From: Mayamaea pseudoterrestris
Taxonomy: Eukaryota
Assembly (NCBI GenBank): GCA_027923505.1
Contig: BROI01000001.1
Location: 186,001-250,000 of the forward strand
Reading direction: 5' to 3'
DNA length: 64,000 nucleotides
Part shown: positions 1-64,000 of the stretch, piece after piece
How positions within the stretch are numbered: position 1 is the first letter of the stretch
Layout: each line of letters begins with the position of its first letter
The notes under the pieces: generated by a model
Told to the model about the DNA's origin: nothing
The model's database searches: none
The model's input: only the letters and a program-made list of their open reading frames with translations
Position numbers and translations under genes: made by a program

Positions 1-477
1 TTTTTAGCTGGTATAATGTGGACGTTTGCAATGTGAAGTGCATGATCTTTTTGGATGCGGCGAACAGAATTTTAGTCGTAGTACGACGTGTGTGTGTCAC
101 AGTGGTTCAGACCAAAATGACTTTCACAATCTACTCGAGTATCAAGCAAGACCGGAATTCCTTAACATGTACACTACAAGTCATAGTCGAACACTCTGAC
201 ACGACTGACAATGACCGACTGACCGCGCGACGGCGCGGCGACGTGTTGGATGCGAAAAAGTCCGAGACAAGTCAAGACCATCGCTGCAGCAAAGAATGAT
301 AACAGCAAAAAAGTCTGATTGCATATACATATCGACAACTGGGCTGTATCGTACGTAAGGCCGGAGTTTGTGTGTGTCGCCGATGGACAATACATTTTAC
401 GACTAAATGCTCTTGTCGCTCACTTGCTAGTAATTGCTAATTGAACATCTCATTGCCTTGTTACTCCTTGCAGCAGC

Positions 478-2373
478 ATGACGGAAACGACTCCGATGAA
501 TGAAACCACTGGCGCTGCGGACGCAGACATGAACGCCATGCCGATTGACGATTTGCTGGAAGCCATTCGACAAAAGCGAGAAACGCTGCAGGTTTTGAAA
601 TCGGATATGGAACATGGCGGCGGCGAGCCCATCAAGGAGCAGCAGCAGCAACCAGATTTTGAAGAGCAAACGACCCATTGTATTGCGACGGAGTCGCCGA
701 TGGAAGACAATGCAGCTATTTCTTCATCTGACTGCAATCACACCAACGAGTCAAAAATTGTAGGGCAGGAGCAGGAGGATGACGACGATGAAGAGGAGGA
801 GGAAGAAGTGATTGAGGAAGTTAGCGTCTGCACGGCTGATCTTGGACCAGAGGACGACCTCAGCTATCAAGAGGTTTGGGAGGAGGAAATTATTGAAGAT
901 GACGACGAAGATGAGCCGTTTCTGTACGAGGACGTGGGGTCTGCTGCCTTGAGGCCTGTTGTAGTCGAAGGAATGGCCCTGCAGGAAGCCCAAGCTGTGG
1001 ACGCTAACGATATCACGGAGGATTTTTACGATGAGGAGGAAGTCACGGAGTCGCAAGCGGAAGATGCAATGGATCCAGTTGTCATCAAAGAGTCTATGCC
1101 GGTGCACGAGGAGCCATCAGTCAGCAAGACGAAAGAGACTCCTTCTTCTGTGCCGATTGTTACTGTCTCGGAGGCGCCTGCTCCTACGCCTCCAGTTGTT
1201 GCAGCAATTCCGGCTCCGCTCATCGCCGTCCCGACGATGGTTACAGTGACACCTCCAGCGGAAGATGTCGCGATGGCACAGCATGCTCCAATCATTGAAA
1301 AGCGAAAGGAGCGATACAACAAGCTTGGAAATCGCTTAAAGAACATTTGGAAGCCTCCCAATGCGCTTGTTTCGACCGGAGCTTTGTCTGATGAACCCAA
1401 CGCAGCGTCAGTGGACCCAGCAATTGATGATGATAACGCAGACACTGTCGCCACCGACAACGAGACGAACGAGCAACCCGAGATTGCTGCTCCATCGCAA
1501 CCTGTGCCAACGACTCCTGCCGAAACGCCGCAAAAGAAAGTACCTTCACGGCGGCAGAAATCATTTTCTAAAATGCTGGGTATTCGAGGACAACACGAAG
1601 CCAAGGAGGCCAAGGAGTCTGCTGCGGAAACGGAAGCACCAGTATCTTTGACCGACGACAATCCTCGTCCAAAGGTTGCACCGCCAAAGCGGCAAAAGTC
1701 TCTATCCAAACTCCTGGGAGGCGGGCGTCAAAAGTCACTGACTAAGCAAGACGCCATGACTGCAGTCGTTAAAAGCGACGAGAAGGTCAAGCCGGCGCCG
1801 CGAAGACAAAAGTCCTTTTCGAAAATGCTTTCAAACCTACGCCAAACATCTGATCCAGACAAGAAGAAGGTTCGAAAGCTGGTAGCCGTCCGCCAAGTTT
1901 CCAACAAGTCTGATATGGAAGCCGGCGTTATTACGGAACAGACCGTCACGACGACTGAAGAGCAAGCGACTTTACCCACCGTATCACATACCGAACGCGC
2001 ACCTGAAGAGGAAAAGATCACGGTCAAATCGTCCACTCGCATCGTGGATGGCAAGGCGGTGACGACAACTACCAAGACAACCTGGCGCGTACCCCGGCAA
2101 GGTAGCGACAAGCAGGATGAATCGGATTCCACCTCGGTCACTCAAGTTTCTACTGGTAGCCCAGTCTCAGTGACGCCAGCCAAGGCTCGTGTCTTCAGTG
2201 GCTACGTTCCCAATTCGCCAATGACTCCGACTCGAGCAACTCCCAATCGGGTCGCAGGGCACATTCCACCTCCGTCTCCTAGCAGCGATATTGGATGGAG
2301 CAAGCCGGAATGGACAAAGCCGGTCTTGCGCAAGACGAAAATGGGTGATGCCATTCGAGCGGGTGAAAAGTAG
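478..2373 (+). CDS. Acidic, low-complexity hypothetical protein with repeated RQKS(F/L)SK motifs and a C-terminal WSKPEW..LRKT motif
   Basis: 631-aa ATG ORF with E/D-rich and P/T-rich tracts; C-terminus DIGWSKPEWTKPVLRKTKMGDAIRAG resembles the neighbouring genes. Confidence 0.8.
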   Translation: MTETTPMNETTGAADADMNAMPIDDLLEAIRQKRETLQVLKSDMEHGGGEPIKEQQQQPDFEEQTTHCIATESPMEDNAAISSSDCNHTNESKIVGQEQEDDDDEEEEEEVIEEVSVCTADLGPEDDLSYQEVWEEEIIEDDDEDEPFLYEDVGSAALRPVVVEGMALQEAQAVDANDITEDFYDEEEVTESQAEDAMDPVVIKESMPVHEEPSVSKTKETPSSVPIVTVSEAPAPTPPVVAAIPAPLIAVPTMVTVTPPAEDVAMAQHAPIIEKRKERYNKLGNRLKNIWKPPNALVSTGALSDEPNAASVDPAIDDDNADTVATDNETNEQPEIAAPSQPVPTTPAETPQKKVPSRRQKSFSKMLGIRGQHEAKEAKESAAETEAPVSLTDDNPRPKVAPPKRQKSLSKLLGGGRQKSLTKQDAMTAVVKSDEKVKPAPRRQKSFSKMLSNLRQTSDPDKKKVRKLVAVRQVSNKSDMEAGVITEQTVTTTEEQATLPTVSHTERAPEEEKITVKSSTRIVDGKAVTTTTKTTWRVPRQGSDKQDESDSTSVTQVSTGSPVSVTPAKARVFSGYVPNSPMTPTRATPNRVAGHIPPPSPSSDIGWSKPEWTKPVLRKTKMGDAIRAGEK

Positions 2374-2502
2374 TTGAGAACGAGTAGTTGTTGTTCGTTA
2401 ATGTAGTTATATATTGAAATGCGAAATTTCTCCTACAATGTCCCATCTTACTGCTATAATTACTAAATGAGATATCTTCATATATAAACGAGCTAGAGTT
2501 TT

Positions 2503-3822
2503 TTAATCCACAGTTTTAATGCCGCCAATATCTCGTTCAAGTTTCGCGCCGCTCTTCAACGCATCCCCCTTGCCAGTGCCACGAAGCTTCGGGCCACCCT
2601 TTGCCCAGTCGGGCTTAGTCCAGCCAATATCCTTCTCTCCTTCAGCAATTTGCGACTTTTTCGTGGCGGGCATGTGCGGTAGGGTCGTAATTGGCTTGGC
2701 CAAAGAGTTGATGTCTGTGCCAGTCTTCTTCAGTACTGGCTTGAGAGCCCACGATGGTTTCTCCCAAGCGTATTCCTTCACTTCGGCACTGTCATCACCG
2801 CTTGGACCCGACCATTCGACTGGAGGTGCCTTGGGCGCCGCGTTTGCCGCCTGCGCTCGCTCATACGCTTCTTGTTCCTCGCGCTCCTTTGCTTCGGCGT
2901 CAGCCTTGGCCTTGGCGACAGCTAAGCGCTCGCGCTCCTTGGCAGCTGCAGCTTGTTCACGCTCCTTGGATGCCTTTGCTTCTCGTTCCTTAGATTCCGC
3001 CTCAATCTTGGCCTTGGTCGCGGCGATCTCTCGTTCAATGGCTTCAATTTCCTCGCGCTTGGCTTGAGCAAGTCGTTCATTGTTCAATCTGGCTTGCTCC
3101 TCCGCGTCGCGCGTCGCTTGTGCTGCAGCAGCTTCATCTGCTTTTAACTGCGCCTTGGCTTCTGCAAGCTTGCGGGCCTGCTCTTCTGCTTGTTGCTTGA
3201 CGCGACGCTCATGTTCCTCCGCCGCTCGCTGAGCGCGCTCCTCTGCCTCGCGAGTCAATCGCGCATCATCCGCCGCAGCTCGCTCCGCTTTCTCTTGCTC
3301 CGCCAATCGAAGCTTTTCCTGCGTTTCGCGAACGAGTCGTTCCTCTGCTTCCACCTTTTCTCGCTCGGCTTGCTTGATGGCATCCTGTTTCGCTTGCTCC
3401 TCCATGGCCGCCTTCTTTTGTTCCGTTCGCTCCTTGTACTTGAGTCGTCGTTCCTCGGAGTTGTCAGACTCGTCTCCGCTGTCGTCGTCATCGCTGCTGC
3501 TTGGATACTGCACGGGCGCGTTGAAGCTGAGGGATGACCCGTGCGCCCAAAACGAGTCGGCCCCGCCGTTATTGCGGAGTTCGGGCGGTTTGAGCTCATT
3601 GGGAATCTTGAGTGGAGGTGGAAGGGGACGCATGTCGACATCCACACGTTCATCTTCCTCATCGGTAGCAGCAGCAGCTTCCTCCTCCTCCTCGTCATCG
3701 CTGTCGTCACTGATTTCGACTTCCTCCACTTCGTATTCCTCCTCGGACTCGTCGGCCGAGTCTTCGTCGTACTCCTCCTCAATGATTTCCTCAATCACTT
3801 CTTCCGTTTCAGAGTCAGACAT
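2503..3822 (-). CDS. Acidic and coiled-coil (E/A/K/R-rich) protein with two WxKPxW..L(K/R)xT motifs
   Basis: Likely start MSDSETEE at 3822; long charged helix; AWEKPSWALKPVLKKT and IGWTKPDWAKGGPKLRGTGKG. Confidence 0.85.
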   Translation of the reverse strand: MSDSETEEVIEEIIEEEYDEDSADESEEEYEVEEVEISDDSDDEEEEEAAAATDEEDERVDVDMRPLPPPLKIPNELKPPELRNNGGADSFWAHGSSLSFNAPVQYPSSSDDDDSGDESDNSEERRLKYKERTEQKKAAMEEQAKQDAIKQAEREKVEAEERLVRETQEKLRLAEQEKAERAAADDARLTREAEERAQRAAEEHERRVKQQAEEQARKLAEAKAQLKADEAAAAQATRDAEEQARLNNERLAQAKREEIEAIEREIAATKAKIEAESKEREAKASKEREQAAAAKERERLAVAKAKADAEAKEREEQEAYERAQAANAAPKAPPVEWSGPSGDDSAEVKEYAWEKPSWALKPVLKKTGTDINSLAKPITTLPHMPATKKSQIAEGEKDIGWTKPDWAKGGPKLRGTGKGDALKSGAKLERDIGGIKTVD

Positions 3823-4224
3823 GGTAATGGATGTACGGTATGAATACAAGCTTGCAGTATGTTCAATTTGATGCAATGTGGGTCTTGCTTCTTCGAAATT
3901 TGAGACTCGTCAACGCGCGCTGGATGCCAACATAGATCAGAACCAGTGCGACTCAAATAGTCATTTTATGTTTTCTGGTCATTTTAGATGCCTAGATCCA
4001 AATAACGCCAAATAAGGTTAAGTCATTCTGAGTCATGCGGCCTAATTCGTCAAGAATGTCAATGCTGTTTCAACACGACTGCATGATCGCGGAGTTCCAA
4101 CCAGTGACTCGCTGTCACGTATCCAAGCCATCAACCACACCAACCTTCATCTCCACCATCGCAGTGATCGACAAGGACGCAAAAGCGCAAAAGAGTTGAT
4201 ACAGTAAACAACTAATTTGCAAGC

Positions 4225-6202
4225 ATGCCGCAGATACAAGCCTTTGCAGTCACTGATGCGGACAAGGTAAGTCATGTAACGAGATGGACCTGCTCGACGG
4301 ACGACGAAAATATACCGGACATGAATGCCTGTTGCGCGGGATGCTGAAAGTTTTGCAAGCTACTTGGTCGCCGTATCTGATACTCACAGCCGAAACCCCT
4401 TTTCTTTTAATTTACAGAACGCCATTGACGAGAAGCGATTCGCCGCCCTTGACACGCACCGTCCGGACGATTGGATGGGAGCGTCGGATCATAATCGCTC
4501 GTCGAGCAGCATGCGCGGATCATTCACTCGCAAGGACAATAGCAACCATGGTCCTCATTCTCCCAAGAAGAAGAGCTTGACCTTGGCCGAGGCTCGCGAA
4601 AAGATTGCTCATTTGGCGAAAGGCGACACGGACATTGAAACGAGCGATCACCATCATGTGCAGCATGGCAGTCATTCTCGCATGCCAACTGCTCCCGCTA
4701 TGGATATGGAGAGTGATTTGGATGACGAGGACGATGATGGTGTCGTCGAGTATTACTCGGCCGAGGAAGAGGAAACTGAAGCTGCAATGGTTTCGGATGA
4801 AGAGGAGGAACAGGCAGCACCCTCGACTTCTGCCGCAGTTTCCAAACCAATTACGCGGGCCACTGCAACTGACGCAGCCAAGCAGCCAGTGAAGCGAATT
4901 TCTACGTTCGAGTTGCAAATGGAAGGCATGACGAACAAGGATGACGAAAATATTGAACGCGTCAATCCAAACGCCAAGGCCAAGCATTCACAAGCACCAG
5001 AAGGATACGAAAATGATGGAAGCAAGCCTTGTGCATCCGCTGACATTGACTTGGACGCCTTGCAGGAAGCTCCACGCGCTCCACGATCCAAGCTTGATCC
5101 CACCAGTCGCCCGCGCACCATGAGAGGCAATTCGTTTGGCGGAACGGACCATGTGTTTGATGAAGGGACACTGCGTCGTGGTGAAAAGAAACCAACAGCG
5201 GTCGACAAGCACTTGCAGGCCAAGGTGGAGGAAGGAGCATTACCTGCGTCGGATTTTTCCAAGCCTATTGTCGTTGACGAGTCGGCTCGGCCAGACTATG
5301 CGCAGCGGCCGGGAAGCGTTCGTGGAAAGAGCAACATTGATTCGGACAAGGTGGCGAATGCAGCGTTGGGAGCTGGAAGTGCGAATGAAGGTGGTAGCAG
5401 CAACCATGGAGAAGAAGGGATTGAAGCGATTGTTGCGTCCGAGACTTCATTGGCCAAGGCTGATACCAAGAAACCAGCCAAGCGCATCTCTTCCTTTGAG
5501 TTGCAAATGGAAGGCCTTGCCAGTAAGGATGACGAAAACATTGAACGCGTCAACCCAAATGCCAAGGCCAAGCCATCCCAAGCACCTGAAGGATACGAAG
5601 ACGAAGAAAGAAACCCATTGACGGCGGCGGATGGTCTCGACCTTGACGATTTGCCGGAAGCTCCGCGAGCGCCCAAATCCCTCTTGGATCCAACGAGTCG
5701 TCCACGCACCTTGCGTGGCAACTCGTTTGGGGGCACGGATCATGTGTTTGACGAGGGAACAATTCGACGAGGAGACAAGAAACCCAAGGCTATTGAGAAG
5801 CACTTGCAGGAAAAGATGGCTACCGAAGAGAGTGAATACAGCAAGCCTATTACTCACGTTGACGAATCAGTTCGTCCCGACTATGCTCAACGTCCTGGCG
5901 TTGTTCGCGGCAAGAGCGGAATTGATGAGGACAAGCTGGCCGGCGTGGTTTCTAACATCCGAACTGGAGGTAAGAAGAAGTCGCCGGCAGTGGCAAGCGA
6001 TGATAATGAAATATCAAGCACTGGTGATCGACCTGCGCCACCAAAGCATTCCGATAGCAATGAGGAACTGCCAGATGTACGACGGCCTTCTGGATTTGGC
6101 GTCACGCTCCGAGGTACCAAGAAGGGAGAAAGGCTTTTGGCTGGGGAGGAGATTGCGCACCGAGTGGGAGGCATTCGAATTGTTGACGATGACGAGCAGT
6201 GA
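4225..6202 (+). CDS. Hypothetical protein with an internal ~155-aa duplication; 2 exons (4225-4266, 4418-6202)
   Basis: ATG at 4225; GTAAGT donor at 4267 and TTTACAG acceptor ending 4417 join in frame to the 625-aa ORF; C-terminus LRGTKKGERL...VGGIRIVD. Confidence 0.8.
4878..5941 (+). repeat. Intragenic direct duplication (about 4878-5356 and 5466-5941)
   Basis: Both copies encode KRIS(T/S)FELQMEG..DDENIERVNPNAKAK..RPRT(M/L)RGNSFGGTDHVFDEGT..RPDYAQRPG. Confidence 0.9.
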
Positions 6203-6503
6203 TTTATTGTATCGCTCATGTAATTGTTATGTAAAGATTGTTTGTCACCATTATGGATCCGATAGAGCCATAAGTATTCACACTGTCTGCCCTTTTTGCT
6301 CCGCTCTCGGCGAGGCCACTAGCATTTTACGGTCACTCGTAAAATTTGTGAATGACGACCATGTTCTGACAGGGCAACTTTCAACTCGTACCTCGCCCAT
6401 GGAGTTAACAACATACTACAAAAATGATAAACGAATAATCAGGAGTTTTATCCAGTAATCTTACAACTGGAGCTTGTACATCAAATCATCATTACACTTG
6501 CGC

Positions 6504-7649
6504 TTATCCACCCGCTTGAAGCCGCGCCAGCTCGGCCATTTTCGCCGCCAAGATCTTTTGCAGGTCCTCCACTTCGGCATCTGGTCGTGCCTCATCTTCA
6601 TCATCGTAATCTCCCTCTGTCTCCTCCTCGACAATTTCTTCTTCCTCGTATTCTTCCTCCTCCTCCTCATCATCATCGTCTTGATAGTCGTTCTGACTTT
6701 CGACGGCCGGCGGTGAAGGTGCTACAGCACGCGAATGCAAAATCGCCTTGCTGCCATGACGATTCGCCATTGGACTAGCTCGGAACTCGGATGACGGTGG
6801 CGGCGTTGGCATCGGCCTGTACTGCTCCTGCTGCGAAGGTTGCAGTTCCATGGAAGGCGACTCCAGGGCTGCCAAGGCTGCATTCGTCACGGTTCTTCGA
6901 CTAAACTTGTTGGGGCTATCATCGTACTGGCCCTGTCGAATCTTTGCACCAGAGTCGGTCGATCGAAGTTTGTTTTTCGCCCAAGCTGGCTTGAATTTTG
7001 GCTGATCGGCTTGGCGGCCATAGGCGCCAAAGGAAGTTTGCTTCAAATTGTTAGCAATACCTTCGTAACCAAGCGCTGAAAGCAAATCCCAATATCCTGG
7101 AGGCATTTTGGATCCTCTTAAGAAAGACTGTGATGATATATCGGTAGGAAATAGTAAATGAGCAATGTATGCGTGAGAGAAAGTAAATTGTGGCATCCAC
7201 GATAAACATCGATGAACAAGCATTTTCTATCCAAATCCCTCACTCAATCCTGCATCATCACAAACTTCACATACCTGATAATCTGGATGCCTCGAAGAGA
7301 TTCCCAGCAAGGCAAGAGACTCGGATGTCACGCTTCCAACCTTGAAGTTGCGTCCAAGACAACCGCCTTCAGTTTCACCTTGATGACTTCCTCCTGCACC
7401 ACGTCCTCCCCATGTCGTTGGAAGTCCTCGTAGCGGCTGTCCATCTGGTCCAATGATTGGCTTTTTATCAGGTCCAAGAAACTCGGCACCGTCCTTGCAT
7501 CGATCCATTTGCTGGTAAAAGTAAGTCATATTTTCCTCGGCTAAACGTGTGACGGCTTCCTGCTCCAAGTCCAAAACGTAGTGCGGCGTAATTTCCATCC
7601 ACCAACGAGGCACGCGGCCGACGCCCGGTCCAAGGTCAGTTGCTGCCAT
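6504..7649 (-). CDS. Hypothetical protein, 2 exons (7649-7275, 7127-6504), with KPAW..LRST motif and acidic tail
   Basis: GTATGT donor at 7274 and CAG acceptor at 7128 join ORF 7227..7649 to ORF 6504..7223 in phase 0 (HPDYQ|SFLRGSK). Confidence 0.75.
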
Positions 7650-8144
7650 GATAGTGTTAGATTGTTAAACGATAGTTGCTTGGAGTAGTGCTGCTCGCCT
7701 TGTCGAAAATGTTGGAAGCGTCTTGGTCGATCGGCCGCAAGATCCAGCCGCGCCGAGAGTACACAAACACCGATAGTGCAGGAGTCACGCAAAATGACCC
7801 TACCGGTACGAAAGCGCAAGCGCCGTTTGGCATAGCTCGTAGCGGTATTGAACGTCACGTCAGTTATCGCCGAAACTTCTATCAGCGAGTCGAACGACGA
7901 CAAACCTTTCGAAACAATTTGCTTGCGCCACGTTCGACAAGCACCTGAGGTCGTGCTTTTGTATAGACGAATAGAACTAAAGTAAGCATCAAGTACTCTG
8001 CAGTCAATCTCCATCCCTTCACTCGCAAAACCAGCAGCCAACGCGACGAAGCTATCGGCTTGGTCAGCATTGTCAGATTGTCAGACATCGGCCGATCGGA
8101 TTCCATCGCGCCTCTACCGACTGCTTGCAGCTCCACTCGCATAG

Positions 8145-9047
8145 TTGATGTGGGAAGAAAAGTACCAAACGCTGGTTTTGTCCATCAAGAAGAATAAACA
8201 CCCAAACATGGGCGCATTGGTGGATCCACCGGCGGGCGATGAAAATGCGTATAGAGCAGCGCCAACAACGACAAAGAAACAGCAATTATCATCAACATCC
8301 ATAAGTAGAAACATGATGCGGACCGTCACACTCGAGCAAGTCGTTCAAACCGTTACACTCGAACCAGCCCGCGGTCGACTGCGCGTTGGCATTCTCCTGT
8401 TTCAGGACGTTCAAGTACTCGACTACTGCGGGCCATCGGAAGTGTTTAGTGTCACGCGCCTCGTTGGGCAAGCACCGAATGTCCAAGCTACAACAACCAG
8501 TCCCTTTCAAGTGATACTTGTTGCCGAAACACTTGATCCAATCACTTGCCGGGGTGGAATGGAGGTGATGCCACACGTTGACTTTGACTCTTGTCCGGAG
8601 CTTGACATTTTCCTCGTGCCTGGCGGGGTCGGTACGGGAAAGCTGCGCTACTATATTCCCGTTATTAACTTTGTACGAGCCAAGGGCAAGGAATGCAAAA
8701 TACTAGCCGCTATATCGAGTGGGGCCATACTGCTGGCCCAAGCTGGATTGCTGGATAAACGACATGTTGCGACACACCATCAAACGCTTGACTTGCTCGA
8801 AACTGAGTTTGGGAATAGCGTCACAGTGGAGCGCAAGCTGCAGTGGGTCCAACATGGCAAACTCTTTACAGGAGCTGAAGGCATTGACGTTTCGCTAAAG
8901 ATTGTGCAGCAGATATTCGGAGAAATTGCGGCAAAGGCAACGGCGCGGCACATGGAGCACGCGTTCCCGGACACGAACCAGCGACTAGTCAATTTAGATG
9001 ACGATGAGAATGAAACTGGGTGCGAGCTGCGATGCTCCATTATGTAA
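8145..9047 (+). CDS. DJ-1/PfpI family protein, catalytic residues apparently substituted
   Basis: VGILLFQDVQVLDYCGPSEVF, DIFLVPGG, GAILLAQAGLLD..ATH, GIDVSL; start codon uncertain. Confidence 0.85.
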   Translation: MMWEEKYQTLVLSIKKNKHPNMGALVDPPAGDENAYRAAPTTTKKQQLSSTSISRNMMRTVTLEQVVQTVTLEPARGRLRVGILLFQDVQVLDYCGPSEVFSVTRLVGQAPNVQATTTSPFQVILVAETLDPITCRGGMEVMPHVDFDSCPELDIFLVPGGVGTGKLRYYIPVINFVRAKGKECKILAAISSGAILLAQAGLLDKRHVATHHQTLDLLETEFGNSVTVERKLQWVQHGKLFTGAEGIDVSLKIVQQIFGEIAAKATARHMEHAFPDTNQRLVNLDDDENETGCELRCSIM

Positions 9048-10545
9048 TTGAAATGTAGTTTTGCAAGTTCCGTCTGGGCTACAAGATAAACTGCTTGTTA
9101 TCGCTGTCAAAATATCAAATTCTGGTTTTTGCACCACTTGCGACTCAGTAACAGTTATTATAAACAAATGAACCCACTGAATCGAACGTTGTATGCTCCG
9201 GATTGCGAGGCAAATGGAGCGGGGTAGCTAATTATGTCGTAGAGCGATTAAGTCATTGCGGGGGGAACCCCCGCTCTTCCTCTAACCCGCGCGAGCGGGT
9301 GATCACGGGACTGGATTGAACTGGGTCGTGCCGCATCCCATGCTAAAAAGCGCGGTTCCTTGGTCTCCGGGTTGGTTTGGCCGATTTTCATGGCATCGCC
9401 ACTTTTACGGTCGAATTGCGGGACCAAGGAGGCATTCCATTGCAACCAGCAAGATTTCATGAGAACCACAAGGAAGCAGGGAATATGATTCCGTTCAAAT
9501 TGTTGCCGCGGGACCAAAATTGAGTGAGTGAGGCGCTTCCATTTGATCAAGGTGCGAATTGGTCGAATCTTCAATCGTCGACGCGACTGCCTTAACATGC
9601 ATGCTTTTGGCTGAAACGATCGCAATAGACCATTTAATATATACTTGATACAATGTACGAGTAATAGCCTGGGGTAATTGCTCTAGCCAAAGTTGTTGCA
9701 GTGTTTCTGTCGAGATGAACTGAGTCAATTTACGAGAATCGTCCCAGCACGACCAAAAGTAAAAGTTATTTCGACATTTTTTACCATTGAATTCTTTAAT
9801 GATTTAAGTAGACGATGGTATGCTCAGATTCTCTGTATCGTCATTCTGGACCGAGTTTGATCCCAGAGAAGCACGACCAAGCGTCTGTTCGTGCTCATTT
9901 AGAGCCTATGCGACACTCATTCGGTTCATGCATTGGGGCATCGGCACGTACCGGTACTCGCTTAGCTACTTTAGCCATGCCTACTGGTTGTCAATAGCAA
10001 TAGCCATGCCTGCCGGTAGTCAATAGCATGAACGATACATTTGTAGTAGCAACAGCTGTAATGCTTTCGGAGGAATGAGTATGGATGTTTACGCTAGAAA
10101 TGCTGTATCCTTGGCGCATTCAATGTCCTGCAGAGGGACCCTTGCCAGTGGTTAGCAGGCTGCCAACCGCGACACTGCTTTTCAATGTCCCGCTAGCTAA
10201 TATTCTCAAAGTATAGTTCATTGGTGATTAATGAAACATTCAGCTTGCTTTTCGCTCTCTTATTTTGTTCGTCAATTCTTTCAGCTTCTGCCATTTGAGC
10301 TTGCTGTTTGTCGCCTACCGTAGTAGTAGCTTATGCCAAGCATACAAGTTTGCCCCCCGCAACTTGCCGTAGGTAACCATTTATACCTCTACGACAGTTT
10401 AAAATTTCAAAATTTATTGCGAGCCGGTCGGCTTGCAACTGTGGACGAATTTGGCCTCACAAAATCTGCAGGAGGTGACAGCTGATGAACCGTGAGGAAG
10501 CGACAATGATGCTATGTACCTAAGGATCGTCAAATCTATTGTAAC

Positions 10546-12597
10546 ATGAACATTACCAAGGCTGCTGTCAAGCGCGTCAGATCAGCGTCGCCGTTTCGCA
10601 GGTCACCAACAGCTTTCGAGTTGATCGAGCAGGTTCGCCAACAGGAAATTGAGCAACGACAACGATGTGAAAAACAACTACGTACTCGCCATGAAATGCA
10701 GCAAAATTACTACTCAAAGAGCGCAGTAGATGGATGTACTCGTCGCCCTGGAGAAGCTACAGACCACGAACAAGTTTACTGTATTAAGCCGACAAAAGAA
10801 GGAAATCTTCATCTCACTCAAAACGAGCCCCGTGCCGAGCGACGATCTTGGCGCGAACCTTACAAGGCGTCTTATAAAAATGAAGAAATAGATGCCAGAA
10901 CCTGTGCCTGGTCTTCTGCAAGTTCTCATGGTTGGGACTCAAGAAGAGCTATGCATCGAGAAGCAGAGAAGCAAACGGCGTTTCGTGATCGATTAAGACG
11001 ACCTGAGACACGCAAACAGCAATCAACACATGACCAAACTCGAAGAGAAGAAAAGCCAGCGAGAATACGGCATACTGAGCCGCTCAGTGAGCATTCGCGA
11101 CCTTTCTACACAGCGACGGGTGCTTGTAGAGTGGAACGACATGTTAAGCAGGAGTCAATTAAAAATGGCAAATATATTGCAGATGGCCATCAACTTTTAT
11201 CAACGAGCATACGGAAGCAGGAAGAGACTCTTACAGTTAGCGATCGAGCGCAAAGAAATCGCAAGCTCGCGTTGAAGTTAATAAACTGCGCCGAAAAGGC
11301 TCGGGACCATGAATACGAACAGTTTCTAGCCGCCCAACAAACATTCGCCTCGCTTGATTACGACGTCGTTGCAGGCTTTATAGAGTCGAAGGTGAAGGCG
11401 CAGGCTCTCTGTAGACCAAAAGGATCAGTATCAAGTGACGAGAGCTTGACGAAAAATGAATCATCCCAAATCGATATGGTAACGGTTTGTCCGTCTTCCA
11501 GTTACGAGAACAACATTAGTAAACAGACAAAGGTAGCCGAAAATGTAATGAATGAGCATGACATCCGATCAATCCGCGATACTCTCAGCCTGATTGAAGA
11601 TCGTCTAAGAGATGCGTCGCGCAGCGGGCAAAAAGTTCCGCGTGCGGAAATGATAACTAATTTAAACCGTGTGGCAAAGCTGTTGAACGTATCTATGGAG
11701 GAGATAAACGGGCCACGCGTTCCTTCCAGACAATCTGTTAAAGACGCGGCAACTCATCAATGCCAACAAGGCAGTTTCGAACATGTGAGGGAAACAAATG
11801 ACACTAGTCATGCGTCGTCAGCATCCAGTTTGGCATTCTCAGATGTCGTCGTGCCAAGTGCCGCTGTCGCGATGCCGAGGCAAAGGTCTAAAGCCCCTGC
11901 AATCCAAGACGAAAATTATAGCGACGATGTATCCGATATCGACAACTCAGAGTTTACAAAGTGGGCCAACGAGCTGGAAGACGATGACTCAAGGGAGGCA
12001 GCCAACTTTATTAGAGAGCTCATCAGCAACTTCAGCGCCGATTCAAGTGAGTATGGAGTTATCAAACCCATCCCACCGGCCAATGCGCCAGAACAAAACG
12101 TTTTATTGCAACACAGCAATCGCTCGTCGCTAGTACCTTCTTTGCATTCATGGACTACTAGTAAGCAGCGCGCGGTATATACGATGCAAGAATCGCGCGA
12201 GCGATCAATCTTGCATGACAGGACACCAATCAAGAGCAAACTCCGCCAACATCGAATACAGTCTTGGCAACGCATAAGCCAGGGCGCGTCATCACAATAT
12301 CAGCAGACTACAAATGCATCGGCTGCCCATTTGCTGACCAAACATGTCGATGGGCAACAAGGCGGTAGCGTCGAAGACAATTCATCGTGGAGTGATTCGT
12401 GCACAAGCAACACAATTGAATCTGAGTCTGACGAAAGCACTGTTCGTGTAGAGGTTGCTGGCATCAAAGATGCTATCATAGCTGCTTGCATGCCCTTTAT
12501 GAACCTGGAGGCTGCCTGTGGATCAGTTGACGACCTTATACAGAGAATGACGATCCTACAGCGAGACGCCTCCTATCCACGGTGGCGCCCATCGTAG
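10546..12597 (+). CDS. Hypothetical protein, no recognised domain
   Basis: 683-aa uninterrupted ATG ORF. Confidence 0.7.
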   Translation: MNITKAAVKRVRSASPFRRSPTAFELIEQVRQQEIEQRQRCEKQLRTRHEMQQNYYSKSAVDGCTRRPGEATDHEQVYCIKPTKEGNLHLTQNEPRAERRSWREPYKASYKNEEIDARTCAWSSASSHGWDSRRAMHREAEKQTAFRDRLRRPETRKQQSTHDQTRREEKPARIRHTEPLSEHSRPFYTATGACRVERHVKQESIKNGKYIADGHQLLSTSIRKQEETLTVSDRAQRNRKLALKLINCAEKARDHEYEQFLAAQQTFASLDYDVVAGFIESKVKAQALCRPKGSVSSDESLTKNESSQIDMVTVCPSSSYENNISKQTKVAENVMNEHDIRSIRDTLSLIEDRLRDASRSGQKVPRAEMITNLNRVAKLLNVSMEEINGPRVPSRQSVKDAATHQCQQGSFEHVRETNDTSHASSASSLAFSDVVVPSAAVAMPRQRSKAPAIQDENYSDDVSDIDNSEFTKWANELEDDDSREAANFIRELISNFSADSSEYGVIKPIPPANAPEQNVLLQHSNRSSLVPSLHSWTTSKQRAVYTMQESRERSILHDRTPIKSKLRQHRIQSWQRISQGASSQYQQTTNASAAHLLTKHVDGQQGGSVEDNSSWSDSCTSNTIESESDESTVRVEVAGIKDAIIAACMPFMNLEAACGSVDDLIQRMTILQRDASYPRWRPS

Positions 12598-12686
12598 TCC
12601 ACAAATGATAGGTACAGATAATGTGTAGACTACTAGTATGTGACATATATCATCTCTTGAGCTGTATGCACTCAAGTAACAGTCGA

Positions 12687-13976
12687 TTAGGAGCACGCAT
12701 ACGCCTCGAGATCCTTGCCGTTGTACAAGAGCACCGCCATGACAACATTGACAATTCCCAAGCAGTAAATGGCACCAAGCGAGGTGCCAAACAGCACCAT
12801 GCTCAGCATTCCAGTCATGATGACACTCATAGCCGTGGCATATCCCTTCAATACCGAGTCAGCATACTTGAGCACTGACGCTACAATGAGACCGCCAAGG
12901 GCGCTCATGATAATGGAGCATCTGCGGCGAAAAGAAGTCAAATTGAGATCTTCATTCGAGTAATACACCACATTCCACGACACAACTTACACTGCTCCAA
13001 AGGAGAAGTTATGAAAGAGTCCATACTGAATTATTGTTGCAAAGTCCGTCATGATTGCCCAAACACCAATGGTCAGTAGGCTCATTAGTGCCAATTGCAC
13101 TTGCGTATATGCCAAGCCGTACTCATTGCCATCCGCATCGAGCGGCTTGATCACTGCCCCGCCTCCTTTAATGACCTTTTCCGTATATACGGAAGCAAAT
13201 CCTGAACTCAATGCAATGCCAAGCGTTGCCAAGATTCCCTTGGTCGCATTGCCCCGGTCGTCCATCGATGCATTTGCTCCGCCTCGATCCAAATTGCAAA
13301 GCATGACGCCGCATGTCAGCAGCACCAAACTAACTATTTGAATGCGTTTCAGCTTCTTTCCCAACACGACAGCGGCAAAGGTGGCGGTAAAGAGTAGTTT
13401 CGACTGAACCGCCACGCTGAAAATGGCCGCGTTCAAATTGGCAAGCGCCACATACTCCAAACTCATTTGTAGATTGTACGCCGACGCTGGAACTGCCAGT
13501 AGCATGGTGTTTCGTTGATCTGCCTTGAGAAATCTCAGTATTGACAGCGGCGACTTGCGCATGACAAGTATAATATAAAGTGTCGAAAGGCTCAGCTTGA
13601 TGGACTCGCTGCCCAAGACGGCGGCCGACGTGAGAAACTTTGGCTGATTGGCCATGACGGCTCGCATCAATAAATTCTTTCCGCAGTTTTGAACTGCTAG
13701 TAACACCAGTACGAACAAGGCTGGTGAGCAGAATGAATTGCCGTGTCCCTTGACGGATGCTGCTTCCTCCTCCTGCCTCGCTAGCTGCTTTTCTTCCTCC
13801 GTTTCAATCGCTTCGACAATTTGCTTGACTTTTGGCAACTCAAGGTCATCATGGTCGTCTGAGCTTGTAGCAATATCAGCTGATACGAGAGATTCGAGCA
13901 AGTTGTCGTCATCCTTCTTGTCGGCGGCATGCGATCGAAAGATCATGCCGCTGCTGATGCCCATGCTTTGGAGCAT
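12687..13976 (-). CDS. Nucleotide-sugar transporter (SLC35A, CMP-sialic acid/UDP-galactose type); intron 12922-12990
   Basis: LAVPASAY, Q.KLLFTA.F, SGFASVYTEK, GGLIVASVLKYADSVLKGYAT; GTAAGT..CAG intron restores frame. Confidence 0.9.
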
Positions 13977-14306
13977 TGTTTGTATCGCTACAATGAGAAA
14001 CGTATACTCTCCTTTTCTTTAAATCTCTCCTTTCGTGAATTTAGTTTGCTTCGGGAGTCAAGCTTGACAATGATCAAAGTTTCGATGGAAGGCGGCCAAG
14101 CCAACTTTCATCAGCCTCGTCGCGACGGCGCGGCGACCGCGAAAATCAAAACCGCTACGATACAATCTACCGTCGTTTTCCGTTACAAACAGTCATGCAT
14201 GCTCATGATACTTGTACCGATGTACTTCCCTAGCTCTTACTTACAGTTAGTAAAAGTAAGGCGCGTTCTACATGACCGATAGAGTATCTGAGTGTAATTT
14301 TCTTTG

Positions 14307-16103
14307 TTAAGTCGAAGGCGATGATCGCGGCAAGAACGAAAAAACATTAAACGGATTCCGTCGTAGCACCTCGTAAAACATGGACACGTCGCTCATTTGC
14401 GGTTCCGGCTCCAGAACACGAGCGGCCTCCGCCGCGCCCACCCCCGGCACACCAAGGAGTGAACCAAGAAACAATCTCTGCTGGTTCGCGGCCATGAAAC
14501 GAAGCGCTCGACTCTGCCAAGCTGGGTCAAAGGCAACCCGCGTTCGGCGAAGACCACCTACTGTATCTAGTATTGAGAATTCAACCACCATCGAGTCATC
14601 TGAATCAAAAGCCTCCAAAACCGCTTCAGAAAGTATCAAGGGACCACAAAACCCATTGCTGGGGCATAATGTCACCTTTCGAAGTGTCATGTTTCCTTTC
14701 ATATGATTGACAAGGACTCTCTCCAAATCGTCAGTCCACTCCGCAAAGATGAAACACAGCTCGTGAATGTTCCATAGGCCACTTTCCTTCAACATATACA
14801 GCATGGGCGCACTGTCACGGGTTAAGTCTGCTAGTGTTAGCTTTAAGATGAGTGGAACACTTGAGTAGGTCCGGCAAAGACTTTCAACAAAATTTTGGTC
14901 CGTGGAGTGATTGATAAATGTCCGTCCGAAATGCAGCTCCAGTGTGATCGACTCGGTCATGTCCCTTCGATCCTTTGCTTTTGAAAGCGTTCTAGTCGAT
15001 CTGCGAATTCTTGTTGTAGCTCTGCCTCTTGCGCTTGAGCTTTTGTTTGCCTCTTTCCAAGCGCGGCTTCGGCTTAATATGACGGAGTGATTGCTTACAT
15101 GCAGATTGGCTCTTCGCCAAGTCAAGATTCCTTTGCAAATAATTTCGCCAGCTATAGGGGATTCAATGGCAATGCCCCCAAAATCAAATTCCTGAAGTGA
15201 TGGACTTTCCAAGAGTAGCCTCAATGCGTGGGCGTCTGCCTCCGATGAAATGCTAATGGGCACTGTAGATGTGTGGAGAAAGTACCGGCTATCAAGAGAA
15301 CACCGAGAGAGACTCGGTAGTAAGGCGAGTGCAGCGCAAATGCTTGGCAGAGTCTCAATGGAAAGGCAAGTAACATGCACTATTTGCAACGCCTGAAGCC
15401 CACCAATGAGCTTGCAAAGACAGTGTACGTTCTCGTCGTTACAGTCCAAGTGCTTTCCGAGCGTCAACTTCAAAATTTTACTGTTCGTGAAGTTTTTGCA
15501 TATAACAGATATCAATGGTAGTGTCCTGGTGGAAAGGCCTTCGATGATAAGACTTGCTACACCCTGCAAATCACCGAGCCACTCCAGAATTTCAGTTGCG
15601 CAGGCCATAAAATCTGGTAGAGCATTATCTACCTGTATCAATCGTTCGACTTGTTCTTCAAAATTGCGAAGATCAATGCGCGCCAAGTAAATGGGCGAGC
15701 AGCATTGAATAGCCGCTGCTGCTCGAGTGAGGTACTTCTTGCGACGGCCAGGAAAGAGGGCAAGTACTACAACTATATCCGTAGTAATGTTTATTGTTTC
15801 ATGTCCATTCTCCAGCTTTAGAATTTCAGCATTCTCCAGCTTTAAAATTTCAGATTCATAATGATGTAAGGCTCCTCGCTCTCGCTGAGTAGTTTTTGAC
15901 GCAAGAATTTCCGTCTGAGCCGGCGTCAAGACTTTTCTTTTGGCTTTGTCACAACGTCGCCTCGCGGCCCACTGGCGGCCAAGTCGGAACACCATTTGGG
16001 TTAATCGAAAGCCTTTTTTTGATTGTCGGTCAGTGATGAATGTAACGTCGCAGTCAATGCGCAGCAAGCGGCAAGAGACTGCCTTTTTTGGAATAATGGC
16101 CAT
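14307..16103 (-). CDS. Hypothetical leucine-rich (RNI/LRR-like) protein
   Basis: 598-aa ORF with LxxLxL-type segments (LQALQIVHV, LPSLSRCSL, SLQEFDF, TLRKVTL); start uncertain. Confidence 0.6.
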   Translation of the reverse strand: MAIIPKKAVSCRLLRIDCDVTFITDRQSKKGFRLTQMVFRLGRQWAARRRCDKAKRKVLTPAQTEILASKTTQRERGALHHYESEILKLENAEILKLENGHETINITTDIVVVLALFPGRRKKYLTRAAAAIQCCSPIYLARIDLRNFEEQVERLIQVDNALPDFMACATEILEWLGDLQGVASLIIEGLSTRTLPLISVICKNFTNSKILKLTLGKHLDCNDENVHCLCKLIGGLQALQIVHVTCLSIETLPSICAALALLPSLSRCSLDSRYFLHTSTVPISISSEADAHALRLLLESPSLQEFDFGGIAIESPIAGEIICKGILTWRRANLHVSNHSVILSRSRAWKEANKSSSARGRATTRIRRSTRTLSKAKDRRDMTESITLELHFGRTFINHSTDQNFVESLCRTYSSVPLILKLTLADLTRDSAPMLYMLKESGLWNIHELCFIFAEWTDDLERVLVNHMKGNMTLRKVTLCPSNGFCGPLILSEAVLEAFDSDDSMVVEFSILDTVGGLRRTRVAFDPAWQSRALRFMAANQQRLFLGSLLGVPGVGAAEAARVLEPEPQMSDVSMFYEVLRRNPFNVFSFLPRSSPST

Positions 16104-16269
16104 GGCTCATGGCGCTCGGAACTTTCGTGCCGTGATTCGTGATGACGTCAAGATCCGGACGGGATCGTAGCGGCACTCAACATCAACGTCGCGATCTTCT
16201 CCGCTCTTCGAGATCAACCATGGATAGACAGTTCTACCGTAGGCCTGACGATAAGACAAGAAGCAAAGC

Positions 16270-16737
16270 ATGAATCCTCTTCATCGCTTGGCGTTATGTC
16301 TATTTGTAATATTGTTGCCGGCCACTCAAGGCTTTTCCGTCTCGCCATCAACTACTTTTACGACGACTGCTCATTTAAGTCTTCACGAAGAGCCGTCGAG
16401 ACGTATACGCTCATATTCACTACAAGGACGTTACAATTTCGTCTTGCACGCTAGAAACGACGAGAAGAAAGATTTGGAAAACGTCAAGGTAAATCTCATT
16501 CCCGATGTTGATGCGACAACATTGACTGCCATTGGATTTGGCTTGATTGCCTTCAATTTCTTTGTACTCGGTAAGCACGAGACATGCAGCTGTGAATGCT
16601 AGTAGTTGCATCAATGATACTCTATATAGTCTTACCCTATTTGATACATATACCTAGCCAACCTGGGCGATGGAGTATTGCAGGAACACTTGCAACGGTC
16701 ATTAACAAGTCAAAGGAATAGTCGAACAAAAACCTAA
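16270..16737 (+). CDS. Small, probably plastid-targeted membrane protein; intron 16571-16657
   Basis: Signal peptide followed by TQG|F and an S/T-rich transit-like segment; hydrophobic LTAIGFGLIAFNFFVL; GTAAGC..CCTAG intron; C-terminal frame uncertain. Confidence 0.6.
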
Positions 16738-16808
16738 GGCTTTGCGCTACACATGCCGCATTTTGAAACACCAATAACAATATAAACATGCTAACGTTAT
16801 CATGCTGC

Positions 16809-18566
16809 TCACTTTGGAGCTTGCATCACTTCCATTCCGCCCATGTAGGGACGTAGGACCGTCGGAACAACGACTGATCCATCCGGTCGCTGGTAATTCT
16901 CTAGCACGGCCACTAACGTACGTCCCACTGCCAACCCACTACCATTAATTGTATGACAGAGTTGCGGCTTGACTTTTTTTGGCTTCTTCGCCTTCTTGTC
17001 CGTGCCTTCGTCGTCACCAGCGGCTGGACGATACCGCAGACTCATGCGTCGCGCCTGAAAGTCGCCACAGTTGCTGCAGGATGAAATCTCGCGATATTCC
17101 TTGGCACCCGGCAGCCACACTTCCAAGTCGTAGCAGTGTCGCGCGGCAAAGCCAATGTCACCGGAACATAGGCGCATTTTGCGATAGGGCAGCTCCAGTG
17201 CCTGCAGGATGGCTTCAGCGTCCTCCGTGAGCGCTTCATGCTCGTCATTGGACGATTCCGCACTGGTAATCTTGACGAGTTCCACCTTGTGAAACTGATG
17301 CGTACGAATCAGTCCCTTTGTGTCGCGCCCGTAGCTTCCCGCTTCGGCGCGAAAGCACGGCGTGTAGGAAACATACTTGATGGGCAAGTCGCTCGCCTCC
17401 AAAATGTCGTTGCGATGCAAATTCGTCACTGGCACTTCCGCCGTGGGAATCAAAAAGGCATCCTCTCCGTTGCAGGTGTGACTGGAAGGTGAAATGGCGA
17501 ACAAGTCTTGCTCAAACTTTGGTAGTTGCGAGGTTCCTTCCAGTGCCGATCGTCCCACCACGTATGGAACAGTCACTTCCGTGTATCCCTTGTTGACATG
17601 CATGTCCATCATGAACATGGCCAGTGCGCGTTCCAGTCGCGCAATACTACCCGACAGAGCGACGAAGCGGGCGCCGGAAATCTTGACGGCAGCCTCGGCC
17701 ATGTAACCCTGCAGGTTGCTGGCAACATCGTCGTGCCAAAGTGGTTCCCAGTCGCTGCTGTCGGCTAGTGTGTTCCACTGCAGTCGCTTCGGGAGCGCCT
17801 TCACGTCGCCCCATTCCTTCACAACCACGTTACTTGTTTCGTCCTTGCCATTTGGTACCATGTCGTCGAGTAGATTGGGAACGCCTGCCAGCAAGTCGTC
17901 CATGCGCGCCTGCAGCTCAACCAGCTTGGTGTCGGCATTGCTGGCGGCGAGCGCCGCCACTTGACTCTGCTGCTTGGCTTGTTCGAGTAATGTGTCATTG
18001 TCGTTGTTTTCATTGTTGTCGTCGTTGTCACTGCCTTCTACTTTCTGTTGTTTCTGTTGAGCGGCCAGCAACTGTCCCACGGTCGCCGACGCTTGCTTGC
18101 GCTGGTGCAAGGCGTCGTCGCGCTCCATAATAAGCTGCGAGCGCTGCGCCGTGAGTTGCGACAGCTCCATGACGGCGTCCGTCGGTGCCTGGCGGCTGTG
18201 CAAGTGACTCAAGACCACATCCAAGTGCGCATCAATGGTTTTCAAATCGAGTGACAAGTCTTGTCGAGATAGTCGCTTAGTTGTAGATGTTGATGAAGCT
18301 GCATCGGTTGAAAGTGTAGCTGCTATACTTTCTGTAGTCGGATCAGTGGTGGAATGTAGCATGGACTTGATGTAAGTTGTTGGAACCAAGTAGTGGTGTC
18401 GCGACAGATGATGCAGTGACGCTGGAATGCGACAGGATCGGCTGCTAGTCGACCACGCCCGCACAACGTGTTGACGCGCCGTTGCCACCAAAAGAAACAT
18501 GGCTACAAGCTTTTTGCTGCTGTTGCAAAGGTAAGTGTAAGGTGTAGATTCCATCAGCGACTGCAT
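16809..18566 (-). CDS. serS: Seryl-tRNA synthetase, organellar (bacterial-type)
   Basis: [64 protein letters not shown]-terminal targeting extension. Confidence 0.96.
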
Positions 18567-19151
18567 GGAAATGGTCTAATGATATGGCTGCTGATCCTGT
18601 CGCGGATGAGCTGGAGCGTGTGTTTGATCGCTGCACCACTTTCCAGTATTGGTAGCTTTGTCAAGCCTTTCACAACCAAGATAGCTTTTTATTCTCGACA
18701 AGAAACGAAGCGCTCAAGAGAATGAATCAGAGTTAGATTTTTAAAGGTGTCGCCTTGTCGCTTGGTTGGTTTGTTGTTGCTTGCTTGGTTTGGACGAACG
18801 GCGCGCCGCGCCGCGATGACGCGTGACAAATGTCGCATCGCAACTCATGACGTCATCTCATCTTGACGGACAGACGTACGCACGCAATCGGATATCGCGC
18901 GAGAAGCAAGCAGAGAACCACTGCATCCTTTGCGACTGCTTCATATATCATCGACTCTCGCGTCTGCTTCCCTTCTTGCTTAAACGAGAGTCTCTTTAGC
19001 AAAACTTTACCCCGCTAGAATTAGATCTTGGAAAGAGAGCGCTGCAAAAAGTTATTGACTCTCACGGAACGGACCCTCTCCTCATCATCGACGCCTTCGC
19101 GTATTGCCTCGATTGATACAAGCAATTCAAAATTTAGTTACAGAAATTAGA

Positions 19152-21224
19152 ATGTCAACTCCCATCAAGAATGACTTCAAGCAAGCCGCGCGTCATGTGC
19201 GGACGCCGACGGAGGAGCTCAAGCAGCAAATGCTATTCATGGTGAATCTTCAGAACGAGCAGCAGCGACAGCAATCCAGTATTGGTCGCAGCAGCAGCAA
19301 TGCAGCTATTGCTAATGACACTAACGAAACAAACGCTTCCTACAATAATCTTCTGTCACATAGTCCGACTCCATATCCAACGCTAAAGGCGTCGAACAGC
19401 AGCGGTTTGCTCAAGCAGGCGCCTCCGCCGCGCATTCCTCCGCCGCCGCAGGCAACTGCAGCATTGAACGTTACCGACAAGGACTTTTTCCTCGATCCAA
19501 CCGTGGGAACGGGAACCATGACAATCAACTTTGCAGCGACAAAGACGCAGCAGCAGCAAGATTCTCTGGAGGCCAGCCCGATTACGGTGCGACCGCCAGT
19601 GGTAACTGCTGCTGCTGCTGCTGCTGCTGCTGCGAGCCAACGTTCCGCACCCACTTCGCTAGCGGCGGCGGATGCGACGACTACGACTACGACCACCTCT
19701 TCACTGCTGCAGCTACCTTCCTCCAATCATGCGACTACCATGAATCAGTCGACTCTGAAATCGAGACGATCACTAACGGGGAATCTTAACTCGTATGGAA
19801 CGCTTGGATTGAATGCGGAAGATGACCAAGATGAAGCGATGCTGCCTTCGGCATCGGAACAGCAGCAACACGAATCCTCATTGACGCAACAGCGAGACCA
19901 GGTAGTGCAAAGTGATGCATACTACGGAGTTGCGGCTACTGCCGCAAGTGATCCGTACGCGCCCTTGCTCGCCCCGTCTGGTGCTGCGGCAACGTTAGCT
20001 GCTCCGAACATGCCCTCGTACCAGCAGCAGCAACATCACGGACACCAACAAAACGTCAACAAGCCTGCGCCGCTCCGATCCATGCCGATCCATCCTCGAC
20101 GTCGGTCGCTCTTGCATAAGCTTAGTTCCTGCTGCAACTTGAATCAATGTCGCGGACGTTTCCGTCGCAACAATTGCTCAACGAACAACATTTCCACGTC
20201 TTGCTGCAGCAGCAACAACAGTAACGAGCTGCTTCGATCTTTCTGCTACGGCGCCATTGACGGATTATTGACTGGTTCAAGCATTCTAGGAGCCTTTTAC
20301 GGACTGCAACTCTTGCCAGCGTTTGGTGCAGATGTAACGACAACGTTCACATCATCATCAGACAGCACAACAAGCACCACTCTATTACTATGTTGCTTAT
20401 CCGCCAGCGCCTGCTTGGCCGATGCCTTGTGCATGGGAGTGGGACACGTTTGGTCGACGCGAAACATGGTGGAGCATCAGGTGCGCGAGCGATCCGTCGC
20501 GCGGCGCTCGCTGCTGCAGCACCGGGCCGACGCCAAGGGACAGCTGGTGGATGTTTTGCTGCAAAAGGGCATGCTCAAGATTGATGCCATGAGTATTGCT
20601 GATACGTTGGAAGGATATCCCGACTTGTTTGTGAGTGCGTTGCTTGGTGAAGCGTTCACTGTGAATGCGTTTGGTGCGGCTGGTGGTGACGATCATGACG
20701 ACGACGACCAGTGTGATTTTCGTCCGCCCCAAGAAGTTTTCTATAGCGAGCTGGAGTATTCGAGCGACGATGCGGCGGCGGCTGCGGCGCCTACATCTGT
20801 CCTTCACGTTCCATCACACCCGCGACTCTCCGAGGCAACGTACGATGCGAGTAACTCTGTGAGTCATGCTGTTGATAGCGCGGTCAATGATGCCCGCAAG
20901 GAAGCCTTGTGCATGATGCTTGGGTTTGGTATCTTTAGTTTGGTTCCGTCGCTCGTGGTGCATGGCGTGGCGTTGATGCTTGGCGAAGGTAGCGGTGCAA
21001 ACGATGACGGCGACGTGCACGGCGGATTCAGCGTTGCTGCGCACCCGACGGTGCTAGCCATGACTGTGATTGGCAGCGTCATGTGGGTCTTGGGTGTCTG
21101 GAAGAGTCGTTTCGTGGATAGTCATTGGTTGCTCTACGCTGTTGAAACGTTGGTAGTGTGGAGCCTGTGCATGGCGTGCGCCTACTTTTGCGGAAGCTTT
21201 CTCAAGTCGGCCTTTTTGGCGTAG
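19152..21224 (+). CDS. VIT1/CCC1-family vacuolar iron/manganese transporter-like protein with long disordered N-terminus
   Basis: CYGAIDGLLTG, LADALCMGVG, C-terminal TM helices with LGVWKSRF; first ATG at 19152. Confidence 0.75.
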   Translation: MSTPIKNDFKQAARHVRTPTEELKQQMLFMVNLQNEQQRQQSSIGRSSSNAAIANDTNETNASYNNLLSHSPTPYPTLKASNSSGLLKQAPPPRIPPPPQATAALNVTDKDFFLDPTVGTGTMTINFAATKTQQQQDSLEASPITVRPPVVTAAAAAAAAASQRSAPTSLAAADATTTTTTTSSLLQLPSSNHATTMNQSTLKSRRSLTGNLNSYGTLGLNAEDDQDEAMLPSASEQQQHESSLTQQRDQVVQSDAYYGVAATAASDPYAPLLAPSGAAATLAAPNMPSYQQQQHHGHQQNVNKPAPLRSMPIHPRRRSLLHKLSSCCNLNQCRGRFRRNNCSTNNISTSCCSSNNSNELLRSFCYGAIDGLLTGSSILGAFYGLQLLPAFGADVTTTFTSSSDSTTSTTLLLCCLSASACLADALCMGVGHVWSTRNMVEHQVRERSVARRSLLQHRADAKGQLVDVLLQKGMLKIDAMSIADTLEGYPDLFVSALLGEAFTVNAFGAAGGDDHDDDDQCDFRPPQEVFYSELEYSSDDAAAAAAPTSVLHVPSHPRLSEATYDASNSVSHAVDSAVNDARKEALCMMLGFGIFSLVPSLVVHGVALMLGEGSGANDDGDVHGGFSVAAHPTVLAMTVIGSVMWVLGVWKSRFVDSHWLLYAVETLVVWSLCMACAYFCGSFLKSAFLA

Positions 21225-21460
21225 ACTACGTGAAGAAAGGTCATGACAAGTTGTCGAAATGCTCGGACTTGAACGAGACGTCTCGATAAGATACGATATG
21301 ACAGTTGATGCGCTACACTAGATAAAAATAGACTGCCTTTTCATACAATAATTCCTCCTTATATTCTTCAATCGTCTCCTTTTGCTACAAGATCCCTCCA
21401 AGTCAACGACGAATAATCCTTTACCCTCCACAACTCTTAATTTCTCGTCGTTCGCTCAGC

Positions 21461-22240
21461 TCACACCAACGTTTCAAATCGCGTTCCATCCATGACTCCT
21501 CCCCGCAAGGTTCGATTGACGAGCTTTTCAAACTGCCGCACATCCTTGCGAAAGAGCTCGGCCGCTTCATGGTTTAACGGATCATCCGGATTGGGTTCGT
21601 AAAAGAGATAAATCAATCCATAAATGACACTATTAATGTCAAGCACCGGCTTCCAATCCTCTCTCAAAATATTCAAACAAACCTTGCCTTGCAAATCAAT
21701 GTTAGGATGATAAATCTTGGTCTTGCATTCCACCTTGGGCGGCGAGTGGGGATAGTGCGGCGGAATGACAAAGGAAAAGTGATAGGTGGCCGACTTCCAG
21801 TAGCCAGAGTCGGGGCAAATTTTCACGTCAAAGTTGGTCAAGTCATTGGGATTCTTCCAAGAAACTGTAGCGACCTTGCCGCCGTCCAATTCGGCAATGT
21901 CTGATTTAATAATAATAGTCAAGACGAAATGAGCAAGACATCACCGTGACTCGACAATGTAATTCTCCTCCTTTCGCATTCTTCAAATTCATTCATTCGT
22001 ACCTTTTTGAATTCGTATTTCACCCGGCGTTCGCTTCTTGCCGCCGCTACCGTTACTAGCAGCATCCGCCGAGGCATTCTTGACCTTTTTGCCGCCGACG
22101 CCTAGCAGATTGACCTTGCCGCCATCATGGTTGGATGGTGATTCGTTGCTGCCTGCATCGTTCGCGGCTGCGGTGGACGCTGCTTCCTCCGCAGCCTTTT
22201 GAGCGGCGTCCGCTTCTCGTTTCTTCTTTAGTGCGAGCAT
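21461..22240 (-). CDS. UBC12: NEDD8-conjugating E2 enzyme; intron 21901-22002
   Basis: GEIRIQK|DIAEL, YHPNIDLQGKVCLNILREDWKPVL, EPNPDDPLNHEAA. Confidence 0.93.
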
Positions 22241-22575
22241 AATTTAATTAATTAAGAGTAAGTGATGTGATGCGATGCGATGCTCTGCAAAGAGTACCAA
22301 GCAGGTGCGCGAAACTGGCAAGTCCTCAATCGAGAGAAACTGCATCAGTCGCTTGCGGTGCGCGGCGCGGCGCGCCATGCAGTGGTTTCATGTCATGCTT
22401 TGGCGTTTGTGCTTTCGTCAGTCACACTGAGAACCGGAGCGACAATCTCGCGGCCGTCCTCGATCGAGACGTGAGATGATCCACGAGACGAATCTGTCAA
22501 TCCAATCCATCATCTAAGTTGTCATCTTGACAGCTCTACTCTACACCAGACCCTCCCAAACTACGTGCATTAAAC

Positions 22576-23766
22576 ATGGAGGGAGCTATGAAAGTGTCAA
22601 CAGTTGCAATAAATTCCAGTTGCGGCAGTGGATCTAGACGAGTCGTTTCAACGCAAACACGATCCTCCTTATCCATTTGCTTCCGGCGCATCATTTTTGT
22701 CATACAATTGCTTTTGCTGCTGATGGAGACAAGTCATGCAGTAGCCAATGGCAATCGACTCAATAGCCTTCTTGGAAGAATACGAAGAGGACAGCCGGCC
22801 GATGAGGAGCTGTACTCTGGCCAAGATACGCAAGCATCCTTTGGAACGGGTCGAGAATTCAGTCTCTTTGATGCACGCGCCAGAGATAATGTAAGAGTGA
22901 CAGTACCCAAGGACGACGATCATTTTCAATTTCCCGATGAAGAATCTTCCTTTTACGAATCAATCCAAGTCAATGATAGCAGTAGCAATCGTCAAGGACA
23001 GCAAAACACGTTTACATTTCCGTCATCGTCATCTTCACGGCGATCAACAGCAACTACATCTCCACCTGCATACATTCCAGACAACAATAAACCAACAGGA
23101 AGGTCATCATCTACAAATCCCTACTTTGACTCGAGACGACGAAAACGACAACCCAAGAGCGCTCGCTCCAGCAGCAGCATGTTTTACTCGCCACTCACAG
23201 ATTGGTGGCACCAAACCATTGCTCCCAACATCAAGGCCTGGCCGCGCCTACAATGTCGCGTCGAGCCTACCACAACACTCAAAATTCGCAAAACATTCTA
23301 TCCACTCAAAACAATTGTCAAGTTTGGCGCCGACTTTAACACACAACTCGGCGTCTGGCAGTTCAAAAGTAGTTGGGAGGACGCCATTATTGGCGGCAAG
23401 CTCACGCTCATTGCCGGCCGCGAGCTGCAGCTCACCAAGAGCTGGGCGCTCAGCGTCGGCGGCGTGGACGACCTGGTGACGCGGCTGCGGTTTCGCGCGG
23501 CGGTCGATTTGCAAACGTGGAAGGCGTACGCGCGCGTCGGATTTCGGACGGAGCGACTGTCACCCATCAACGTCATGGAGGGATTCACACTAGTTAAACG
23601 ACTGCCGCTGGATGGGCACAAGGGACATGTCAAGCTGGAGGTCAAGGCGAATTTGGCGCTGCCGGAACCGGAGATTGAGTATTCGACAGAGACGCAGCGG
23701 TCGCTGATTGGTATGGGTGACATTCAAATGAACATTGAGGAGCTGAATCTGGTGTTAGATTACTAA
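22576..23766 (+). CDS. Hypothetical protein with N-terminal hydrophobic segment and beta-strand-rich C-terminal domain
   Basis: 396-aa ORF; alternating polar/apolar pattern in the last ~170 aa. Confidence 0.75.
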   Translation: MEGAMKVSTVAINSSCGSGSRRVVSTQTRSSLSICFRRIIFVIQLLLLLMETSHAVANGNRLNSLLGRIRRGQPADEELYSGQDTQASFGTGREFSLFDARARDNVRVTVPKDDDHFQFPDEESSFYESIQVNDSSSNRQGQQNTFTFPSSSSSRRSTATTSPPAYIPDNNKPTGRSSSTNPYFDSRRRKRQPKSARSSSSMFYSPLTDWWHQTIAPNIKAWPRLQCRVEPTTTLKIRKTFYPLKTIVKFGADFNTQLGVWQFKSSWEDAIIGGKLTLIAGRELQLTKSWALSVGGVDDLVTRLRFRAAVDLQTWKAYARVGFRTERLSPINVMEGFTLVKRLPLDGHKGHVKLEVKANLALPEPEIEYSTETQRSLIGMGDIQMNIEELNLVLDY

Positions 23767-23926
23767 CAGAGTTTGGCGGCAACTTGTGAAGAAGTTTGCG
23801 TCGTACGAGGAAGAGGGTAATAAACACCATTAATGCTATGAATTTTTTAACGTGTATTCTAATTATTGTTTCGTGTAGAGCCCAAAAATATGTAAGCGAC
23901 GCGATCAGCCCCCATGACACGAGATG

Positions 23927-25180
23927 TTACCTCGAGCGGTACTGCGACGACGATGCCTCCGAATAGGCGTAGTTCGTACCAGCACCATTGTTCGAACTTG
24001 ACAAGCCATTCACAGGAGAATATGATATCGGAACAGATCCTCCTCCTCCTTGTTGATAGTGCGGCGGATGCTGCGGGTTGCTATAATCTCGTGCCGCAAA
24101 AGGAGTGGCGCAGGGGTTTGAGGGACCCTTCTCCGGCGAAAAGAATTGCGTCGGACGAAACGCTCCTTCCGGAATTGGCACATTCATGGCATTCTCCAGT
24201 GCCTCGTACAGCGGCTCGGCTGCCTTTGGACCCCGTTGACGCAGTAGCTCCTTGGCGTCGCAGGGGCATGCGTAAAACTTGGCATTCACATCGTTGCGCA
24301 CCGTGACAATGGAACCTTCCAGTGAAATACCAGCAAAGAGTCCTTGCGAGTGAGCGTAGGCATAGGCTGGATGCAGTGTCCAGTCGCCAGTCTGTTAGAG
24401 AAATAAAAGAAAGGTATGCGTCCGAGTCAGATCTTGTAAAAATGTCTCACGTCACGTCACTAAACAATCAAAAAAACAATGCACATACCGCAACTTGACC
24501 AGTCGCTCCCCGCCCGAGCGGACCAACCGCCACTCCAAGCTCCGCTCCCAACTGCATCGAGCTGGACGACACCAGGTCTTGCACCGCCTTGCTCGTCGTC
24601 AAAACGACCAAGTAGTGCGTCACGTCACCGCCAATCAAGGCGCCCCAGCCCATGCCAACCGTGCCGAGTGCACATGGTGCGCTCCAAACGGGACGAGCAT
24701 TGTTGCTGCTGCTGCTACTTCCACTAGTTGATGAACTTGTCGTTGCTGTTGCTGCTGCATTCGTTGGATCGTCCAGTCGCGCAATGACCAAGCCAGTTCC
24801 CACCCGACCCGAAACCATCAAACCCGCCTTTAGTACCGTCATGAACACGAGTCCGCGCGCCGCGTGCAGCAAGTCCAGCGGAATGCTCCTGTCGACGGAC
24901 TCGTAGACGCTTGGTCGTGCAGTTGATGCGGCACGAGTGTTGTGGTTAAACGGTTGCTCATGCTGCAAATGATGACTCGTCGTCGTTGTCATTGTCATGT
25001 TCAACAAAGTATGCGTCGCTTGTCGAATGCTGCTCGTCAAGGAAAAGCTAAAGGGATTGTGCCACTTCCAATCCGTGGTGGAACTGCTCGTAACGTGATT
25101 GCTGCTGGTGATAATTTGCTGACAGGGCGGCCGAAAGGGTTCCGTCAGAAATTGCCAAATTGCTTTCGCCACTTGCTGAA

Positions 25181-25214
<34 letters not shown>

Positions 25215-26048
25215 ACTCGTATTATTGCTATTGTAGTAATTGTACCACTCCAGCACATACACCAACCAAATGTCCAGCTGCGTCGTGCGATATTGCACGA
25301 GCGAGTCGTGCTTGTTGGGCGCCCAGGTGAGTGACGGCGTCCAGTTGCCCATGCGGCCGGCCCAGTGCTTGCCCGGAAACGTAATGACAGTGTCATTATC
25401 ATTGTTACTCTCGATAGCAGAATATAGTTTGATTTGGTGCTGCTCCAGCAACTGATGCAACTTGTCAAAGTCCGAGTAGCGTCGCTCCACCGTCCAGCAG
25501 TTGTTTGTTTGACGGTTTCCCATGGTTGGCGTCGATACTGTCGAATAGACAGAAGCTGCAGCGTTTCCCCGACTACCATCATCATTTTTCATCTGCACTT
25601 GCACCAGATAAGCCGTGTAGCGTGTGTGGCTGGCATCCAAGCGATCAGCGGCGCCGACAATGCGCACGACGCAAGTTCCTTGGAGTCGCTTGTCCTCCAG
25701 TGCCGACGATAGGCCTGTTCCGTGCGTCTGCCACTCGCGGCGCGCCTGAGCAGCTGCTGTTGTATTTGTAGTATTGGCTGCTGCTGCATGAGGTGTCTGC
25801 ATTGTATGAATAGCTGCAGCAGGACCGATGGAGGACGACGAAGCTGTCGCATGGACAAAGAGATTGGCGCTCGCTCCACTACTCGCGAGGGATTCGTCGT
25901 AGAAGGAACTATCGTTCAATATATGGGATTGCTGTTGCTGCTGCTGTTGATTATATTGTCGATGATGCTGCTCCATGTCGCTAATATTAATAGCATTCGC
26001 TCGAAGGGACGCAGCGTGGCGGAGGCTGGAGGAAAGACCTGATGGCAT
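23927..26048 (-). CDS. PX-domain plus SYLF (Ysc84/SH3YL1-type) protein; intron 24392-24488
   Basis: VERRYSDFDKLH (PX); KAGLMVSGRVGTGLVIARL, WSAP, AVGPLGR, spliced AYAHSQGLFAGISLEGS..RNDVNAKFY (SYLF). Confidence 0.9.
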
Positions 26049-26276
26049 GGTGCTTGATAATGTCGCTCTTGTTGTTTGCTCGATAATATAGAAGCGTCTA
26101 TGAGTGTTGCAATCGTTGTTGCTGATGAAAGACGTTCGATTGCTTCAACAAACGTGTCTCGATTTTCGCCGGTTCGCCATGGTCGACCGCGGCGACGGCA
26201 GGTGTCTTAGCGGTTTAACTAAACGTCACAGTGGTTATGATTTAAACGAAACGGATCAGTTTTGCGGATCCGTTTC

Positions 26277-26506
26277 TCCGGCTTAGAGCGGATGCACAGA
26301 GGAGCCCGCCCTAGGGACTACCCGTAGGAAACCTACGGGTAAAGTAGCAGACACAGTTTGGATGACATTGAGATTGCCGCTAGGACATTGCGATTGCTGC
26401 TGCGACACTTGGACATCCCTTTAAGCCATCGGCTTTCAGCGGCAAGCCATTCCTTTCGGATCAGCTCTTGCACCCTTGTTAGCAATAGCATCTCCGTTTT
26501 TGTTCC
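26277..26506 (+). repeat. Split direct repeat A1 (230 bp)
   Basis: Matches 34604-34833 except for a TT/CC dinucleotide. Confidence 0.95.
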
Positions 26507-26550
26507 TCGCCTGTAGCTTCAAACCGCTTTCTTTCCTCATCATCATCATC

Positions 26551-28269
26551 ATGCTCATTCGTCTTCGTTTTCCTTCCCTAGCTGAGTTCGGGGGTGCTCC
26601 TGTGGCCCTCTCATGGCCGGAGGAGATTGCCTTGCCGACCACGTGGCTTGGAACGGATAATGTTCCTCCTAAAGGAGAGCGCGCCAAGGCGATGGAGCTC
26701 CAGCTTGATGGAAGCTGGGACAAGGAGAAGGACAAGGAAAAAGTGCTCCACAAATGGTTGACAAAGGAGGAGTTTTATGCGCTCAACCAGCGCATGTCGG
26801 TCAAGACAAAGGAGCCTGACGACGACGACGCCAGCGACATTTACCTTGGCGCACTTGACAAGCTCAAAATGATGGGCAACGCCAACGTTGGCGCTATGAT
26901 TACTCTCTCAAGCTTCTCGATTCCAGGGCAAGTGCTCGCAGACAATCACGCTTTGATTTGCTCGGCGGCGCCCTCTGGTACTGCCAACGGCAACGCCTTT
27001 TTACTTCAAACAAACCAAGCCACTTTGGACGCATTGGATACATCTGCCGGAGCCAAGGAACCTTCCTTCTTGTTGGAAGCTTGGTCTCACTTGCAGCCAC
27101 TGAATGTCGCGGCTCCATCCAGCGTCAACCCAGTTGTCTCAATTTTGACACGAAACACGCGCGCCACTTTGGTGACTGCTCCTGCGACTCGGCATTCCGA
27201 AGTACTGCACGATGCCTTGGTCTTTGCCAATGGCTTAAAATTGACCCAGCCAGCTTGCTTCCTGGTCCACAAAGAGGACATTCCAAAGGATCACCCTGCT
27301 GGCAAGTATTTTCTGGGACCAACGCCTCCCACCTTCACTTCTGGTGACAAACCTTTCGCGATTGTGACAACAAAACGTCCTGTGACGACGGAAAATATGC
27401 CGGATCTGCGCACTCTTGTGCAGCAACGTGCGCTATTCATACCGAAAGGCCATCATGGCATCCCACTTGGGGTCCCTTTCGATCACTTGCGCTGCCACAC
27501 TGGAGCGCTCCTCAAGGCCTTCTGCATGGAGTTCACGGAGCTACCGGATGAGGCCTACGCTTGGATGATTGATAATCCAATTTTGGATACTTTTCTTGCA
27601 GCATGCGCCACCCAGGCATCGGCCATGAAGCTTGACACATTGTTCATGGCACAATTGCACGAGTCCTGGGAGAGTTGGAAACTTGAGCAATCATTGGACT
27701 CGCATCTTGCCATTCTCCATCCGGAAACAAAGATCCGCTTCAGTTGGATGTGGGATTACCTCCGGCATTCACTCACAAAACAGTGGGGAAACAAGCTAAC
27801 GCTTTATGAGCAAAAAGGAATGGCCATTCTCCAGCAGTCACCCGACATTGCCGAGTGGAATAAAGAGTTTCTCATGGACACTATCCATTTACCATTGCTC
27901 GTCAATCCCAAGGCAAAGTTGTGGATTGAAAACTTTCATATTCCTTTCCTTCGCCAAAATTTGCTGCCCATTTGGAATCGGTTTGCAAGTGTCGACCTGC
28001 CGGCGGAATCTTCCGACGATTTTATCGCTTCGCTGCGCATCGAATTGAAAGACAAGATTTCGGACGCGCAGTCTCCGTCATCCGCTGCAAAACATAATAG
28101 CCAACCGGCTCCAGCAGCATTGGATATTCTAGCGGCCATGGGCTTCTCACATACGGTAGCAACACCAAACCGGGCGCCCACTGTGGCGGAAGATGAACAA
28201 TCACCGCGCGCAATCGTAAACTCACACCTTCACCACCCGACAAGGCAAAAAGAGGAAGGCGCTGTTTGA
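26551..28269 (+). CDS. YR-retrotransposon ORF1, unknown function (gag-region)
   Basis: Long ORF starting just after A1 (first ATG 26551); no motif recognised. Confidence 0.75.
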   Translation: MLIRLRFPSLAEFGGAPVALSWPEEIALPTTWLGTDNVPPKGERAKAMELQLDGSWDKEKDKEKVLHKWLTKEEFYALNQRMSVKTKEPDDDDASDIYLGALDKLKMMGNANVGAMITLSSFSIPGQVLADNHALICSAAPSGTANGNAFLLQTNQATLDALDTSAGAKEPSFLLEAWSHLQPLNVAAPSSVNPVVSILTRNTRATLVTAPATRHSEVLHDALVFANGLKLTQPACFLVHKEDIPKDHPAGKYFLGPTPPTFTSGDKPFAIVTTKRPVTTENMPDLRTLVQQRALFIPKGHHGIPLGVPFDHLRCHTGALLKAFCMEFTELPDEAYAWMIDNPILDTFLAACATQASAMKLDTLFMAQLHESWESWKLEQSLDSHLAILHPETKIRFSWMWDYLRHSLTKQWGNKLTLYEQKGMAILQQSPDIAEWNKEFLMDTIHLPLLVNPKAKLWIENFHIPFLRQNLLPIWNRFASVDLPAESSDDFIASLRIELKDKISDAQSPSSAAKHNSQPAPAALDILAAMGFSHTVATPNRAPTVAEDEQSPRAIVNSHLHHPTRQKEEGAV

Positions 28270-28297
28270 CTATAGCGCGCAACAGAAGCTTGGCTAC

Positions 28298-29962
28298 ATG
28301 GACATCGAATACGAGGCCTACACTGACGACAAGTCGGTGGACTATCTTGGCACCAAACCGGCACAGAACTCGCCACCGCGAATGACATTTAAATTACCTG
28401 CGCGCAATACAGTTACAACAACTTCAAACTCAACGTTTCTGCTGCCATACGAGCAACCACACACCCAGTTGTTGCCCTATTTTACAATGGGCACAAAGAT
28501 GCTCTCTCGCAACATTGATTTTCTCTTTCCGGTTGCTTCTTCGCAACCCGACCGATTTAATCGCCAAGCCTACGTGGAGGATGGACTCTCCAACGCTATT
28601 GTCCTGGCTGCTCATTTTGGAGCCATTGCTGTCGATCCAAGATTTCACATGGGCCCACGAGATGACAGTAAAGGACATCGTTTCCCAGATTGGCAAGTTC
28701 TCATCCCAGGATACGTGTCAAAAAAGTATACCTTAAATGTACTCGAGTCGAAAATTCCCGGCCACGTGACAAACCATTTCAGCAACGAACTTCGCGCCGC
28801 TCAAAACTCCACAATGGAATCTTACGCGCGACCGAGCTTTGCCAACAACGACTTCTTCACCACACCTGATAACATAAAAGCACTGCAATCAGGTCTTTTC
28901 TTTGCAGGCGATGATCCAACCTGCACCTTTGATTCCTATATCAGCCCATGGAGCTTCATTCAAACGGTCCAAAAAACTGGGCACCGCTTCACACAGGAAG
29001 GCTTGGACTGCGCAAAATTAGCGCAACTGACAAAGAATATCGCATGGTTTTTCCATATCCACTTCACAAACCAAGTTCGATTCCCAGCACTGCGCGAGGT
29101 ACATCCTGAACTCTCACCTTGGCTACTCGCATCTCCATTCGCTGGTCAACTAGCTTGGCTGATCCAGCTCCTCGCTAACCAGCGCCTGCAAGAAACATGG
29201 TCCAACATGTCGACTGACAGAAAACTAACTTGCTCAATTGCTGTCATCAACTCTATCTGCAATTTATGGCGCATTGTTATTGACTGGGCCATGTCACTCG
29301 ACTCCGATGATCATTGTGTGCGAGTACTGCTTCACTCCCAACAGTCACGCTCCGACGTCTGCGCGTTCAAAATGTTTTTAGACAACAATGGCTTTGAACC
29401 ATTGAGTGAGGCACTTGCAGCATGGCGATCCAGCACCATGAGGGGAATTACCATTGAAAATCTTACAGCAAAGGAATTGCCCAATTTTGGGCCTTTTAAA
29501 CGGCAAGCCCCCACGGACGTCATGCCTGAGAAAGCAAAACATCACGACAAGTCATCCACCCAACCAAAAACCTCAACAAGTGGCGCCAGCCAACAGAATT
29601 CAGCCGCACAAAAGCGTGAAACAACCGGTACGTATTTAAAAGCTCCTGCTTCGTTGGCACGTTGGCGTGATGGCACCGACTGTTCCGGTGCCGCAGTTCG
29701 GAAACTTTTTCAACATTTGAGCCGCCGCACTCCCCCAATCCGAGCTCCAGTGTTTGAAGGAAAACAATTATGCCTTTTCCATGCGCTGCATGGATCCCCC
29801 GGGTGCGATGTAAAAGACTGTCCACGCCATCACATTGTGCTTCCAGACCCAACTGGAACTTGGACGCGCGAGAAACTTCGCCCGCTTCTTGATTTTTTTC
29901 GCAAGCCAGCGGTAGCGGCCATTTTGGAAACCTCAGCTGTGTTTAACGCGGCATCATCTTGA
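28298..29962 (+). CDS. YR-retrotransposon ORF2, gag-like with C-terminal Cys/His finger
   Basis: CLFHALHGSPGCDVKDCPRHH near the C-terminus; located directly before RT. Confidence 0.75.
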   Translation: MDIEYEAYTDDKSVDYLGTKPAQNSPPRMTFKLPARNTVTTTSNSTFLLPYEQPHTQLLPYFTMGTKMLSRNIDFLFPVASSQPDRFNRQAYVEDGLSNAIVLAAHFGAIAVDPRFHMGPRDDSKGHRFPDWQVLIPGYVSKKYTLNVLESKIPGHVTNHFSNELRAAQNSTMESYARPSFANNDFFTTPDNIKALQSGLFFAGDDPTCTFDSYISPWSFIQTVQKTGHRFTQEGLDCAKLAQLTKNIAWFFHIHFTNQVRFPALREVHPELSPWLLASPFAGQLAWLIQLLANQRLQETWSNMSTDRKLTCSIAVINSICNLWRIVIDWAMSLDSDDHCVRVLLHSQQSRSDVCAFKMFLDNNGFEPLSEALAAWRSSTMRGITIENLTAKELPNFGPFKRQAPTDVMPEKAKHHDKSSTQPKTSTSGASQQNSAAQKRETTGTYLKAPASLARWRDGTDCSGAAVRKLFQHLSRRTPPIRAPVFEGKQLCLFHALHGSPGCDVKDCPRHHIVLPDPTGTWTREKLRPLLDFFRKPAVAAILETSAVFNAASS

Positions 29963-30133
29963 CTCCACCAAGGTGAAGCACTCGATCTCGACACATCGTC
30001 TGCGACGCCGGCGGGCGCACAGGCAGCACAGGATGGGCCAAGCTCAACTTATCCCAATTGTGCCTTTTTAAATAACAACTATAGAAAAATCACACAAATT
30101 AACATTGAACTGGACTGCTGCAACAATGCTGAG

Positions 30134-33043
30134 ATGACACAATCGCCATCACCCGCGGCGCCAAGGAATATTGAACCAGCAAACGCTCTCGTGGAAATGA
30201 GGCACACGGTCCCACCGTCGGCTCCAGCCTCCGTACCCTATTGCGACCAAACCTTGCGCAACATTCTGCCACACATTCCACCAACTGGTGCGCGGCCAGT
30301 TCGACTCACCCGATGCACACATCGCAAACCAACTCGCGCCTCCTCTGTGACGCGATACAATTGGGATCATTTTCTGGCAACCATCATGGCCCCAGTTTGG
30401 CAATTTTTAACGGACCCTGAATCAGCAACCCTACAGTCTGCATATCCTGATTTCTTACATCCAGTCTTTGGTTCAACAACCGTCATGCATCCTGATCCTC
30501 GCATTTGGCTTCGACAAAAATATGGTTGGGGCAAAGCGACTCCTGATATTTCGACGCGACACGCACAGCCATCGCACCACATGACCTTACACCTGGTATG
30601 GCATTGGCTTACAGTCTCAGATCGCCAAACAATGGCTGCTGTTGAACCTTGTTGGGAAAAATACGCACTTCTGCGCCAGCGTGCAACAGCACGAGCCGTC
30701 CCACACCTACGTGTGCCACGCCTGTTTCCGGCTGACGACAATACGCCTATCAGCATGACTCGAGCAAACGACATGGGTGCAGCCCTTCTGCGCTTTGACT
30801 TTAACTATGGTGACTTACTGCGCTGGCTTGGTGGTGAATATACCTACCAGCACCAAGATCGCTCGCTACTCTGTGATGTCGTGGAAACACTACGCACCGC
30901 CTCGCGCCCACCGGATTATCCACCGGTGAAATTGGACGAAGCAATACGCATTATTCATGAAGGCGTTCCAGGTAAAAGCAACTTTGTTGGAAAATTTGAG
31001 GATGTTCGTGCACGAGAACAGCTTGACAACCGTCGTTTGGACGAGTGCTGGGACGACGTAACGGACAAATTCCGCAAGGAAGAAAAAATGTCATACCACA
31101 TAATGTTTCCTCGCTTTCTATGGAAGTTTATCCCAGGCTTGTTCCTTGCCATTATCTCCTACATCCCTCCAAAAGTGGGCCGTCTTGGTGATGAAGGGCG
31201 GATTGTATGCGATCCATCAAATCCAATTACAACAACAGACGAAGGCATGATTAACAAGCAAATTCCAGACGCTCTCCACCCAGACAGTGACCATTTCAAT
31301 CCAAGAGTGTATTACGGCACTGTGATGCGCCGCTATCTCCAGCTAATTTATAACATGCGCCTCGATAATCCGGACGATGAGATTTTTCTGGCTGCTGATG
31401 ACATTTCAGCTGCGTTCCGCTGGCTGCACTACCACCCAGACATTGCTGTGGCTTTTGCATCCATCCTTGGTCCATTTCTTGTCATCCCGGTGGGGCTAAT
31501 TTTTGGCGCACGAAACTCGCCAGGATACTACATGATCCTTGGTGAACTACGCAGCCAGATTGCTGCGCTCCTTGATATTGGCGAGGCCACCACCGACCTT
31601 TCAAATACAATAGTGCTAAGCGACGAGCCAACCAACGAGACCATTGCATCTTTTCAACAGTCAACGGCAGACTCCAAGAACATGGGTGTTCGCTCAATAC
31701 TTGGACGCGACTATAAATTTGGCTTTTCCAGCTTTGTCGACGATCAGGCTGTCGCGGCGACACGCGACACGATTTTGAACGCAATTACCAGAAGCGTCAT
31801 CGCGGCTCGCATTGTTTTTGGTGAACCAACTCCAGCAAGACGCGCTTTATGTATCAACCCACGCAAATGGAAAAGGGAAATTTCACACCAACTGCTCTAC
31901 TTGGGTCTTGATTGGGATTCGCGCCGTATGGAATTGTCTTGGCCTGCGGACAAACAGGCACGCTTGGCATCTCTCATTGATCGCCTCAGTGACAAACCAA
32001 CCGGTTTTCGGCCGGATTACATTACAGTCACGCCAGTGGAAAAGGCAGAAATATTGGATTTAATATGCCATGGAACTTTAGTCAGTGATCTTGCCGATTT
32101 CCGTTCCATCCGCCTACAGCAATCTCTCACTGACGCAGCAAGTAAAGCTGACGCAGCATTTCGCTCCAGCCCCAATGCGAACTTTGCTCGCCGTCAATGG
32201 TGGCGCAAAACAAGGATCGCTATATCAAAAGAGGCACTGGCCGACTTGCGCATTTTACGTCCAACTTTGAACACGGACAAATGGTCTCACGTATGGCGCA
32301 AGCCAATTGGTCTGCTCATTCCAAGGGTACCAACAAACACCATGAAAAGTGACGCGAGCATGTCTGGCATTGGAGGCTGGAACATTGAGCTCTTGTTTAT
32401 GTGGTGCCTCAACGCATCCGACCTGCTCAGTTGTAACATTCCAATGCGAGCATTCCATGAATTGGCACATCGCACCACTGGTGATCCACTCCATATCAAC
32501 ATTCTGGAGTTCATGGCCATTATAATAAATGTGATTCTCACGCTGAGTGCTTTAATGGCAAATCCACAAACCAAACACAACCAACATGTCATTAGCGTCT
32601 TGGCCGACAATACTTCGGCCCTTTCCTGGATGCGTCACGCTGCGCGCAGTCGGGATCCTGAAATTCGTAGGTTGGCACGATTCTTACATGCCATCACCAC
32701 TTACAGCTGTCTCACTTTCTGCATCCAGGGACGTCACTTGCCGGGAGCCAACAATGTGGAGGCGGACCGACTTTCTCGCTTCAAAACCTCGACGGAGTCG
32801 TGGGAGTCCGTTATCACGCCGGAAACGCAGGCGCTAGCAACATGCAGCATTTACCGAGTGGAGCGCGACTTGCTTTTGACAATCTCCTCCGTGATAGACG
32901 GGAGCGCGAACGAGGCGACATACGGTCCAAAAACGATAAAACGTTTGACAGCCGCGCCAAAAATTTTGGTGAATGGGCGATCGACGCAGGGTTTACGGAC
33001 GAGTCTCTTACAGCGCTCGCACCGGGGCAAGAAATCTCGGTAA
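30134..33043 (+). CDS. Reverse transcriptase / RNase H (DIRS-type)
   Basis: RT: GRIVCD, DDISAAFR, LIFGARNSP, FVDD, YLGLDWD. RNase H: SDAS..GIGG, HINILEF, ADNTSA, HLPGANNVEADRLSR. Confidence 0.95.
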   Translation: MTQSPSPAAPRNIEPANALVEMRHTVPPSAPASVPYCDQTLRNILPHIPPTGARPVRLTRCTHRKPTRASSVTRYNWDHFLATIMAPVWQFLTDPESATLQSAYPDFLHPVFGSTTVMHPDPRIWLRQKYGWGKATPDISTRHAQPSHHMTLHLVWHWLTVSDRQTMAAVEPCWEKYALLRQRATARAVPHLRVPRLFPADDNTPISMTRANDMGAALLRFDFNYGDLLRWLGGEYTYQHQDRSLLCDVVETLRTASRPPDYPPVKLDEAIRIIHEGVPGKSNFVGKFEDVRAREQLDNRRLDECWDDVTDKFRKEEKMSYHIMFPRFLWKFIPGLFLAIISYIPPKVGRLGDEGRIVCDPSNPITTTDEGMINKQIPDALHPDSDHFNPRVYYGTVMRRYLQLIYNMRLDNPDDEIFLAADDISAAFRWLHYHPDIAVAFASILGPFLVIPVGLIFGARNSPGYYMILGELRSQIAALLDIGEATTDLSNTIVLSDEPTNETIASFQQSTADSKNMGVRSILGRDYKFGFSSFVDDQAVAATRDTILNAITRSVIAARIVFGEPTPARRALCINPRKWKREISHQLLYLGLDWDSRRMELSWPADKQARLASLIDRLSDKPTGFRPDYITVTPVEKAEILDLICHGTLVSDLADFRSIRLQQSLTDAASKADAAFRSSPNANFARRQWWRKTRIAISKEALADLRILRPTLNTDKWSHVWRKPIGLLIPRVPTNTMKSDASMSGIGGWNIELLFMWCLNASDLLSCNIPMRAFHELAHRTTGDPLHINILEFMAIIINVILTLSALMANPQTKHNQHVISVLADNTSALSWMRHAARSRDPEIRRLARFLHAITTYSCLTFCIQGRHLPGANNVEADRLSRFKTSTESWESVITPETQALATCSIYRVERDLLLTISSVIDGSANEATYGPKTIKRLTAAPKILVNGRSTQGLRTSLLQRSHRGKKSR

Positions 33044-34101
33044 TTGCCGCATACATGTTTGATGTTGTTTCCAGGGGACAATCCCTGCTGGCTAAAAAGA
33101 AGTCACAAAAATTCACCACACAACAAGATCCCACGCCTCTCTGTACCAAATCATTGGTAACTTACCTGAACTCAGCCCATTCATTCCTGGAGACATTTGT
33201 ACAACGCAGATTTTCGATCCAAGACCCTCGCGGCTCGGGCCACCATCCCTTACTGGCTGATATTCTGGACAGTCGTCGGAAATGGCAAACAACCAAGGAA
33301 AAACGCGAGCCATACACACATCGCATGTTTGACTTCCTCTACCAGTCTGTTTGTGCAGCAGCCACCACGGACACAACGGCGCACCTGGATCTGGAAGCCT
33401 CTGTTCTTGACTGGACTTGCCTTGGCGTATTCACCGGATCACGTGCTAACGAATATGCACAGTCCACCGCCAAACGTGGCCACTTTAGCAAAGTACCCAA
33501 CAGCAGAGATGCTGGTCAATGGGCAGGTTGGCCATTAGGCTTTGTGGACCTCGACTTTGTTTATTATACAAAAAGCAACGTTCTCCTGCCACATTCCATG
33601 TTACATAAAGCAGGCGACAGTGCGTACGAATTACACATTCGTTTCCGGTTTGACAAAAGCCAAAACAATTTTACGATTCGCAAGTATCGACGCTTGGGTC
33701 ATAAATTAATCTGCCCTATCCGGGCCAGCATTTCGCTGATTCTACGTGCCAAAATCCTTCACAAAGCACCATACGCAGAACCACTTGGAGTTTTTCGCTA
33801 CAACAACAATGGCGACTACCATTACCTCCAGGCGCGCGATGTAATCCGTGTAACGCGGCAGGCAGTGATTGGCGCTTACCCAAACCCAAACCACTTCCTA
33901 CGACTCAACATTACACGAATTGTTGCACATTCAAATCGCGTTACGGCAGCGGTAGCACTCAATAACTCTGGTATGAGCATTGAAGAAATAGCGTTTCGCT
34001 TACGCTGGTCACCACCTTCGGTGCACCATTATTTACGTGAATGTTCAGAAAAAATTGGTACACTTACCAGCAATGCCATTAAAGGCGCAATAATGCTATA
34101 A
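32842..34101 (+). CDS. Tyrosine recombinase (DIRS-type integrase), overlapping the end of RT/RH
   Basis: Catalytic set R (GSRANEY), K (FDKS), HxxR (HSNR), RW and Y (RWSPPSVHHYLR); first ATG at 32842. Confidence 0.93.
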   Translation: MQHLPSGARLAFDNLLRDRRERERGDIRSKNDKTFDSRAKNFGEWAIDAGFTDESLTALAPGQEISVIAAYMFDVVSRGQSLLAKKKSQKFTTQQDPTPLCTKSLVTYLNSAHSFLETFVQRRFSIQDPRGSGHHPLLADILDSRRKWQTTKEKREPYTHRMFDFLYQSVCAAATTDTTAHLDLEASVLDWTCLGVFTGSRANEYAQSTAKRGHFSKVPNSRDAGQWAGWPLGFVDLDFVYYTKSNVLLPHSMLHKAGDSAYELHIRFRFDKSQNNFTIRKYRRLGHKLICPIRASISLILRAKILHKAPYAEPLGVFRYNNNGDYHYLQARDVIRVTRQAVIGAYPNPNHFLRLNITRIVAHSNRVTAAVALNNSGMSIEEIAFRLRWSPPSVHHYLRECSEKIGTLTSNAIKGAIML

Positions 34102-34371
34102 TAAAATTACACCTTTACATTTACCCATTCTTCCTTGCATTGGGAATTTGAGGATTGGACAATTCAAGTTTGCATCCAAGGGCACTGACTCCCCCGAGTT
34201 CAGCTCGTCCTGGCGCTCCTCACCTGACGTCCTCCCTTTCCCAACATTGCACTGACCAGGACCTTTTCTCCTTTCTTTCCCATGCTTCTTTCTTCTTCCT
34301 TTCCGCGGTTCTTGCCACAGGCACTCTGTTGTTGTGGCTTGACGCCTTCAGCCTTGCTCGCTGAGTCGTGT

Positions 34372-34603
34372 GGGTTGTGGCGAATCCTGCAAGACAGGAT
34401 TCTCCTCAGGCGTCATCCATGACGTGTCTCCTGCTCTGGGAACCCGGAGTCCACTCCGTGTTCCTCAAACCATGCGACCCGACTCTCGCTACACTCGTCG
34501 AGCCACCTGAGGCACGAGCAAGTCTAAGCGCGCCAACGCGCGCAACACTTTGGAAGAACGAAGCAGCCGAGCGACGGAGGGCAATCAGCGCCCACGCTGA
34601 TTG
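34372..34603 (+). repeat. Split direct repeat B1 (232 bp)
   Basis: Identical by eye to 34847-35078. Confidence 0.95.
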
Positions 34604-34833
34604 TCCGGCTTAGAGCGGATGCACAGAGGAGCCCGCCCTAGGGACTACCCGTAGGAAACCTACGGGTAAAGTAGCAGACACAGTTTGGATGACATTGAGA
34701 TTGCCGCTAGGACATTGCGATTGCTGCTGCGACACTTGGACATCCCTCCAAGCCATCGGCTTTCAGCGGCAAGCCATTCCTTTCGGATCAGCTCTTGCAC
34801 CCTTGTTAGCAATAGCATCTCCGTTTTTGTTCC
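34604..34833 (+). repeat. Split direct repeat A2 (230 bp)
   Basis: Copy of A1, directly abutting B1. Confidence 0.95.
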
Positions 34834-34846
34834 CCCCCACCCACCC

Positions 34847-35078
34847 GGGTTGTGGCGAATCCTGCAAGACAGGATTCTCCTCAGGCGTCATCCATGACGT
34901 GTCTCCTGCTCTGGGAACCCGGAGTCCACTCCGTGTTCCTCAAACCATGCGACCCGACTCTCGCTACACTCGTCGAGCCACCTGAGGCACGAGCAAGTCT
35001 AAGCGCGCCAACGCGCGCAACACTTTGGAAGAACGAAGCAGCCGAGCGACGGAGGGCAATCAGCGCCCACGCTGATTG
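34847..35078 (+). repeat. Split direct repeat B2 (232 bp), right end of the element
   Basis: Copy of B1, separated from A2 by a 13-nt C-rich spacer. Confidence 0.95.
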
Positions 35079-35267
35079 ATTTTTTCCACAGCTTGAGCAG
35101 ATCGTTCACTATAAACACGACCATTCACACTGCTACATCTGTTGAAAACTCGACGATTTTATACACGCAAGGCCAAATATGTTTTCATAGCATAAACGCT
35201 TACGAACGTTTTAGGCGCTTCAACGATGCACGAAGCAGTCGTCGCGCGCAGTTTACAGCACCATCAT

Positions 35268-36301
35268 TTATTTCCATATATTTTCATGACAATGCACCAA
35301 CAACTCGCGCGCCACGTTATTGATATGGGCGAACCGTTTTGGTCCAAGCGAAATTCCACCAAACCATCGCGACACCACGACCAAAACGTTTGTTTCGCGT
35401 CGAAGCTCCAGCAAGTGACCAAGGCGAGACCCGGCAGTTGTTGTAGCAGTTTCTGGTGTGGCGCTGTCGTGGTGAATGATTGTTTCGTGAAGATGTGCAA
35501 TCGAAGGTTTACTGCTTGCTTTTTGTTGATGCGGAACCGTCTCCAGTATTCGATATGTCCACTGAAAAGAGTGACACAAGTAGAACAATGAAATGCATTT
35601 GATAGTGGTTTATCATGTGAATAGCAGCTTTTTTGACGTACCATGTTGTGCGTGGCTTTCTGAAGCTTGTTGTTGCTGGATAGCAGCTGCTGCAGGGCAG
35701 GTTGAACGTCGGCTTCGCAATGTAGTCGACAAACATGCGCGACAAAGGTGGACTTTCTGTCATGCAACGGTTCTCCAGTGATCCAAGTATATGCATTTGA
35801 AGATGATTCGGTTGGACAAGGCGAACATGCATTTTGATGCGTCGTCATTTCGTTCCTGTTCCTGGTCGGTTCTGTTTTACGCGACTCGTCCAACGGTGCT
35901 GCAGACATGGATCCATCGGCCATCACTTGACTATTCCAAGTATCAAGTGCTGCGGAAACGCAAGCAAAGGATCCTTCCACTCCATCTTCGAGACATTGAT
36001 TTGCTATAGAGCGAACGATCGACACGGTGTCATCCATTCGGTTCTTCTCGTCGGGACTGCTCCGATACGACGAAATCTGGATATTAGTTTCAGCTGGATA
36101 TCCTTTAACTATCTCAAGAATGATGCGAGCTGACGAAGATAGGTGAAGAGTCCATTGCAAGGGAAAGAAGCAAGTTGCATCGTGTGCAGTCGCAAGCAGT
36201 TTTTGACGAGTCGATTCGTCAACCTCGATTTCATCGGGATAGGCAGCCAGTAGCATTTCCAAATCAGCTTTAGCTTGTTCCACTGACTCTTGTTGGTCCA
36301 T
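35268..36301 (-). CDS. IMPACT/YIH1-like protein (RWD plus UPF0029 domain); intron 35562-35641
   Basis: ELEML.AAYP-like and GYP (RWD); DRKSTFVAH, KATHNM|WTYR, AGSRL..LL, VVVSRWFGGISLGPKRFAHI. Confidence 0.88.
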
Positions 36302-36979
36302 CTCGAGGTGACAAACTACTATAAACGAGTAGGAAGGCAGCCATTAGGAATTAGGACACGCCATTCGCGATCATTATGGTGAATCTCGTCCCAAGCGAAG
36401 AAACACCGTCGGACAAAGTCGCACCGTTATCGGTGAAAGCACGATTCAGCTACCCATTGGCTGCCTTGCTTGCTCCAAACGACGTGTAGCACAATACATG
36501 TTGCTGAACCCGCCCCATAAAATTGTCACCGCCCTACAAATGTAACGATTGCCATACATTTTAATAAAGTTTATGGCTGAGGTGTCGGGTCACTGCCTCC
36601 TTGTCATCATCTGCTGCAGTGCAATTGACTTTCGTTCATTGTCGCATTGCAGTCAACCGAGGGATCAGCCAGGCATTCTATTTGTAGTAGACGGTCGGAA
36701 ATGTCGCAAGAGGACGGTCTAGAATGGTGCTGGCGCCACCCTTATGTGGTTCGGAGTATCTCTTTGTATCGTGCTTGTGTTTGCACGATTGATCGAAAAC
36801 TCGTTCCTTCCACTCTACTTATTCTAATTATGCTGAGTGTCTTATAATATCAGTCATTCTTTAATAGTAAATCGTTTTCTATGCATGTTAACTAAAACGC
36901 TGAATCAACACAAAGATCGCTTTAAAACGACCAGGGACTCTAGCGCCAAAACCAGATTTTTTTCTGGAGACAAAGTGCT

Positions 36980-38259
36980 TTACGCAGTCGACGTCAAAAC
37001 ATTGGCGTCGGCTCCAACCGCAGAGTACACAAAGCTAAAGTCGCATCCGTGAACGTTGGCAAAGTTGGCCGAGCCGCTGTTCTGAAGCTTGGTGCAGAAA
37101 GCCTTCTTGAACGCAACTTCCATCAGCTCAAGTTGCTTGGGGGTTGCAAGATTGAGCGCATCGTCGGAGTTGCAGCGGTTGCACTGCCAAGAGCGGACGT
37201 GGGCAAGGACAGCCTGAAAAGGTAAGCGGGAGAAAATATTGAGGTGAGATATCGGTGTAAGTGACAAAGCTTTTGAGCCAGATCAGAGACAAACAAATCC
37301 ATCCACATATCCTCAAACTTACCGTGCTGCTTGAGGATGTCTCATCATCGCTGTTGCAGCGGCGACATTGGGTGACAGGAGCCATGTCAATGTTGGCAAA
37401 GGCTTCGATCGAGTGCATGTTGTATCCCGCGCTCAAAAACGCGTCATTGTAGGCGGCCGTGACGGCTTGGTTGAAAATGTCGGCATCGTCGCGGCTGAAA
37501 TCATGGAGCAAACCCTTGAGCGAGATCTGAGCATGGTCGGCCTTGTCAGCAACAGTCATGTCCAAGAAGGAGACCGAGCAGTCGCGAGCATGCGCCAAAA
37601 CCTTGGAGCCAGAGTCGCGGAGCTTTTCGCAGAACTTGGCGCTAAGCTGCTCCTGGAGAGTGCCTTCGGCTTCATCGTGCGCAAGAGCATCATCAGAGTT
37701 GCAGCGGCGGCACTTTTGAAAGAATAGGAGGGGAGGAGCCAGTGAGAAGAATGTGCGAAAGTTGGAATTTTGACGCCCGACGTTTTCGCTAACTTACCTG
37801 TTCGAATCCGACGCGGCCAACGACCATGGCACCCTGCTTTGATCCCGAAACTTTCATATCATCATCACTGTTGCAGCGGCGGCACCTGTAGTGATTAGAA
37901 GGAGTGATAATAGGTGAGCACAAGTATGTAGCGCAAGCAAGAAAACACTTTTTTCGCGCAGCGGCAAAAACTTACTGCGAGAGCTCGGGAATCTCCACGG
38001 CAATGTCCGCCATGGACTCGGGCTCGAACGAAACCATGTGGCTCTCCGGAGTGGCAAGGAGCTCGTTGTAGGCCGACTTGAAACTGGCGCTAATAATGTC
38101 CACGTCTTCCGGGGTGGTTTCCGCCTTGAGGCCAAAGACGGCGAGGCGCGCGTCAGTAAACTGCGAGGGAGTGGCGTCGGTAGTCTTGGCGATGGAGCGA
38201 AGGTTAAACTTGGAGGCAGATGCCAAGAAGACGGAAGCGGCGAGGATGGTGATCTTCAT
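36980..38259 (-). CDS. Secreted protein with a duplicated domain and four CxRCNSDD motifs; 4 exons (38259-37976, 37885-37798, 37712-37323, 37213-36980)
   Basis: Signal peptide MKITILAASVFLASAS; three GTAAGT..AG introns join the ORF fragments in frame. Confidence 0.82.
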
Positions 38260-38864
38260 GTTGTTTGTTGTTGTTGGTTGTGAAGTGCTTGTGAGCTGAT
38301 GCGGATTGGAAATTGTGAGACGAAAATGGTTTCGGCGCATTTTGAGCATCGCTTTCGGAAGTCGTGGAAACTGCGTATAAATGTCTACCACGCCGTTGAA
38401 CAGCTACTCGTGTCTCTGTAGCTTGCGTTTATCTACTGGATTGTTAGTAGTCTTGACTAGGGACACGTAGAAGCCTCACCGGCGCATGTGTAGACCATGT
38501 TCTACGAGATAACGTGTAGACGCTGTTACCACGTGTATATTTCCTACCGGACCACAGGTAAGCATCGCCTTGGTCATTCAGCCATTTGTCCCGCGGAAGA
38601 GTGACCGGAACATAGCTTTGGGACCGGAGAAAACGCGTAGAAAGCGTACCAAAAGGTAGAAAGTGTACTGCTGCCAACGTAGAAGCTGTCGTGATCGAGA
38701 ATGGGATACCGGTACGATAGCTTCTGATTAACACCGATGCGACACAAAAAACTTCTTCATGGCAGCTTCGCTTCGTCGCCACCATGATGGACCATGAGAT
38801 CCATGTCGGTCGGCATCGACGCATCTGTGTCGCCTCTTCACTACAAAATAACCATTTTAAAACA

Positions 38865-40191
38865 ATGAGACTGTATGAGAAGGCGATACTGTTTCTCTCG
38901 TTGATACTTTTGCTCGGTGTCACGAACAGCGACGAGCAACAAAACGTCTGTCAACTGCATGTTGATGGCACCTGCCAACAACCGCAACATGATCATGTCG
39001 AGAGTCTAGATACAACAAAAGAAATGACAGGCCAAGACCCATCTATAGCTAATGAGTATACAACCAGTAATATGCCGACTTCCACTGCAGAGTCCTTCGG
39101 TGAGCCGCAAGACATTGCAGCTTCAGATGCACATCAACAAAGGTTTCGCGACATGGTCGAGTACATGACAGAGGTAGTCTACAAGAACGAATCCTACATC
39201 TCCGTCCGCGATGCTTGTCGTAATCAAGACGCCAACTGCATCTTTTGGGCCGTGGAAGGGGAATGCGACAAGAATCCGACCTTTATGCAGTTCAAGTGCG
39301 CTCCAGCCTGCAATTCATGCCACTTGCTAGATTTTGAATCGAGATGCTCCACTATAAAGAATGATCCACTGCGAGTCGACATTTGGAAACCAGGAGATCT
39401 TGATGCAACCTTTCAACGAATCGTATCGCAAGAGTCGCCGTACAAGCCCATTGTACTGAGTCAACCGGGCGTGACAAACTCGTTCACCCGACGAGACTCT
39501 CCATGGATCGTTTTGATGGAAAACTTTACCACTCCTTTGGAATGCGAAACACTCATTCAACTCGGATACGATCAAAAGTACGAGCGATCCAAAACTGTTG
39601 GAAATGGTCGCGATCCGGACGGAACGCTGCAACATGTTGGAGACTTTGGCGGACGCACCAGCAAGAACGCCTGGTGTCTGGATGACTGCTACGAACATGA
39701 CGTCGCCCAGCGCGTCATGGAGTGCATGAACAAATTGACGGGTATTCCTAACGCCAATGCCGAGTACCTGCAGCTGCTCAAGTATGAAATTGGCGACTTT
39801 TACGAAACGCATCACGACTACATTCCACTATTGAAGGAGAGTCTACCAGGTCCTCGCATTCTCACCGTTTTCTTGTATTTGAATGACGTGGAGCAAGGTG
39901 GCGGCACGCGCTTCACCGACTTGAACATAACAGTGAATGTCAAGCGGGGGAGTGCGCTGATTTGGCCTTCCGTCTTGAATGATAGACCCAACGACAAGGA
40001 CAAGCGCCTGCACCATGCGGCACTTGTTGTGGAGCAAGGCGTCAAGTATGGAGCGAATGCGTGGGTAAGATTCACTGGTGTCTTCTTTATTATTGTCGTA
40101 TGTGTTCAACTGGGCGCTGACGCAAGCGTTTCCCTACCTACAGTACCACCAGCGCGACTTTAAAGCTGCTCATGCGCACAACTGTGTCTAA
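38865..40191 (+). CDS. Prolyl 4-hydroxylase with ShK domain; intron 40065-40143
   Basis: Signal peptide; ShK C..WA.EGEC.KNP.FM..C...C..C; HHD, TVFLYLNDVEQGGGT.F, H.A..V..G.KYGANAW. Confidence 0.93.
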
Positions 40192-40686
40192 CACGTTTCG
40201 GCGTGATATGTATGAGCCGGAGTTTCGTCGTGATTTCTGTCGGTGCTGGACCTACGTTGTCATCTTTTCGCCGTCCAAATGATGGTAGTCGAGTCAATGG
40301 CAAAGAGCTTCGTATCTGCGCCGCAAAATTATCTGACTACCGATAAACGTGTCGCTTCTTTCAGCACAGCAAAGAAGCTTGGTGAGTTTTTTCGTGCTGG
40401 TCGAAAGCTGAAGCCATATAGCCGACAGTGGCTGGCCATGAACGGAGTACAGAGTCGTCTAATCGATTGACCGCCATCTACGTCTCTGGAGCTTGACGGA
40501 TCGTGGCGCTTCATCGAGCCTGTAGTTGCTTAAATAAAGCACACTTACAAAGATGAAAAGGACTCAATAGCGGTAGTGAAGTATGCCTGCAAGCTCAAAA
40601 ACAGGAAATGCTTCAGCGGTGCATTCGAAATTTCGAACCGATTGACATGTCCGTTGAGAACCTATGCGACGCTGTTTTCATGATTC

Positions 40687-40716
40687 GTCACGAGGCGCGC
40701 CGGCGCGCCTCGTGAC
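40687..40716. promoter_or_regulatory. Perfect 30-bp palindrome upstream of the Cu-ATPase
   Basis: GTCACGAGGCGCGCC|GGCGCGCCTCGTGAC; a regulatory role is inferred from position only. Confidence 0.45.
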
Positions 40717-40920
40717 CGCGAGTTATGACATGCGCTTTTCCGTGGTGGATGTCTCGATTTGTTTTGTTATTGCACGACCTAGTAAAGGGACTTGCCTGTT
40801 ATTGTCGCTATTACAAAGTCTTCTTTCAGTGTGACTTGCTGATCAGGTCGTTTTATTGTCACTTTTGCTAGCGACGAAGTAAGAAGCAGCCGCAGCGCTA
40901 CCAAGACACGAAACTTGATC

Positions 40921-43900
40921 ATGCCTTCTTCTTCAGCCAATAGCAGCAGCACGAGCGACCAGCATGAAACCACCAACATTACAACCATCCATTTGCATGT
41001 GACTGGCATGATGTGTCAGCGCAACTGCGGATCCACGGTGCAGAATGCGCTCACGTCAATGCCTGGTGTCTGTCGCGCGTACGTTTCCTTTGCGGACCGT
41101 TACGCCAGCGTCGATTTTGTATGCAGTCATGATGCAGCAGCAGCAACATATCGTGAACAATACTATCAAGAGTGTTTGAAGCAAGCAATTGATGCAGTGG
41201 AATGCGTTGGTTTTGATGCCGCGGAGATTTGCGACTTGGAAGCTTACTTGGATGGCGTTCGAGCCGCGGCAGCAATCGAGCAAGAAGACTTGGACGACTG
41301 TGAAACGACGGCACTCTCCAGTCAAGCGAGAGACGTAAACGACAATGGTGACACTTTATTTGATCATGATGATACAAATATATTGCAACTTCAAGTCAGT
41401 GGCATGTCCTGCGCCGTTTGCACCAACCGCGTCGAGTCGGCCTTGCGAAAGGTTTCCGGCGTTGGCTCGGCCACTGTCGTCTTGGCGACAAGTCGCGCCA
41501 TTGTCAAACTGAATCGGCACGATATGTTGAATGGCTCATTGCAGCAACCGCAGCAGCAGCATGATTTGAATCAACGACGACTAGCAGTAGAGCAAGACTG
41601 CATGCGAGCAATCCGCGCCGCTGGCTACGACTGCGAGCCTGTGTCGCTTTCGCAAACCCTTCACCAGGCGGCGCAGCAAATGGACAACGCCAGGACGCAG
41701 GAACTTCTCGTGTGGCGCCGCCTGTTGATCAAGGCGTCATTATTGACCATTCCGTTGGTGGCAATCAATTACTACTCCGTCTATCACAAGAGTGATACTG
41801 ACGTTCCCTACAAGAATTGTATCATGGCAACACTTGGTACGGCCGTGCAGTTTGGCGTTGGTTGGAGGTTCTACAAGGCAGCCTACTTTGGCATGAAGCA
41901 TGGACGATCCATGGGAATGGACTTTTTGGTCGTCATGGGCACCTCCTGTAGTTGGTTGTACAGCATGATTGTGTGGTGTCTTATGCTGGTGCATGGAACG
42001 AGTAGTCACGAGAGCAATGAGAGCAGCAACACCAATGACAACGAACCAATGATGATGATGCCAATGTTTGCTACTGGCGCCATGCTACTGACCTTTGTGA
42101 CACTCGGCAAGTTTTTGGAAGCATTCGCCAAGGGCAAGACGGCGGATGCGCTGCATGTTTTGATGGAGCTGCAACCAAACGTGGCAATCAAGTTTGTCAT
42201 GCCACTGGATGCATCAAAAGACGATGCAACGTTTAATGACGACGCTGTCAAGATAAATTTTGCTGGATTGGAAACAATGGATGTTGACGTGCACACGATT
42301 CAAGTCGGAGATTACTTGAAAATTCTACCGGGCGCACGGATTCCTACGGATTCCGTCATTGTGGCCATTTCGCAAGTAAAGACTTCGTTGGCATCGCCGA
42401 ATGGTTTATCGTCTGCCATGGAACAGGAATTACTGCAACAACAGCAAGCAGCATACATTGATGAATCTGCCTTGTCGGGCGAGCCATTCCCAGTCGCCAA
42501 GTTTGTCGGTGATGTGGTATTTGGATCGACGGTGAATCAGCTTGCGCCACTCGTCGTAAAAGTCACGGCAACGGGGTCTTCCACGGTACTTTCCAAAATT
42601 GTTCGACTCATGGAGGATGCCCAACGAAACAAGGCACCTATTCAGGCGCATGCAGACTACATTGCCAGCATTTTTGCTCCGGTTGTGATGGTGCTGTCCG
42701 TCGTGACATTATGTGCTTGGTTACTCCTCAATAGTGGTTCGATGCAGGATCGACTGTTTGCCGCAATTATGAGTGCTATATCCGTTATCGTCGTAGCATG
42801 TCCATGCGCACTAGGACTAGCCACGCCGACAGCAGTCATGGTGGGTACTGGTGTTGGCGCTCAGAATGGTGTTTTGATCAAGGGAGGCACTGCGCTCGAG
42901 TCGCTGCACATGGCTGACATTATTGTTTTTGATAAAACGGGCACCGTCACGAGTGGAAAGGCCGTTTTGGACGAAACTGTCGTACTCTTGTCGCCAAAGG
43001 AAGCCGCCTCTGACCCTTTGATGCAGAATTTACCACCAACGGTTCAGCCATCCCAAGTCCCTCTTTGGTTGGCTGCGTGCGCTGAAACACAGAGCGAGCA
43101 TCCTTTGGCCAGAGCAGTCGTCAACGCAGCCAAGAAGGAGTGGGGCGGCGATGTGACACAGTTCCAACATGGCGTTGAGGTGGATATGTTTCGTATTGTT
43201 CCTGGACAAGGAGTTGAATGTCGCGTCACGCTGCATGGTTGGGGGTCAAGATACGTACGAGTAGGCTCGTTGGAATGGACTAAATTGAGCGTCAATCAAG
43301 ATAGAAGTTTGACGTCATCGTTCAATTCGACTGGAGACAACGATGCATTTCGACTTCGTTCCTGTGGCCGCGTTGCTGTTTACGTTAGTGTTGTTGACGA
43401 CGATCCCACAGGGATTTACCGGAGGACAATTGCGGTTCTCGGAATTGTTGATCCAGTACAGAAAGAAGCTCGGGTTACCGTTGCCGCATTGAAACACATG
43501 GGCATTGAAGTTTGGATGTGCACAGGGGACGATCGAATAACCGCCCAAGCCGTGGCGAGGGAAATTGGAATTGAGGATGACAATGTTCGAGCAAATATCT
43601 TACCAGAAGGAAAGGCGGAGATGGTTTGCCAGCTACAAAATGGACCATTAAGCGGTGGGAACAAACAGAAAACTCTACGGCGGCGACGGGTGGTGTTCGT
43701 TGGGGATGGAATAAACGACTCAGTCGCCTTGGCACGAGCAGGTATGCTTAATAGTTTGGCACTTGAGGTGTCTGTATTGCGATATTCTCGTGTATATCTC
43801 ATCGACGTGTACTCGACACTTTTGGTTTTCGGTAAAACACAGATGTCGGTATCGCTATCGGTGCCGGAACTGAGGTAGCAATTGAAGCTGCGGACGTTGT

Positions 43901-44294
43901 ACTGATGCGGTCAACTGTGAGTGATGTTGTTGTTGCAATTCACTTGTCTCGGGTTGTATTTCGAAGGATCATGCTCAATTTCTTTTGGGCGACGGGCTAC
44001 AATGTCTTTGCATTACCATTTGCTGCTGGTATAATGTACCCATTCACTGATTTCCGAATACCTCCTGAGTTTGCTGGACTAATGATGGCGTTTAGCAGTG
44101 TTTCGGTGGTCACGAGTAGTTTATTGCTCCGAACTTACAGACGGCCAGTAATTCTTGACAGCGGTGTGTTCGCGGATGAATGCAGCTTCTGGTCAACTGC
44201 TTCCCTCGCAAAATACTACCATCTGAAAGCATTCGTCGCTGGCGAGGCGCGATATCAAAATTTAAGGAAGGAAGCAGTTATCGAATTAGTCTAG
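40921..44294 (+). CDS. Copper-transporting P1B-type ATPase; intron 43742-43842
   Basis: HMA motifs GMMCQRNC and GMSCAVC; CPCALGLATP, DKTGT, SEHP, GDGINDS, YN..MAFSS. Confidence 0.96.
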
Positions 44295-44338
44295 CTTAAC
44301 TTTTCCAATTTATATCCAATATAGCCTATTTGGTATAA

Positions 44339-47300
44339 TTAATTAATAGCTTGTTGAACATATGCACGTGCAGCATCCTTCACTCTCTCTTGCGATGGTT
44401 CATCACCATGTTGCTCCTCCACAGAATACCATTTCTTGAATAGCTTCTTCATTTGCTTATCGTTGAGCTTCAGCTTGCCTTCTGCGGGGCTATCACGCAC
44501 TTGTCTCTCCAGCAGTTCGCGAGCGTGCTTAACGTCGCCATGTTTCAGTTCTTTATCGACGTATACAAACAGCAAATCTAGTCGCTTGGGATATTTCAGC
44601 AAAAGGCCATCAAAAATAGTACGAGCGTGCTCTGGCTTGCCAAACTCAAAGACGAGTTGTGCAAAACGCGACATAGTTTCAATGTGCTTGTGGGTCGGCA
44701 GCGATTGCATGGCCCTCTTTGACAGCGCTTGCGCTTCGTCAGCTCGATTCGTCTTCAAAAGATAAGCAATATGAGCCAGCCAAACCTTTTTCTTGTCTCT
44801 AAACTTTTTAGTCATCTTGTTATACATGTCGTCGCATCGCTTCACTGATTCGCCTGCCGTACCGTATGTATCTTTTTCTAAAATCTCGGAAATGCGAAGA
44901 TAAACGTACTTGGGGTTGTTGTGCTTAGAAGCTCGATCAATTGTTTCCTGGAAGCTCTTATCGGTTCCATATCGAAGCTCGAGCGTTATAAGAGCCGTCC
45001 ATACGTTCATCTTCTCCCGTTCTTGGCGAAATTCGATTTTTTGAAAAGCTCGCTCGGCCACTTTTCGCGCCGCTGGGATGTCTGCGAGTGACATATGGAA
45101 GGCCATGTACATAATCCACAGCTCGGATGAGTTGGGACTGCCGGCAAGTAGACGTTCAAAATCACCTGCCGTTTCAGGTTTCTCATCAGCCGTTCCGTCT
45201 GCCAAAGCAAACTCGCGACGTGCTATATCCTGCTCCTCGCGCAGACGCTGTGCATGCTTTCGCCGAGACTTGTGAGATTGTTTTCGCGTGTCATCGTCAT
45301 CGTTGATTGACTCTTCATCCTCATCGTCCGAATCTAACGCCTGAGTAGATTTCGTGTCATTGAGAGCCGGCGCCTCGCTCCAGTTGAAACCAACATTTGT
45401 ATCCATGCAGGCAGCGTCAGTCTCGTTTTCAGGCTCGCTCGCAGAAATTTCACCTTTGTCCGCATTTTCTGACTCGTCAGAACTGTCTGCTTCATCGTCG
45501 GAGCTTAGATCGTTGACGGCAGAACTTTGTAAGTCATCATCAGAATCGCCAGCGTCCATCACTTCTGTCATACCAGCCTGGTCAACATCACCAGCATCCA
45601 GAAGAGTGGTCGATTCATCATCGGAGCTCGAGTCGTCGTCGCCTTCGAAGTGACTTTGCTTCATGCTAAAGCCAAGCTGATTCTTCAACGGGTCTTTCTT
45701 GATAACCAGCACTTTCACTAAATCGCCAGGATCGTAAAGCTCCGCCAAATTTTTGACAAAATCATCGCTGCATTCGCTTTTGTGAACCAGACCCGAGCAT
45801 TCGCTGTTGTCAATACGCACGAAGACACCGTAGTCTTCAACGCGTGTTACTACAGCCTTAAACTTTTTTCCAATTTCAACTTGATCGAAGCGAAGCTTGT
45901 CCTCAGCAAGCACGACAGACTCGCGCATGTCAAGATCGACGAGCCACTTACATTGGCCTCGATTCTTGCTCTTGCGAATGGCTTTGACCTTTCCAACAAC
46001 CAAACGGCCAGCAGGGAATGACAATCTAGGGTCCGCTAGGTATCCATCACACATCTCCTTAAGAATGACTCTGCCTTCCACCTGACGAGACAAGCGGACA
46101 AAGCATCCCTTCTTATTCGTGTCAACTACATATGCGTTTACGAGCTGGTCCACTTGTGGCGTCTCGTCGTCTTCCAGATCACCGTCAAGTCTACTAGGTC
46201 GAAGGCTGACATCGATGACTTGGGACGAAGCAAACAAAACGCGACAAACCACAAAGCTGCCATCTTTCCAAGGGTCACGTGCCGACTGGTCTCCGATTTT
46301 ACTTAAAAACGAGGAACGCAAGCGTGAGATGTTGGCAGTCATTCATCGGCTCCTGGCGTCAGACATTGCCAGTTTCTCCACACAGACCGTCACGTAATGT
46401 ATTCCAAAAAATTACAACCAACCACTGATTATAGCAGGCCGTTCTCTTGCGGGAACAAGATACGATGGAGGCACTTACATGTCATTGTCATCGTCGTCGC
46501 TGTCAGCATCATTAAAGGATTCATCATTAGTCGGCGTAAATTGGCTATAATCAAGCGGTACATTCGCAATCGGCATGTTCTTCCAATCATCTGCTTCTTT
46601 CAATTCAGTAACGCAACATCGTGCGACGAATCCGCCACGAAGCTCAAGAGATAAGGCTGGTGGATCATTAGTCGGAACTTTACGGTGCACACGGCCAATT
46701 ACTATGTCCCCCTTGCTCGGTTTCGCTATCTGACTCTTCATGTCATTCCGTTTCAAGAATGAGAGGTACGGCACATCCTTACTGGTCTGTGAAGCATGGT
46801 TTGTCGATCGAGCTTGGAGCCATGCACTTTTGTCAATCACAAGGCATTCAAGACGCGCACCGACCGGAAAATGCATTCGAAGGTTATTCAAAACTCCAAT
46901 GTCCTCCGACAGCTCCAAAGCCGGTAGAAACGCCGAAACTCCAGGACTTAATTGCAAATACAGTCCACCTTTGGCAACATCAACTGAGGAAATGACACCT
47001 GTGACCTTTTTGCCAACAACGACATCAGTTGGGTTTTCAAAAAATGACGGAGACATGACGGCACCATTACTCTGACGCGAGAGCTCAACAAAAACCTGGC
47101 CTTTGCGACTGTCAATGGCTGCAACTTGCAGATTACGCAGGATAGAACCCGCTACCAGGCCAAAGAATGGATGATACTTCGAAAGTAACTGACGTCTTTC
47201 GTCAGAATTCGTTTGATCGACTGGCTTCGAAAGTGGTTCAGAACTGGCTAATGAATGATGCAGCCTTACTCGTACGTTGCCAAGCTCTCCACCTTGTGTG

Positions 47301-50287
47301 CCTAGAATGTTCAATGATGCGCGGTGGAAATCTACTTGCAGTATTTCTGCTTCGCCAACATCATCGCCAACATCAAGACCAACGAATGTTGGTGTAGTTT
47401 TTTTACTAGGCGATGAAACAGAATCACCGACCAAGCTCAAGCTAATTCGCGGCGGCCTGCTCGTCGCATCGATCGCCGCAACTTGAGTCACAACTGTTTT
47501 AAGTTTAGGAAGTTCAAGCCCGCCCTTCATTTTCGGTACAAGCCCTGTCAAACCGTCAAGAAATCGGACGAAAGCGCCGTGACGCGCATCGACTTGCGCG
47601 ACATATCCAAGCAGCTTTGCACCAACATACAGATGTGAATCGGCAGTAGGTATAAGAATCTCTTGAGCTTCACCGTCGCTGGTCGACTTTGCTACAAAAT
47701 ATTCCACCAACTTTGGACGAATCGAAATGACTGTAAAGGCGCCAGTGGCTGCCGAATATTCCGCACCTGTTTTTCGAGGATCGGTCAAAACAATCCCACG
47801 TCGACCAATCTTCTTGCCAATTGTGAGCAGCTTCTCTGCTAAAGCGTCAAGTGCACTTGCTGAGACAACAGCAGCCTCGTCGTACTCGTCTAAAAGTTGA
47901 TCAAAGGGTAGCTTGCACTCAACAAAATCTGGAAGTCGCCAGCTTTCCGCCGCCTCAATCAGGTACTTTGACTTAACACTCACAATTGCATAACCCGAGA
48001 CAAACCCATTCACCTTTTCGGTTCCCTTCTTTAACTCAATAATTCGCATGGAACGGAGCGGAAGTATCGTTCCGAGTTGCAAAGGGACTGGCACATTCGT
48101 CTTCTCATCGTCGACATTCATTAAGCTAAGATCGTCCTGGTCCATGACACTTCGGGGTTTAAGAATAAGTGTTAGCTCCCAATACGAGCTGCTACCATCG
48201 CCTTGTTGATCGGCTTCGGCACCGTCCCTGGAACGTCTGCGATCGCCTCTGTTGTCGCCTCGCTTCTTGGCGTTCACAACGCAACAGTTGACAGCGTCTC
48301 CGACGCTATAATTTTCTTCGACGTTTTCAATACCAAGTTCGGCCAAAATGCTTCGAGCGGTCACTCGTCCATAAACGCCATTGAAAAAGGTCACGGAGAG
48401 TCCTCGAGGATCAACCTTGGTTACAAAACCGACGGCTTTCTGGCCAACCTTAACAGAATCAAACGAAGTAATGACATGTTTACTTTTGATCAGGGCCTTC
48501 TTTGCCGTCAACAGACATCGTTTAGTTGCTGGATCGACGGACAATACACGAACATCCACCTTGGCACCAATCGCGTAGAGTTCCTTGACCATTTTGCCAC
48601 GATATTCAGGTGTGACTGTATGATCCAACAAATGCAATGGGGGAATGAGCCCGCGAATTCCCATACCAAAGTCTACCAAGACGCCGTTGCTGCCATTTCC
48701 GTTAATATGGGAACAGACCGGAACTTGGCGATAGACCTGACCAGCTTTCAAGTCGTCATGTGTCAAAACGTGGGCATCGACAATGCTCGACGCAGTCGCA
48801 CCAGACGCAACATCGTCGATGAGATTCATAATGTTCAATATTCGGACTCTATGTTTCGTATTTGGTGCAAATTCCTTGGCGAAAACAGCCTCTGGCGTCT
48901 TGTTGCCCTGTATAGAGTCAAATGCTTTGGAAATGTGAACGTAGACAGTCGGCACATGAGATGCTCGTTTGTATCGGTCGTCAGCTAGCAATTCTGCATT
49001 AAGATTTGTTGCATCTATATCCATATCAACGTCTATTTCATCCGCCGGCAAGGCCAAAACAGCTCCAACCCCCGGATCCACTCGCACCACGGTTGCATCC
49101 TCGACAATGGATCCAACGATAAGTCGAGAAGACAGTTCCGGCCACGTTAGTTGCAACAAATGCGGCAAGATTGATAGTCGCACAATCTTGCTGGAAGCAT
49201 CGACGCAAATAATGCGTGCGCAAAAGTGCTTGTGCGTCTGAAATATAAGCTTCCATTCATCCGTTGCCGCGCATCCCAAGTGCGAAACTTCAATGGCACC
49301 TCGAAAGACGCCCTTTCCAAAAGTGACGCAAATGCCGTTACGTGTGAATGCTTCGACGGAAACTTGCACTAGCGAGCCAGGCTGGAGGGCATTCAGCGAG
49401 GGAACTTTTGACAATAGCGCTTGTGAAGTAGTCATTCGGGATGGAAGAACGAGCTTTAAAATCTTAGTATCCTTTGATGCAGTAGGAGAAGGCAAAAAGT
49501 CGTCAATACGGCCTGGCGCAAGGATTCGAGTTGCATGATTCACAGCAAGAGAGTCTGTCGCATCCATAGCCGCCGTCGTGTATTCCTCCTCAATGTCTGA
49601 AAAATTCAAAAATCCCTTTCGTCCCAAACCAAGATCAATCAGCAAACCATGGTCCTCCGCCGACAAAACTTGCCCTCGGAGGCTGCTACATGCTGATGCA
49701 AAGTCGCCTCCGCTGGGATTCACAACGCTCGGCAAGCAGCTGACTTGAATGCGTCGCTTAGGACCCTCCTTTGTCGCTTCCTGAACAGCCTTGACAATGA
49801 CAATACTCAAGTATTGGCCAATGGAAACCATGCTTGGTGCTGCCAAATCATCGTTCTTGACCATCATGTAACCCGTCCAAAGATTAGGCAGCGAAAATAC
49901 TATAACATTTTGGTGAATCTCCTTGACGCATCCAAGCAGTCGCATTCCCTTGACAAGTTTGCCAAAGCTGAGGCCTTCAATGTAGGATGGCTTGTTTGTG
50001 ATGCTGCTCGATGACGACGACGAGGGAAAAACAACGCCACCGCCTCCCATGGGCAGCAACGACTTCTTCTTGCTGCTAACTGTAACACTATCATCTTTCT
50101 TGTCTTCCTTTTTTGGCTTCTTTTTCACGCTATCACGCTTCTTGTCGCCGCCAAACAAAAAGTCGGAGGCAATGCGAGTCTCCGCGTCGCGGTGTTTGCG
50201 CTTGTTGTAATCCTTTTTCGTGGCTGCTGCTGCATTTTTGGTTTCGGTCGCCGCGGGACGACCACGAGGAAAGTCAGGTTCTTCCAT
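44339..50287 (-). CDS. RRP5: rRNA biogenesis protein RRP5 (S1 repeats plus HAT/TPR); probable intron 46302-46478
   Basis: N-terminal DFPRG; multiple S1 repeats; DFERLL..PNSSELWI.YMAF, RQEREKMNVW; GTAAGT..TTTAAG intron is phase compatible. Confidence 0.95.
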
Positions 50288-50808
50288 AGTATATTGTAAA
50301 ATATAATCTCTACTACTTCTACGGTAGTGTTGCTCCTATTTTTGGATGCTTGTGTGAGAGACCGTGGAGGCAACGGGTCGAGTCGATGCTGCGAAAGAAC
50401 AAAATGAACTGCGCGCGATCTTTCGATGGTTCCCATCATAATGGGATATGAGTCTGCTAGTGGAGTGAGCTACATTACAACTTGTTTCGATCCATACTCA
50501 TGTCTAGTTAGCTAGCGCCTAATGAATCAGAGAATTCAATCGTCAATCCTAAATGCTACATATAGCGCAAGCATTGTTCTCTTTGCAAGGCACACCTTGT
50601 TTCGTTATGCGATAGGTAGGCAAAATGATCAGCAAGCGGCCCAAAGACTACGTAGGCAAGGCACCTCGCAAGTAGCGACACCAGCGTCGTTAGGTACTGC
50701 CATAAACGATTAGTAGCAATTCTCTACGCGCGGCAAAAAAGGCTTTTGCAGCATGCTGACCGAGAGACGTTGACATGGCAACCAAAAGTAAATAAAGACC
50801 AATCCCAT

Positions 50809-52128
50809 TCAACCTTGACTCGACGGAGGATTTTGGTAACTAAACGTGTCCATGAGCGTTCGACTCAGACTTTGCATGGTTGCTTGATAGTCGTCATGAT
50901 CAAAACCCGCTTCCACTTGCATTGGTTTGCCATACTTGATCCACGCTTCCACATAGCCCGTGCGCGTGTCGTGGCCGGGCGAATCCTTCTTGGCCGAGTC
51001 GTGGACAAACTGAAAGGGTTGTTGCAACTGGCCGCCAGCGCATGCGCAAACTTGTGATATGGTGGATTCCGTGTGAAACACCAAGTCTTCCATGCGAATC
51101 ATGATCAATGGGTAGCTTGCGGAAGGATTCATGTAGGATGAATACCAGTCGTTCCACAAATGAACGAGCGACTGGTAAGACATTTTTCCAGCGCCATAGG
51201 TGACCGTGACATTGTTCCAATCATATACTTGCTGCTGCTGCTGCGTCTTGTCTTTTGCCACTTTCAAATGGGGACACTTTTCGTAATGCTCCCACTGCGC
51301 CGCGTACGGATGATGGCACATGCTTTGCATCCACGTCCAAACGTTGCGAATCGTCACCACGGGCAAAATGTCGTTTTTAGAAATTTCTTGGGCATGCGTT
51401 GCCGCATGCTGGTTTCGAAAGCCCGGATCCGTGTGTTTGCCCCTGTTTGCATGACGAGAATGACGGGCAAGTGATGGTTAAGCGTGTCGTATTTCGCTTT
51501 GATGCGATTCATAGGTAATCATCATCATCATCCAGATGTTCAATTTACAGTATCACACACTCACCACGGCACTTGCCACCGCATGCCAAGCTGCTCCTTG
51601 GTCGCGTTGACTCCATACTGAGCGAAACGCGCCGGAATGTAGCAGTTGCGCTTGAGCAGGTGCGTCAACAGGTTGGTGCCCGTGGAAAACATGCCAGCCG
51701 CCCAACATGCGGCGTAACTCAGGAACGTTGCTTCGAAGAAGTCTACCAATGACTTGCTTCATGGTGGGAAGTTGCTGCATCACCTTGTCGAGTTCATCTT
51801 GAGGAATGCCAGCTTGCTGGAGGAGGAGAATCACTGCTTCCTTGCCGTCTTGATTAGCGGCTGATGCTGCTACTGCTGCTGCGGCATCTGCATTGACATC
51901 TATTGAAAGTTTCTCATTCAATTCATGACGAATCAGCTCTTCTGGTCCAAAATGCTGCGCATGAAAGAGTCTTTTTGTTGTCGTTGTCGGTGACCGAGAC
52001 AAAAATGATCGATGGCTCGACAGAAAAAAGAGATCGACACCAATCGTCACACCACCAATAAGAATGAGCACGCTCGTTAAACGTTTCGTCGAGTATACTT
52101 CTGACAGCCATTTCGAACGCTTGGGCAT
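50809..52128 (-). pseudogene. Sulfotransferase-like (P-loop) type II membrane protein with an apparent frameshift near 51700; intron 51443-51564
   Basis: N-terminal TM; AGMFSTGTN, QVPW|GKH, VTIRN..WMQSMC, RMEDL; frame changes between RRMLG and AAGMF; may instead be a sequence error. Confidence 0.55.
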
Positions 52129-52532
52129 TGTATACTCGCGTGTAATTGATGAGCGTTCTGAAAAGTCCTCGTGGTGAAACGGGACGAACCCCCGGAAACG
52201 GTACTAAATGACGTCATATATTTGTCGCACCATCGACCACATTCGACGTTCCTTTCGACACCACGACCAACTCAAGTCACAGCCCTGCTACAGGCTTTTT
52301 ACTATGCAATATTGATTGTCAATAAACTAGTAGTCTTGTGTATATTATAATGTTTTCACATCAATTCTCTCATGGTGAAAGAAACATGACGCAGCGTGAC
52401 AGCGTGACGTCCGTTGGTGGCTTGGCGACTCCGACCACTTGTTTTCGTTGCAGCCCACCGTTCACCATGGCGCACATTATTATTTGACTGTCAGCATTGA
52501 CGACGAACGCTGCTGCGTCTCGACCAGCCATC

Positions 52533-53612
52533 ATGGTGGTCTTGATGAGACACTTGTTTCTGACAATACTGGTAGTTTTGTTTCTACATGAAGTGACGCT
52601 CAACGTTCGCATCGTCGGCTCGCATGATGCGGCGCACCAGCAGGCAGCGCTCATTGCTGCAAATGCACCACGAATCATTGATGAGCCAAACAAGCAGCAG
52701 ACACAACAATCTTCTCCGCAAAATCAAGTACAACCCAAGAGAAGGAAGAATACACTTGAAATGCTCAAGGAGCCGTCGCTCGTCACGACGAATCACGCTG
52801 GACTCTTTGAAGGCCTCCCCGATCTTGCTACCCCAAGCTACCTCTACTCGGACGAGCAGGTTCTCAGCTACGCCAAATCCTTTTCGTCAGAATCACTATC
52901 ACGTCGCAGTCTATCCTTTGTTCACGTTCCCAAAACTGGTGGCAGCTCGGTGGAAAACACGGAGCAACCATGGGGGAAATGCATGTTCATTGGAAAAGAG
53001 ACGCCTCCCGGTATCAAACTCAACCCATGCCCCTGGCAAGAAAATCCCCATCCTCTGCAAATGATGTATTACGACGTTCCCGACTGGCACGTTCCGGCGC
53101 ACTTTTTCCCCTTTCTCAAGGCCGACCCCTATTTCGCTTCCGACTTGTTCGCCGTCATTCGCATGCCACCCATGGATCGCGCCATTTCCCAATACTTTTG
53201 GTTCTGCGCCGAAGTAAGGCGATCGCGTTTGAAACCACTCATTCGCAAATATTGCGGCAAGAGTCGCAAGCATCGCGCGGCCAGCGTGCATCGCTATTTC
53301 AACGATCGGCTGCATCCCACGACACTCAAGGGCTATCTGCAGGACCATGGACACTGGATACCACAGTATGACTACGTGGTGGGACCGCTGCAGGTACGCT
53401 ACGTGACGCACGTATTGCAGTTGGAGCACATGAGTAATGACTACAGTCGATTGGGCGCGGCGTACCATTTGAACTTGACCTGGCCCGAGACGAGGGCGAA
53501 CGCGCAGGCGCACAACCAAAAGCAACTTCCCAGCGTGCGCAAGCAAGTGCAGGAGAAGCTGGCCGATCACTTTCGCAAGGATTGGTTGCTGCTACAGAAA
53601 GGGGAGCGATGA
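52533..53612 (+). CDS. Golgi-type carbohydrate sulfotransferase-like protein (Sulfotransfer_2-type)
   Basis: N-terminal TM; FVHVPKTGGSS (5'-PSB), R.P.DRAIS (3'-PB), HWIPQ, LE. Confidence 0.8.
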   Translation: MVVLMRHLFLTILVVLFLHEVTLNVRIVGSHDAAHQQAALIAANAPRIIDEPNKQQTQQSSPQNQVQPKRRKNTLEMLKEPSLVTTNHAGLFEGLPDLATPSYLYSDEQVLSYAKSFSSESLSRRSLSFVHVPKTGGSSVENTEQPWGKCMFIGKETPPGIKLNPCPWQENPHPLQMMYYDVPDWHVPAHFFPFLKADPYFASDLFAVIRMPPMDRAISQYFWFCAEVRRSRLKPLIRKYCGKSRKHRAASVHRYFNDRLHPTTLKGYLQDHGHWIPQYDYVVGPLQVRYVTHVLQLEHMSNDYSRLGAAYHLNLTWPETRANAQAHNQKQLPSVRKQVQEKLADHFRKDWLLLQKGER

Positions 53613-53967
53613 CACGTTTGGACGGGGTGGAGACTGGTGAATGCGCCGGCGCACGTTGAAACACACGACGCAATGTAGTTCCAGCTGGAAAGCAACTGCA
53701 ACGATTCCTTACTCTCCGTAGTCAGTTTCCAAGTGTGCAGGACGATCATTTATTTCACGTTGGTGTATCTTACGGGAGTCCTAACTTACAAAATGCTAAT
53801 TGATAAAGCAATTCTTTGAAAAGTAGTGAGTTTCGCACCGGTACTCATTTGAAAAAACGGACGTCGCAGTTGCCGCGCCATCATGACGATGCCCCTTTCA
53901 TTCGTATACCGGTAGTCTCGTCTGCAGTTGGGGCAAAGTGAACATACAATAATTGATAAATGCTTCA

Positions 53968-54588
53968 ATGAAGCTTATGTCGCGAAGTCAAATGTTTGGT
54001 TTATTCCCGTCTAGCTTCGTTGGCTTGACGAGCGTTGACCAATTGGACCCGTCGCTGACAAAATCAACGACCCTTGGTTCATTGGCAAAAACATCCGTCT
54101 ATCACAAGCCGCCACATATTTCAGTCGACTATTCCAAAAACCCAACAGTCTTTGGAAGGATTCTACAAGGAGAGCTTCCCGCCAGTGTGCTGCGCGAGAG
54201 CCAGGACTTGCTGGCCTTTGTCGATAGGACGCCACGCGCACCACTCCACGCACTCATTATTCCAAAGCAGTTTATACAAGACGTCTATTATCTCACGGCA
54301 ACGACGAAGGACATTAAGCTACTGGAAGATATGGAGGAAATGGCGCTTGACATTTTGCGCGAACATGATCCAGAGGCAGTTGAAACCAACGATTATCGAC
54401 TCGTCTTTCACATTCCGCCATTCAATAGCGTTGACCATTTACATGTCCACGTCTTGGCACCCAATTCAAACATGAAGCCATACTACAAATCTATCAAGTA
54501 CGCGGAGAATACGAAATGGAGCGTCAGTTTGGATCGCGTCTTGACGAGACTGCGGCAAGGCAAGTCGGCAGTTTCAATGTGGGAGTAA
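53968..54588 (+). CDS. HIT-family nucleotide hydrolase (HINT3-like)
   Basis: TVFGRI, AFVD..P.APLHALIIPK, FHIPPFNSVDHLHVHVL. Confidence 0.9.
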   Translation: MKLMSRSQMFGLFPSSFVGLTSVDQLDPSLTKSTTLGSLAKTSVYHKPPHISVDYSKNPTVFGRILQGELPASVLRESQDLLAFVDRTPRAPLHALIIPKQFIQDVYYLTATTKDIKLLEDMEEMALDILREHDPEAVETNDYRLVFHIPPFNSVDHLHVHVLAPNSNMKPYYKSIKYAENTKWSVSLDRVLTRLRQGKSAVSMWE

Positions 54589-54854
54589 ATGACAACAATG
54601 CCCTTGTCCATGCATGGCTATCAAGCTCATCCTCTTTGTGAACGGCTGCGTCCAATTAAAACTCTTTCTTCATCTGTAAAGTTACTCCTCGGTCCACAAC
54701 ATGCGCCAACTCATGCGAACGACAATTTCGGGTTGAATTTCAACTCAATGTCTACGGTTTAGCTAGAGGAAGTGAACGAACGGGGATGAGAAAGAAGAGG
54801 AGCGTCTGTACAAAGTCAATGTATAGGATACAACAACAAATGTTTTATAGTGGC

Positions 54855-55850
54855 TTACGCTTCGTCATACTCCAAGTCCATTCCAATGATACGAAAACTA
54901 CTTTTGCCTCCGAGTCGAATAAATGGCTGCATACCAGGTATGCCTTTTAAAGCTCGCCGTGTTTCGGCCACCAACTTGCCGTCAATGAACCATTCTGCCC
55001 CACGATTGACGCATCGAACAACGGGATCGACCCGGTTGGAAAATTGTATATCGCGATGCAGCTCATATCTACCACTCGAAAAGCTTTCAACACAAGATGC
55101 TACAAGATCAAGCCAAATTATGCTTCCTTGCGGAATCGTGCCGACGTCAACTTCATCAAATGTATATTGTAGCCAGCCAATCGTTATAGGATAAGATACA
55201 CTTTTTTCGCCGCAATATACCTGCGCTTCAAAGGTCCGCACTCGTCGATTGTCCGATCCCTTCCGCTGAAGTAGGTAGCAACAGGCTCCATCTTCGTCAT
55301 CGTACCAGGAATTGTGACTGTAAATTGAATTTTGTAACTTAACAAAACCAAGACTATGGAAACTGAATCTGGTTAGATCGAATGGCCACAAGTGCTGCGT
55401 CAAATTGAAAGTCTCGGCCATGCGCACAAATCGCTCTGCCTTTTTCTCGTCGTTAAATGAGGGAACTTTGGGACAGCCATACTCCACTGGGAGCATGCGA
55501 TTGTAGTCTCTCAAGTAGTTCACTAATGCGACAAACAAGTCGGCTTCTTCATCTATAAAGTAGCGGCCTGCTGAGTCCTTGGGAAGGCTTGCCTCCCAGT
55601 CACCACTAAACTTGGCCGCCAGCATGCTCGGAATGCATGTGAGTGTTCCCCGAAGAACGTCCATGGGCGTTCCACCAATGTTTAAAGAAAGTACATCCAA
55701 ATCGCTTGGATTCTTAATTGCGTTGACGAGCACGAGTGGCGCATCATGTTTCTCCACAACAGCATCGAGTTTTCGAGCGAGGTCATTAATCGAGGCTTTC
55801 AGCCCATCAATTTCATCCCGCCTGACATGATCTTCTCCACTCATCATCAA
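54855..55850 (-). CDS. BTB/POZ (KCTD/T1-type) domain protein
   Basis: LSLNIGGTPMDV.R.TLT..PSMLAAKFSG.W...GRYFID...LF..LVNYLR. Confidence 0.88.
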   Translation of the reverse strand: MMMSGEDHVRRDEIDGLKASINDLARKLDAVVEKHDAPLVLVNAIKNPSDLDVLSLNIGGTPMDVLRGTLTCIPSMLAAKFSGDWEASLPKDSAGRYFIDEEADLFVALVNYLRDYNRMLPVEYGCPKVPSFNDEKKAERFVRMAETFNLTQHLWPFDLTRFSFHSLGFVKLQNSIYSHNSWYDDEDGACCYLLQRKGSDNRRVRTFEAQVYCGEKSVSYPITIGWLQYTFDEVDVGTIPQGSIIWLDLVASCVESFSSGRYELHRDIQFSNRVDPVVRCVNRGAEWFIDGKLVAETRRALKGIPGMQPFIRLGGKSSFRIIGMDLEYDEA

Positions 55851-56650
55851 TTTTCCTGAATGTGATGGAGATGGATTGTATTAGACTTCAATTACCGTGT
55901 AACTAAAGATGGTCATCAGCAGTTGTTCGTCAATCTCCACGCCATGACTTGTGGCATTCCGACCATGGCAATAATGCCTCCATGGTAAGCATAGAATGCC
56001 CATGACACAACAAAGTGGCACAGAAACAACCACTTACCTGTTTCTGGTTATTTTATCACTGTTTCCTAGAAGTCAATAGACACTAATGATTGATATAAAC
56101 AAGGCGCTTGCCGCACCATATATTTACACGAAAGGCGATGCAATCGTTCGCATCGCGCTGATCAGTGTCGCATCGTTGATGAGATTCCGACTTTCGACAG
56201 CTGCCGTATCATGCGCACGTGAAAGGCCTCACACACCGCGTTAATTCCGGTATCATTCGTAATGGTATGACCACGCTGGAAGAGGGCGTAAATGAGGCAT
56301 TTCCCCGCACTTCCAGTCACGATTAGCAAATGCGCACGACACGTGCGTCGACGTAACTGACGTGTTTGTTATGTTTCTTCTCATTACTGCCTCATTAGAA
56401 TCTGCTAAAAGGCAATATTAAAAAGTCCTCATTGTGACGCTCGCAATGTCTATGATATAATTGTTCATATCAATCACGGAAGTTTTATTATAGCCTTGAG
56501 GCGTGGCATAGATCGTGACATATCGGGAGGACCCACGGTTTGCCCGCGCTGACTCGATCCCGAAACTGTGGCCAAATAAGAAACACTCGTGCTCTCACAA
56601 AACCCTCACCGCCTCGTTCTACTTCAGTATTTTCTTTCAGTAATCTTACC

Positions 56651-57409
56651 ATGGATCAAGCCACTTCTTCATCAACGTACACTACTGCGGTAGCTCTGAA
56701 CAACATGGCAGTGTCTCTCCTGGAACGCAAATGCTATCGTCAAGCTCTCGAGACGCTCCACGACAGCGTTCAACTCACACGCAAGCATCGAACGACGGCG
56801 TCGTCTGGCAGTCAAGCCGTCTCTCCATCACTGCCTCAACATATTGCTGTCGACTACGCTCATCAACGCCAATGCAAACCAGAACCATTCAAGCAAGCTG
56901 ATTCCTCGAGTAGTTTTCAAGTTGTTTCGGACGACTCTGACGCCATGACGTGCCTTCGCTCCTGCGTCGATTCCTGCGTCGGCATTCGCCTCGAGGGATT
57001 CGACTCGACGATTGACGCACAAGTCGACAGTGCTGTCATACTTCACAATTACGCCATGGCTGCTCTCAGTCTAGCCATGACAGCTACAAAGAATCCAACT
57101 ACTTCATCGACGGCAACCAAGAAACGACTGCTACAAACTTGTCTCAAGAGCTTGCTGCAGTGTCAAAAGGAACTCTCTAGCCGGTATGCGCAACTGGACA
57201 TGGATGTTGACTTTGCGCTTGTCCACAAGGTGTTTGTCGTGGCCGTCGTTAGCACCAACAGCTTACTGCAAGTCTTGCAGCAGCTTGGCACGGAAGAGTA
57301 TGGATCGCAAATTGTCGAGTGCCAAGCCAAGCTCGTTGCGCTCAAGGAAACGTTGTCCGACTTGGATCATGCGGAAGTGGGAGGCATCATGGCGGCTGCT
57401 GCGGCGTAA
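56651..57409 (+). CDS. Hypothetical helical (TPR-like) protein
   Basis: AVALNNMAVSLLER..Y.QA.ETL and AVILHNYAMA segments; ATG at 56651. Confidence 0.75.
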   Translation: MDQATSSSTYTTAVALNNMAVSLLERKCYRQALETLHDSVQLTRKHRTTASSGSQAVSPSLPQHIAVDYAHQRQCKPEPFKQADSSSSFQVVSDDSDAMTCLRSCVDSCVGIRLEGFDSTIDAQVDSAVILHNYAMAALSLAMTATKNPTTSSTATKKRLLQTCLKSLLQCQKELSSRYAQLDMDVDFALVHKVFVVAVVSTNSLLQVLQQLGTEEYGSQIVECQAKLVALKETLSDLDHAEVGGIMAAAAA

Positions 57410-57528
57410 GGCTATGTATGCAAATTACAAATATGTACAGTAATCACAGCATTAAGAATAAAAAAATGTAAAGACACTCTTGTTGACAAATGTTTAATGT
57501 AACAAAGTTAGCAATCATGCGTGCACCT

Positions 57529-58099
57529 TTAGCACGCTGCAGTCCTGCCTTCCGTCAGCTCGGCAGCAGCAAAAGGTTCCATGTACATGTGACTTTTTGG
57601 TTCGGAGCGCGACACCAGCGCATCTCTCATCTCATCCTCCTGTTCATTGGTGGCGTAACAAGTTGTACTGGTGTTTCGTGGCGACCTATTTCCTCTCGTC
57701 TTTCGTAGCCACTGCATTGGTTCAACATGCGTAACAACAGTACCCTTTGCCCACATTTTGCCATGATGACGACGACGCGTCATGGTAGCGTCTTTCTCCT
57801 TGTCATTTACGTGAGCGCAGCTGCTCAACTCGACCAGCTGCTTCGTCTTTGTCAATTCGTTTTGTAGCTGCCGCACCTGCTTGCGTCGATGAAAGAGTTC
57901 CTTTTTGGTTTGCTTGACCAGTTTCTGGGCTAACACCGTTGACGATTTCGTAGTCAACGTCTTACCTCCAAAAAGCTCCGATACAGGGTCCTTGGCCACG
58001 GTCTGTACAGCTCTTGATGGAGATGGCTCGTCGAATAGTCTTGCGCTCGCCACTACACGAATACGACTGCACTCTCGTCGCAAACTAGTAGTTCTATAT
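57529..58099 (-). CDS. Possible 3' fragment of a host gene interrupted by the Copia insertion
   Basis: Frame is open up to the LTR edge with no 5' ATG; coiled-coil-like KELFHRRKQVRQLQNELTKTKQL. Confidence 0.35.
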
Positions 58100-58325
58100 T
58101 GTGAGCTTATCGCTACATCGCTACATCGACCACTCGGAAGATCATCCGATCAATCCGTTTCTTTCAATCACATTACATCAGTCGTAACTGGTCGTTCCAT
58201 TCATACAACGCATCCACACGACGGTTGCGCACTTTCTTCATTCACATGTCACATACGACAGCTGCGGACTCGACACAAGCTAATTAGGGTTCGGGCTCTT
58301 GACTTCGCCGCTCTGCGACTTGTCA
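58100..58325 (-). repeat. Putative 3' LTR (~226 bp), preceded by PPT GAGGGGAG (58326-58333)
   Basis: Minus strand reads GAGGGGAG|TGACA...TCACA|ATATA; the partner LTR is not in the window, so the distal end is inferred. Confidence 0.7.
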
Positions 58326-61300
58326 CTCCCCTCGGGTACGCTGCTCGTTGTAGCCGCATTCTTGTCCTTCACAATCGCATACGATGTATCGCCGCGCCAA
58401 AACAATACTGGCTTGAGCAATGGCATCGCATCACAGTACGGCAGGTACTTCGTCAGTACGTCCGCAATGTTCTCCTTTCCGTCAATCTTTACAAACTTGA
58501 TAATTCCCGCAGCAACTGCCCAACGAACACGATGGTAGGCCAACGCATTGTGTCGCTTGGACAATGTCGAACTCGGGATTGTAGATTGTGTAATCACTGC
58601 TTGGTTGTCTCCGTACATCCAGGCAGACTTCTCCAATGGTACGCCCATAGCCATGAGCGACGCGCGTAGAGAAATGCTGATATCCGTTCCACTCTTTGCT
58701 ACGCCGAATTCCGATCCGAAGGTCGCAGTCTCGACTGTAGCCTGGAGTTTGCAATGCCAGTCGACAGGCGTCTGGTTGACAAATGACAAAACTCCTTCCA
58801 ATGACTTGCCTGTCACCATGCAATGCATGAGACACGCATCCTCGAAAGTTGATGTTCGTACAGTCACACCCTTTGGCGGTGGGTAGACGTCCAACATCTC
58901 ATCAACTCCGTCCTTCCCGTAAACGCTGCGCTCCCAATCTTGTTCCTCCATGGTGCCGAAGTGCTCCTCGTTGGCTGGCCACTTCGTACGGAAACGGATT
59001 GCTGCGTCCGGTAACTCTCGCAAATATCCACAGACTCGCTTCACCCGCTGCAGGTGTCCCTTGCGCGGCTCCACACGGAATCGCGACAGACTCACAACTG
59101 CTACGGCAATGTCAAATCGACCCAAAGTAATTGCCCACTGAAGTGCTCCGACTAGAGACTGGTAAATCTTCTTCTCTTGGTCGTTCAGTAGCTCGCTTTG
59201 GTCAAGTTCTGGATGATCGTCTTTGTCGATTGGTGATGAGTACTTCTTCGGAGGACCTTCAAACAAACGCTCGTACTGCGCCAAGAGTTTCGCAACGTAG
59301 GTCTTGGCCGACCAGTAAAGAGTTCCGTCAGGGTCTCGTCCAAAGTCACCGCCGAGATGATACTCGGGATGTCCAACACCTTTAAGCTTAAACTTGTACT
59401 TCTCCTCTAGCATCTTGAAGAACGCTGCTGGATCGTCTGAAATATTTAACAGATCGTCGACCCATACACAGAGGTAGTCGTAGCTGTCGCCAGCGTCCTT
59501 GATCCACAGATCGGAATCGCAATAGGACGGCTTCCACCCTTCCGCAAGTAGGGCGTCGGCTAAGCGTTCGTGAAATCGTGCTCCGCTCGTTCGCAATCCG
59601 TACAAAGCCTTGACGATGACCAGGATGTGTCCTTCGCGCTCCCCGAACTCGGGGCCTCCAACGAAGTATACCTTCTCCTTGGTGAACGCTTCGAGATAAG
59701 CATTCCCAATGTCACCGACCATGCACTTCTTGCCGTTCGCTTCTCCAATGACGAGAGCTAGACGCATTGCCTTCAATGAGATAACACTGGAGTAGGCATC
59801 GTTGTTGTCTTTCGTCATGTGGCCGCCTGCAACGAGACGTGCCTTGTATCGCAAATCGTGCTTGACATCGTACACAAAATGGACTCGGATCTTTTGGTAA
59901 CCAGTTGGTGGTGTTGTGGTGGAACTCGGACCAAGATCTTGAAACGTCTCGTACTCGTCCAGGTTCGCAAGCTCCACGCCTTCCGCATCCGTCCACTTCG
60001 TGTGCCCTGCAGCTTCCTGCAAACGCCGCGCTTCCTTCCAATCTCGGGGTACTTGGACTCCAAACTTGTAGCGCGGTCCGTTCTTCTGCTGCTCCATTCG
60101 GGCGGTCGCCACCTTGCGCGCAACCTTCTTGGCGTTCCGGGCCCATCGATTCAACGATGTCCATCCGTCCTTGTCGAGAAGATTATGCTTTTGCGCGTAG
60201 GCTGCCACTGATACTTTGTCGCTTTCGATCATCGCGTTGAGAGGCTCCCAAGTCTTGGATCCATCGTCCCATTGTACAAGGACGTTCCACTTGGAGTGCT
60301 TCCAGTTCTTCGACTTGCTCGTCAGCGGACCCTGATGGTCTAGAATCTCCTTGAAGAACCATTTACGCTCAGGATTCGCCATGTCTTGGTTCACTTCGGC
60401 CTCGTAGAGATCGGAAACCTCGACATACGACATGACTTCGTCCGCTTCGCCGTTACCAAGCTTCAGCATCATTTTAATGTTCTGATGGTTCTGGGCGTCG
60501 CGGTTGTTCAGCTTGCTCATGACGGTCGCTCGAACTTCTTGCCCGTCGTCCGTCTTCATGAGAAACGACTTGCCGATAAGTTCATCGGGTGCATACTTCG
60601 GGAGTTTGCGCCACGGATTGATGTTCTTCTTCTTCGGCTTGTCGTCGTCGTCATCGGCAGGATTCGGATCTTCCTCCCCGTCGGTCATATCGTCGTCTTC
60701 CGGGTATTCCACCGTCTCGACCAAAGGGGTATCGTCTTCGTCAGGAATGAAAGAATCATCGTCTCTGCTGTCGGCGTCGGTAATCTTCTTGATCATTTCC
60801 GGCATAAGGATCTCGCCACCTAGACCAGGTACGGTATAGAGACGCGGCTCCCCTTCTTTCATGACTGGGGAAGCAGGTGCCGGTACGCGAAGGTTCAAAA
60901 ATTTTGGGTCGTTTCGGGGTAAGCAAACCGATCGCGTCATGATCTCGTGTGTCTCGCAATCGCAGATGAAGTACGTCAGGTCGTCTCCGCACGTCGTGTT
61001 GGGACCAAGCCAGTACGCCGCGCGCTGGCGGGTCTTCGGGGCCTCGACATCCTTGACAAAGTAGTTGACAATTTCAAACCAACGAAAATGCAAATACTTC
61101 GACACGTCGGGGACTTGCCCAGTGATAAACTCGATGGGAGACTTGCCGTCCAAGGCAGGATGCGACAAATGACGGTACATCTCGGTCTGAAAGAGTAAAG
61201 CGCGTAGCCAGAAGCATGCCGGAGTGCCCGTTCGGTCCATAAGTCGTTCATGACTTTCCTTTACGTGCCCGATGATGCGCTCGGCTGGGTTTTGATTCTG

Positions 61301-64000
61301 GTAGTACGGCTCCGATGTGTGACGACGGCGAATCATGAACTCGCGCATAACTTCGTCAAACTCGGCACTCATCGCTTCTTTCGCATTATCCGAGAAGACT
61401 TCCAACGGAGCTCCAAACTCGCGGATGAAATCACGGAATCGTTTCGGTACGTCACCTTTCGTCCGCATGGGATACACGACAATGATCTGACTGCGACAAC
61501 CATAGAATAGCTGCACGCATGTGCACCCTGCATGTCCGTCGATGTGATCATCCATGGCTGGTTCGTCGAAGAACATGGTGTCATGGGCCACTCGATCATC
61601 TAGACGGTAGACGTTCAGGAATCGGCTCTTTCGATGCATTCGTGGGGGGTATCGGCGCTCGTGCATGTTGAACTGCGTGCTGTGGCGCAAAGTATCCTTG
61701 ATCGTCTGCGCCGGGTACCATGCAAAGTTTGGCAGCAATGCGTCGATATCAGGTTTCTTTGGCAGGATCGACTTGTAGGGCTGATAGACGAGATCCGCAT
61801 TGTACTTCTGTACAACGGCACAAACATTCAGCTCCTTCTCGGTGTAAACAGGTTGATTGTCGTGTCCGAGATTCGTATAAGTCACGTTGCTCTGACGATG
61901 GGTGCGATTCCGCGTACGCGAGCGTGTCACGCGCGTGAAGCCCTCTTCGTCGTCACTGTCTTCGTCGTCTTCGTCGCGCGACAACAAGTCCGGTACGTCG
62001 TCCTCGTCGTCATCGTCATCCGAAGAGTCATAGTCGTCGTCCTCGGTCGGCTCGACGTCAAACTCGTTCGGATCCCAAGGCCCATCGAAGGTCATCATGA
62101 CCCGAGGTAAGGTGTGAAGCTCATGCGCCGACACTGGAAACATGGGCAAGGTCGCCATGCCACTTTCCATCCCGAGCATAAACTTGTATCCATCTGGCGT
62201 TTCGATTCGTAACTTGCCACCAAAGTTATAATGCTTATCGTTGACATGAAGTCCGAAGGCTTCCATCTGCATACTCGAATGAATCGTCTTGCCGGTTCCA
62301 GAATATGCGTAATTATGGAACTCACCGACGACCCAACCCTTGGTGCTCTTAAGCTTGGCGACTGCTGTGACGGTAGACAGGTCCGGAAGTTTGAGACCAC
62401 CGACTCCAGTGACTTCAATCTTGTGGAACTTGTCCTCGGTAAGGATGCGGCCGTCCGCTCCCCATACTCCGCCACTCGCGCCGCGATCGACAGTCGACGC
62501 TGAATGCTTATCCAAGTCAATGCTCGCGACTTTGTACTTGCGACTCTGAGCGATATTCGCTCCCCGAGTCGTAGTCGTGGGCTGGTCTGGACCTAAGAAA
62601 CTTCGCATCGCTGAGCCACGGCTGGTGTTGTTCACACGCTTGGTCGCCGCACTCGCCGTCGTTGCCGCTGATGAAGTGGCTGCGACGTTTGCGTTGCGTG
62701 TTGTACTCGTCGTCTGCGTGGTGCCTGCCTGTGTTGCTGATGCCGAACCACCTGCAGCACTGGCCGCTCGACTCGTACCACGGCGTTCAAACACTTCATG
62801 TTGCTGGTCGCGGGTAAGGAGTCGCCACGTGTTTGGTGGAATCGTCGCATTCACGTCGCTGGGAATTTCGATCGTCTTCGTGTCGGCATAGCTGCGAACA
62901 TACGAACGAGTATCTCCCCGACCGCGGCCGCCGCCGCCGCCTCGTCCCGTGCTCAAGTCGCCGCGACCACCACCCCCCTGATTGGACTGCTGATTGTTGC
63001 TGCTACTTGGCGTAGACTGGGAATTGTTCGCGCTTGCCTTCTTCGTCTTCTCCTTCTCTTTCTTGGTCTGCTCAGATTGGTTCGCCTGACGCTTCTCGGT
63101 CTCCTTGATGCCACGACGATTGTCAGATTGACGTGCGACGTCGTTCAGGAGGTTCCAAAACTGGGTGTACGCCATCGGGTTGCCGGTCTTGGACTCTTCG
63201 ATCAGCGCCATGTTCACCGCCGCTGCCATATCCGCATGGCGGAAAACCGCGCGTTCCAAAATCTGACGCTTCGTGCTTGCTGTAAGTAGCTCGGTTTCCT
63301 CGGCGTAGTCATTGTAGTTCTCTTCCTTGCTGGACCACTGGATAAGCCAATTGACGAGAGACTTGGCGTAACCCGCGTCGAGGGTGAAATTGCGCCATTC
63401 GTCTTCGGCCGAACGTAGATCCAACTTGCGCGCCATCCCATCGAGGAATGTCGCCTCCAACTCTGCAATGCACGCTGAGGCATTCGCGCTGTCGATGTGC
63501 TTGCGGACAATGAGCTTGCTCTGCGGTGTCTTGCAGGTATACTCGAGCGCCGCTAAAAGCTTCGAACACTGATACTGATACTCGGCGAATTCGGGCTCGA
63601 GTGCAGCTGGTGCCTTGAACTCGTCGTCCCAAAAGTAGCCAAGTCGCTCGCTTCGCATGCGGTTCTTGAAGGCCCGCCAGTAGGAGCAGAACTTGCGATC
63701 GTTCTTGAGCTCCAGCATGGTCTTCAGATCCAGCTTGATGTCGTGTCGCTTCGTCGTGGTGTCGTTGCCTCCGATAACGCTGAAGTCTCCGAAACTGCGG
63801 TTGCCTGCGGTCGGTGACCCCGGTGCTACTGGGAGGTCTCGGCTCGTAATCTGGTCTTTCTCCAAGTCTTGCCATTGCGCAGTCGTCCGACGTTGCTCGT
63901 GAATCCAACTCATGAGCTTGCGCAATCGGCTTGTTCGTATCGTCGACCACTGGTACTGGTTCTTAATGTTCGTCACGTCTTGTTCCGACAACTCGGCCAT
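58280..64000 (-). CDS. Copia gag-pol polyprotein (at least 1906 aa, uninterrupted)
   Basis: PR DRGA; IN HDT..SDNAKE..PYYQNQNPAE; chromo-like VLVQWDDGSKTWEP; RT KARLVAGG, GDIGNAYL, WVDD; RH EDA, TATFGSEF, GDNQAV, NIADVLTK. Confidence 0.96.
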   Translation of the reverse strand: MAELSEQDVTNIKNQYQWSTIRTSRLRKLMSWIHEQRRTTAQWQDLEKDQITSRDLPVAPGSPTAGNRSFGDFSVIGGNDTTTKRHDIKLDLKTMLELKNDRKFCSYWRAFKNRMRSERLGYFWDDEFKAPAALEPEFAEYQYQCSKLLAALEYTCKTPQSKLIVRKHIDSANASACIAELEATFLDGMARKLDLRSAEDEWRNFTLDAGYAKSLVNWLIQWSSKEENYNDYAEETELLTASTKRQILERAVFRHADMAAAVNMALIEESKTGNPMAYTQFWNLLNDVARQSDNRRGIKETEKRQANQSEQTKKEKEKTKKASANNSQSTPSSSNNQQSNQGGGGRGDLSTGRGGGGGRGRGDTRSYVRSYADTKTIEIPSDVNATIPPNTWRLLTRDQQHEVFERRGTSRAASAAGGSASATQAGTTQTTSTTRNANVAATSSAATTASAATKRVNNTSRGSAMRSFLGPDQPTTTTRGANIAQSRKYKVASIDLDKHSASTVDRGASGGVWGADGRILTEDKFHKIEVTGVGGLKLPDLSTVTAVAKLKSTKGWVVGEFHNYAYSGTGKTIHSSMQMEAFGLHVNDKHYNFGGKLRIETPDGYKFMLGMESGMATLPMFPVSAHELHTLPRVMMTFDGPWDPNEFDVEPTEDDDYDSSDDDDDEDDVPDLLSRDEDDEDSDDEEGFTRVTRSRTRNRTHRQSNVTYTNLGHDNQPVYTEKELNVCAVVQKYNADLVYQPYKSILPKKPDIDALLPNFAWYPAQTIKDTLRHSTQFNMHERRYPPRMHRKSRFLNVYRLDDRVAHDTMFFDEPAMDDHIDGHAGCTCVQLFYGCRSQIIVVYPMRTKGDVPKRFRDFIREFGAPLEVFSDNAKEAMSAEFDEVMREFMIRRRHTSEPYYQNQNPAERIIGHVKESHERLMDRTGTPACFWLRALLFQTEMYRHLSHPALDGKSPIEFITGQVPDVSKYLHFRWFEIVNYFVKDVEAPKTRQRAAYWLGPNTTCGDDLTYFICDCETHEIMTRSVCLPRNDPKFLNLRVPAPASPVMKEGEPRLYTVPGLGGEILMPEMIKKITDADSRDDDSFIPDEDDTPLVETVEYPEDDDMTDGEEDPNPADDDDDKPKKKNINPWRKLPKYAPDELIGKSFLMKTDDGQEVRATVMSKLNNRDAQNHQNIKMMLKLGNGEADEVMSYVEVSDLYEAEVNQDMANPERKWFFKEILDHQGPLTSKSKNWKHSKWNVLVQWDDGSKTWEPLNAMIESDKVSVAAYAQKHNLLDKDGWTSLNRWARNAKKVARKVATARMEQQKNGPRYKFGVQVPRDWKEARRLQEAAGHTKWTDAEGVELANLDEYETFQDLGPSSTTTPPTGYQKIRVHFVYDVKHDLRYKARLVAGGHMTKDNNDAYSSVISLKAMRLALVIGEANGKKCMVGDIGNAYLEAFTKEKVYFVGGPEFGEREGHILVIVKALYGLRTSGARFHERLADALLAEGWKPSYCDSDLWIKDAGDSYDYLCVWVDDLLNISDDPAAFFKMLEEKYKFKLKGVGHPEYHLGGDFGRDPDGTLYWSAKTYVAKLLAQYERLFEGPPKKYSSPIDKDDHPELDQSELLNDQEKKIYQSLVGALQWAITLGRFDIAVAVVSLSRFRVEPRKGHLQRVKRVCGYLRELPDAAIRFRTKWPANEEHFGTMEEQDWERSVYGKDGVDEMLDVYPPPKGVTVRTSTFEDACLMHCMVTGKSLEGVLSFVNQTPVDWHCKLQATVETATFGSEFGVAKSGTDISISLRASLMAMGVPLEKSAWMYGDNQAVITQSTIPSSTLSKRHNALAYHRVRWAVAAGIIKFVKIDGKENIADVLTKYLPYCDAMPLLKPVLFWRGDTSYAIVKDKNAATTSSVPEGSDKSQSGEVKSPNPN

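Follow-up and report, generated by a model that had tools for sequence, protein, structure and literature searches.

The window analysed here, a 64-kb stretch of DNA from the diatom Mayamaea pseudoterrestris, contains one retrotransposon copy at positions 26277-35078 with the order A1-ORF1-ORF2-RT/RNH-YR-B1-A2-B2, and comparative sequence analysis shows that the hairpin at the end of its repeat B is kept as a structure while the sequence of the stem changes. The element is a Ngaro-like (DIRS order) tyrosine-recombinase retrotransposon, based on its split direct repeats, an ORF with a reverse transcriptase (RT) fold and a recombinase with a Cre fold. The original prediction had drawn attention to another hairpin in the DNA immediately to the left of the element and had proposed that the recombinase may recognise folded sites rather than a sequence, as integron integrases do with attC. 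We consider it likely, on the whole of the evidence, that the element is Ngaro-like with the B stem-loop acting as a replication signal and that the flank hairpin is ordinary host DNA.

Organisation and coding capacity of the element

The element sits between two genes of the pennate diatom, both of which are on the minus strand with a spacer of 413 bp between them. The genome is described as that of a diploid with 2.97% heterogeneity (PMC9724779). The neighbouring host gene codes for PX and Ysc84 domains and is a 100% match to a named diatom protein. The left split direct repeat, A1 (26277..26511, plus strand), and its second copy A2 (34604..34838, plus strand) form the repeat pair D1, in which 26274/26277-26511 corresponds to 34601/34604-34838 over 238 nt with 98% identity, true similarity between the two copies fading at about 26506. 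The start of A is kept in relatives and its motif TCCGGCTTAGAGCGGATGC has two occurrences in the 64-kb window. A TCCG..CGGA stem, previously described as opening A, does occur, but it measures just 4 bp and is not kept in relatives, in which A opens with TCCG...CGAG (L006/L009/L012 type) or TTCG...CGGG (L036 type); it was consequently rejected as a feature of the element. Further inside A1 is a hairpin, TACCCGTAGG-AAA-CCTACGGGTA (26319..26341, plus strand), with its second copy in A2 at 34646-34668, and the same position (approximately +43) is also occupied in the related loci L006, L009, L010, L012 and L017, with a different sequence.

The right split direct repeat (D2) is present as B1 (34372..34603) and B2 (34847..35078), both on the plus strand, 232 nt in length and 100% identical, the last base of B2 being the right end of the element. 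Between A2 and B2 lies a C-rich linker, CCCCCACCCACCC (34834..34846, plus strand), which reads as a purine tract on the minus strand and has no equivalent after A1. A CCCACCC-type tract ahead of B2 is also found in L001, L014, L035, L037, L042, and L071. Rfam and tRNA scans of the 64-kb window returned no matches.

All four ORFs are on the plus strand. ORF1 (26476..28269) has 597 codons, counted from the first possible start, and ORF2 (28298..29962) encodes 554 aa with a Cys/His-rich stretch at the C-terminus. Neither belongs to a recognised family; ORF1 is Gag-like by position, and comparison of ORF2 with a protein atlas gave a top score of 0.79 and no family. ORF3 (30134..33043, 969 aa) codes for a reverse transcriptase with an RNase H-like domain downstream of it, and ORF4 (32800..34101, 433 aa), which overlaps ORF3 by 244 nt, for a tyrosine recombinase. 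In Pfam searches over all four ORFs, no match to an RT, recombinase or Gag family had a usable E-value, with ORF3 and its 23 aligned homologues giving no matches at all and ORF4 a weak one to Phage_integrase (E 0.062). Searches of the PDB with sequence profiles resulted in a single match for ORF3 (E 0.29), while all 17 matches for ORF4 were to Cre/Tre at E ~0.05. As Pfam and PDB profiles gave little, predicted folds were needed for the identification of both proteins.

The predicted models show an RT fold for ORF3 and a Cre fold for ORF4. With the AlphaFold model of ORF3 (mean pLDDT 78.8), every match among the best 50 Foldseek ranks (47 rows) was a reverse transcriptase, the best being that of CaMV (E 1.3e-9), with the Ty3 RT at 3.2e-7. 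Its invariant motifs are DD (422-423), VDD (535-537), and D740, together with a D-A-S motif. The RNase H assignment is based on motifs and on Foldseek alignments of 581-755 columns, which are long enough to extend beyond the RT core and take in C-terminal sequence; ORF3 stops soon after this RNase H-like part. The model of ORF4 (pLDDT 87.2) has Cre as its top Foldseek match (E 8.5e-6, TM 0.61-0.68), whereas its likeness to the integron integrase IntI (2a3v_C) is weak (E 0.03, rank 43). Invariant residues in ORF4 are R215, K286/K295, H377-x-x-R380, W403, and the putative catalytic Y411. The family is large, with 306 recombinase homologues and 1332 RT homologues. A methyltransferase-like domain, a trait of DIRS1-like and PAT-like elements, had no Pfam match in the ORFs, though Pfam also misses the RT, and ORF1, ORF2 and residues 1-300 of ORF3 have no assignment.

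The Ngaro elements of Cafeteria burkhardae (PMC8547959) have the same organisation, A1-[ORFs]-B1A2B2, with RT/RNase H and a tyrosine recombinase possessing H-x-x-R and a catalytic Tyr. In both cases target-site duplication is absent and there are derivatives that have lost repeats (L010 here, 'solo AB' there). However, the Cafeteria ORFs match PF00078 and PF00589, while in the diatom element both the RT and the recombinase have diverged too far for Pfam to recognise. The diatom element also differs in having two ORFs of no known family ahead of the RT instead of one, and in the overlap of ORF3 with ORF4.

The stem-loop at the end of repeat B

The perfect 9-bp inverted repeat described as ending just before A2 was confirmed. 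It is a stem-loop, CAATCAGCG-CCCA-CGCTGATTG (34582..34603, plus strand), with a 4-nt loop and with GGAGGG before it, and it adjoins A2, whose TCCGGC begins at 34604. The same hairpin is present a second time at 35057..35078 (plus strand), where it forms the right terminus of the element and is followed by host ATTTTTTCC. The internal hairpin is no peculiarity of the junction but the 3′-terminal stem-loop of repeat B, and for this reason it also ends the whole element at 35078. Because it is the end of a repeat that is present twice, nothing independent about site choice can be read from its place ahead of A2. When folded as DNA, 34570-34630 gives -14.5 kcal/mol (z -3.30, 1/200 shuffles as good) and 35045-35105 gives -10.9 kcal/mol (z -2.57, 4/200 shuffles as good).

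Stems of different sequence occupy this place in relatives, namely CAATCAGC/GCTGATTG (L034), CAATCGC/GCGATTG (L036), CAATCGCA/TGCGATTG (L020), and CAATTGGTGAT/ATCACCAATTG (L004, L005), and T(C/T)CGGC..AGA comes after the stem in all of these as well as in the window element. For covariation, 13 distinct B ends from the window element and metagenomic relatives were compared over 11 pairs, giving 132 cells. Pairing is found in 95.5% of these cells, against 12.0-50.0% with the partner slid by 1-3 columns. Four pairs are altered on both sides (14 cells) and the covariation score was reached by none of 500 shuffles. The stem varies from 7 to 12 bp among relatives, its inner positions covarying freely, while the outer CAAT/ATTG feet are near-invariant (12-13 of 13 rows). 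Second and third hairpins are present elsewhere in the non-coding repeats, and these too are conserved in position and not in sequence.

RNAalifold recovers the same helix unaided and adds three pairs (GGG with TCC) that span the boundary between B and A. These are possible in all eight rows in which A follows B versus one of the five with flank or other sequence; the extension is without covariation, as both of its sides are conserved. The non-Watson-Crick cells, as read on the sense strand, comprise 10 G.U and 3 A.C. This lean fits a single-stranded role on the sense strand, with the G.U excess coming mostly from one column (7 of the 10 cells) and probably representing a single inheritance.

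The palindrome could also be read as a duplex DNA binding site for the recombinase, that is, an attachment-site arm conserved as two inverted half-sites and not as RNA or cDNA structure. Tyrosine recombinases usually bind inverted repeats, the palindrome is located directly beside the crossover point, and the near-invariance of its feet is what protein contact would produce. In Cre/loxP-type sites, however, the crossover takes place in the spacer between the arms, whereas here it is found at the outer foot of the palindrome, some 11 nt from its centre. Moreover, the free covariation of the inner stem and its variable length suit pairing better than read-out by a protein, the mismatches are mostly G.U, which would be meaningful only in a folded single strand, and the further hairpins of the non-coding repeats are conserved by position alone. 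A duplex site of this kind appears improbable to us.

The internal B/A junction is the element's stored copy of its own circle junction. As a replication signal, the B stem-loop would define precisely where B ends on its 3′ side and, with the G-run ahead of it, may act on a single-stranded replication intermediate (RNA template or cDNA), with no part in target selection. Since A opens with TCC, to which the G-run is able to pair, the B end could be held beside the A start for junction formation. By way of this junction the Cre-like recombinase would insert the circular copy into host sites of loose specificity, many of them T-rich, leaving no target duplication. We infer the strand on which the B hairpin would act from the alignment, and the step is a guess.

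The left-flank hairpin and the flanks of related insertions

The perfect 10-bp inverted repeat reported before A1 is likewise borne out. This hairpin, GAAACGGATC-AGTTTTGCG-GATCCGTTTC (26248..26276, no strand assigned), has a 9-nt loop, lies in the intergenic spacer and ends one base before A1, whose TCCGGC begins at 26277. It is host DNA, is unique in the 64-kb window, and is without the family traits of a preceding G-run, CAAT/ATTG feet and a loop of 3-5 nt. The two hairpins do share a register, as had been claimed, both ending one base before TCCGGC, but the internal one belongs to repeat B. Folding of 26240-26300 as DNA gives -12.9 kcal/mol (z -4.06, 0/200 shuffles as good), and the left-flank 40-mer, at -10.0 kcal/mol, ranks within the top 0.2% when set against 3000 background 40-mers.

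The 64-kb window has eight distinct perfect hairpins (stem of at least 9 bp, loop of 3-12 nt), five of which are in or against the element and three elsewhere. In the host DNA (55,198 nt) there are two perfect hairpins of at least 10 bp (shuffle mean 0.5) and four of at least 9 bp (shuffle mean 1.7). These host counts put the chance that a perfect hairpin abuts the insertion point exactly at approximately 1e-5 to 4e-5, or 1e-4 to 5e-4 if a tolerance of ±3 nt at either end is allowed. It should be mentioned that the left-flank case was picked out on account of the coincidence itself.

Usable ends among the metagenomic relatives amounted to two left ends (L010:833 and L017:4437) and five further distinct right ends, most of the metagenome loci being flankless, with contigs that end in repeats or are unit-length or circular-looking (L014, L037, L045, L057, L079). 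Both L010 and L017 are of the same superfamily as the window element and of a sister subfamily, with recombinases 42-46% identical; L017 is a decayed copy and L010 has lost part of its repeat set. Their own junction hairpins are longer, at 11-12 bp. Their flank 40-mers fold at -2.8 kcal/mol (L010) and -2.9 kcal/mol (L017), equal to the background median, and neither has a hairpin; about 2% of background 40-mers fold at -8 kcal/mol or better. Hairpin-rich left flanks thus number one in three, the window alone, and no hairpin was found in the seven right flanks. For L017, an uninterrupted copy of the target with 91% identity shows a plain site, ...TCTTTCAATAA^AGTGCTCGAG, without a hairpin. The enrichment of hairpins that was anticipated at other insertions was not seen in this tiny sample (0/2 related left ends, 0/7 right flanks), whose members are relatives and not same-family copies, and structure-guided targeting is therefore unsupported as a rule of the family.

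Viral and genome contigs were also searched with an A-start pattern (19 nt, 14 specified bases), and none of the 240 retrieved stretches (120 each) had the extended A consensus. The matches, in phage and bacterial DNA, were dismissed as chance, the pattern being too loose. A search of viral contigs by recombinase alignment gave 10 pattern matches, none of which was confirmed as a related locus.

The window element was inserted between ...CCGTTTC and ATTTTTT... with no target duplication, and the empty-site comparison of L017/L010 shows a clean break, the left side being without duplication. The junction ends in ...ATTG and the targets in ...TTTC (window), ...TTTT (L010), and ...ATAA (L017 empty site), so that TT is common to junction and target in two of the three targets and the full trinucleotide at the crossover in none (n=3). 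For DIRS1-like integration, a 3-bp NTT identity without target duplication is described (PMC3266345). Seven of the eight flank-junction comparisons are at background, the window right flank against the A start having p=0.04, and sequence likeness of the 'attB resembles attP' kind was rejected as a general rule.

Such a lack of convincing likeness between target and junction would fit integration guided by structure, with the machinery recognising a stem-loop and joining at its 3′ foot. This would normally be the element's own B hairpin. In the target, preference would go to a hairpin or cruciform of the genome, or to one extruded on single-stranded DNA, with the A start joined directly after it in the manner of attC. 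Two unrelated perfect hairpins in the same register point in this direction, as do the low chance of exact abutment, the rank of the flank 40-mer, and the conservation of the junction hairpin in structure and not sequence. The recombinase model has its weak resemblance to the integron integrase, and the cDNA of DIRS-1 is single-stranded (PMC7192593). Against this, both related left ends lack a hairpin in spite of their own long junction hairpins, the verified L017 empty site is not a hairpin, the right flanks have none, and the flank hairpin does not show the family traits. First-strand cDNA is of antisense polarity, while the G.U bias argues for a structure on the sense strand, and the case was selected for its coincidence. 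Guidance by structure is on balance unlikely, with a similarly low probability for the lineage of the window element. Somewhat less probable still is that the G-run and B stem-loop form a self-splint, folding in a single-stranded intermediate so that the B 3′ end and A 5′ end are stacked as a nick in one helix, to be sealed or exchanged there by enzymes of the element, with the same activity accepting a genomic hairpin and the window left junction being a captured example.

The flank hairpin might otherwise be the relic of an older mobile element that was hit at its junction, for example a small element with inverted repeats or a different Ngaro family represented by its B end. DIRS-1 favours insertion into existing DIRS-1 copies (PMC7192593), and the right flank of the window element is weakly like the A start (GCTT-GAGCAGAT versus GCTTAGAGCGGAT), a score equalled by 4% of background 40-mers. 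On the other hand, blastn searches with the two flanks, run against the element plus 79 related loci, gave nothing better than E 0.15, the hairpin is unique in the window and without the family signature of G-run and CAAT/ATTG feet, and 413 bp between host genes leaves little room for a remnant. This origin is very improbable.

The left-flank hairpin is probably a coincidence or at most reflects a weak target preference. We infer that it is incidental, the window copy having happened to insert at the foot of an ordinary host hairpin of a kind that related elements would not need; a rare coincidence must then be accepted. As for the suggestion that structure and not sequence is what matters, it holds for the hairpin directly 5′ of the B/A crossover, which is conserved as structure, but is not supported for the choice of hairpin-bearing targets.

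Relation to other recombination systems and significance

In the integron attC/IntI and CTX-phage/XerCD systems, the site of action of the tyrosine recombinase is the foot of a folded hairpin, recognised by shape rather than sequence, and homology with the partner is not needed. There it is the mobile partner that carries the hairpin, and the target, a defined duplex site, needs no hairpin of its own. Unlike integron attC, the diatom element has no R/L-box or GTTRRRY-type core that could be seen, and its relatives insert without target hairpins. ORF4 also has a Foldseek match to a Tn916/Tn1549-type integrase (6emy_A, E 3.2e-3). Elements of this type have a circular intermediate and a tyrosine recombinase, and their targets are AT-rich, of loose definition and not homologous to the element where crossover takes place. 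In contrast to the diatom element, they are bacterial DNA elements that use no reverse transcription and end in imperfect inverted repeats and not in a terminal hairpin.

A further comparison is with DIRS-1 of Dictyostelium (PMC7192593). The two are alike in rebuilding their ends from a circle-junction copy held inside the element, with single-stranded cDNA in DIRS-1, and in tyrosine-recombinase integration at very short identity. They are unlike in that DIRS-1 has inverted terminal repeats and an ICR, whereas the diatom element has split direct repeats. A hairpin near the 3′ end of the DIRS-1 mRNA has been proposed as a reverse-transcription primer, as a suggestion only; that of the diatom element differs in ending exactly at the crossover and in covarying across many relatives. 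For priming, circle closure and target choice in tyrosine-recombinase retrotransposons, direct experiments are reported for DIRS-1 only (PMC7192593). No description of a conserved junction hairpin in Ngaro was found in the literature searched, the coverage of which did not extend to the original Ngaro descriptions.

If the flank hairpin is a coincidence, it is a reminder that a single insertion cannot define a target rule; if it is not, no earlier sign of integration directed by shape would be known from a eukaryotic retroelement. Were the stacking of the B and A ends as a nick in one helix true, it would mean homology-free, structure-guided integration by a eukaryotic retrotransposon, a mechanistic parallel to single-strand recombination at attC and in CTX-phage. 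The element and its many metagenomic relatives carry a compact signal, with covariation, whose end coincides with the crossover point and which is made up of a G-run, a stem-loop with CAAT/ATTG feet, and then the start of A. This B-end signal offers a concrete, mutable target for work on the definition of ends and the formation of junctions.

Anatomy and coding content of the element

Two families of direct repeats lie within the element (window 26277-35078), repeat A at 26274/26277-26511 and 34601/34604-34838 (98% identity) and the 232-nt repeat B at 34372-34603 and 34847-35078 (100% identity). Their positions therefore give the order A1, four ORFs, B1, A2, a 13-nt C-rich linker and B2, which is the same split-direct-repeat layout as described for Ngaro elements in accounts such as PMC8547959 and PMC13465315. 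No target duplication is present at the window flanks (...CCGTTTC/ATTTTTT...). ORF3, the RT/RNase H-like ORF, has 1332 homologues at E ≤ 1e-3, with DD, VDD and D740 among its invariant residues. Its AlphaFold model (mean pLDDT 78.8) has only reverse transcriptases among the Foldseek matches listed (to rank 50), the best of those listed being CaMV (1.3e-9), HERV-K, XMRV, foamy virus, MoMLV and Ty3 (3.2e-7). ORF4, the tyrosine recombinase ORF, has 306 homologues and the invariant set R215, K286 or K295, H377-x-x-R380, W403 and Y411. In the PDB its sequence profile matched Cre/Tre alone (17 of 17 matches, E ~0.05, over the H-R-W-Y segment), and Cre is also the best match of its model (pLDDT 87.2; E 8.5e-6, TM 0.61-0.68), followed by Tn1549 integrase, XerH/XerA and then, weakly, integron integrase. 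By its layout of split direct repeats, its RT, its Cre-like tyrosine recombinase and the lack of a target duplication, the features tested, this element is Ngaro-like.

ORF3 and ORF4 overlap by 244 nt (window 32800-33043). Conservation of the ORF4 N-terminus in relatives extends upstream of the first ATG, at residue 15, which suggests a frameshift, a fusion or a start codon other than ATG. The public 1203-aa gene model P0125 matches ORF3 residues 101-846 at 100% identity before diverging. With Pfam, none of the four ORFs obtained a useful E-value, and none of 24 RT homologues matched an RT model. Among the recombinase homologues listed, not one has an entry in the precomputed Pfam column. Nor did Pfam show a methyltransferase domain in the ORFs, though it misses the RT as well. 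Because Pfam detects neither the RT nor the recombinase (window 26476-34101), standard annotation will overlook elements of this divergent family, which is plentiful in metagenomes.

The neighbouring minus-strand host gene has PX and Ysc84 domains. Its product has a 100% match to a named freshwater pennate diatom protein, with Phaeodactylum, Nitzschia and Cylindrotheca next, and the host is a eukaryote. The spacer that holds the element measures 413 bp; the element is upstream of the PX/Ysc84 gene, 228 bp from its start, and downstream of the next gene, 185 bp from its stop. Where the Mayamaea pseudoterrestris genome paper touches on repeats, those mentioned are mainly Copia-type (PMC9724779). 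The host DNA of the window also has a perfect 30-nt GC-rich palindrome (GTCACGAGGCGCGCC/GGCGCGCCTCGTGAC, 40687-40716) in an intergenic spacer between two plus-strand ORFs, and a 151-nt direct repeat (4878-5028 and 5466-5616, 81% identity, 588 nt apart) in or beside a long ORF.

The stem-loop at the end of repeat B

Two hairpins had been described as occupying the same position, directly before A1 and A2, and their coordinates bear this out. In the flank, GAAACGGATC-AGTTTTGCG-GATCCGTTTC lies at 26248-26276 and TCCGGCTTAGAGCGGA... begins at 26277, while CAATCAGCG-CCCA-CGCTGATTG lies at 34582-34603 and the same TCCGGCTTAGAGCGGA... begins at 34604. Folded as single-stranded DNA, the flank junction region has a z of -4.06 (equalled by none of 200 shuffles) and the internal one a z of -3.30 (equalled by 1 of 200). 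The internal hairpin is the element's own B end, and the flank hairpin is host DNA that is not general among relatives. The internal one occupies the terminal 22 bases of repeat B and, as part of that repeat, recurs at 35057-35078, the end of B2 and of the element. At B/A the element keeps an internal version of the junction expected in a circular copy.

Relatives were drawn from 79 metagenomic loci (L001-L079) encoding recombinase relatives with 34-51% identity. Every locatable B end among them closes with a G-run and a stem-loop with feet CAAT...ATTG, followed at internal junctions by T(C/T)CGGC..AGA..CG..TGC. The stems vary in sequence and in length (7-12 bp), being CAATCAGCG/CGCTGATTG in the window, CAATCAGC/GCTGATTG in L034, CAATCGC/GCGATTG in L036/L037, CAATCGCA/TGCGATTG in L020, CAATTGGTGAT/ATCACCAATTG in L004/L005 and CAATTGGTGATC/GATCACCGATTG in L006. 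When 13 distinct B ends are aligned (11-pair helix, 132 cells), 95.5% of cells are paired, against 12.0-50.0% with the 3′ partner slid by 1-3 columns. Both sides have changed in four pairs (14 cells), none of 500 shuffles equals the alignment in covariation score or in paired fraction, and RNAalifold, unguided, predicts the identical helix. A covarying stem-loop ends at the crossover point and is present at both B ends.

RNAalifold also adds three pairs, joining the GGG before CAAT to the first three bases after ATTG. This extension can form in all eight rows with A after B (TCC, TTC or TCT against GGG, G.U included) and in one of the five with flank or other sequence there. Since both of its sides are conserved, the aligned sequences are compatible with this pairing but covariation does not prove it.

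Two further hairpins are conserved in position, and the non-coding repeats of the family are therefore dense in conserved stem-loops. One, ~43 nt into A, is a perfect TACCCGTAGG-AAA-CCTACGGGTA in the window (26319-26341 and 34646-34668) and ACGAGCTC-nnn-GAGCTCGT in L006, L009, L012 and L017, its position kept and its sequence not; L010 also has a hairpin at this place. The other, footed by CAAT...ATTG, is found in one subfamily ~200 nt past the recombinase gene (L007:3205-3222, L010:4890-4907, L011:1571-1588, L012:3695-3712 and L013:6248-6265), again with position but not sequence kept; it has a 7-bp stem and loop ACGC, followed by a conserved AAACACGCGCACAACCGGCTCCA.

The sense strand of the B helix has 10 G.U against 3 A.C among its non-Watson-Crick cells, although 7 of the 10 G.U cells fall in one column and may represent a single inherited change. 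As a palindrome, the end of B could be a site bound by the recombinase in duplex form, as its invariant feet would allow, but a crossover lying ~11 nt away from the centre of the palindrome fits this poorly, as does the G.U-tolerant covariation, and it is considered quite improbable. The B stem-loop would act on a single-stranded intermediate, since RNA or single-stranded DNA accounts better than a protein-read duplex for G.U pairs on the sense strand, for the freely varying inner stem and for the further conserved hairpins.

A C-rich tract (CCCCCACCCACCC, window 34834-34846) separates A2 from B2, with no counterpart after A1; a CCCACCC-type tract occupies the same gap in L001, L014, L035, L037, L042 and L071. 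This is a purine tract on the minus strand and the G-run before the B hairpin is one on the plus strand, so that A2 has on either side of it a purine tract, the two on opposite strands and possibly strand-priming signals. In L014, L037, L045, L057 and L079 the element lies in circular-looking or more-than-unit-length contigs with terminal overlaps (in L014, 3036 nt are repeated with period 9793), which is most simply explained by the way multi-copy split repeats assemble, though some may be real tandem or circular forms.

The flank hairpin and insertion targets

Hairpins as perfect and as long as these are uncommon in the window, which has eight distinct ones (stem at least 9 bp, loop 3-12 nt), five of them in or against the element. 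Its 55,198 nt of host DNA hold two with a stem of at least 10 bp (shuffle mean 0.5) and four with at least 9 bp (shuffle mean 1.7). From these counts and means, the chance that a hairpin of at least 10 bp should stop right at the insertion point is expected to be ~1e-5 to 4e-5, or 1e-4 to 5e-4 for abutment with a few bases' slack at either end. Such a low value lends some weight to the original suggestion that integration may be guided by folded target sites, in the manner of integron attC, though the window case was itself selected for the coincidence. The flank hairpin also differs in architecture from that of the family, having no G-run, no CAAT/ATTG feet and no 3-5 nt loop. It has no second occurrence in the window, and blastn of both flanks against the element and the 79 loci gave no match below E 0.15; its being a relic of an older element has no support here and is hardly credible.

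Besides the window, only two left ends with real flanks were recovered, L010:833 and L017:4437, both of a sister subfamily. At L010:833, A1 shares 92% identity with the L012 A, and the B end is at 5863; this element (833-5863) is an internally deleted A-interior-B without A2-B2 and without the RT ORF. It has unrelated DNA on both sides, with the same right junction found in L011, and looks like a deletion derivative, perhaps arising by recombination between two B copies or two junction sites. L017:4437 is a decayed copy, and 3 kb of L010 (11140-14122), 91% identical to its left flank, continues past the insertion point uninterrupted. The alignment reads ...CCGATCTTTC(G/A)ATAA, then TCCGGC... 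in L017 against AGTGCTCGAG... in L010, a comparison which confirms TCCGGC as the exact start of the element. The exact ends are TCCGGC... and ...ATTG, without target duplication. The unoccupied L017 target in L010 has no hairpin.

When the 40 nt outside each end were folded against 3000 background 40-mers, the left flank of the window reached -10.0 kcal/mol (0.2% of background as good), against -2.8 for L010 (50%) and -2.9 for L017 (48%). The seven right flanks (window, L006, L009, L010, L012, the L004 reverse-strand element and the L017 target taken from L010) gave only 0.0 to -2.6 kcal/mol, with 54-100% of background as good. A notable hairpin is thus present in one of three left flanks, that of the window, and in none of seven right flanks.

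Flank-to-junction similarity was at background in seven of eight comparisons, the other being the window right flank against the A start (p=0.04). The junctions read ...ATTG/TCC at the crossover, and the targets ...TTTC/ATT (window), ...TTTT/TCT (L010) and ...ATAA/AGT (L017), at best a loose T-rich tendency, which recalls without matching the NTT trinucleotide rule given for DIRS1-like elements in PMC3266345. In two unrelated insertions (L009:9133-9150 and window 35086-35098), the right flanks share CCACAG(G)CTTG, at distances of 7 nt and 1 nt from the B end; this is absent from the other right flanks and, at a roughly estimated 1 in 100, could be chance.

The absence of any target sequence rule would suit targeting by structure. 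Relatives nevertheless insert at hairpin-free sites, as neither of the two left ends from the sister subfamily has a hairpin, though the relatives' own hairpins are even longer, and the verified empty L017 site is free of one. Guidance by target structure is accordingly judged unlikely.

A proposed role for the B stem-loop

The reading preferred here, and a reasonably probable one, is that the B stem-loop works on a single-stranded intermediate, that insertion is weakly specified and that the flank hairpin is accidental. The stem-loop would likely define the 3′ end of B, with GGG:TCC pairing setting the A start beside the B end as the junction forms; this end-definition or splint role is the least secure part. 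It could, for example, be a start site or primer of reverse transcription. For DIRS-1, whose cDNA is single-stranded, a hairpin near the mRNA 3′ end was once suggested as such a start or primer, according to the account in PMC7192593. In the literature searched, the original Ngaro/PAT descriptions excepted, this is the only hairpin tied to such elements. The recombinase would then use that junction to insert the circle into sites that are weakly specified, and the flank hairpin would be an accident of one insertion. The family thus offers a useful conserved cis-signal in the B stem-loop, together with one unexplained coincidence in the flank hairpin.

Follow-up and report, generated by a model that had tools for sequence, protein, structure and literature searches.

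The window analysed here, a 64-kb stretch of a Mayamaea pseudoterrestris contig, contains an element of 8,802 nt (26277..35078) that is almost certainly a Ngaro-type tyrosine-recombinase (YR) retrotransposon. Split direct repeats are arranged as A1...B1-A2-B2, and three ORFs follow one another on one strand in the order gag-like, reverse transcriptase (RT)/RNase H and YR. The features are as follows:

26277..26506, plus strand: A1 repeat, 230 nt, mismatched to A2 only at two adjacent positions, 26421-26422
26551..28269, plus strand: 5' part of the Gag-position ORF (ORF1 of the preliminary description), 95% identical to residues 1-571 of protein P0003
28220..29962, plus strand: 3' part of the Gag-position ORF (ORF2 of the preliminary description), 94% identical to P0003 residues 566-1113
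29963..33043, plus strand: pol ORF, with a variable linker, a conserved helical N-terminal extension, RT, RNase H and a tail
about 30848-32266, plus strand: RT, within the pol ORF
about 32327-32797, plus strand: RNase H, within the pol ORF, followed by a tail of about 80 residues
32671..34101, plus strand: YR ORF, which begins inside the last part of pol and has its first Met at 32842
34372..34603, plus strand: B1 repeat, 232 nt, identical to B2
34604..34833, plus strand: A2 repeat, 230 nt, with a 13-nt spacer before B2
34847..35078, plus strand: B2 repeat, 232 nt, with the hairpin of the B1 end repeated (35057-35078) at the right end of the element

Repeats, coding domains and host

The preliminary description had presented a complete, young YR retrotransposon of a diatom-like genome, with A copies 2 nt apart, identical B copies, no target-site duplication (TSD) and intact RT/RNase H and YR ORFs. 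The re-derived repeat coordinates agree with it, the element is young and near-complete, both ORFs are open over their full spans, and ORF1 and six RT paralogues are Mayamaea pseudoterrestris proteins in NCBI. No TSD was found at the element ends, and the 64-kb window holds no further A or B copies. It also revealed no long inverted repeat; the terminal repeats are direct, which sets the element apart from the DIRS1-like design of inverted terminal repeats with an internal complementary region (ICR). The joint between B2 and the host is crossed with 0 differences by a contig from one of four sequencing runs, X1-X4 (X4 record 29, 34941-35515). Since B-x-B repeats recur behind YR in the relatives L004, L012, L067, L072, L080 and L022, the layout is not peculiar to one assembly. 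Terminally redundant contigs, as a circular intermediate with a B|A joint might give, were present in L029, L046 and L079, but assembly across repeats can produce contigs of this type too.

Pfam searches detected the RT in none of the 58 family members (0/58 at E<=0.1). An AlphaFold model of 907 pol residues (pLDDT 88.7; beginning after pol residue 119) aligned with Ty3 RT (Z 14.8, rmsd 3.2, 274 aligned) and RNase H1 (Z 10.7, rmsd 3.0, 123 aligned), and its N-terminal 175 residues are almost entirely helical. The RNase H ends at about model residue 826 of 907, in keeping with the earlier claim that no methyltransferase follows it, and no cytosine-methyltransferase fold was listed for the modelled residues. 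The element contains neither a protease gene nor a DDE integrase. All 17 of the 17 aligned YR sequences carry the catalytic R, H-x-x-R, W and Y, and K is conserved in at least 90%. The YR lies after pol, whereas in VIPER-like elements the YR ORF precedes RT/RNase H. The latter order is consistent with the listing in PMC6681497.

A single Gag-position ORF

In the window sequence, ORF1 and ORF2 occupy different frames, and four ORFs had accordingly been counted in the preliminary description. Two features of this region are relevant:

28205..28249, plus strand: ORF-breaking 45-bp patch with about 9 substitutions and 6 gaps, inside a predicted disordered linker
29771..29833, plus strand: Cys/His zinc-finger-like motif near the Gag-position C-terminus

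Is the upstream coding region truly divided? At every listed difference in the patch, the depth of the differing version equals the total depth in contigs of the four runs, of which X2, X3 and X4 span the patch fully and X1 reaches only 28240, where its contig departs from the window sequence. Contigs that cross the patch exceed the window's length by 2 nt (X2, 2777 vs 2775; X4, 2796 vs 2794; X3, 1427 vs 1425), which brings ORF1 into the frame of ORF2, and those from X2 and X4 show just 1 difference outside the patch over 2.8 kb. A second copy, encoding P0003 (1,113 aa, on another Mayamaea pseudoterrestris contig), spans ORF1 and ORF2 unsplit, and the full-length relatives aligned with the Gag-position protein are single ORFs in 11/11 cases, with 1,059-1,337 codons from stop to stop. 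The four-ORF count is therefore replaced by three genes, the first very probably a single Gag-position ORF of ~1,100-1,150 aa. The patch is probably an assembly error and possibly a lesion of the window's own copy. A genuine split in this copy, which would make it either a new variant with four ORFs or an element disabled only recently, appears improbable: the split is visible in the window sequence and in the NCBI gene models P0001 and P0002, and it falls in a linker where splitting might be tolerated, but the window's version of the patch is absent from the contigs of 4/4 runs, and the second copy and the relatives speak against it as well.

The ~1,100 aa of unrecognised 5' coding capacity noted earlier still lack a recognisable family or fold, but they are not extra cargo: this is the family's normal Gag-position protein, with 959 matches at E<=0.001 among 50%-identity representatives. 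The element is one member of a large, divergent and unannotated lineage in aquatic metagenomes, which has probably been overlooked or mis-modelled in algal annotation because it is invisible to Pfam despite these 959 clusters. The model of the protein (pLDDT 79.8) has two large folded domains, and pLDDT is below 50 across most of residues 506-625. A fold search, including that for a capsid (CA) domain, in which the 1,113-residue model was used whole, returned no match at E<=0.001 (best Z 4.2). At the C-terminus, C1051 and H1071 are invariant and C1062 is at least 90% conserved in 16 Gag-position sequences, which suggests zinc binding; the label 'gag-like' refers solely to the position of the ORF and this putative finger.

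The gag-pol junction

29960..29963, plus strand: in-frame UGA followed by C, the single stop separating gag and pol and a candidate readthrough site

This stop is crossed gap-free in the window's form by contigs X2 record 10 (0 differences) and X4 record 25. In 18 of 23 lineages with RTs 32-45% identical, gag and pol share a frame and are separated by exactly one stop, a count made with a gag-end profile seeded from 16 in-frame cases and after L004, L012, L021, L040, L045 and L076 had been dropped; none of these six loci, among them decayed elements closely related to the window's clade, has a single in-frame stop. The exceptions among the 23 are L071/L078, with two stops, and L035, L073 and L016, which are off frame. 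On inspection, L080 proved to be a 19th lineage with a single in-frame stop, its frameshift lying deeper within pol. In the RT tree (a quick search, family members only), most of the deep branches include elements with the single-stop layout.

The junction stops (n=18) comprise UGA-C in 12 lineages, UAG-G in 3, UGA-U in 2, UGA-G in 1 and UAA in 0, whereas the YR stops of the same elements (n=31) include 0 UGA-C and 18 UAA (Fisher p 2e-7 for UGA-C and 3e-5 for UAA, values that treat lineages as independent and, given shared ancestry, overstate that independence). Leaky contexts (UGA-C, UAG-G) thus account for 15/18 junction stops vs 2/31 YR stops. The first 100 codons past the junction contain 0 stops in frame, a zero that holds by selection of the counted lineages, whereas the two alternative frames contain 42 and 70; the linker there can barely be aligned between lineages and is still open in frame. 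In 7/18 lineages, no Met occurs in pol until after the conserved RRxGFG motif; in L049 the first one is ~400 codons in. The readthrough classes given in the available part of PMC3542737 are UGA-C, UGA-CUA/CGG, CAR-YYA and UAG-G with a structure ~8 nt downstream, and the junctions of L062, L028, L014 and L022/L027/L049 fit known classes. Just past the stop, the mean folding z was -1.0, vs -0.53 to +0.75 in folding windows placed elsewhere, and it was below -1.5 in 5 to 8 of 18 lineages; the window copy, at -0.5 and -0.8, is unremarkable.

A conserved, in-frame, leaky stop of this kind fits programmed readthrough, for which it would be a candidate signal. We found no programmed readthrough in DIRS-order elements in print, and no report of nuclear stop-codon readthrough in diatoms stood among the papers that our literature search listed. 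Could pol be produced in another way, through an internal promoter, reinitiation, a non-AUG start or a spliced RNA, with the stop a relic of a split gag-pol gene? Codon 58 of the window's pol is a Met that precedes the conserved region, and 11/18 lineages likewise have a Met ahead of it; the Candida Tca2 gag-UGA-pol junction directed no readthrough in a yeast reporter and offers promoter activity as a precedent (PMC2194720, available part); and a GC-poor, T-rich, intron-looking stretch follows the gag stop in L035 and L071/L078. We nevertheless regard this origin of pol as unlikely, given the 7/18 lineages without a Met ahead of the first conserved motif, the linker kept open although its sequence barely aligns, and a stop choice skewed to leaky contexts unlike that of the same elements' YR stops. 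In addition, no splicing over the window's stop was seen in runs that skip introns, whose contigs pass through it intact, bearing in mind that contigs lose rare forms. Decoding of UGA as selenocysteine, or hosts with a variant genetic code, might be suggested by UGA at 15/18 junctions but is scarcely credible: three lineages have UAG, the stop sits in a variable linker, TGG occurs 53 times in the element's ORFs, which have no in-frame TGA apart from this one, all three stops terminate long host ORFs, and no Rfam match, SECIS included, was obtained at E<=1. Programmed readthrough remains our preferred reading.

Hairpins at the repeat joint and the insertion site

34582..34603, plus strand: B-end hairpin with a 9-bp stem, finishing precisely where B1 meets A2 and covarying at its base across relatives
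26248..26276, no strand: host-flank inverted repeat with perfect 10-bp arms (26248-26257 and 26267-26276) and a 9-nt loop, abutting the left end of the element

In an alignment of B-end hairpins selected by motif and stem, 95.7% of cells are paired, vs 17-44% in slid controls; both sides have changed in 3/6 pairs, and 0/500 shuffles reached the covariation score. The total length of the hairpin ranges from 13 to 37 nt among relatives. The host-flank hairpin is unrelated to it in sequence and resembles it at the base. Elsewhere in the window, perfect stems of at least 10 bp end at 4 of 54,990 control positions. In L022, a perfect 8-bp hairpin, different each time, stands before every extra A start. 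The host-flank hairpin is a candidate target signal, and the insertion site may be chosen by hairpin shape, as judged from one host site. No empty (uninserted) site was seen, and the right flanks of five elements share no common motif.

It is quite plausible, if not quite an even prospect, that the B-end hairpin instead serves replication or transcription (as a signal for the RNA 3' end, for priming or for switching template) and that the host-flank hairpin is a coincidence or merely an accessible site. In the class model, a transcript or cDNA is expected to end at the B2 end, the DIRS-1 cDNA is single-stranded and structured (PMC7192593, available part), and a single host site is at hand; against this stand the rarity of such a stem exactly at the insertion point, the similarity of the two bases and the hairpins before the extra A starts of L022. 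The signal and targeting roles of the B-end hairpin may coexist.

Proposed mechanism

Taken as a whole, the best explanation, in which we have reasonable though not strong confidence, is a recently inserted Ngaro-type YR retrotransposon of a pennate diatom that would use both the readthrough and the hairpins. The Gag-position protein would be the main product translated from a transcript running from A1 towards B2. The leaky UGA-C would be passed by a few per cent of ribosomes, giving a ~2,150-aa Gag-Pol fusion; readthrough would set the Gag:RT ratio and, there being no protease gene, RT would stay joined to the particle protein, a step that we consider likely. During reverse transcription, switching of the template on A and on B would then restore the B|A joint, as in the class model from the literature. 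Finally, the separately expressed YR would make its crossover at the 3' foot of each of two hairpins, the B-end one and a host one alike in shape and base, inserting A1...B2 without a TSD; for this step we consider the chances balanced.

The element's kind, a little-studied retrotransposon type, is already known; new here, and absent from the preliminary description, are two things: the conserved junction in which one in-frame stop parts gag from pol, and the hairpins that mark the B|A joint and the insertion point. For pol expression and for recombinase site choice in DIRS-order elements, the family offers one short testable signal each, the conserved leaky stop and the covarying joint hairpin with its counterpart at a host site; the available part of PMC7192593 describes YR specificity as lacking experimental study. 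Readthrough, if confirmed, would add a third retroelement group using this strategy, and hairpin-foot integration without a TSD, if true, would be a new targeting logic, possibly useful in engineering.

Comparison with known elements

Published elements are compared here as described in the available parts of the cited sources. Described Ngaro elements (DIRS order) include those of the stramenopile Cafeteria burkhardae (PMC8547959), of fungi and of Xenopus (PMC3783388, PMC9210276). Shared with them are the A1-[ORFs]-B1-A2-B2 layout, the order gag-like, RT/RNase H and YR, the overlap of YR with pol and the lack of a methyltransferase; repeat lengths are similar to those of Xenopus DIRS-53_XT (236 and 152 bp). 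Unlike described Ngaro elements, ours has a Gag-position protein of ~1,100+ aa without a fold match and no hydrolase ORF. It measures 8.8 kb vs about 6 kb in Cafeteria, where the RT matches PF00078 while our RT and RNase H escape Pfam (0/58); a single in-frame stop separates its gag from its pol, whereas the Xenopus ORFs are described as overlapping; and the Ngaro literature compared, as far as available, makes no mention of a joint hairpin.

PAT-like elements (Pat1, kangaroo, TOC) share the split direct repeats and, in Pat1, a Gag zinc finger (PMC4157794) but differ from our element in what follows RNase H, here about 80 residues without a methyltransferase domain; that of Xenopus DIRS occupies about 284 aa. 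Because PAT lineages can lose this domain (PMC4157794), structural features are not enough to assign the clade. In Symbiodinium, SymbioDIRS-Dnmt3 (PMC5890265) has the same A-coding-B-A-B layout, an RT too divergent for Pfam and an algal host, but no cytosine-methyltransferase fold was seen in our 907 modelled pol residues.

A single in-frame stop between structural gene and polymerase also characterizes murine leukaemia virus Gag-Pol, alphavirus type II readthrough and Tca2 (PMC3542737, PMC8310308, PMC2194720), with UGA-C or UAG-G contexts and, in several of our lineages, a stem about 8 nt downstream. Unlike those systems, the diatom element encodes a YR and no protease, a single family has UGA in some members and UAG in others, not all of its members have the 3' structure, which is weak in the window copy, and readthrough is predicted from sequence. 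DIRS-1 of Dictyostelium (PMC7192593) likewise integrates by YR without a TSD at a restored junction and likewise has short end homology, a trinucleotide there vs two shared T's here, but our element has direct rather than inverted repeats, no ICR, no methyltransferase and a candidate target signal that is a structure, not a trinucleotide.

We mention as a tentative and rather doubtful view that these elements form a separate large algal/protist YR-retroelement lineage and are not true Ngaro, with a non-retroviral ~1,100-aa particle protein, an uncleaved readthrough Gag-Pol (spliced in some branches) and a shape-guided recombinase cutting at the 3' foot of a variable hairpin. Such a recombinase, if real, would be a eukaryotic integrase guided by structure rather than by sequence.

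Structure of the element

Two features make the element interesting: a conserved stop lies between gag and pol, with both genes in one frame, and the joint between its B and A repeats carries a hairpin that has a counterpart at the insertion site. The mechanism that we infer for each is discussed below. The genes and split direct repeats are arranged as follows:

26277-26506, A1 repeat, 230 nt
26551-28269, ORF1, and 28220-29962, ORF2, together the Gag-position region
29963-33043, pol (RT/RNase H)
32671-34101, tyrosine recombinase (YR)
34372-34603, B1 repeat, 232 nt
34604-34833, A2 repeat, 230 nt
34847-35078, B2 repeat, 232 nt, identical to B1

A1 and A2 differ at two adjacent bases (26421-26422 and 34748-34749), with T in the outer and C in the inner copy. 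A2 directly adjoins B1 and is followed, after 13 nt, by B2. No target-site duplication (TSD) was found at the element ends, no further copy occurs within the 64-kb window, and no empty-site joint appeared among the run-contig matches listed over the window. The near-identity and layout of the repeats, with no TSD, bear out the preliminary description of a young split-repeat retrotransposon of the Ngaro type. Repeat layout, ORF order and the missing methyltransferase are common to Ngaro and this element (PMC8547959; PMC3783388; PMC6681497; PMC4157794), which fits an element Ngaro-like in its workings, its class being judged from anatomy, and structure alone can misplace DIRS-order elements (PMC4157794). 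SymbioDIRS elements have the same repeat layout and a similarly Pfam-invisible RT (PMC5890265).

Its neighbours, a PX/Ysc84 gene on one side and a UPF0029-like gene on the other, both have minus-strand orientation. In NCBI, a protein with the same sequence as ORF1 is assigned to Mayamaea pseudoterrestris, as are six paralogues of the RT at 55-63% identity, which makes this pennate diatom the probable host.

A single gene in the Gag position

Is the 5' coding region made up of two genes or one? Four ORFs had been described, a count that did not hold: the element has three genes, and ORF1 and ORF2 form a single ORF in run contigs, in P0003 (a second Gag-position copy of M. pseudoterrestris) and in relatives. 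Of five sequencing runs that contain the stretch, contigs of four (X1-X4), from two studies, were compared with the window; one run may be the source of the window itself and is in that case not independent biology. In the patch 28205-28249, contigs and window differ by ~9 substitutions and 6 gaps, and at every listed difference the supporting depth equals the total depth. Contigs spanning the patch carry 2 nt more than the window, so that the ORF1 frame is carried into the ORF2 frame; the X2 and X4 contigs show one other difference only over 2.8 kb. P0003 (1,113 aa, on another contig) spans ORF1 at 95% and ORF2 at 94% identity, and each of 11 full-length relatives aligned with it has a single ORF of 1,059-1,337 codons, whose homology extends from the N-terminal part as far as a Cys/His finger at the C-terminus. 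Most probably the patch is an error of assembly; a lesion in the window's own copy is the other reading, retained because contigs lose rare variants.

Word-index searches gave no outside relative for ORF1 or ORF2 individually, but a profile search with the Gag-position protein found 959 representatives at E<=0.001, 160 of them at E<=1e-30. The ~1,100 aa of unrecognised 5' coding capacity noted earlier are therefore not extra but the normal Gag-position product of the family, while the lack of recognition stands for the whole model: fold searches with the whole ORF1 model gave no match, a result that covers the undivided model and is no proof of a new fold. Pfam and PDB sequence searches gave ORF1 no name, and its ESM Atlas matches all scored <0.9. 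The predicted structure (pLDDT 79.8) would comprise domains at ~20-505 and 630-990, a disordered linker containing the patch, and the C-terminal finger. Because no fold match was obtained, the label 'Gag' is limited to position and finger.

A GT-AG intron of the neighbouring host gene is retained in X3 and missing from X1, X2 and X4, which thus behave as RNA-derived. The same three runs contain long contigs of the element, which suggests that it is transcribed; the contigs carry neither strand nor level.

Reverse transcriptase, RNase H and tyrosine recombinase

Pfam did not detect the RT in any of 58 family members, and a PDB sequence search left it unnamed; in the ESM Atlas, 25 of 30 pol matches were unnamed clusters and five carried RVT_1 on 10% of members. 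Pol was modelled over 907 residues beginning at nt 30320 (pLDDT 88.7), and the model matches RTs in Foldseek (best E 1.5e-7). In VIA-align, its residues 177-649 resemble Ty3 RT (Z 14.8, rmsd 3.2, 274 aligned) and residues 670-826 RNase H1 (Z 10.7, rmsd 3.0, 123 aligned). Its catalytic Asp and Glu residues do not vary across 77 sequences. The absence of a methyltransferase after RNase H, also claimed previously, was confirmed: the tail has only ~80 residues and is too short for a DIRS-like methyltransferase of ~284 aa (PMC9210276). A C5-methyltransferase fold was not seen in the 907 modelled pol residues either. None of 44 pattern matches in viral contigs was a relative, and in prokaryote genomes a single 2-kb contig matched, probably a contamination.

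The YR residues R, H-x-x-R, W and Y are present in 17 of 17 sequences.

The N-terminal extension of pol (30356-30712) contains two alike short helical repeats around the motif RRxGFG, conserved in all 17 aligned lineages. They gave no family match, and an F-box identity found no support in PDB or Pfam.

The gag-stop-pol junction

The window's Gag ORF closes with TGA at 29960-29962; a C follows, and pol is read on without a change of frame. Another important question is whether this arrangement is conserved. From 229 metagenome loci belonging to the family, the best 80 were taken (RT 32-45% identical); the pol start is present in 45 loci, window included, and seven begin inside pol. Six loci without a clean gag end (L004, L012, L021, L040, L045 and L076), none of which has a single in-frame stop, were left out and L048 was added, and the final 33 sequences represent 23 lineages at 80% nucleotide identity. 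Exactly one in-frame stop separates the gag end from the RT core in 18 of the 23 lineages. On inspection, L080 likewise has a single in-frame stop, with a frameshift deeper inside pol. The exceptions are L071/L078, with two stops, and L035, L073 and L016, which are off frame; no -1 slippery heptamer was found in the L035 overlap. In an RT tree built by a quick method, the single-stop layout occupies most deep branches and is absent from the L035 clade.

The stop contexts of the 18 lineages are UGA-C (12), UAG-G (3, one clade), UGA-U (2) and UGA-G (1); L034, sister of L042, has UGA-A. Among the YR stops of 31 lineages, UGA-C does not occur and UAA accounts for 18 (Fisher p 2e-7 for UGA-C and 3e-5 for UAA, values that overstate the independence of lineages). 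UGA-C is a leaky context, and the known readthrough classes are UGA-CUA/CGG, CAR-YYA, and UAG-G with a structure ~8 nt downstream (PMC3542737; PMC8310308); L062, L028, L014 and the UAG-G clade match such classes letter for letter. The first 100 codons past the stop contain 42 and 70 stops in the other two frames and, by selection of the sequences, none in frame, and this linker is hardly alignable between lineages. RNA folding right after the stop exceeds that of shuffles modestly, with a mean z of -1.0 vs -0.53 to +0.75 elsewhere; the structure is strong in a minority of lineages and weak in the window's copy, and an Rfam search gave no match. The stop is covered gap-free by two run contigs, record 10 of X2 and record 25 of X4.

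Judged from sequence, the junction is quite likely a programmed readthrough site, at which ribosomes would pass the gag stop into pol. The main caution comes from Tca2: its gag-UGA-pol junction gave no readthrough when placed in a yeast reporter (PMC2194720). In seven of the 18 lineages the first Met of pol comes only after RRxGFG; in the window and 10 others it precedes this motif. Lineages lacking the single in-frame stop may use splicing instead of readthrough.

Hairpins at the B|A joint and the insertion site

A 9-bp stem is formed by the final 22 nt of B, its end coinciding exactly with the A start. In a set of 13 joints, the window's and those of relatives, selected on stem and A-start motif, the base of the stem is conserved and its length variable; 95.7% of cells are paired, and three of six pairs change on both sides. 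The covariation score was reached by none of 500 shuffles, and slid controls pair at 17-44%, statistics favoured by the kinship of the sequences and the choice of joints. Since the spacing is variable, a folded structure would be favoured over a pair of binding sites with constant separation. A second hairpin lies in the host flank:

26248-26257 with 26267-26276, perfect 10-bp stem, ending exactly at the insertion point left of A1

Among 54,990 control positions of the window, only 4 mark the end of such a perfect stem; for stems of at least 6 bp the background is 0.7%. The flank stem is distinct from the B-end stem, with outer bases similar to those at the B-end base.

The simplest model would place the crossover at the 3' foot of the hairpin on both partners, joint and host target, which would leave no TSD. 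Built on one host site, and with unrelated right flanks speaking against it, this model has in our estimation an even chance of being correct. The B-end hairpin could instead serve replication. DIRS-1 work favours single-stranded intermediates, and YR specificity is unstudied according to that paper (PMC7192593).

In locus L022, A contains tandem ~130-nt sub-repeats (198-458 and 8681-8941), whose extra A starts are each preceded by a third, perfect 8-bp hairpin unlike that of the B end; these sub-repeats may be traces of integration into a repeat of the element itself. At an X3 loose end at window position 35061, the B repeat of a related family also ends in a hairpin, of other sequence and with the same base.

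Relation to published elements

YR retrotransposons had been called poorly described in diatoms, and our literature search agrees, having found automatic labels only: a preprint on Chaetoceros gives LTR/Ngaro percentages (10.64898/2026.04.27.720831), and the M. pseudoterrestris genome paper has a single 'Gypsy/DIRS1' row (PMC9724779). In other stramenopiles such elements are already known, from Cafeteria (PMC8547959) and Ectocarpus (PMC3145265). Among the matches listed, in a search outside which lay subscription papers, Repbase and Dfam, we found no publication on stop-codon readthrough in DIRS-order elements, the 'read-through' of PMC12440569 being transcriptional. Likewise, no title on hairpin-shaped targets occurred among the matches listed, subscription papers again lying outside the search.

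Additional observations

A script found no Met before the first invariant YR motif (window region 32671-32910) in seven of 41 YR frames (L005, L006, L008, L009, L010, L040 and L079), although the alignment does show one in L079; most other frames have a Met 20-36 codons before the motif. In three NCBI models (P0004, P0006 and P0008), pol and YR are fused by way of a predicted intron, which is absent from contigs covering the pol/YR overlap. After the gag end, L035 (4300-4380), L078 (3475-3545) and L040 (80-215) have a GC-poor, pyrimidine/T-rich stretch ending in CAG that resembles a short intron. A 23-nt near-perfect palindrome lies within the A repeat (26319-26341 and 34646-34668), with similar ones in the A repeats of several relatives. 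By eye, a stretch 3' of YR in L001 (7590-8440), L002 (6490-7580) and L006 (9520-10400) resembles minus-strand coding and replaces the B repeats, possibly a cargo ORF. X3 variants in the flank occur at about one third of the depth rather than one half (35490, 76/212; 35922, 72/226; 36921, 59/213). Finally, on the minus strand (58283-64000), a Ty1/Copia-type RT (RVT_2, E 1.9e-20) is encoded in a frame that stays open over at least 1,906 codons and runs past the window end, apparently belonging to an intact Copia element.

What the first reader, a model, noticed from the sequence alone, without database searches (positions are those of the whole stretch)
34372..34603. B repeat is densely structured, with a possible pseudoknot
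Seen: stems GAATCCTG/CAGGATTC, CGTCAT/ATGACG, GGAAC-CGGAGT/ACTCCG-GTTCC, enclosed by an imperfect GGGTTGTGG/CCATGCGACCC pairing. A following GACT..CTCGT/ACGAG..AGTC stem has a loop containing CCTGAGG, complementary to CCTCAGG in the first domain. GCGCG/CGCGC and the terminal 9-bp hairpin follow. Inference: a functional RNA or ssDNA element for 3'-end formation, RT priming, strand transfer or self-cleavage. No PBS or PPT is apparent, and priming in these elements is poorly understood.
Basis: partly seen in the sequence, partly recalled or inferred. Interest (0 to 1): 0.7.

Follow-up and report, generated by a model that had tools for sequence, protein, structure and literature searches.

The report
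Conserved fold around retrotransposon end junction
The stretch is the end repeat of a jumping gene, and together with its neighbours it forms a conserved folded structure around the exact point where the element's two ends are joined, which offers a testable handle on how this little-understood kind of element copies itself.

Summary
B is the 3' split repeat of an intact 8.8-kb tyrosine-recombinase retrotransposon (A1-ORFs-U-B1-A2-spacer-B2) in a diatom-like genome. The listed stems exist and B folds better than shuffles (z -3.4). The named pseudoknot is not supported: 62.5% paired, no compensatory change, and 80% of shuffles hold such a 7-mer.

The conserved structure reaches outside B. A blind scan of 17 related elements found three helices among 24,060 candidates (coding control: 0 of 46,151). 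One is B's terminal hairpin, extended across the B|A junction. The other two are long-range helices that dock the first hairpin of A into an internal loop of U, about 440 nt upstream; 4 of 6 pairs change on both sides in one, while the other barely varies. The A2/B2 spacer is a conserved G-quadruplex motif on the cDNA strand.

Best reading (0.5): a sense-strand scaffold that presents the element's ends for template jumping and circle formation. No Rfam match, known-ribozyme motif, tRNA primer site or RNA data. The scan already noted this element family and the terminal hairpin. Two earlier notes on other B repeats saw only local hairpins. I found no note or paper on the docking or the quadruplex spacer.

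The parts
26277..26506 (+). A1 repeat; left end of the element (first base T)
   Evidence: the same start in 9 of 9 left ends found; A1 and A2 diverge at A position ~231
26551..28269 (+). ORF1, gag-position ORF, no family assigned
28220..29962 (+). ORF2 (580 aa stop to stop), with a Cys/His-rich C-terminal motif
   Evidence: no Pfam match above cut-off
29963..33043 (+). Reverse transcriptase and RNase H ORF
   Evidence: model pLDDT 84; best fold match CaMV RT 8r0s, E 2.4e-9; no Pfam hit in 39 members
32671..34101 (+). Tyrosine recombinase ORF
   Evidence: R, K, H-x-x-R and W invariant and Y at least 90% conserved in 59 homologues; weak Phage_integrase hit, E 0.072
34163..34227 (+). 'Pocket' in U: outer stem, internal loop, inner hairpin
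   Evidence: constrained folds gave this shape, judged by eye, in most of 17 variants
34172..34177 (+). Guide strand U1 (GCATCC), pairs with A14-19
   Evidence: 99% paired, 4 of 6 pairs with double-sided changes; top helix of the blind scan
34216..34221 (+). Guide strand U2 (CTCCTC), pairs with A23-28
   Evidence: 96% paired but nearly invariant, no double-sided change in the MAFFT register
34283..34310 (+). Pyrimidine arm of U that pairs with the purine arm of B1 (U-B rod)
   Evidence: folds; swap test p=0.003, but cognate ranks first in only 3 of 11
34372..34603 (+). B1 repeat (the finding): local multibranch, variable middle, purine arm, GCGACNGAGGG motif, terminal hairpin
34404..34512 (+). 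Proposed pseudoknot CCTCAGG/CCTGAGG: not supported
34579..34606 (+). Junction helix: GGG-CAATC...GATTG|TCC; the B|A junction (34603|34604) lies next to a G.U pair
   Evidence: G.T in 24 of 24 variants; double-sided changes at four well-paired positions; motif in 21 of 82 outside loci, 0 in shuffled loci
34604..34831 (+). A2 repeat; its first hairpin (about 34609-34642) displays the docking loop 34617-34631
34832..34846 (-). Spacer of four C3 runs, a G-quadruplex motif on the cDNA strand; the A repeat ends where it begins
   Evidence: only strict four-run motif in the 64-kb window; strict in 10 of 11 own-clade units and in 4 of 4 distant-clade copies where the motif was found
34847..35078 (+). 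B2 repeat; right end of the element is the last base of the terminal hairpin
   Evidence: the same end in 11 of 11 right ends found

Best explanation
B is the middle of a roughly 490-nt cis-acting fold on the sense strand (U-B1-start of A2) of a split-direct-repeat tyrosine-recombinase retrotransposon. The fold holds the B|A junction, the internal copy of the element's joined ends. SHOWN (by sequence comparison): exact ends at this junction; a covarying helix across it; a covarying long-range helix from U to the A loop; a conserved second helix beside it; a conserved four-run C tract between A2 and B2. INFERRED: (1) it works in the transcript; (2) because A1 equals A2 and B1 equals B2, the scaffold can take the RNA's own 5' end (A1) into the pocket and its 3' end (B2) into the junction helix, giving a nicked helix across which RT jumps, or it serves as the B1-A2 splint that closes the cDNA circle; (3) first-strand synthesis may start by snap-back at the terminal hairpin; (4) the quadruplex on the cDNA stalls second-strand synthesis at the end of A2, so the B1-A2 piece can move to the A1 copy; (5) the recombinase inserts the circle at G|T without a target duplication.
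For: U1:A14-19: 101 of 102 cells paired, 4 of 6 pairs with double-sided changes; whole structure 0 of 500 shuffles as high on percent paired and covariation score; slid controls 32-45% paired. Blind scan: 6 of 24,060 candidate 6-bp helices reach 95% pairing and fall into exactly three helices; recombinase coding DNA of the same 17 loci gives 0 of 46,151 at 90%. On the recombinase tree I count at least 6 independent double changes. Junction helix across 24 variants. G.T versus A.C cells 13 to 3 favour the sense strand (A stem 12 to 3). Ends exact in 9 left and 11 right ends. The A repeat ends where the C tract starts in the 5 full copies with an undeleted A1. The C-tract motif is shared with a clade whose recombinase is only 24-27% identical. 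In DIRS-1 the equivalent internal junction (ICR) is needed after first-strand synthesis, and the primer is unknown (PMC7192593, passages).
Against: No functional or RNA data. U2:A23-28 is almost invariant, so its pairing is not independently proven. Seven more divergent relatives (L069, L083, L101, L109, L112, L114, L127) keep the junction helix but have a different A loop; they were left out of the pocket count, and by eye no clear pocket was seen. L077 has one uncompensated mismatch, and A1 of L061 has another by eye. L066 sits on a long branch (0.81), so two of the six events are less sure. Loops look DNA-like: 0 of 38 tetraloops are GNRA or UUCG on +, while C-closed GNA triloops occur 4 times on + and 6 times on -, and B folds better as DNA. 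B1 and B2 differ inside the terminal hairpin in one copy (L138). Outside relatives have only 3/3/2/3 C runs, and solo unit L145 lacks the strict motif.
Confidence: 0.5

Rival explanations
1. The fold is a packaging, translation or 3'-end switch that masks the internal copies (B1, A2), so that only A1 and B2 act as RNA ends. It has no direct part in end joining.
For: Only B1 and A2 lie next to U, so the rod and pocket make identical repeats behave differently. There is a weak leader-U complementarity of 8-9 nt, p=0.039.
Against: It does not explain why a helix with an invariant G.U is conserved exactly across the end junction, or the quadruplex motif on the cDNA strand.
Confidence: 0.2
2. The fold is a folded single-stranded DNA substrate for the recombinase or for end ligation, like integron attC sites (recalled).
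For: DNA folding z of -4.2 and -6.0; GNA triloops and no GNRA loops; terminal loop of free length; no target duplication; DIRS-1 cDNA is single-stranded (PMC7192593, abstract passage).
Against: The stem is only 6-7 bp plus 3 bp in several relatives, too short for two recombinase monomers plus a spacer (inference). On the cDNA strand the wobble pairs become A.C, up to 3 of 6 in L063.
Confidence: 0.13
3. The fold is a new large ribozyme that cuts or ligates at the B|A junction, or offers a 2'-OH primer, with the pocket docking the substrate.
For: Invariant G.U at the junction in 24 of 24; two guide strands dock a substrate-like loop 13 nt away; conserved single-strand motifs GCGACNGAGGG and CAACC.
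Against: No Rfam match. Recalled ribozyme core motifs hit at most 2 of 17 variants on +. No GNRA loops, and the 2-4 unpaired bases between the docked helices vary freely.
Confidence: 0.12
4. B holds only local hairpins, and the long-range pairs are products of shared ancestry.
For: Compensation inside B alone is weak (6 of 61 pairs, 101 of 500 shuffles), and RNAalifold on B does not recover the enclosing helix.
Against: A control with the same ancestry gave 0 of 46,151 helices, and four different pairs change on both sides.
Confidence: 0.04

Closest known systems
Ngaro-like (and PAT-like, VIPER-like) split-direct-repeat retrotransposons, DIRS order
   Same: A1-ORFs-B1-A2-B2 layout, RT/RNase H followed by an overlapping tyrosine recombinase, solo A-B units (PMC8547959, PMC9210276, PMC6681497, PMC3783388; passages read).
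   Different: Two ORFs precede RT, and the RT escapes Pfam. None of the passages read mentions a conserved fold or a quadruplex spacer in the repeats.
DIRS-1 internal complementary region (ICR) and 3' hairpin
   Same: An internal copy of the joined ends, essential after first-strand synthesis; a 3' hairpin has been proposed as primer (PMC7192593, passages).
   Different: The ICR is an inverted copy that pairs with the termini. Here the junction is a direct copy held in a tertiary fold by separate guide strands.
H/ACA snoRNA pockets, inverted snR30/U17 type (recalled)
   Same: An internal loop whose two strands each bind about 6 nt of one target strand with 2-4 unpaired bases between.
   Different: Acts in cis; the unpaired bases face the outer stem; no Rfam match; H and ACA boxes were not looked for.
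IS110 bridge RNA target loop (recalled)
   Same: Two guide strands in one internal loop, next to a recombinase gene.
   Different: Both guides here are complementary to the same strand and to the element's own sequence, and the enzyme is a tyrosine recombinase.
Ty1 5'-3' cyclisation and pseudoknot elements
   Same: Long-range pairing in a retrotransposon RNA linked to replication (search listing; details recalled).
   Different: Ty1 has LTRs, a tRNA primer and a DDE integrase.

Membership tests
Ngaro-like YR retrotransposon | Split direct repeats A1...B1 A2 B2 | tested here: met
Ngaro-like YR retrotransposon | RT plus RNase H of LTR-element type | tested here: met
   (fold); not detected by Pfam or PDB sequence search
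Ngaro-like YR retrotransposon | Tyrosine recombinase ORF after RT with catalytic residues | tested here: met
Ngaro-like YR retrotransposon | No adenine methyltransferase domain (separates it from PAT and DIRS) | tested here: inconclusive
   No Pfam hit, but Pfam also misses the RT; the first 345 aa of the RT ORF were not modelled
Ngaro-like YR retrotransposon | RT groups with reference Ngaro elements in a tree | not testable with these tools
   No reference Ngaro or PAT sequences were obtained
Known small ribozymes (hammerhead, HDV-like, twister, pistol, hatchet) | Rfam model match or conserved catalytic core | tested here: not met
   recalled core motifs in at most 2 of 17 variants on +
Group I and II introns | Conserved core motifs | tested here: not met
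   0 of 17 for two recalled motifs; Rfam none
tRNA-primed retroelement | Primer-binding site complementary to a tRNA 3' end | tested here: not met
   Longest match 7 nt in the window's 3' region and 9 in the whole element; 30 of 50 tRNA genes tested. A 10-nt match with wobble pairs to the Met tRNA 5' half occurs in 2 of 5 subfamilies only
G-quadruplex motif | Four G3 runs with short loops | tested here: met
   (sequence motif only; folding not tested)
attC-like single-strand recombination site | Hairpin long enough for two binding boxes, with extrahelical bases | tested here: inconclusive
   Stem of 6-11 bp plus 3 bp; no biochemical test

The most novel reading that the evidence does not exclude
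U-B1-A2 is a new class of catalytic or guide RNA. Its two-strand pocket captures the RNA's own 5' end and sets it against the 3' terminal hairpin, so that the RNA (alone or with the RT) primes, joins or cuts at the G.U-marked junction, while a cDNA quadruplex times the second jump.
Probability: 0.15. Interest if true: 0.9.

Novelty: new variant of a known kind. Interest (0 to 1): 0.64.

Why it matters
How tyrosine-recombinase retrotransposons start reverse transcription and rebuild their ends is an open question; for DIRS-1 no primer is known (PMC7192593). This locus supplies specific, mutable base pairs with natural compensatory variants (the 6-bp dock, the junction helix and the four C runs), so the end-joining model can be tested directly. 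The fold has no Rfam model. If it proves catalytic, or a guide for template jumping, it would be a new functional RNA class.

Tried and rejected
Named pseudoknot: rejected. CCTG is kept in the matching loop of most own-genome subfamilies and a CAGG lies nearby, but not at a homologous place, so a weak 3-6 bp contact is not excluded.

Rfam: no match near a gathering score in the element or in 8 relatives. tRNA primer site, whole or half tRNA: not conserved.

RNA evidence: no RNA holder listed; the four runs laid are contigs of unrecorded kind and say nothing on expression or ends.

Viral contigs: no relatives by protein or by pattern. Sequence searches of the RT found nothing in Pfam or PDB. 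The single-sequence recombinase model was unusable (pLDDT 30). No covariance model was built, because the alignment has 702 columns.

The MAFFT alignment of B's variable middle across distant clades is unreliable, so one search is not used for or against those stems. The A-stem count was off by one for three rows and was redone.

Host hairpin at the left flank: strong in 1 of 9 flanks, weaker in one more. The sigma-70 and terminator scan is not relevant to a eukaryote.

Full report
WHAT THE STRETCH IS. The finding is B1 of an intact 8,802-bp element at 26277-35078 with the layout A1 - ORF1 - ORF2 - RT/RNase H - tyrosine recombinase - unique region U - B1 - A2 - spacer - B2. B1 and B2 are identical over 232 bases. 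The RT ORF has no Pfam or PDB sequence match, but its model (pLDDT 84) matches LTR-type RTs, best CaMV RT at E 2.4e-9. The recombinase keeps R, K, H-x-x-R, W and Y across 59 homologues. The nearest named RT relatives are hypothetical proteins labelled as from the diatom Mayamaea pseudoterrestris. The layout is that of Ngaro-like and PAT-like elements (PMC8547959, PMC9210276, PMC6681497, PMC3783388; I read passages returned by term searches, not whole texts or supplements). The two groups could not be separated without reference sequences.

CHECK OF THE OBSERVATION. All listed stems are there. B folds better than shuffles as RNA (z -3.42 on +, -2.99 on -) and as DNA (-4.21, -6.02), while 31 ORF windows average -0.25. 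G000 holds several diverged subfamilies (26 DNA matches; 25 recombinase matches). On 11 B copies the enclosing helix, the first three hairpins and the terminal hairpin are 80-98% paired, GCGCG/CGCGC is 60.5% paired, and only 6 of 61 pairs change on both sides, which 101 of 500 shuffles equal. The pseudoknot is 62.5% paired with no double change; a sister copy has lost CCTGAGG from B1; and 79.8% of 2,000 shuffles contain a 7-mer complement. The local stems stand; the pseudoknot does not.

RELATIVES. A recombinase profile found 227 relatives in metagenome contigs, of which the best 80 were returned, plus 2 in genome contigs. A hairpin-plus-A-start motif occurs in 21 of these 82 loci, always on the sense strand, and in none after shuffling. 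Many of the other loci end soon after the recombinase, so misses say little. For pair counts I used 17 variants (7 own genome, 10 metagenome) that hold U, B1 and a GAGGAG-type A loop. I left out near-duplicates (L052, L053, L064, L067, L099), L058 (U missing), L061 and L130 (no A after B) and seven divergent relatives with a different A loop (L069, L083, L101, L109, L112, L114, L127).

THE CONSERVED STRUCTURE. U folds as outer stem, internal loop, inner hairpin. The loop's 5' strand U1 (34172-77) is complementary to A14-19 (34617-22, also 26290-95), and its 3' strand U2 (34216-21) to A23-28. A14-28 is the loop of the first hairpin of A (77 of 91 stem cells paired). I first saw these pairings by eye, so the tests that matter are those on a sequence-only MAFFT alignment. 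There U1:A14-19 is 99% paired and 4 of 6 pairs change on both sides; 0 of 500 shuffles reach the observed pairing or covariation score, and slid controls give 32-45%. A blind scan of 24,060 candidate 6-bp helices found 6 at 95% pairing or more: U1:A14-19 (top), four overlapping windows of the junction helix, and U2:A23-28. The recombinase coding DNA of the same loci gave 0 of 46,151 at 90%. On the recombinase tree I count at least six independent double changes, two of which depend on the place of long-branch L066. U2:A23-28 is 96% paired but nearly invariant, so it is conserved rather than proven.

THE JUNCTION AND THE STRAND. The terminal hairpin continues three pairs across the B|A junction. 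In 24 variants the pair next to the junction is always G.T, and four well-paired positions change on both sides. A looser rod pairs U's pyrimidine arm with B's purine arm (swap p=0.003; cognate first in only 3 of 11). Wobble pairs favour the sense strand 13 to 3. Against a purely RNA reading, 0 of 38 tetraloops are GNRA or UUCG on +, and C-closed GNA triloops, a DNA-hairpin trait (recalled), occur on both strands.

ENDS AND SPACER. The element starts at the first base of A in 9 of 9 left ends and stops at the last base of the hairpin in 11 of 11 right ends; by eye there is no target duplication in the 8 units with both ends. The spacer 34832-34846 is the only strict run of four C3 tracts in the 64-kb window, which is a quadruplex motif on the cDNA strand. 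It is strict in 10 of 11 own-clade units (L145 is the miss) and in four copies of a second clade whose recombinase is 24-27% identical; a fifth stretch of that search (L152) shows none. Metagenome relatives have 3/3/2/3 runs. A1 and A2 stop matching where the tract begins in the 5 full copies with an undeleted A1.

HOW IT MOST LIKELY WORKS (0.5). The fold makes a scaffold around the internal copy of the joined ends. Since A1 equals A2 and B1 equals B2, it can exchange in the RNA's true ends, leaving a nicked helix for an RT jump, or it can act as the B1-A2 splint that closes the cDNA circle. The quadruplex would stop second-strand synthesis at the end of A2, and the recombinase would then insert the circle at G|T. 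The pairings, ends and motif are shown by comparison; every step of the mechanism is inferred. In DIRS-1 the analogous ICR is essential after first-strand synthesis, the primer is unknown, and a 3' hairpin has been proposed as primer (PMC7192593; passages). Rivals: masking or packaging switch 0.2, single-strand DNA substrate 0.13, ribozyme 0.12, ancestry only 0.04.

NOVELTY. There is no Rfam match, no known-ribozyme core (recalled motifs) and no tRNA primer site. Eight full-text searches (listings only, apart from the five papers named) showed no description of such a fold or spacer in YR retrotransposons. The original Goodwin and Poulter papers and Repbase notes were not read and could mention parts of it. 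The element class is known, and this scan has noted the family and the terminal hairpin before. Two earlier notes judged other B repeats to hold local hairpins only; that agrees with my result for B alone but not for U-B1-A2. Verdict: new variant of a known kind, interest 0.64.

Noticed in passing
window 26522-26527 with 34305-34310; L136, L137, L144, L061, L065, L098: The leader just after A1 is complementary (8-9 nt in relatives, different sequences in different groups) to U, a possible 5'-3' pairing. Swap test p=0.039; the cores are partly palindromic.
   Followed up: partly
L148-L151 (G000 C17, C12, C5, C24): A second, distant clade of split-repeat YR elements shares the four-C-run spacer and shows a U-B pairing of up to 10 bp by eye, but has a different fold.
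   Followed up: partly
L066:986 and 10779; L098:2311; L127; L139: Head-to-tail B2|A1 joints and extra A-spacer-B units, as expected from insertion into a junction, rolling copies or assembly collapse.
   Followed up: no
L136, L137, L143-L146: Many own-genome copies sit in two satellite repeat families; in L136 and L145 the flanks rejoin a satellite unit without duplication (by eye).
   Followed up: partly
L007:1721, L139:9494, run X4 loose end at window 34604: Three right flanks begin with CCGG, like the start of A, and 8 of 11 right flanks begin with C: possible target preference.
   Followed up: no
L068, L069, L073, L078, L080, L083, L091, downstream of the recombinase: These relatives carry 1-2 kb of extra sequence after the recombinase that looks like an antisense ORF (by eye; not translated).
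   Followed up: no
window 26248-26276: A strong host hairpin ends exactly at the left boundary; only 1 of 9 left flanks is this strong.
   Followed up: yes
window 34371-34380: The U|B1 border pairs over 10 nt (with wobble pairs) with Met tRNA positions 31-40 in two of five subfamilies; not conserved further.
   Followed up: yes
L150:4505-5917: An ORF that starts with the window subfamily's ORF1 N-terminus and continues into the distant clade's element: nested or chimeric insertion.
   Followed up: no
L033, L035, L045, L088 (U, about 20 nt before B1): A 10-nt palindrome CAGCTAGCTG, or a near form, recurs just upstream of B1 in own-genome subfamilies (not in L088-type relatives at that place): possible dimerisation or protein site.
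   Followed up: no
window 29963-33043: This RT family is invisible to Pfam (0 of 39 members), so automated annotation will miss these elements.
   Followed up: yes
window 24468-26144 (-) and 35264-36343 (-): Flanking host genes: a PX plus Ysc84 protein and a UPF0029 (IMPACT-like) protein.
   Followed up: no
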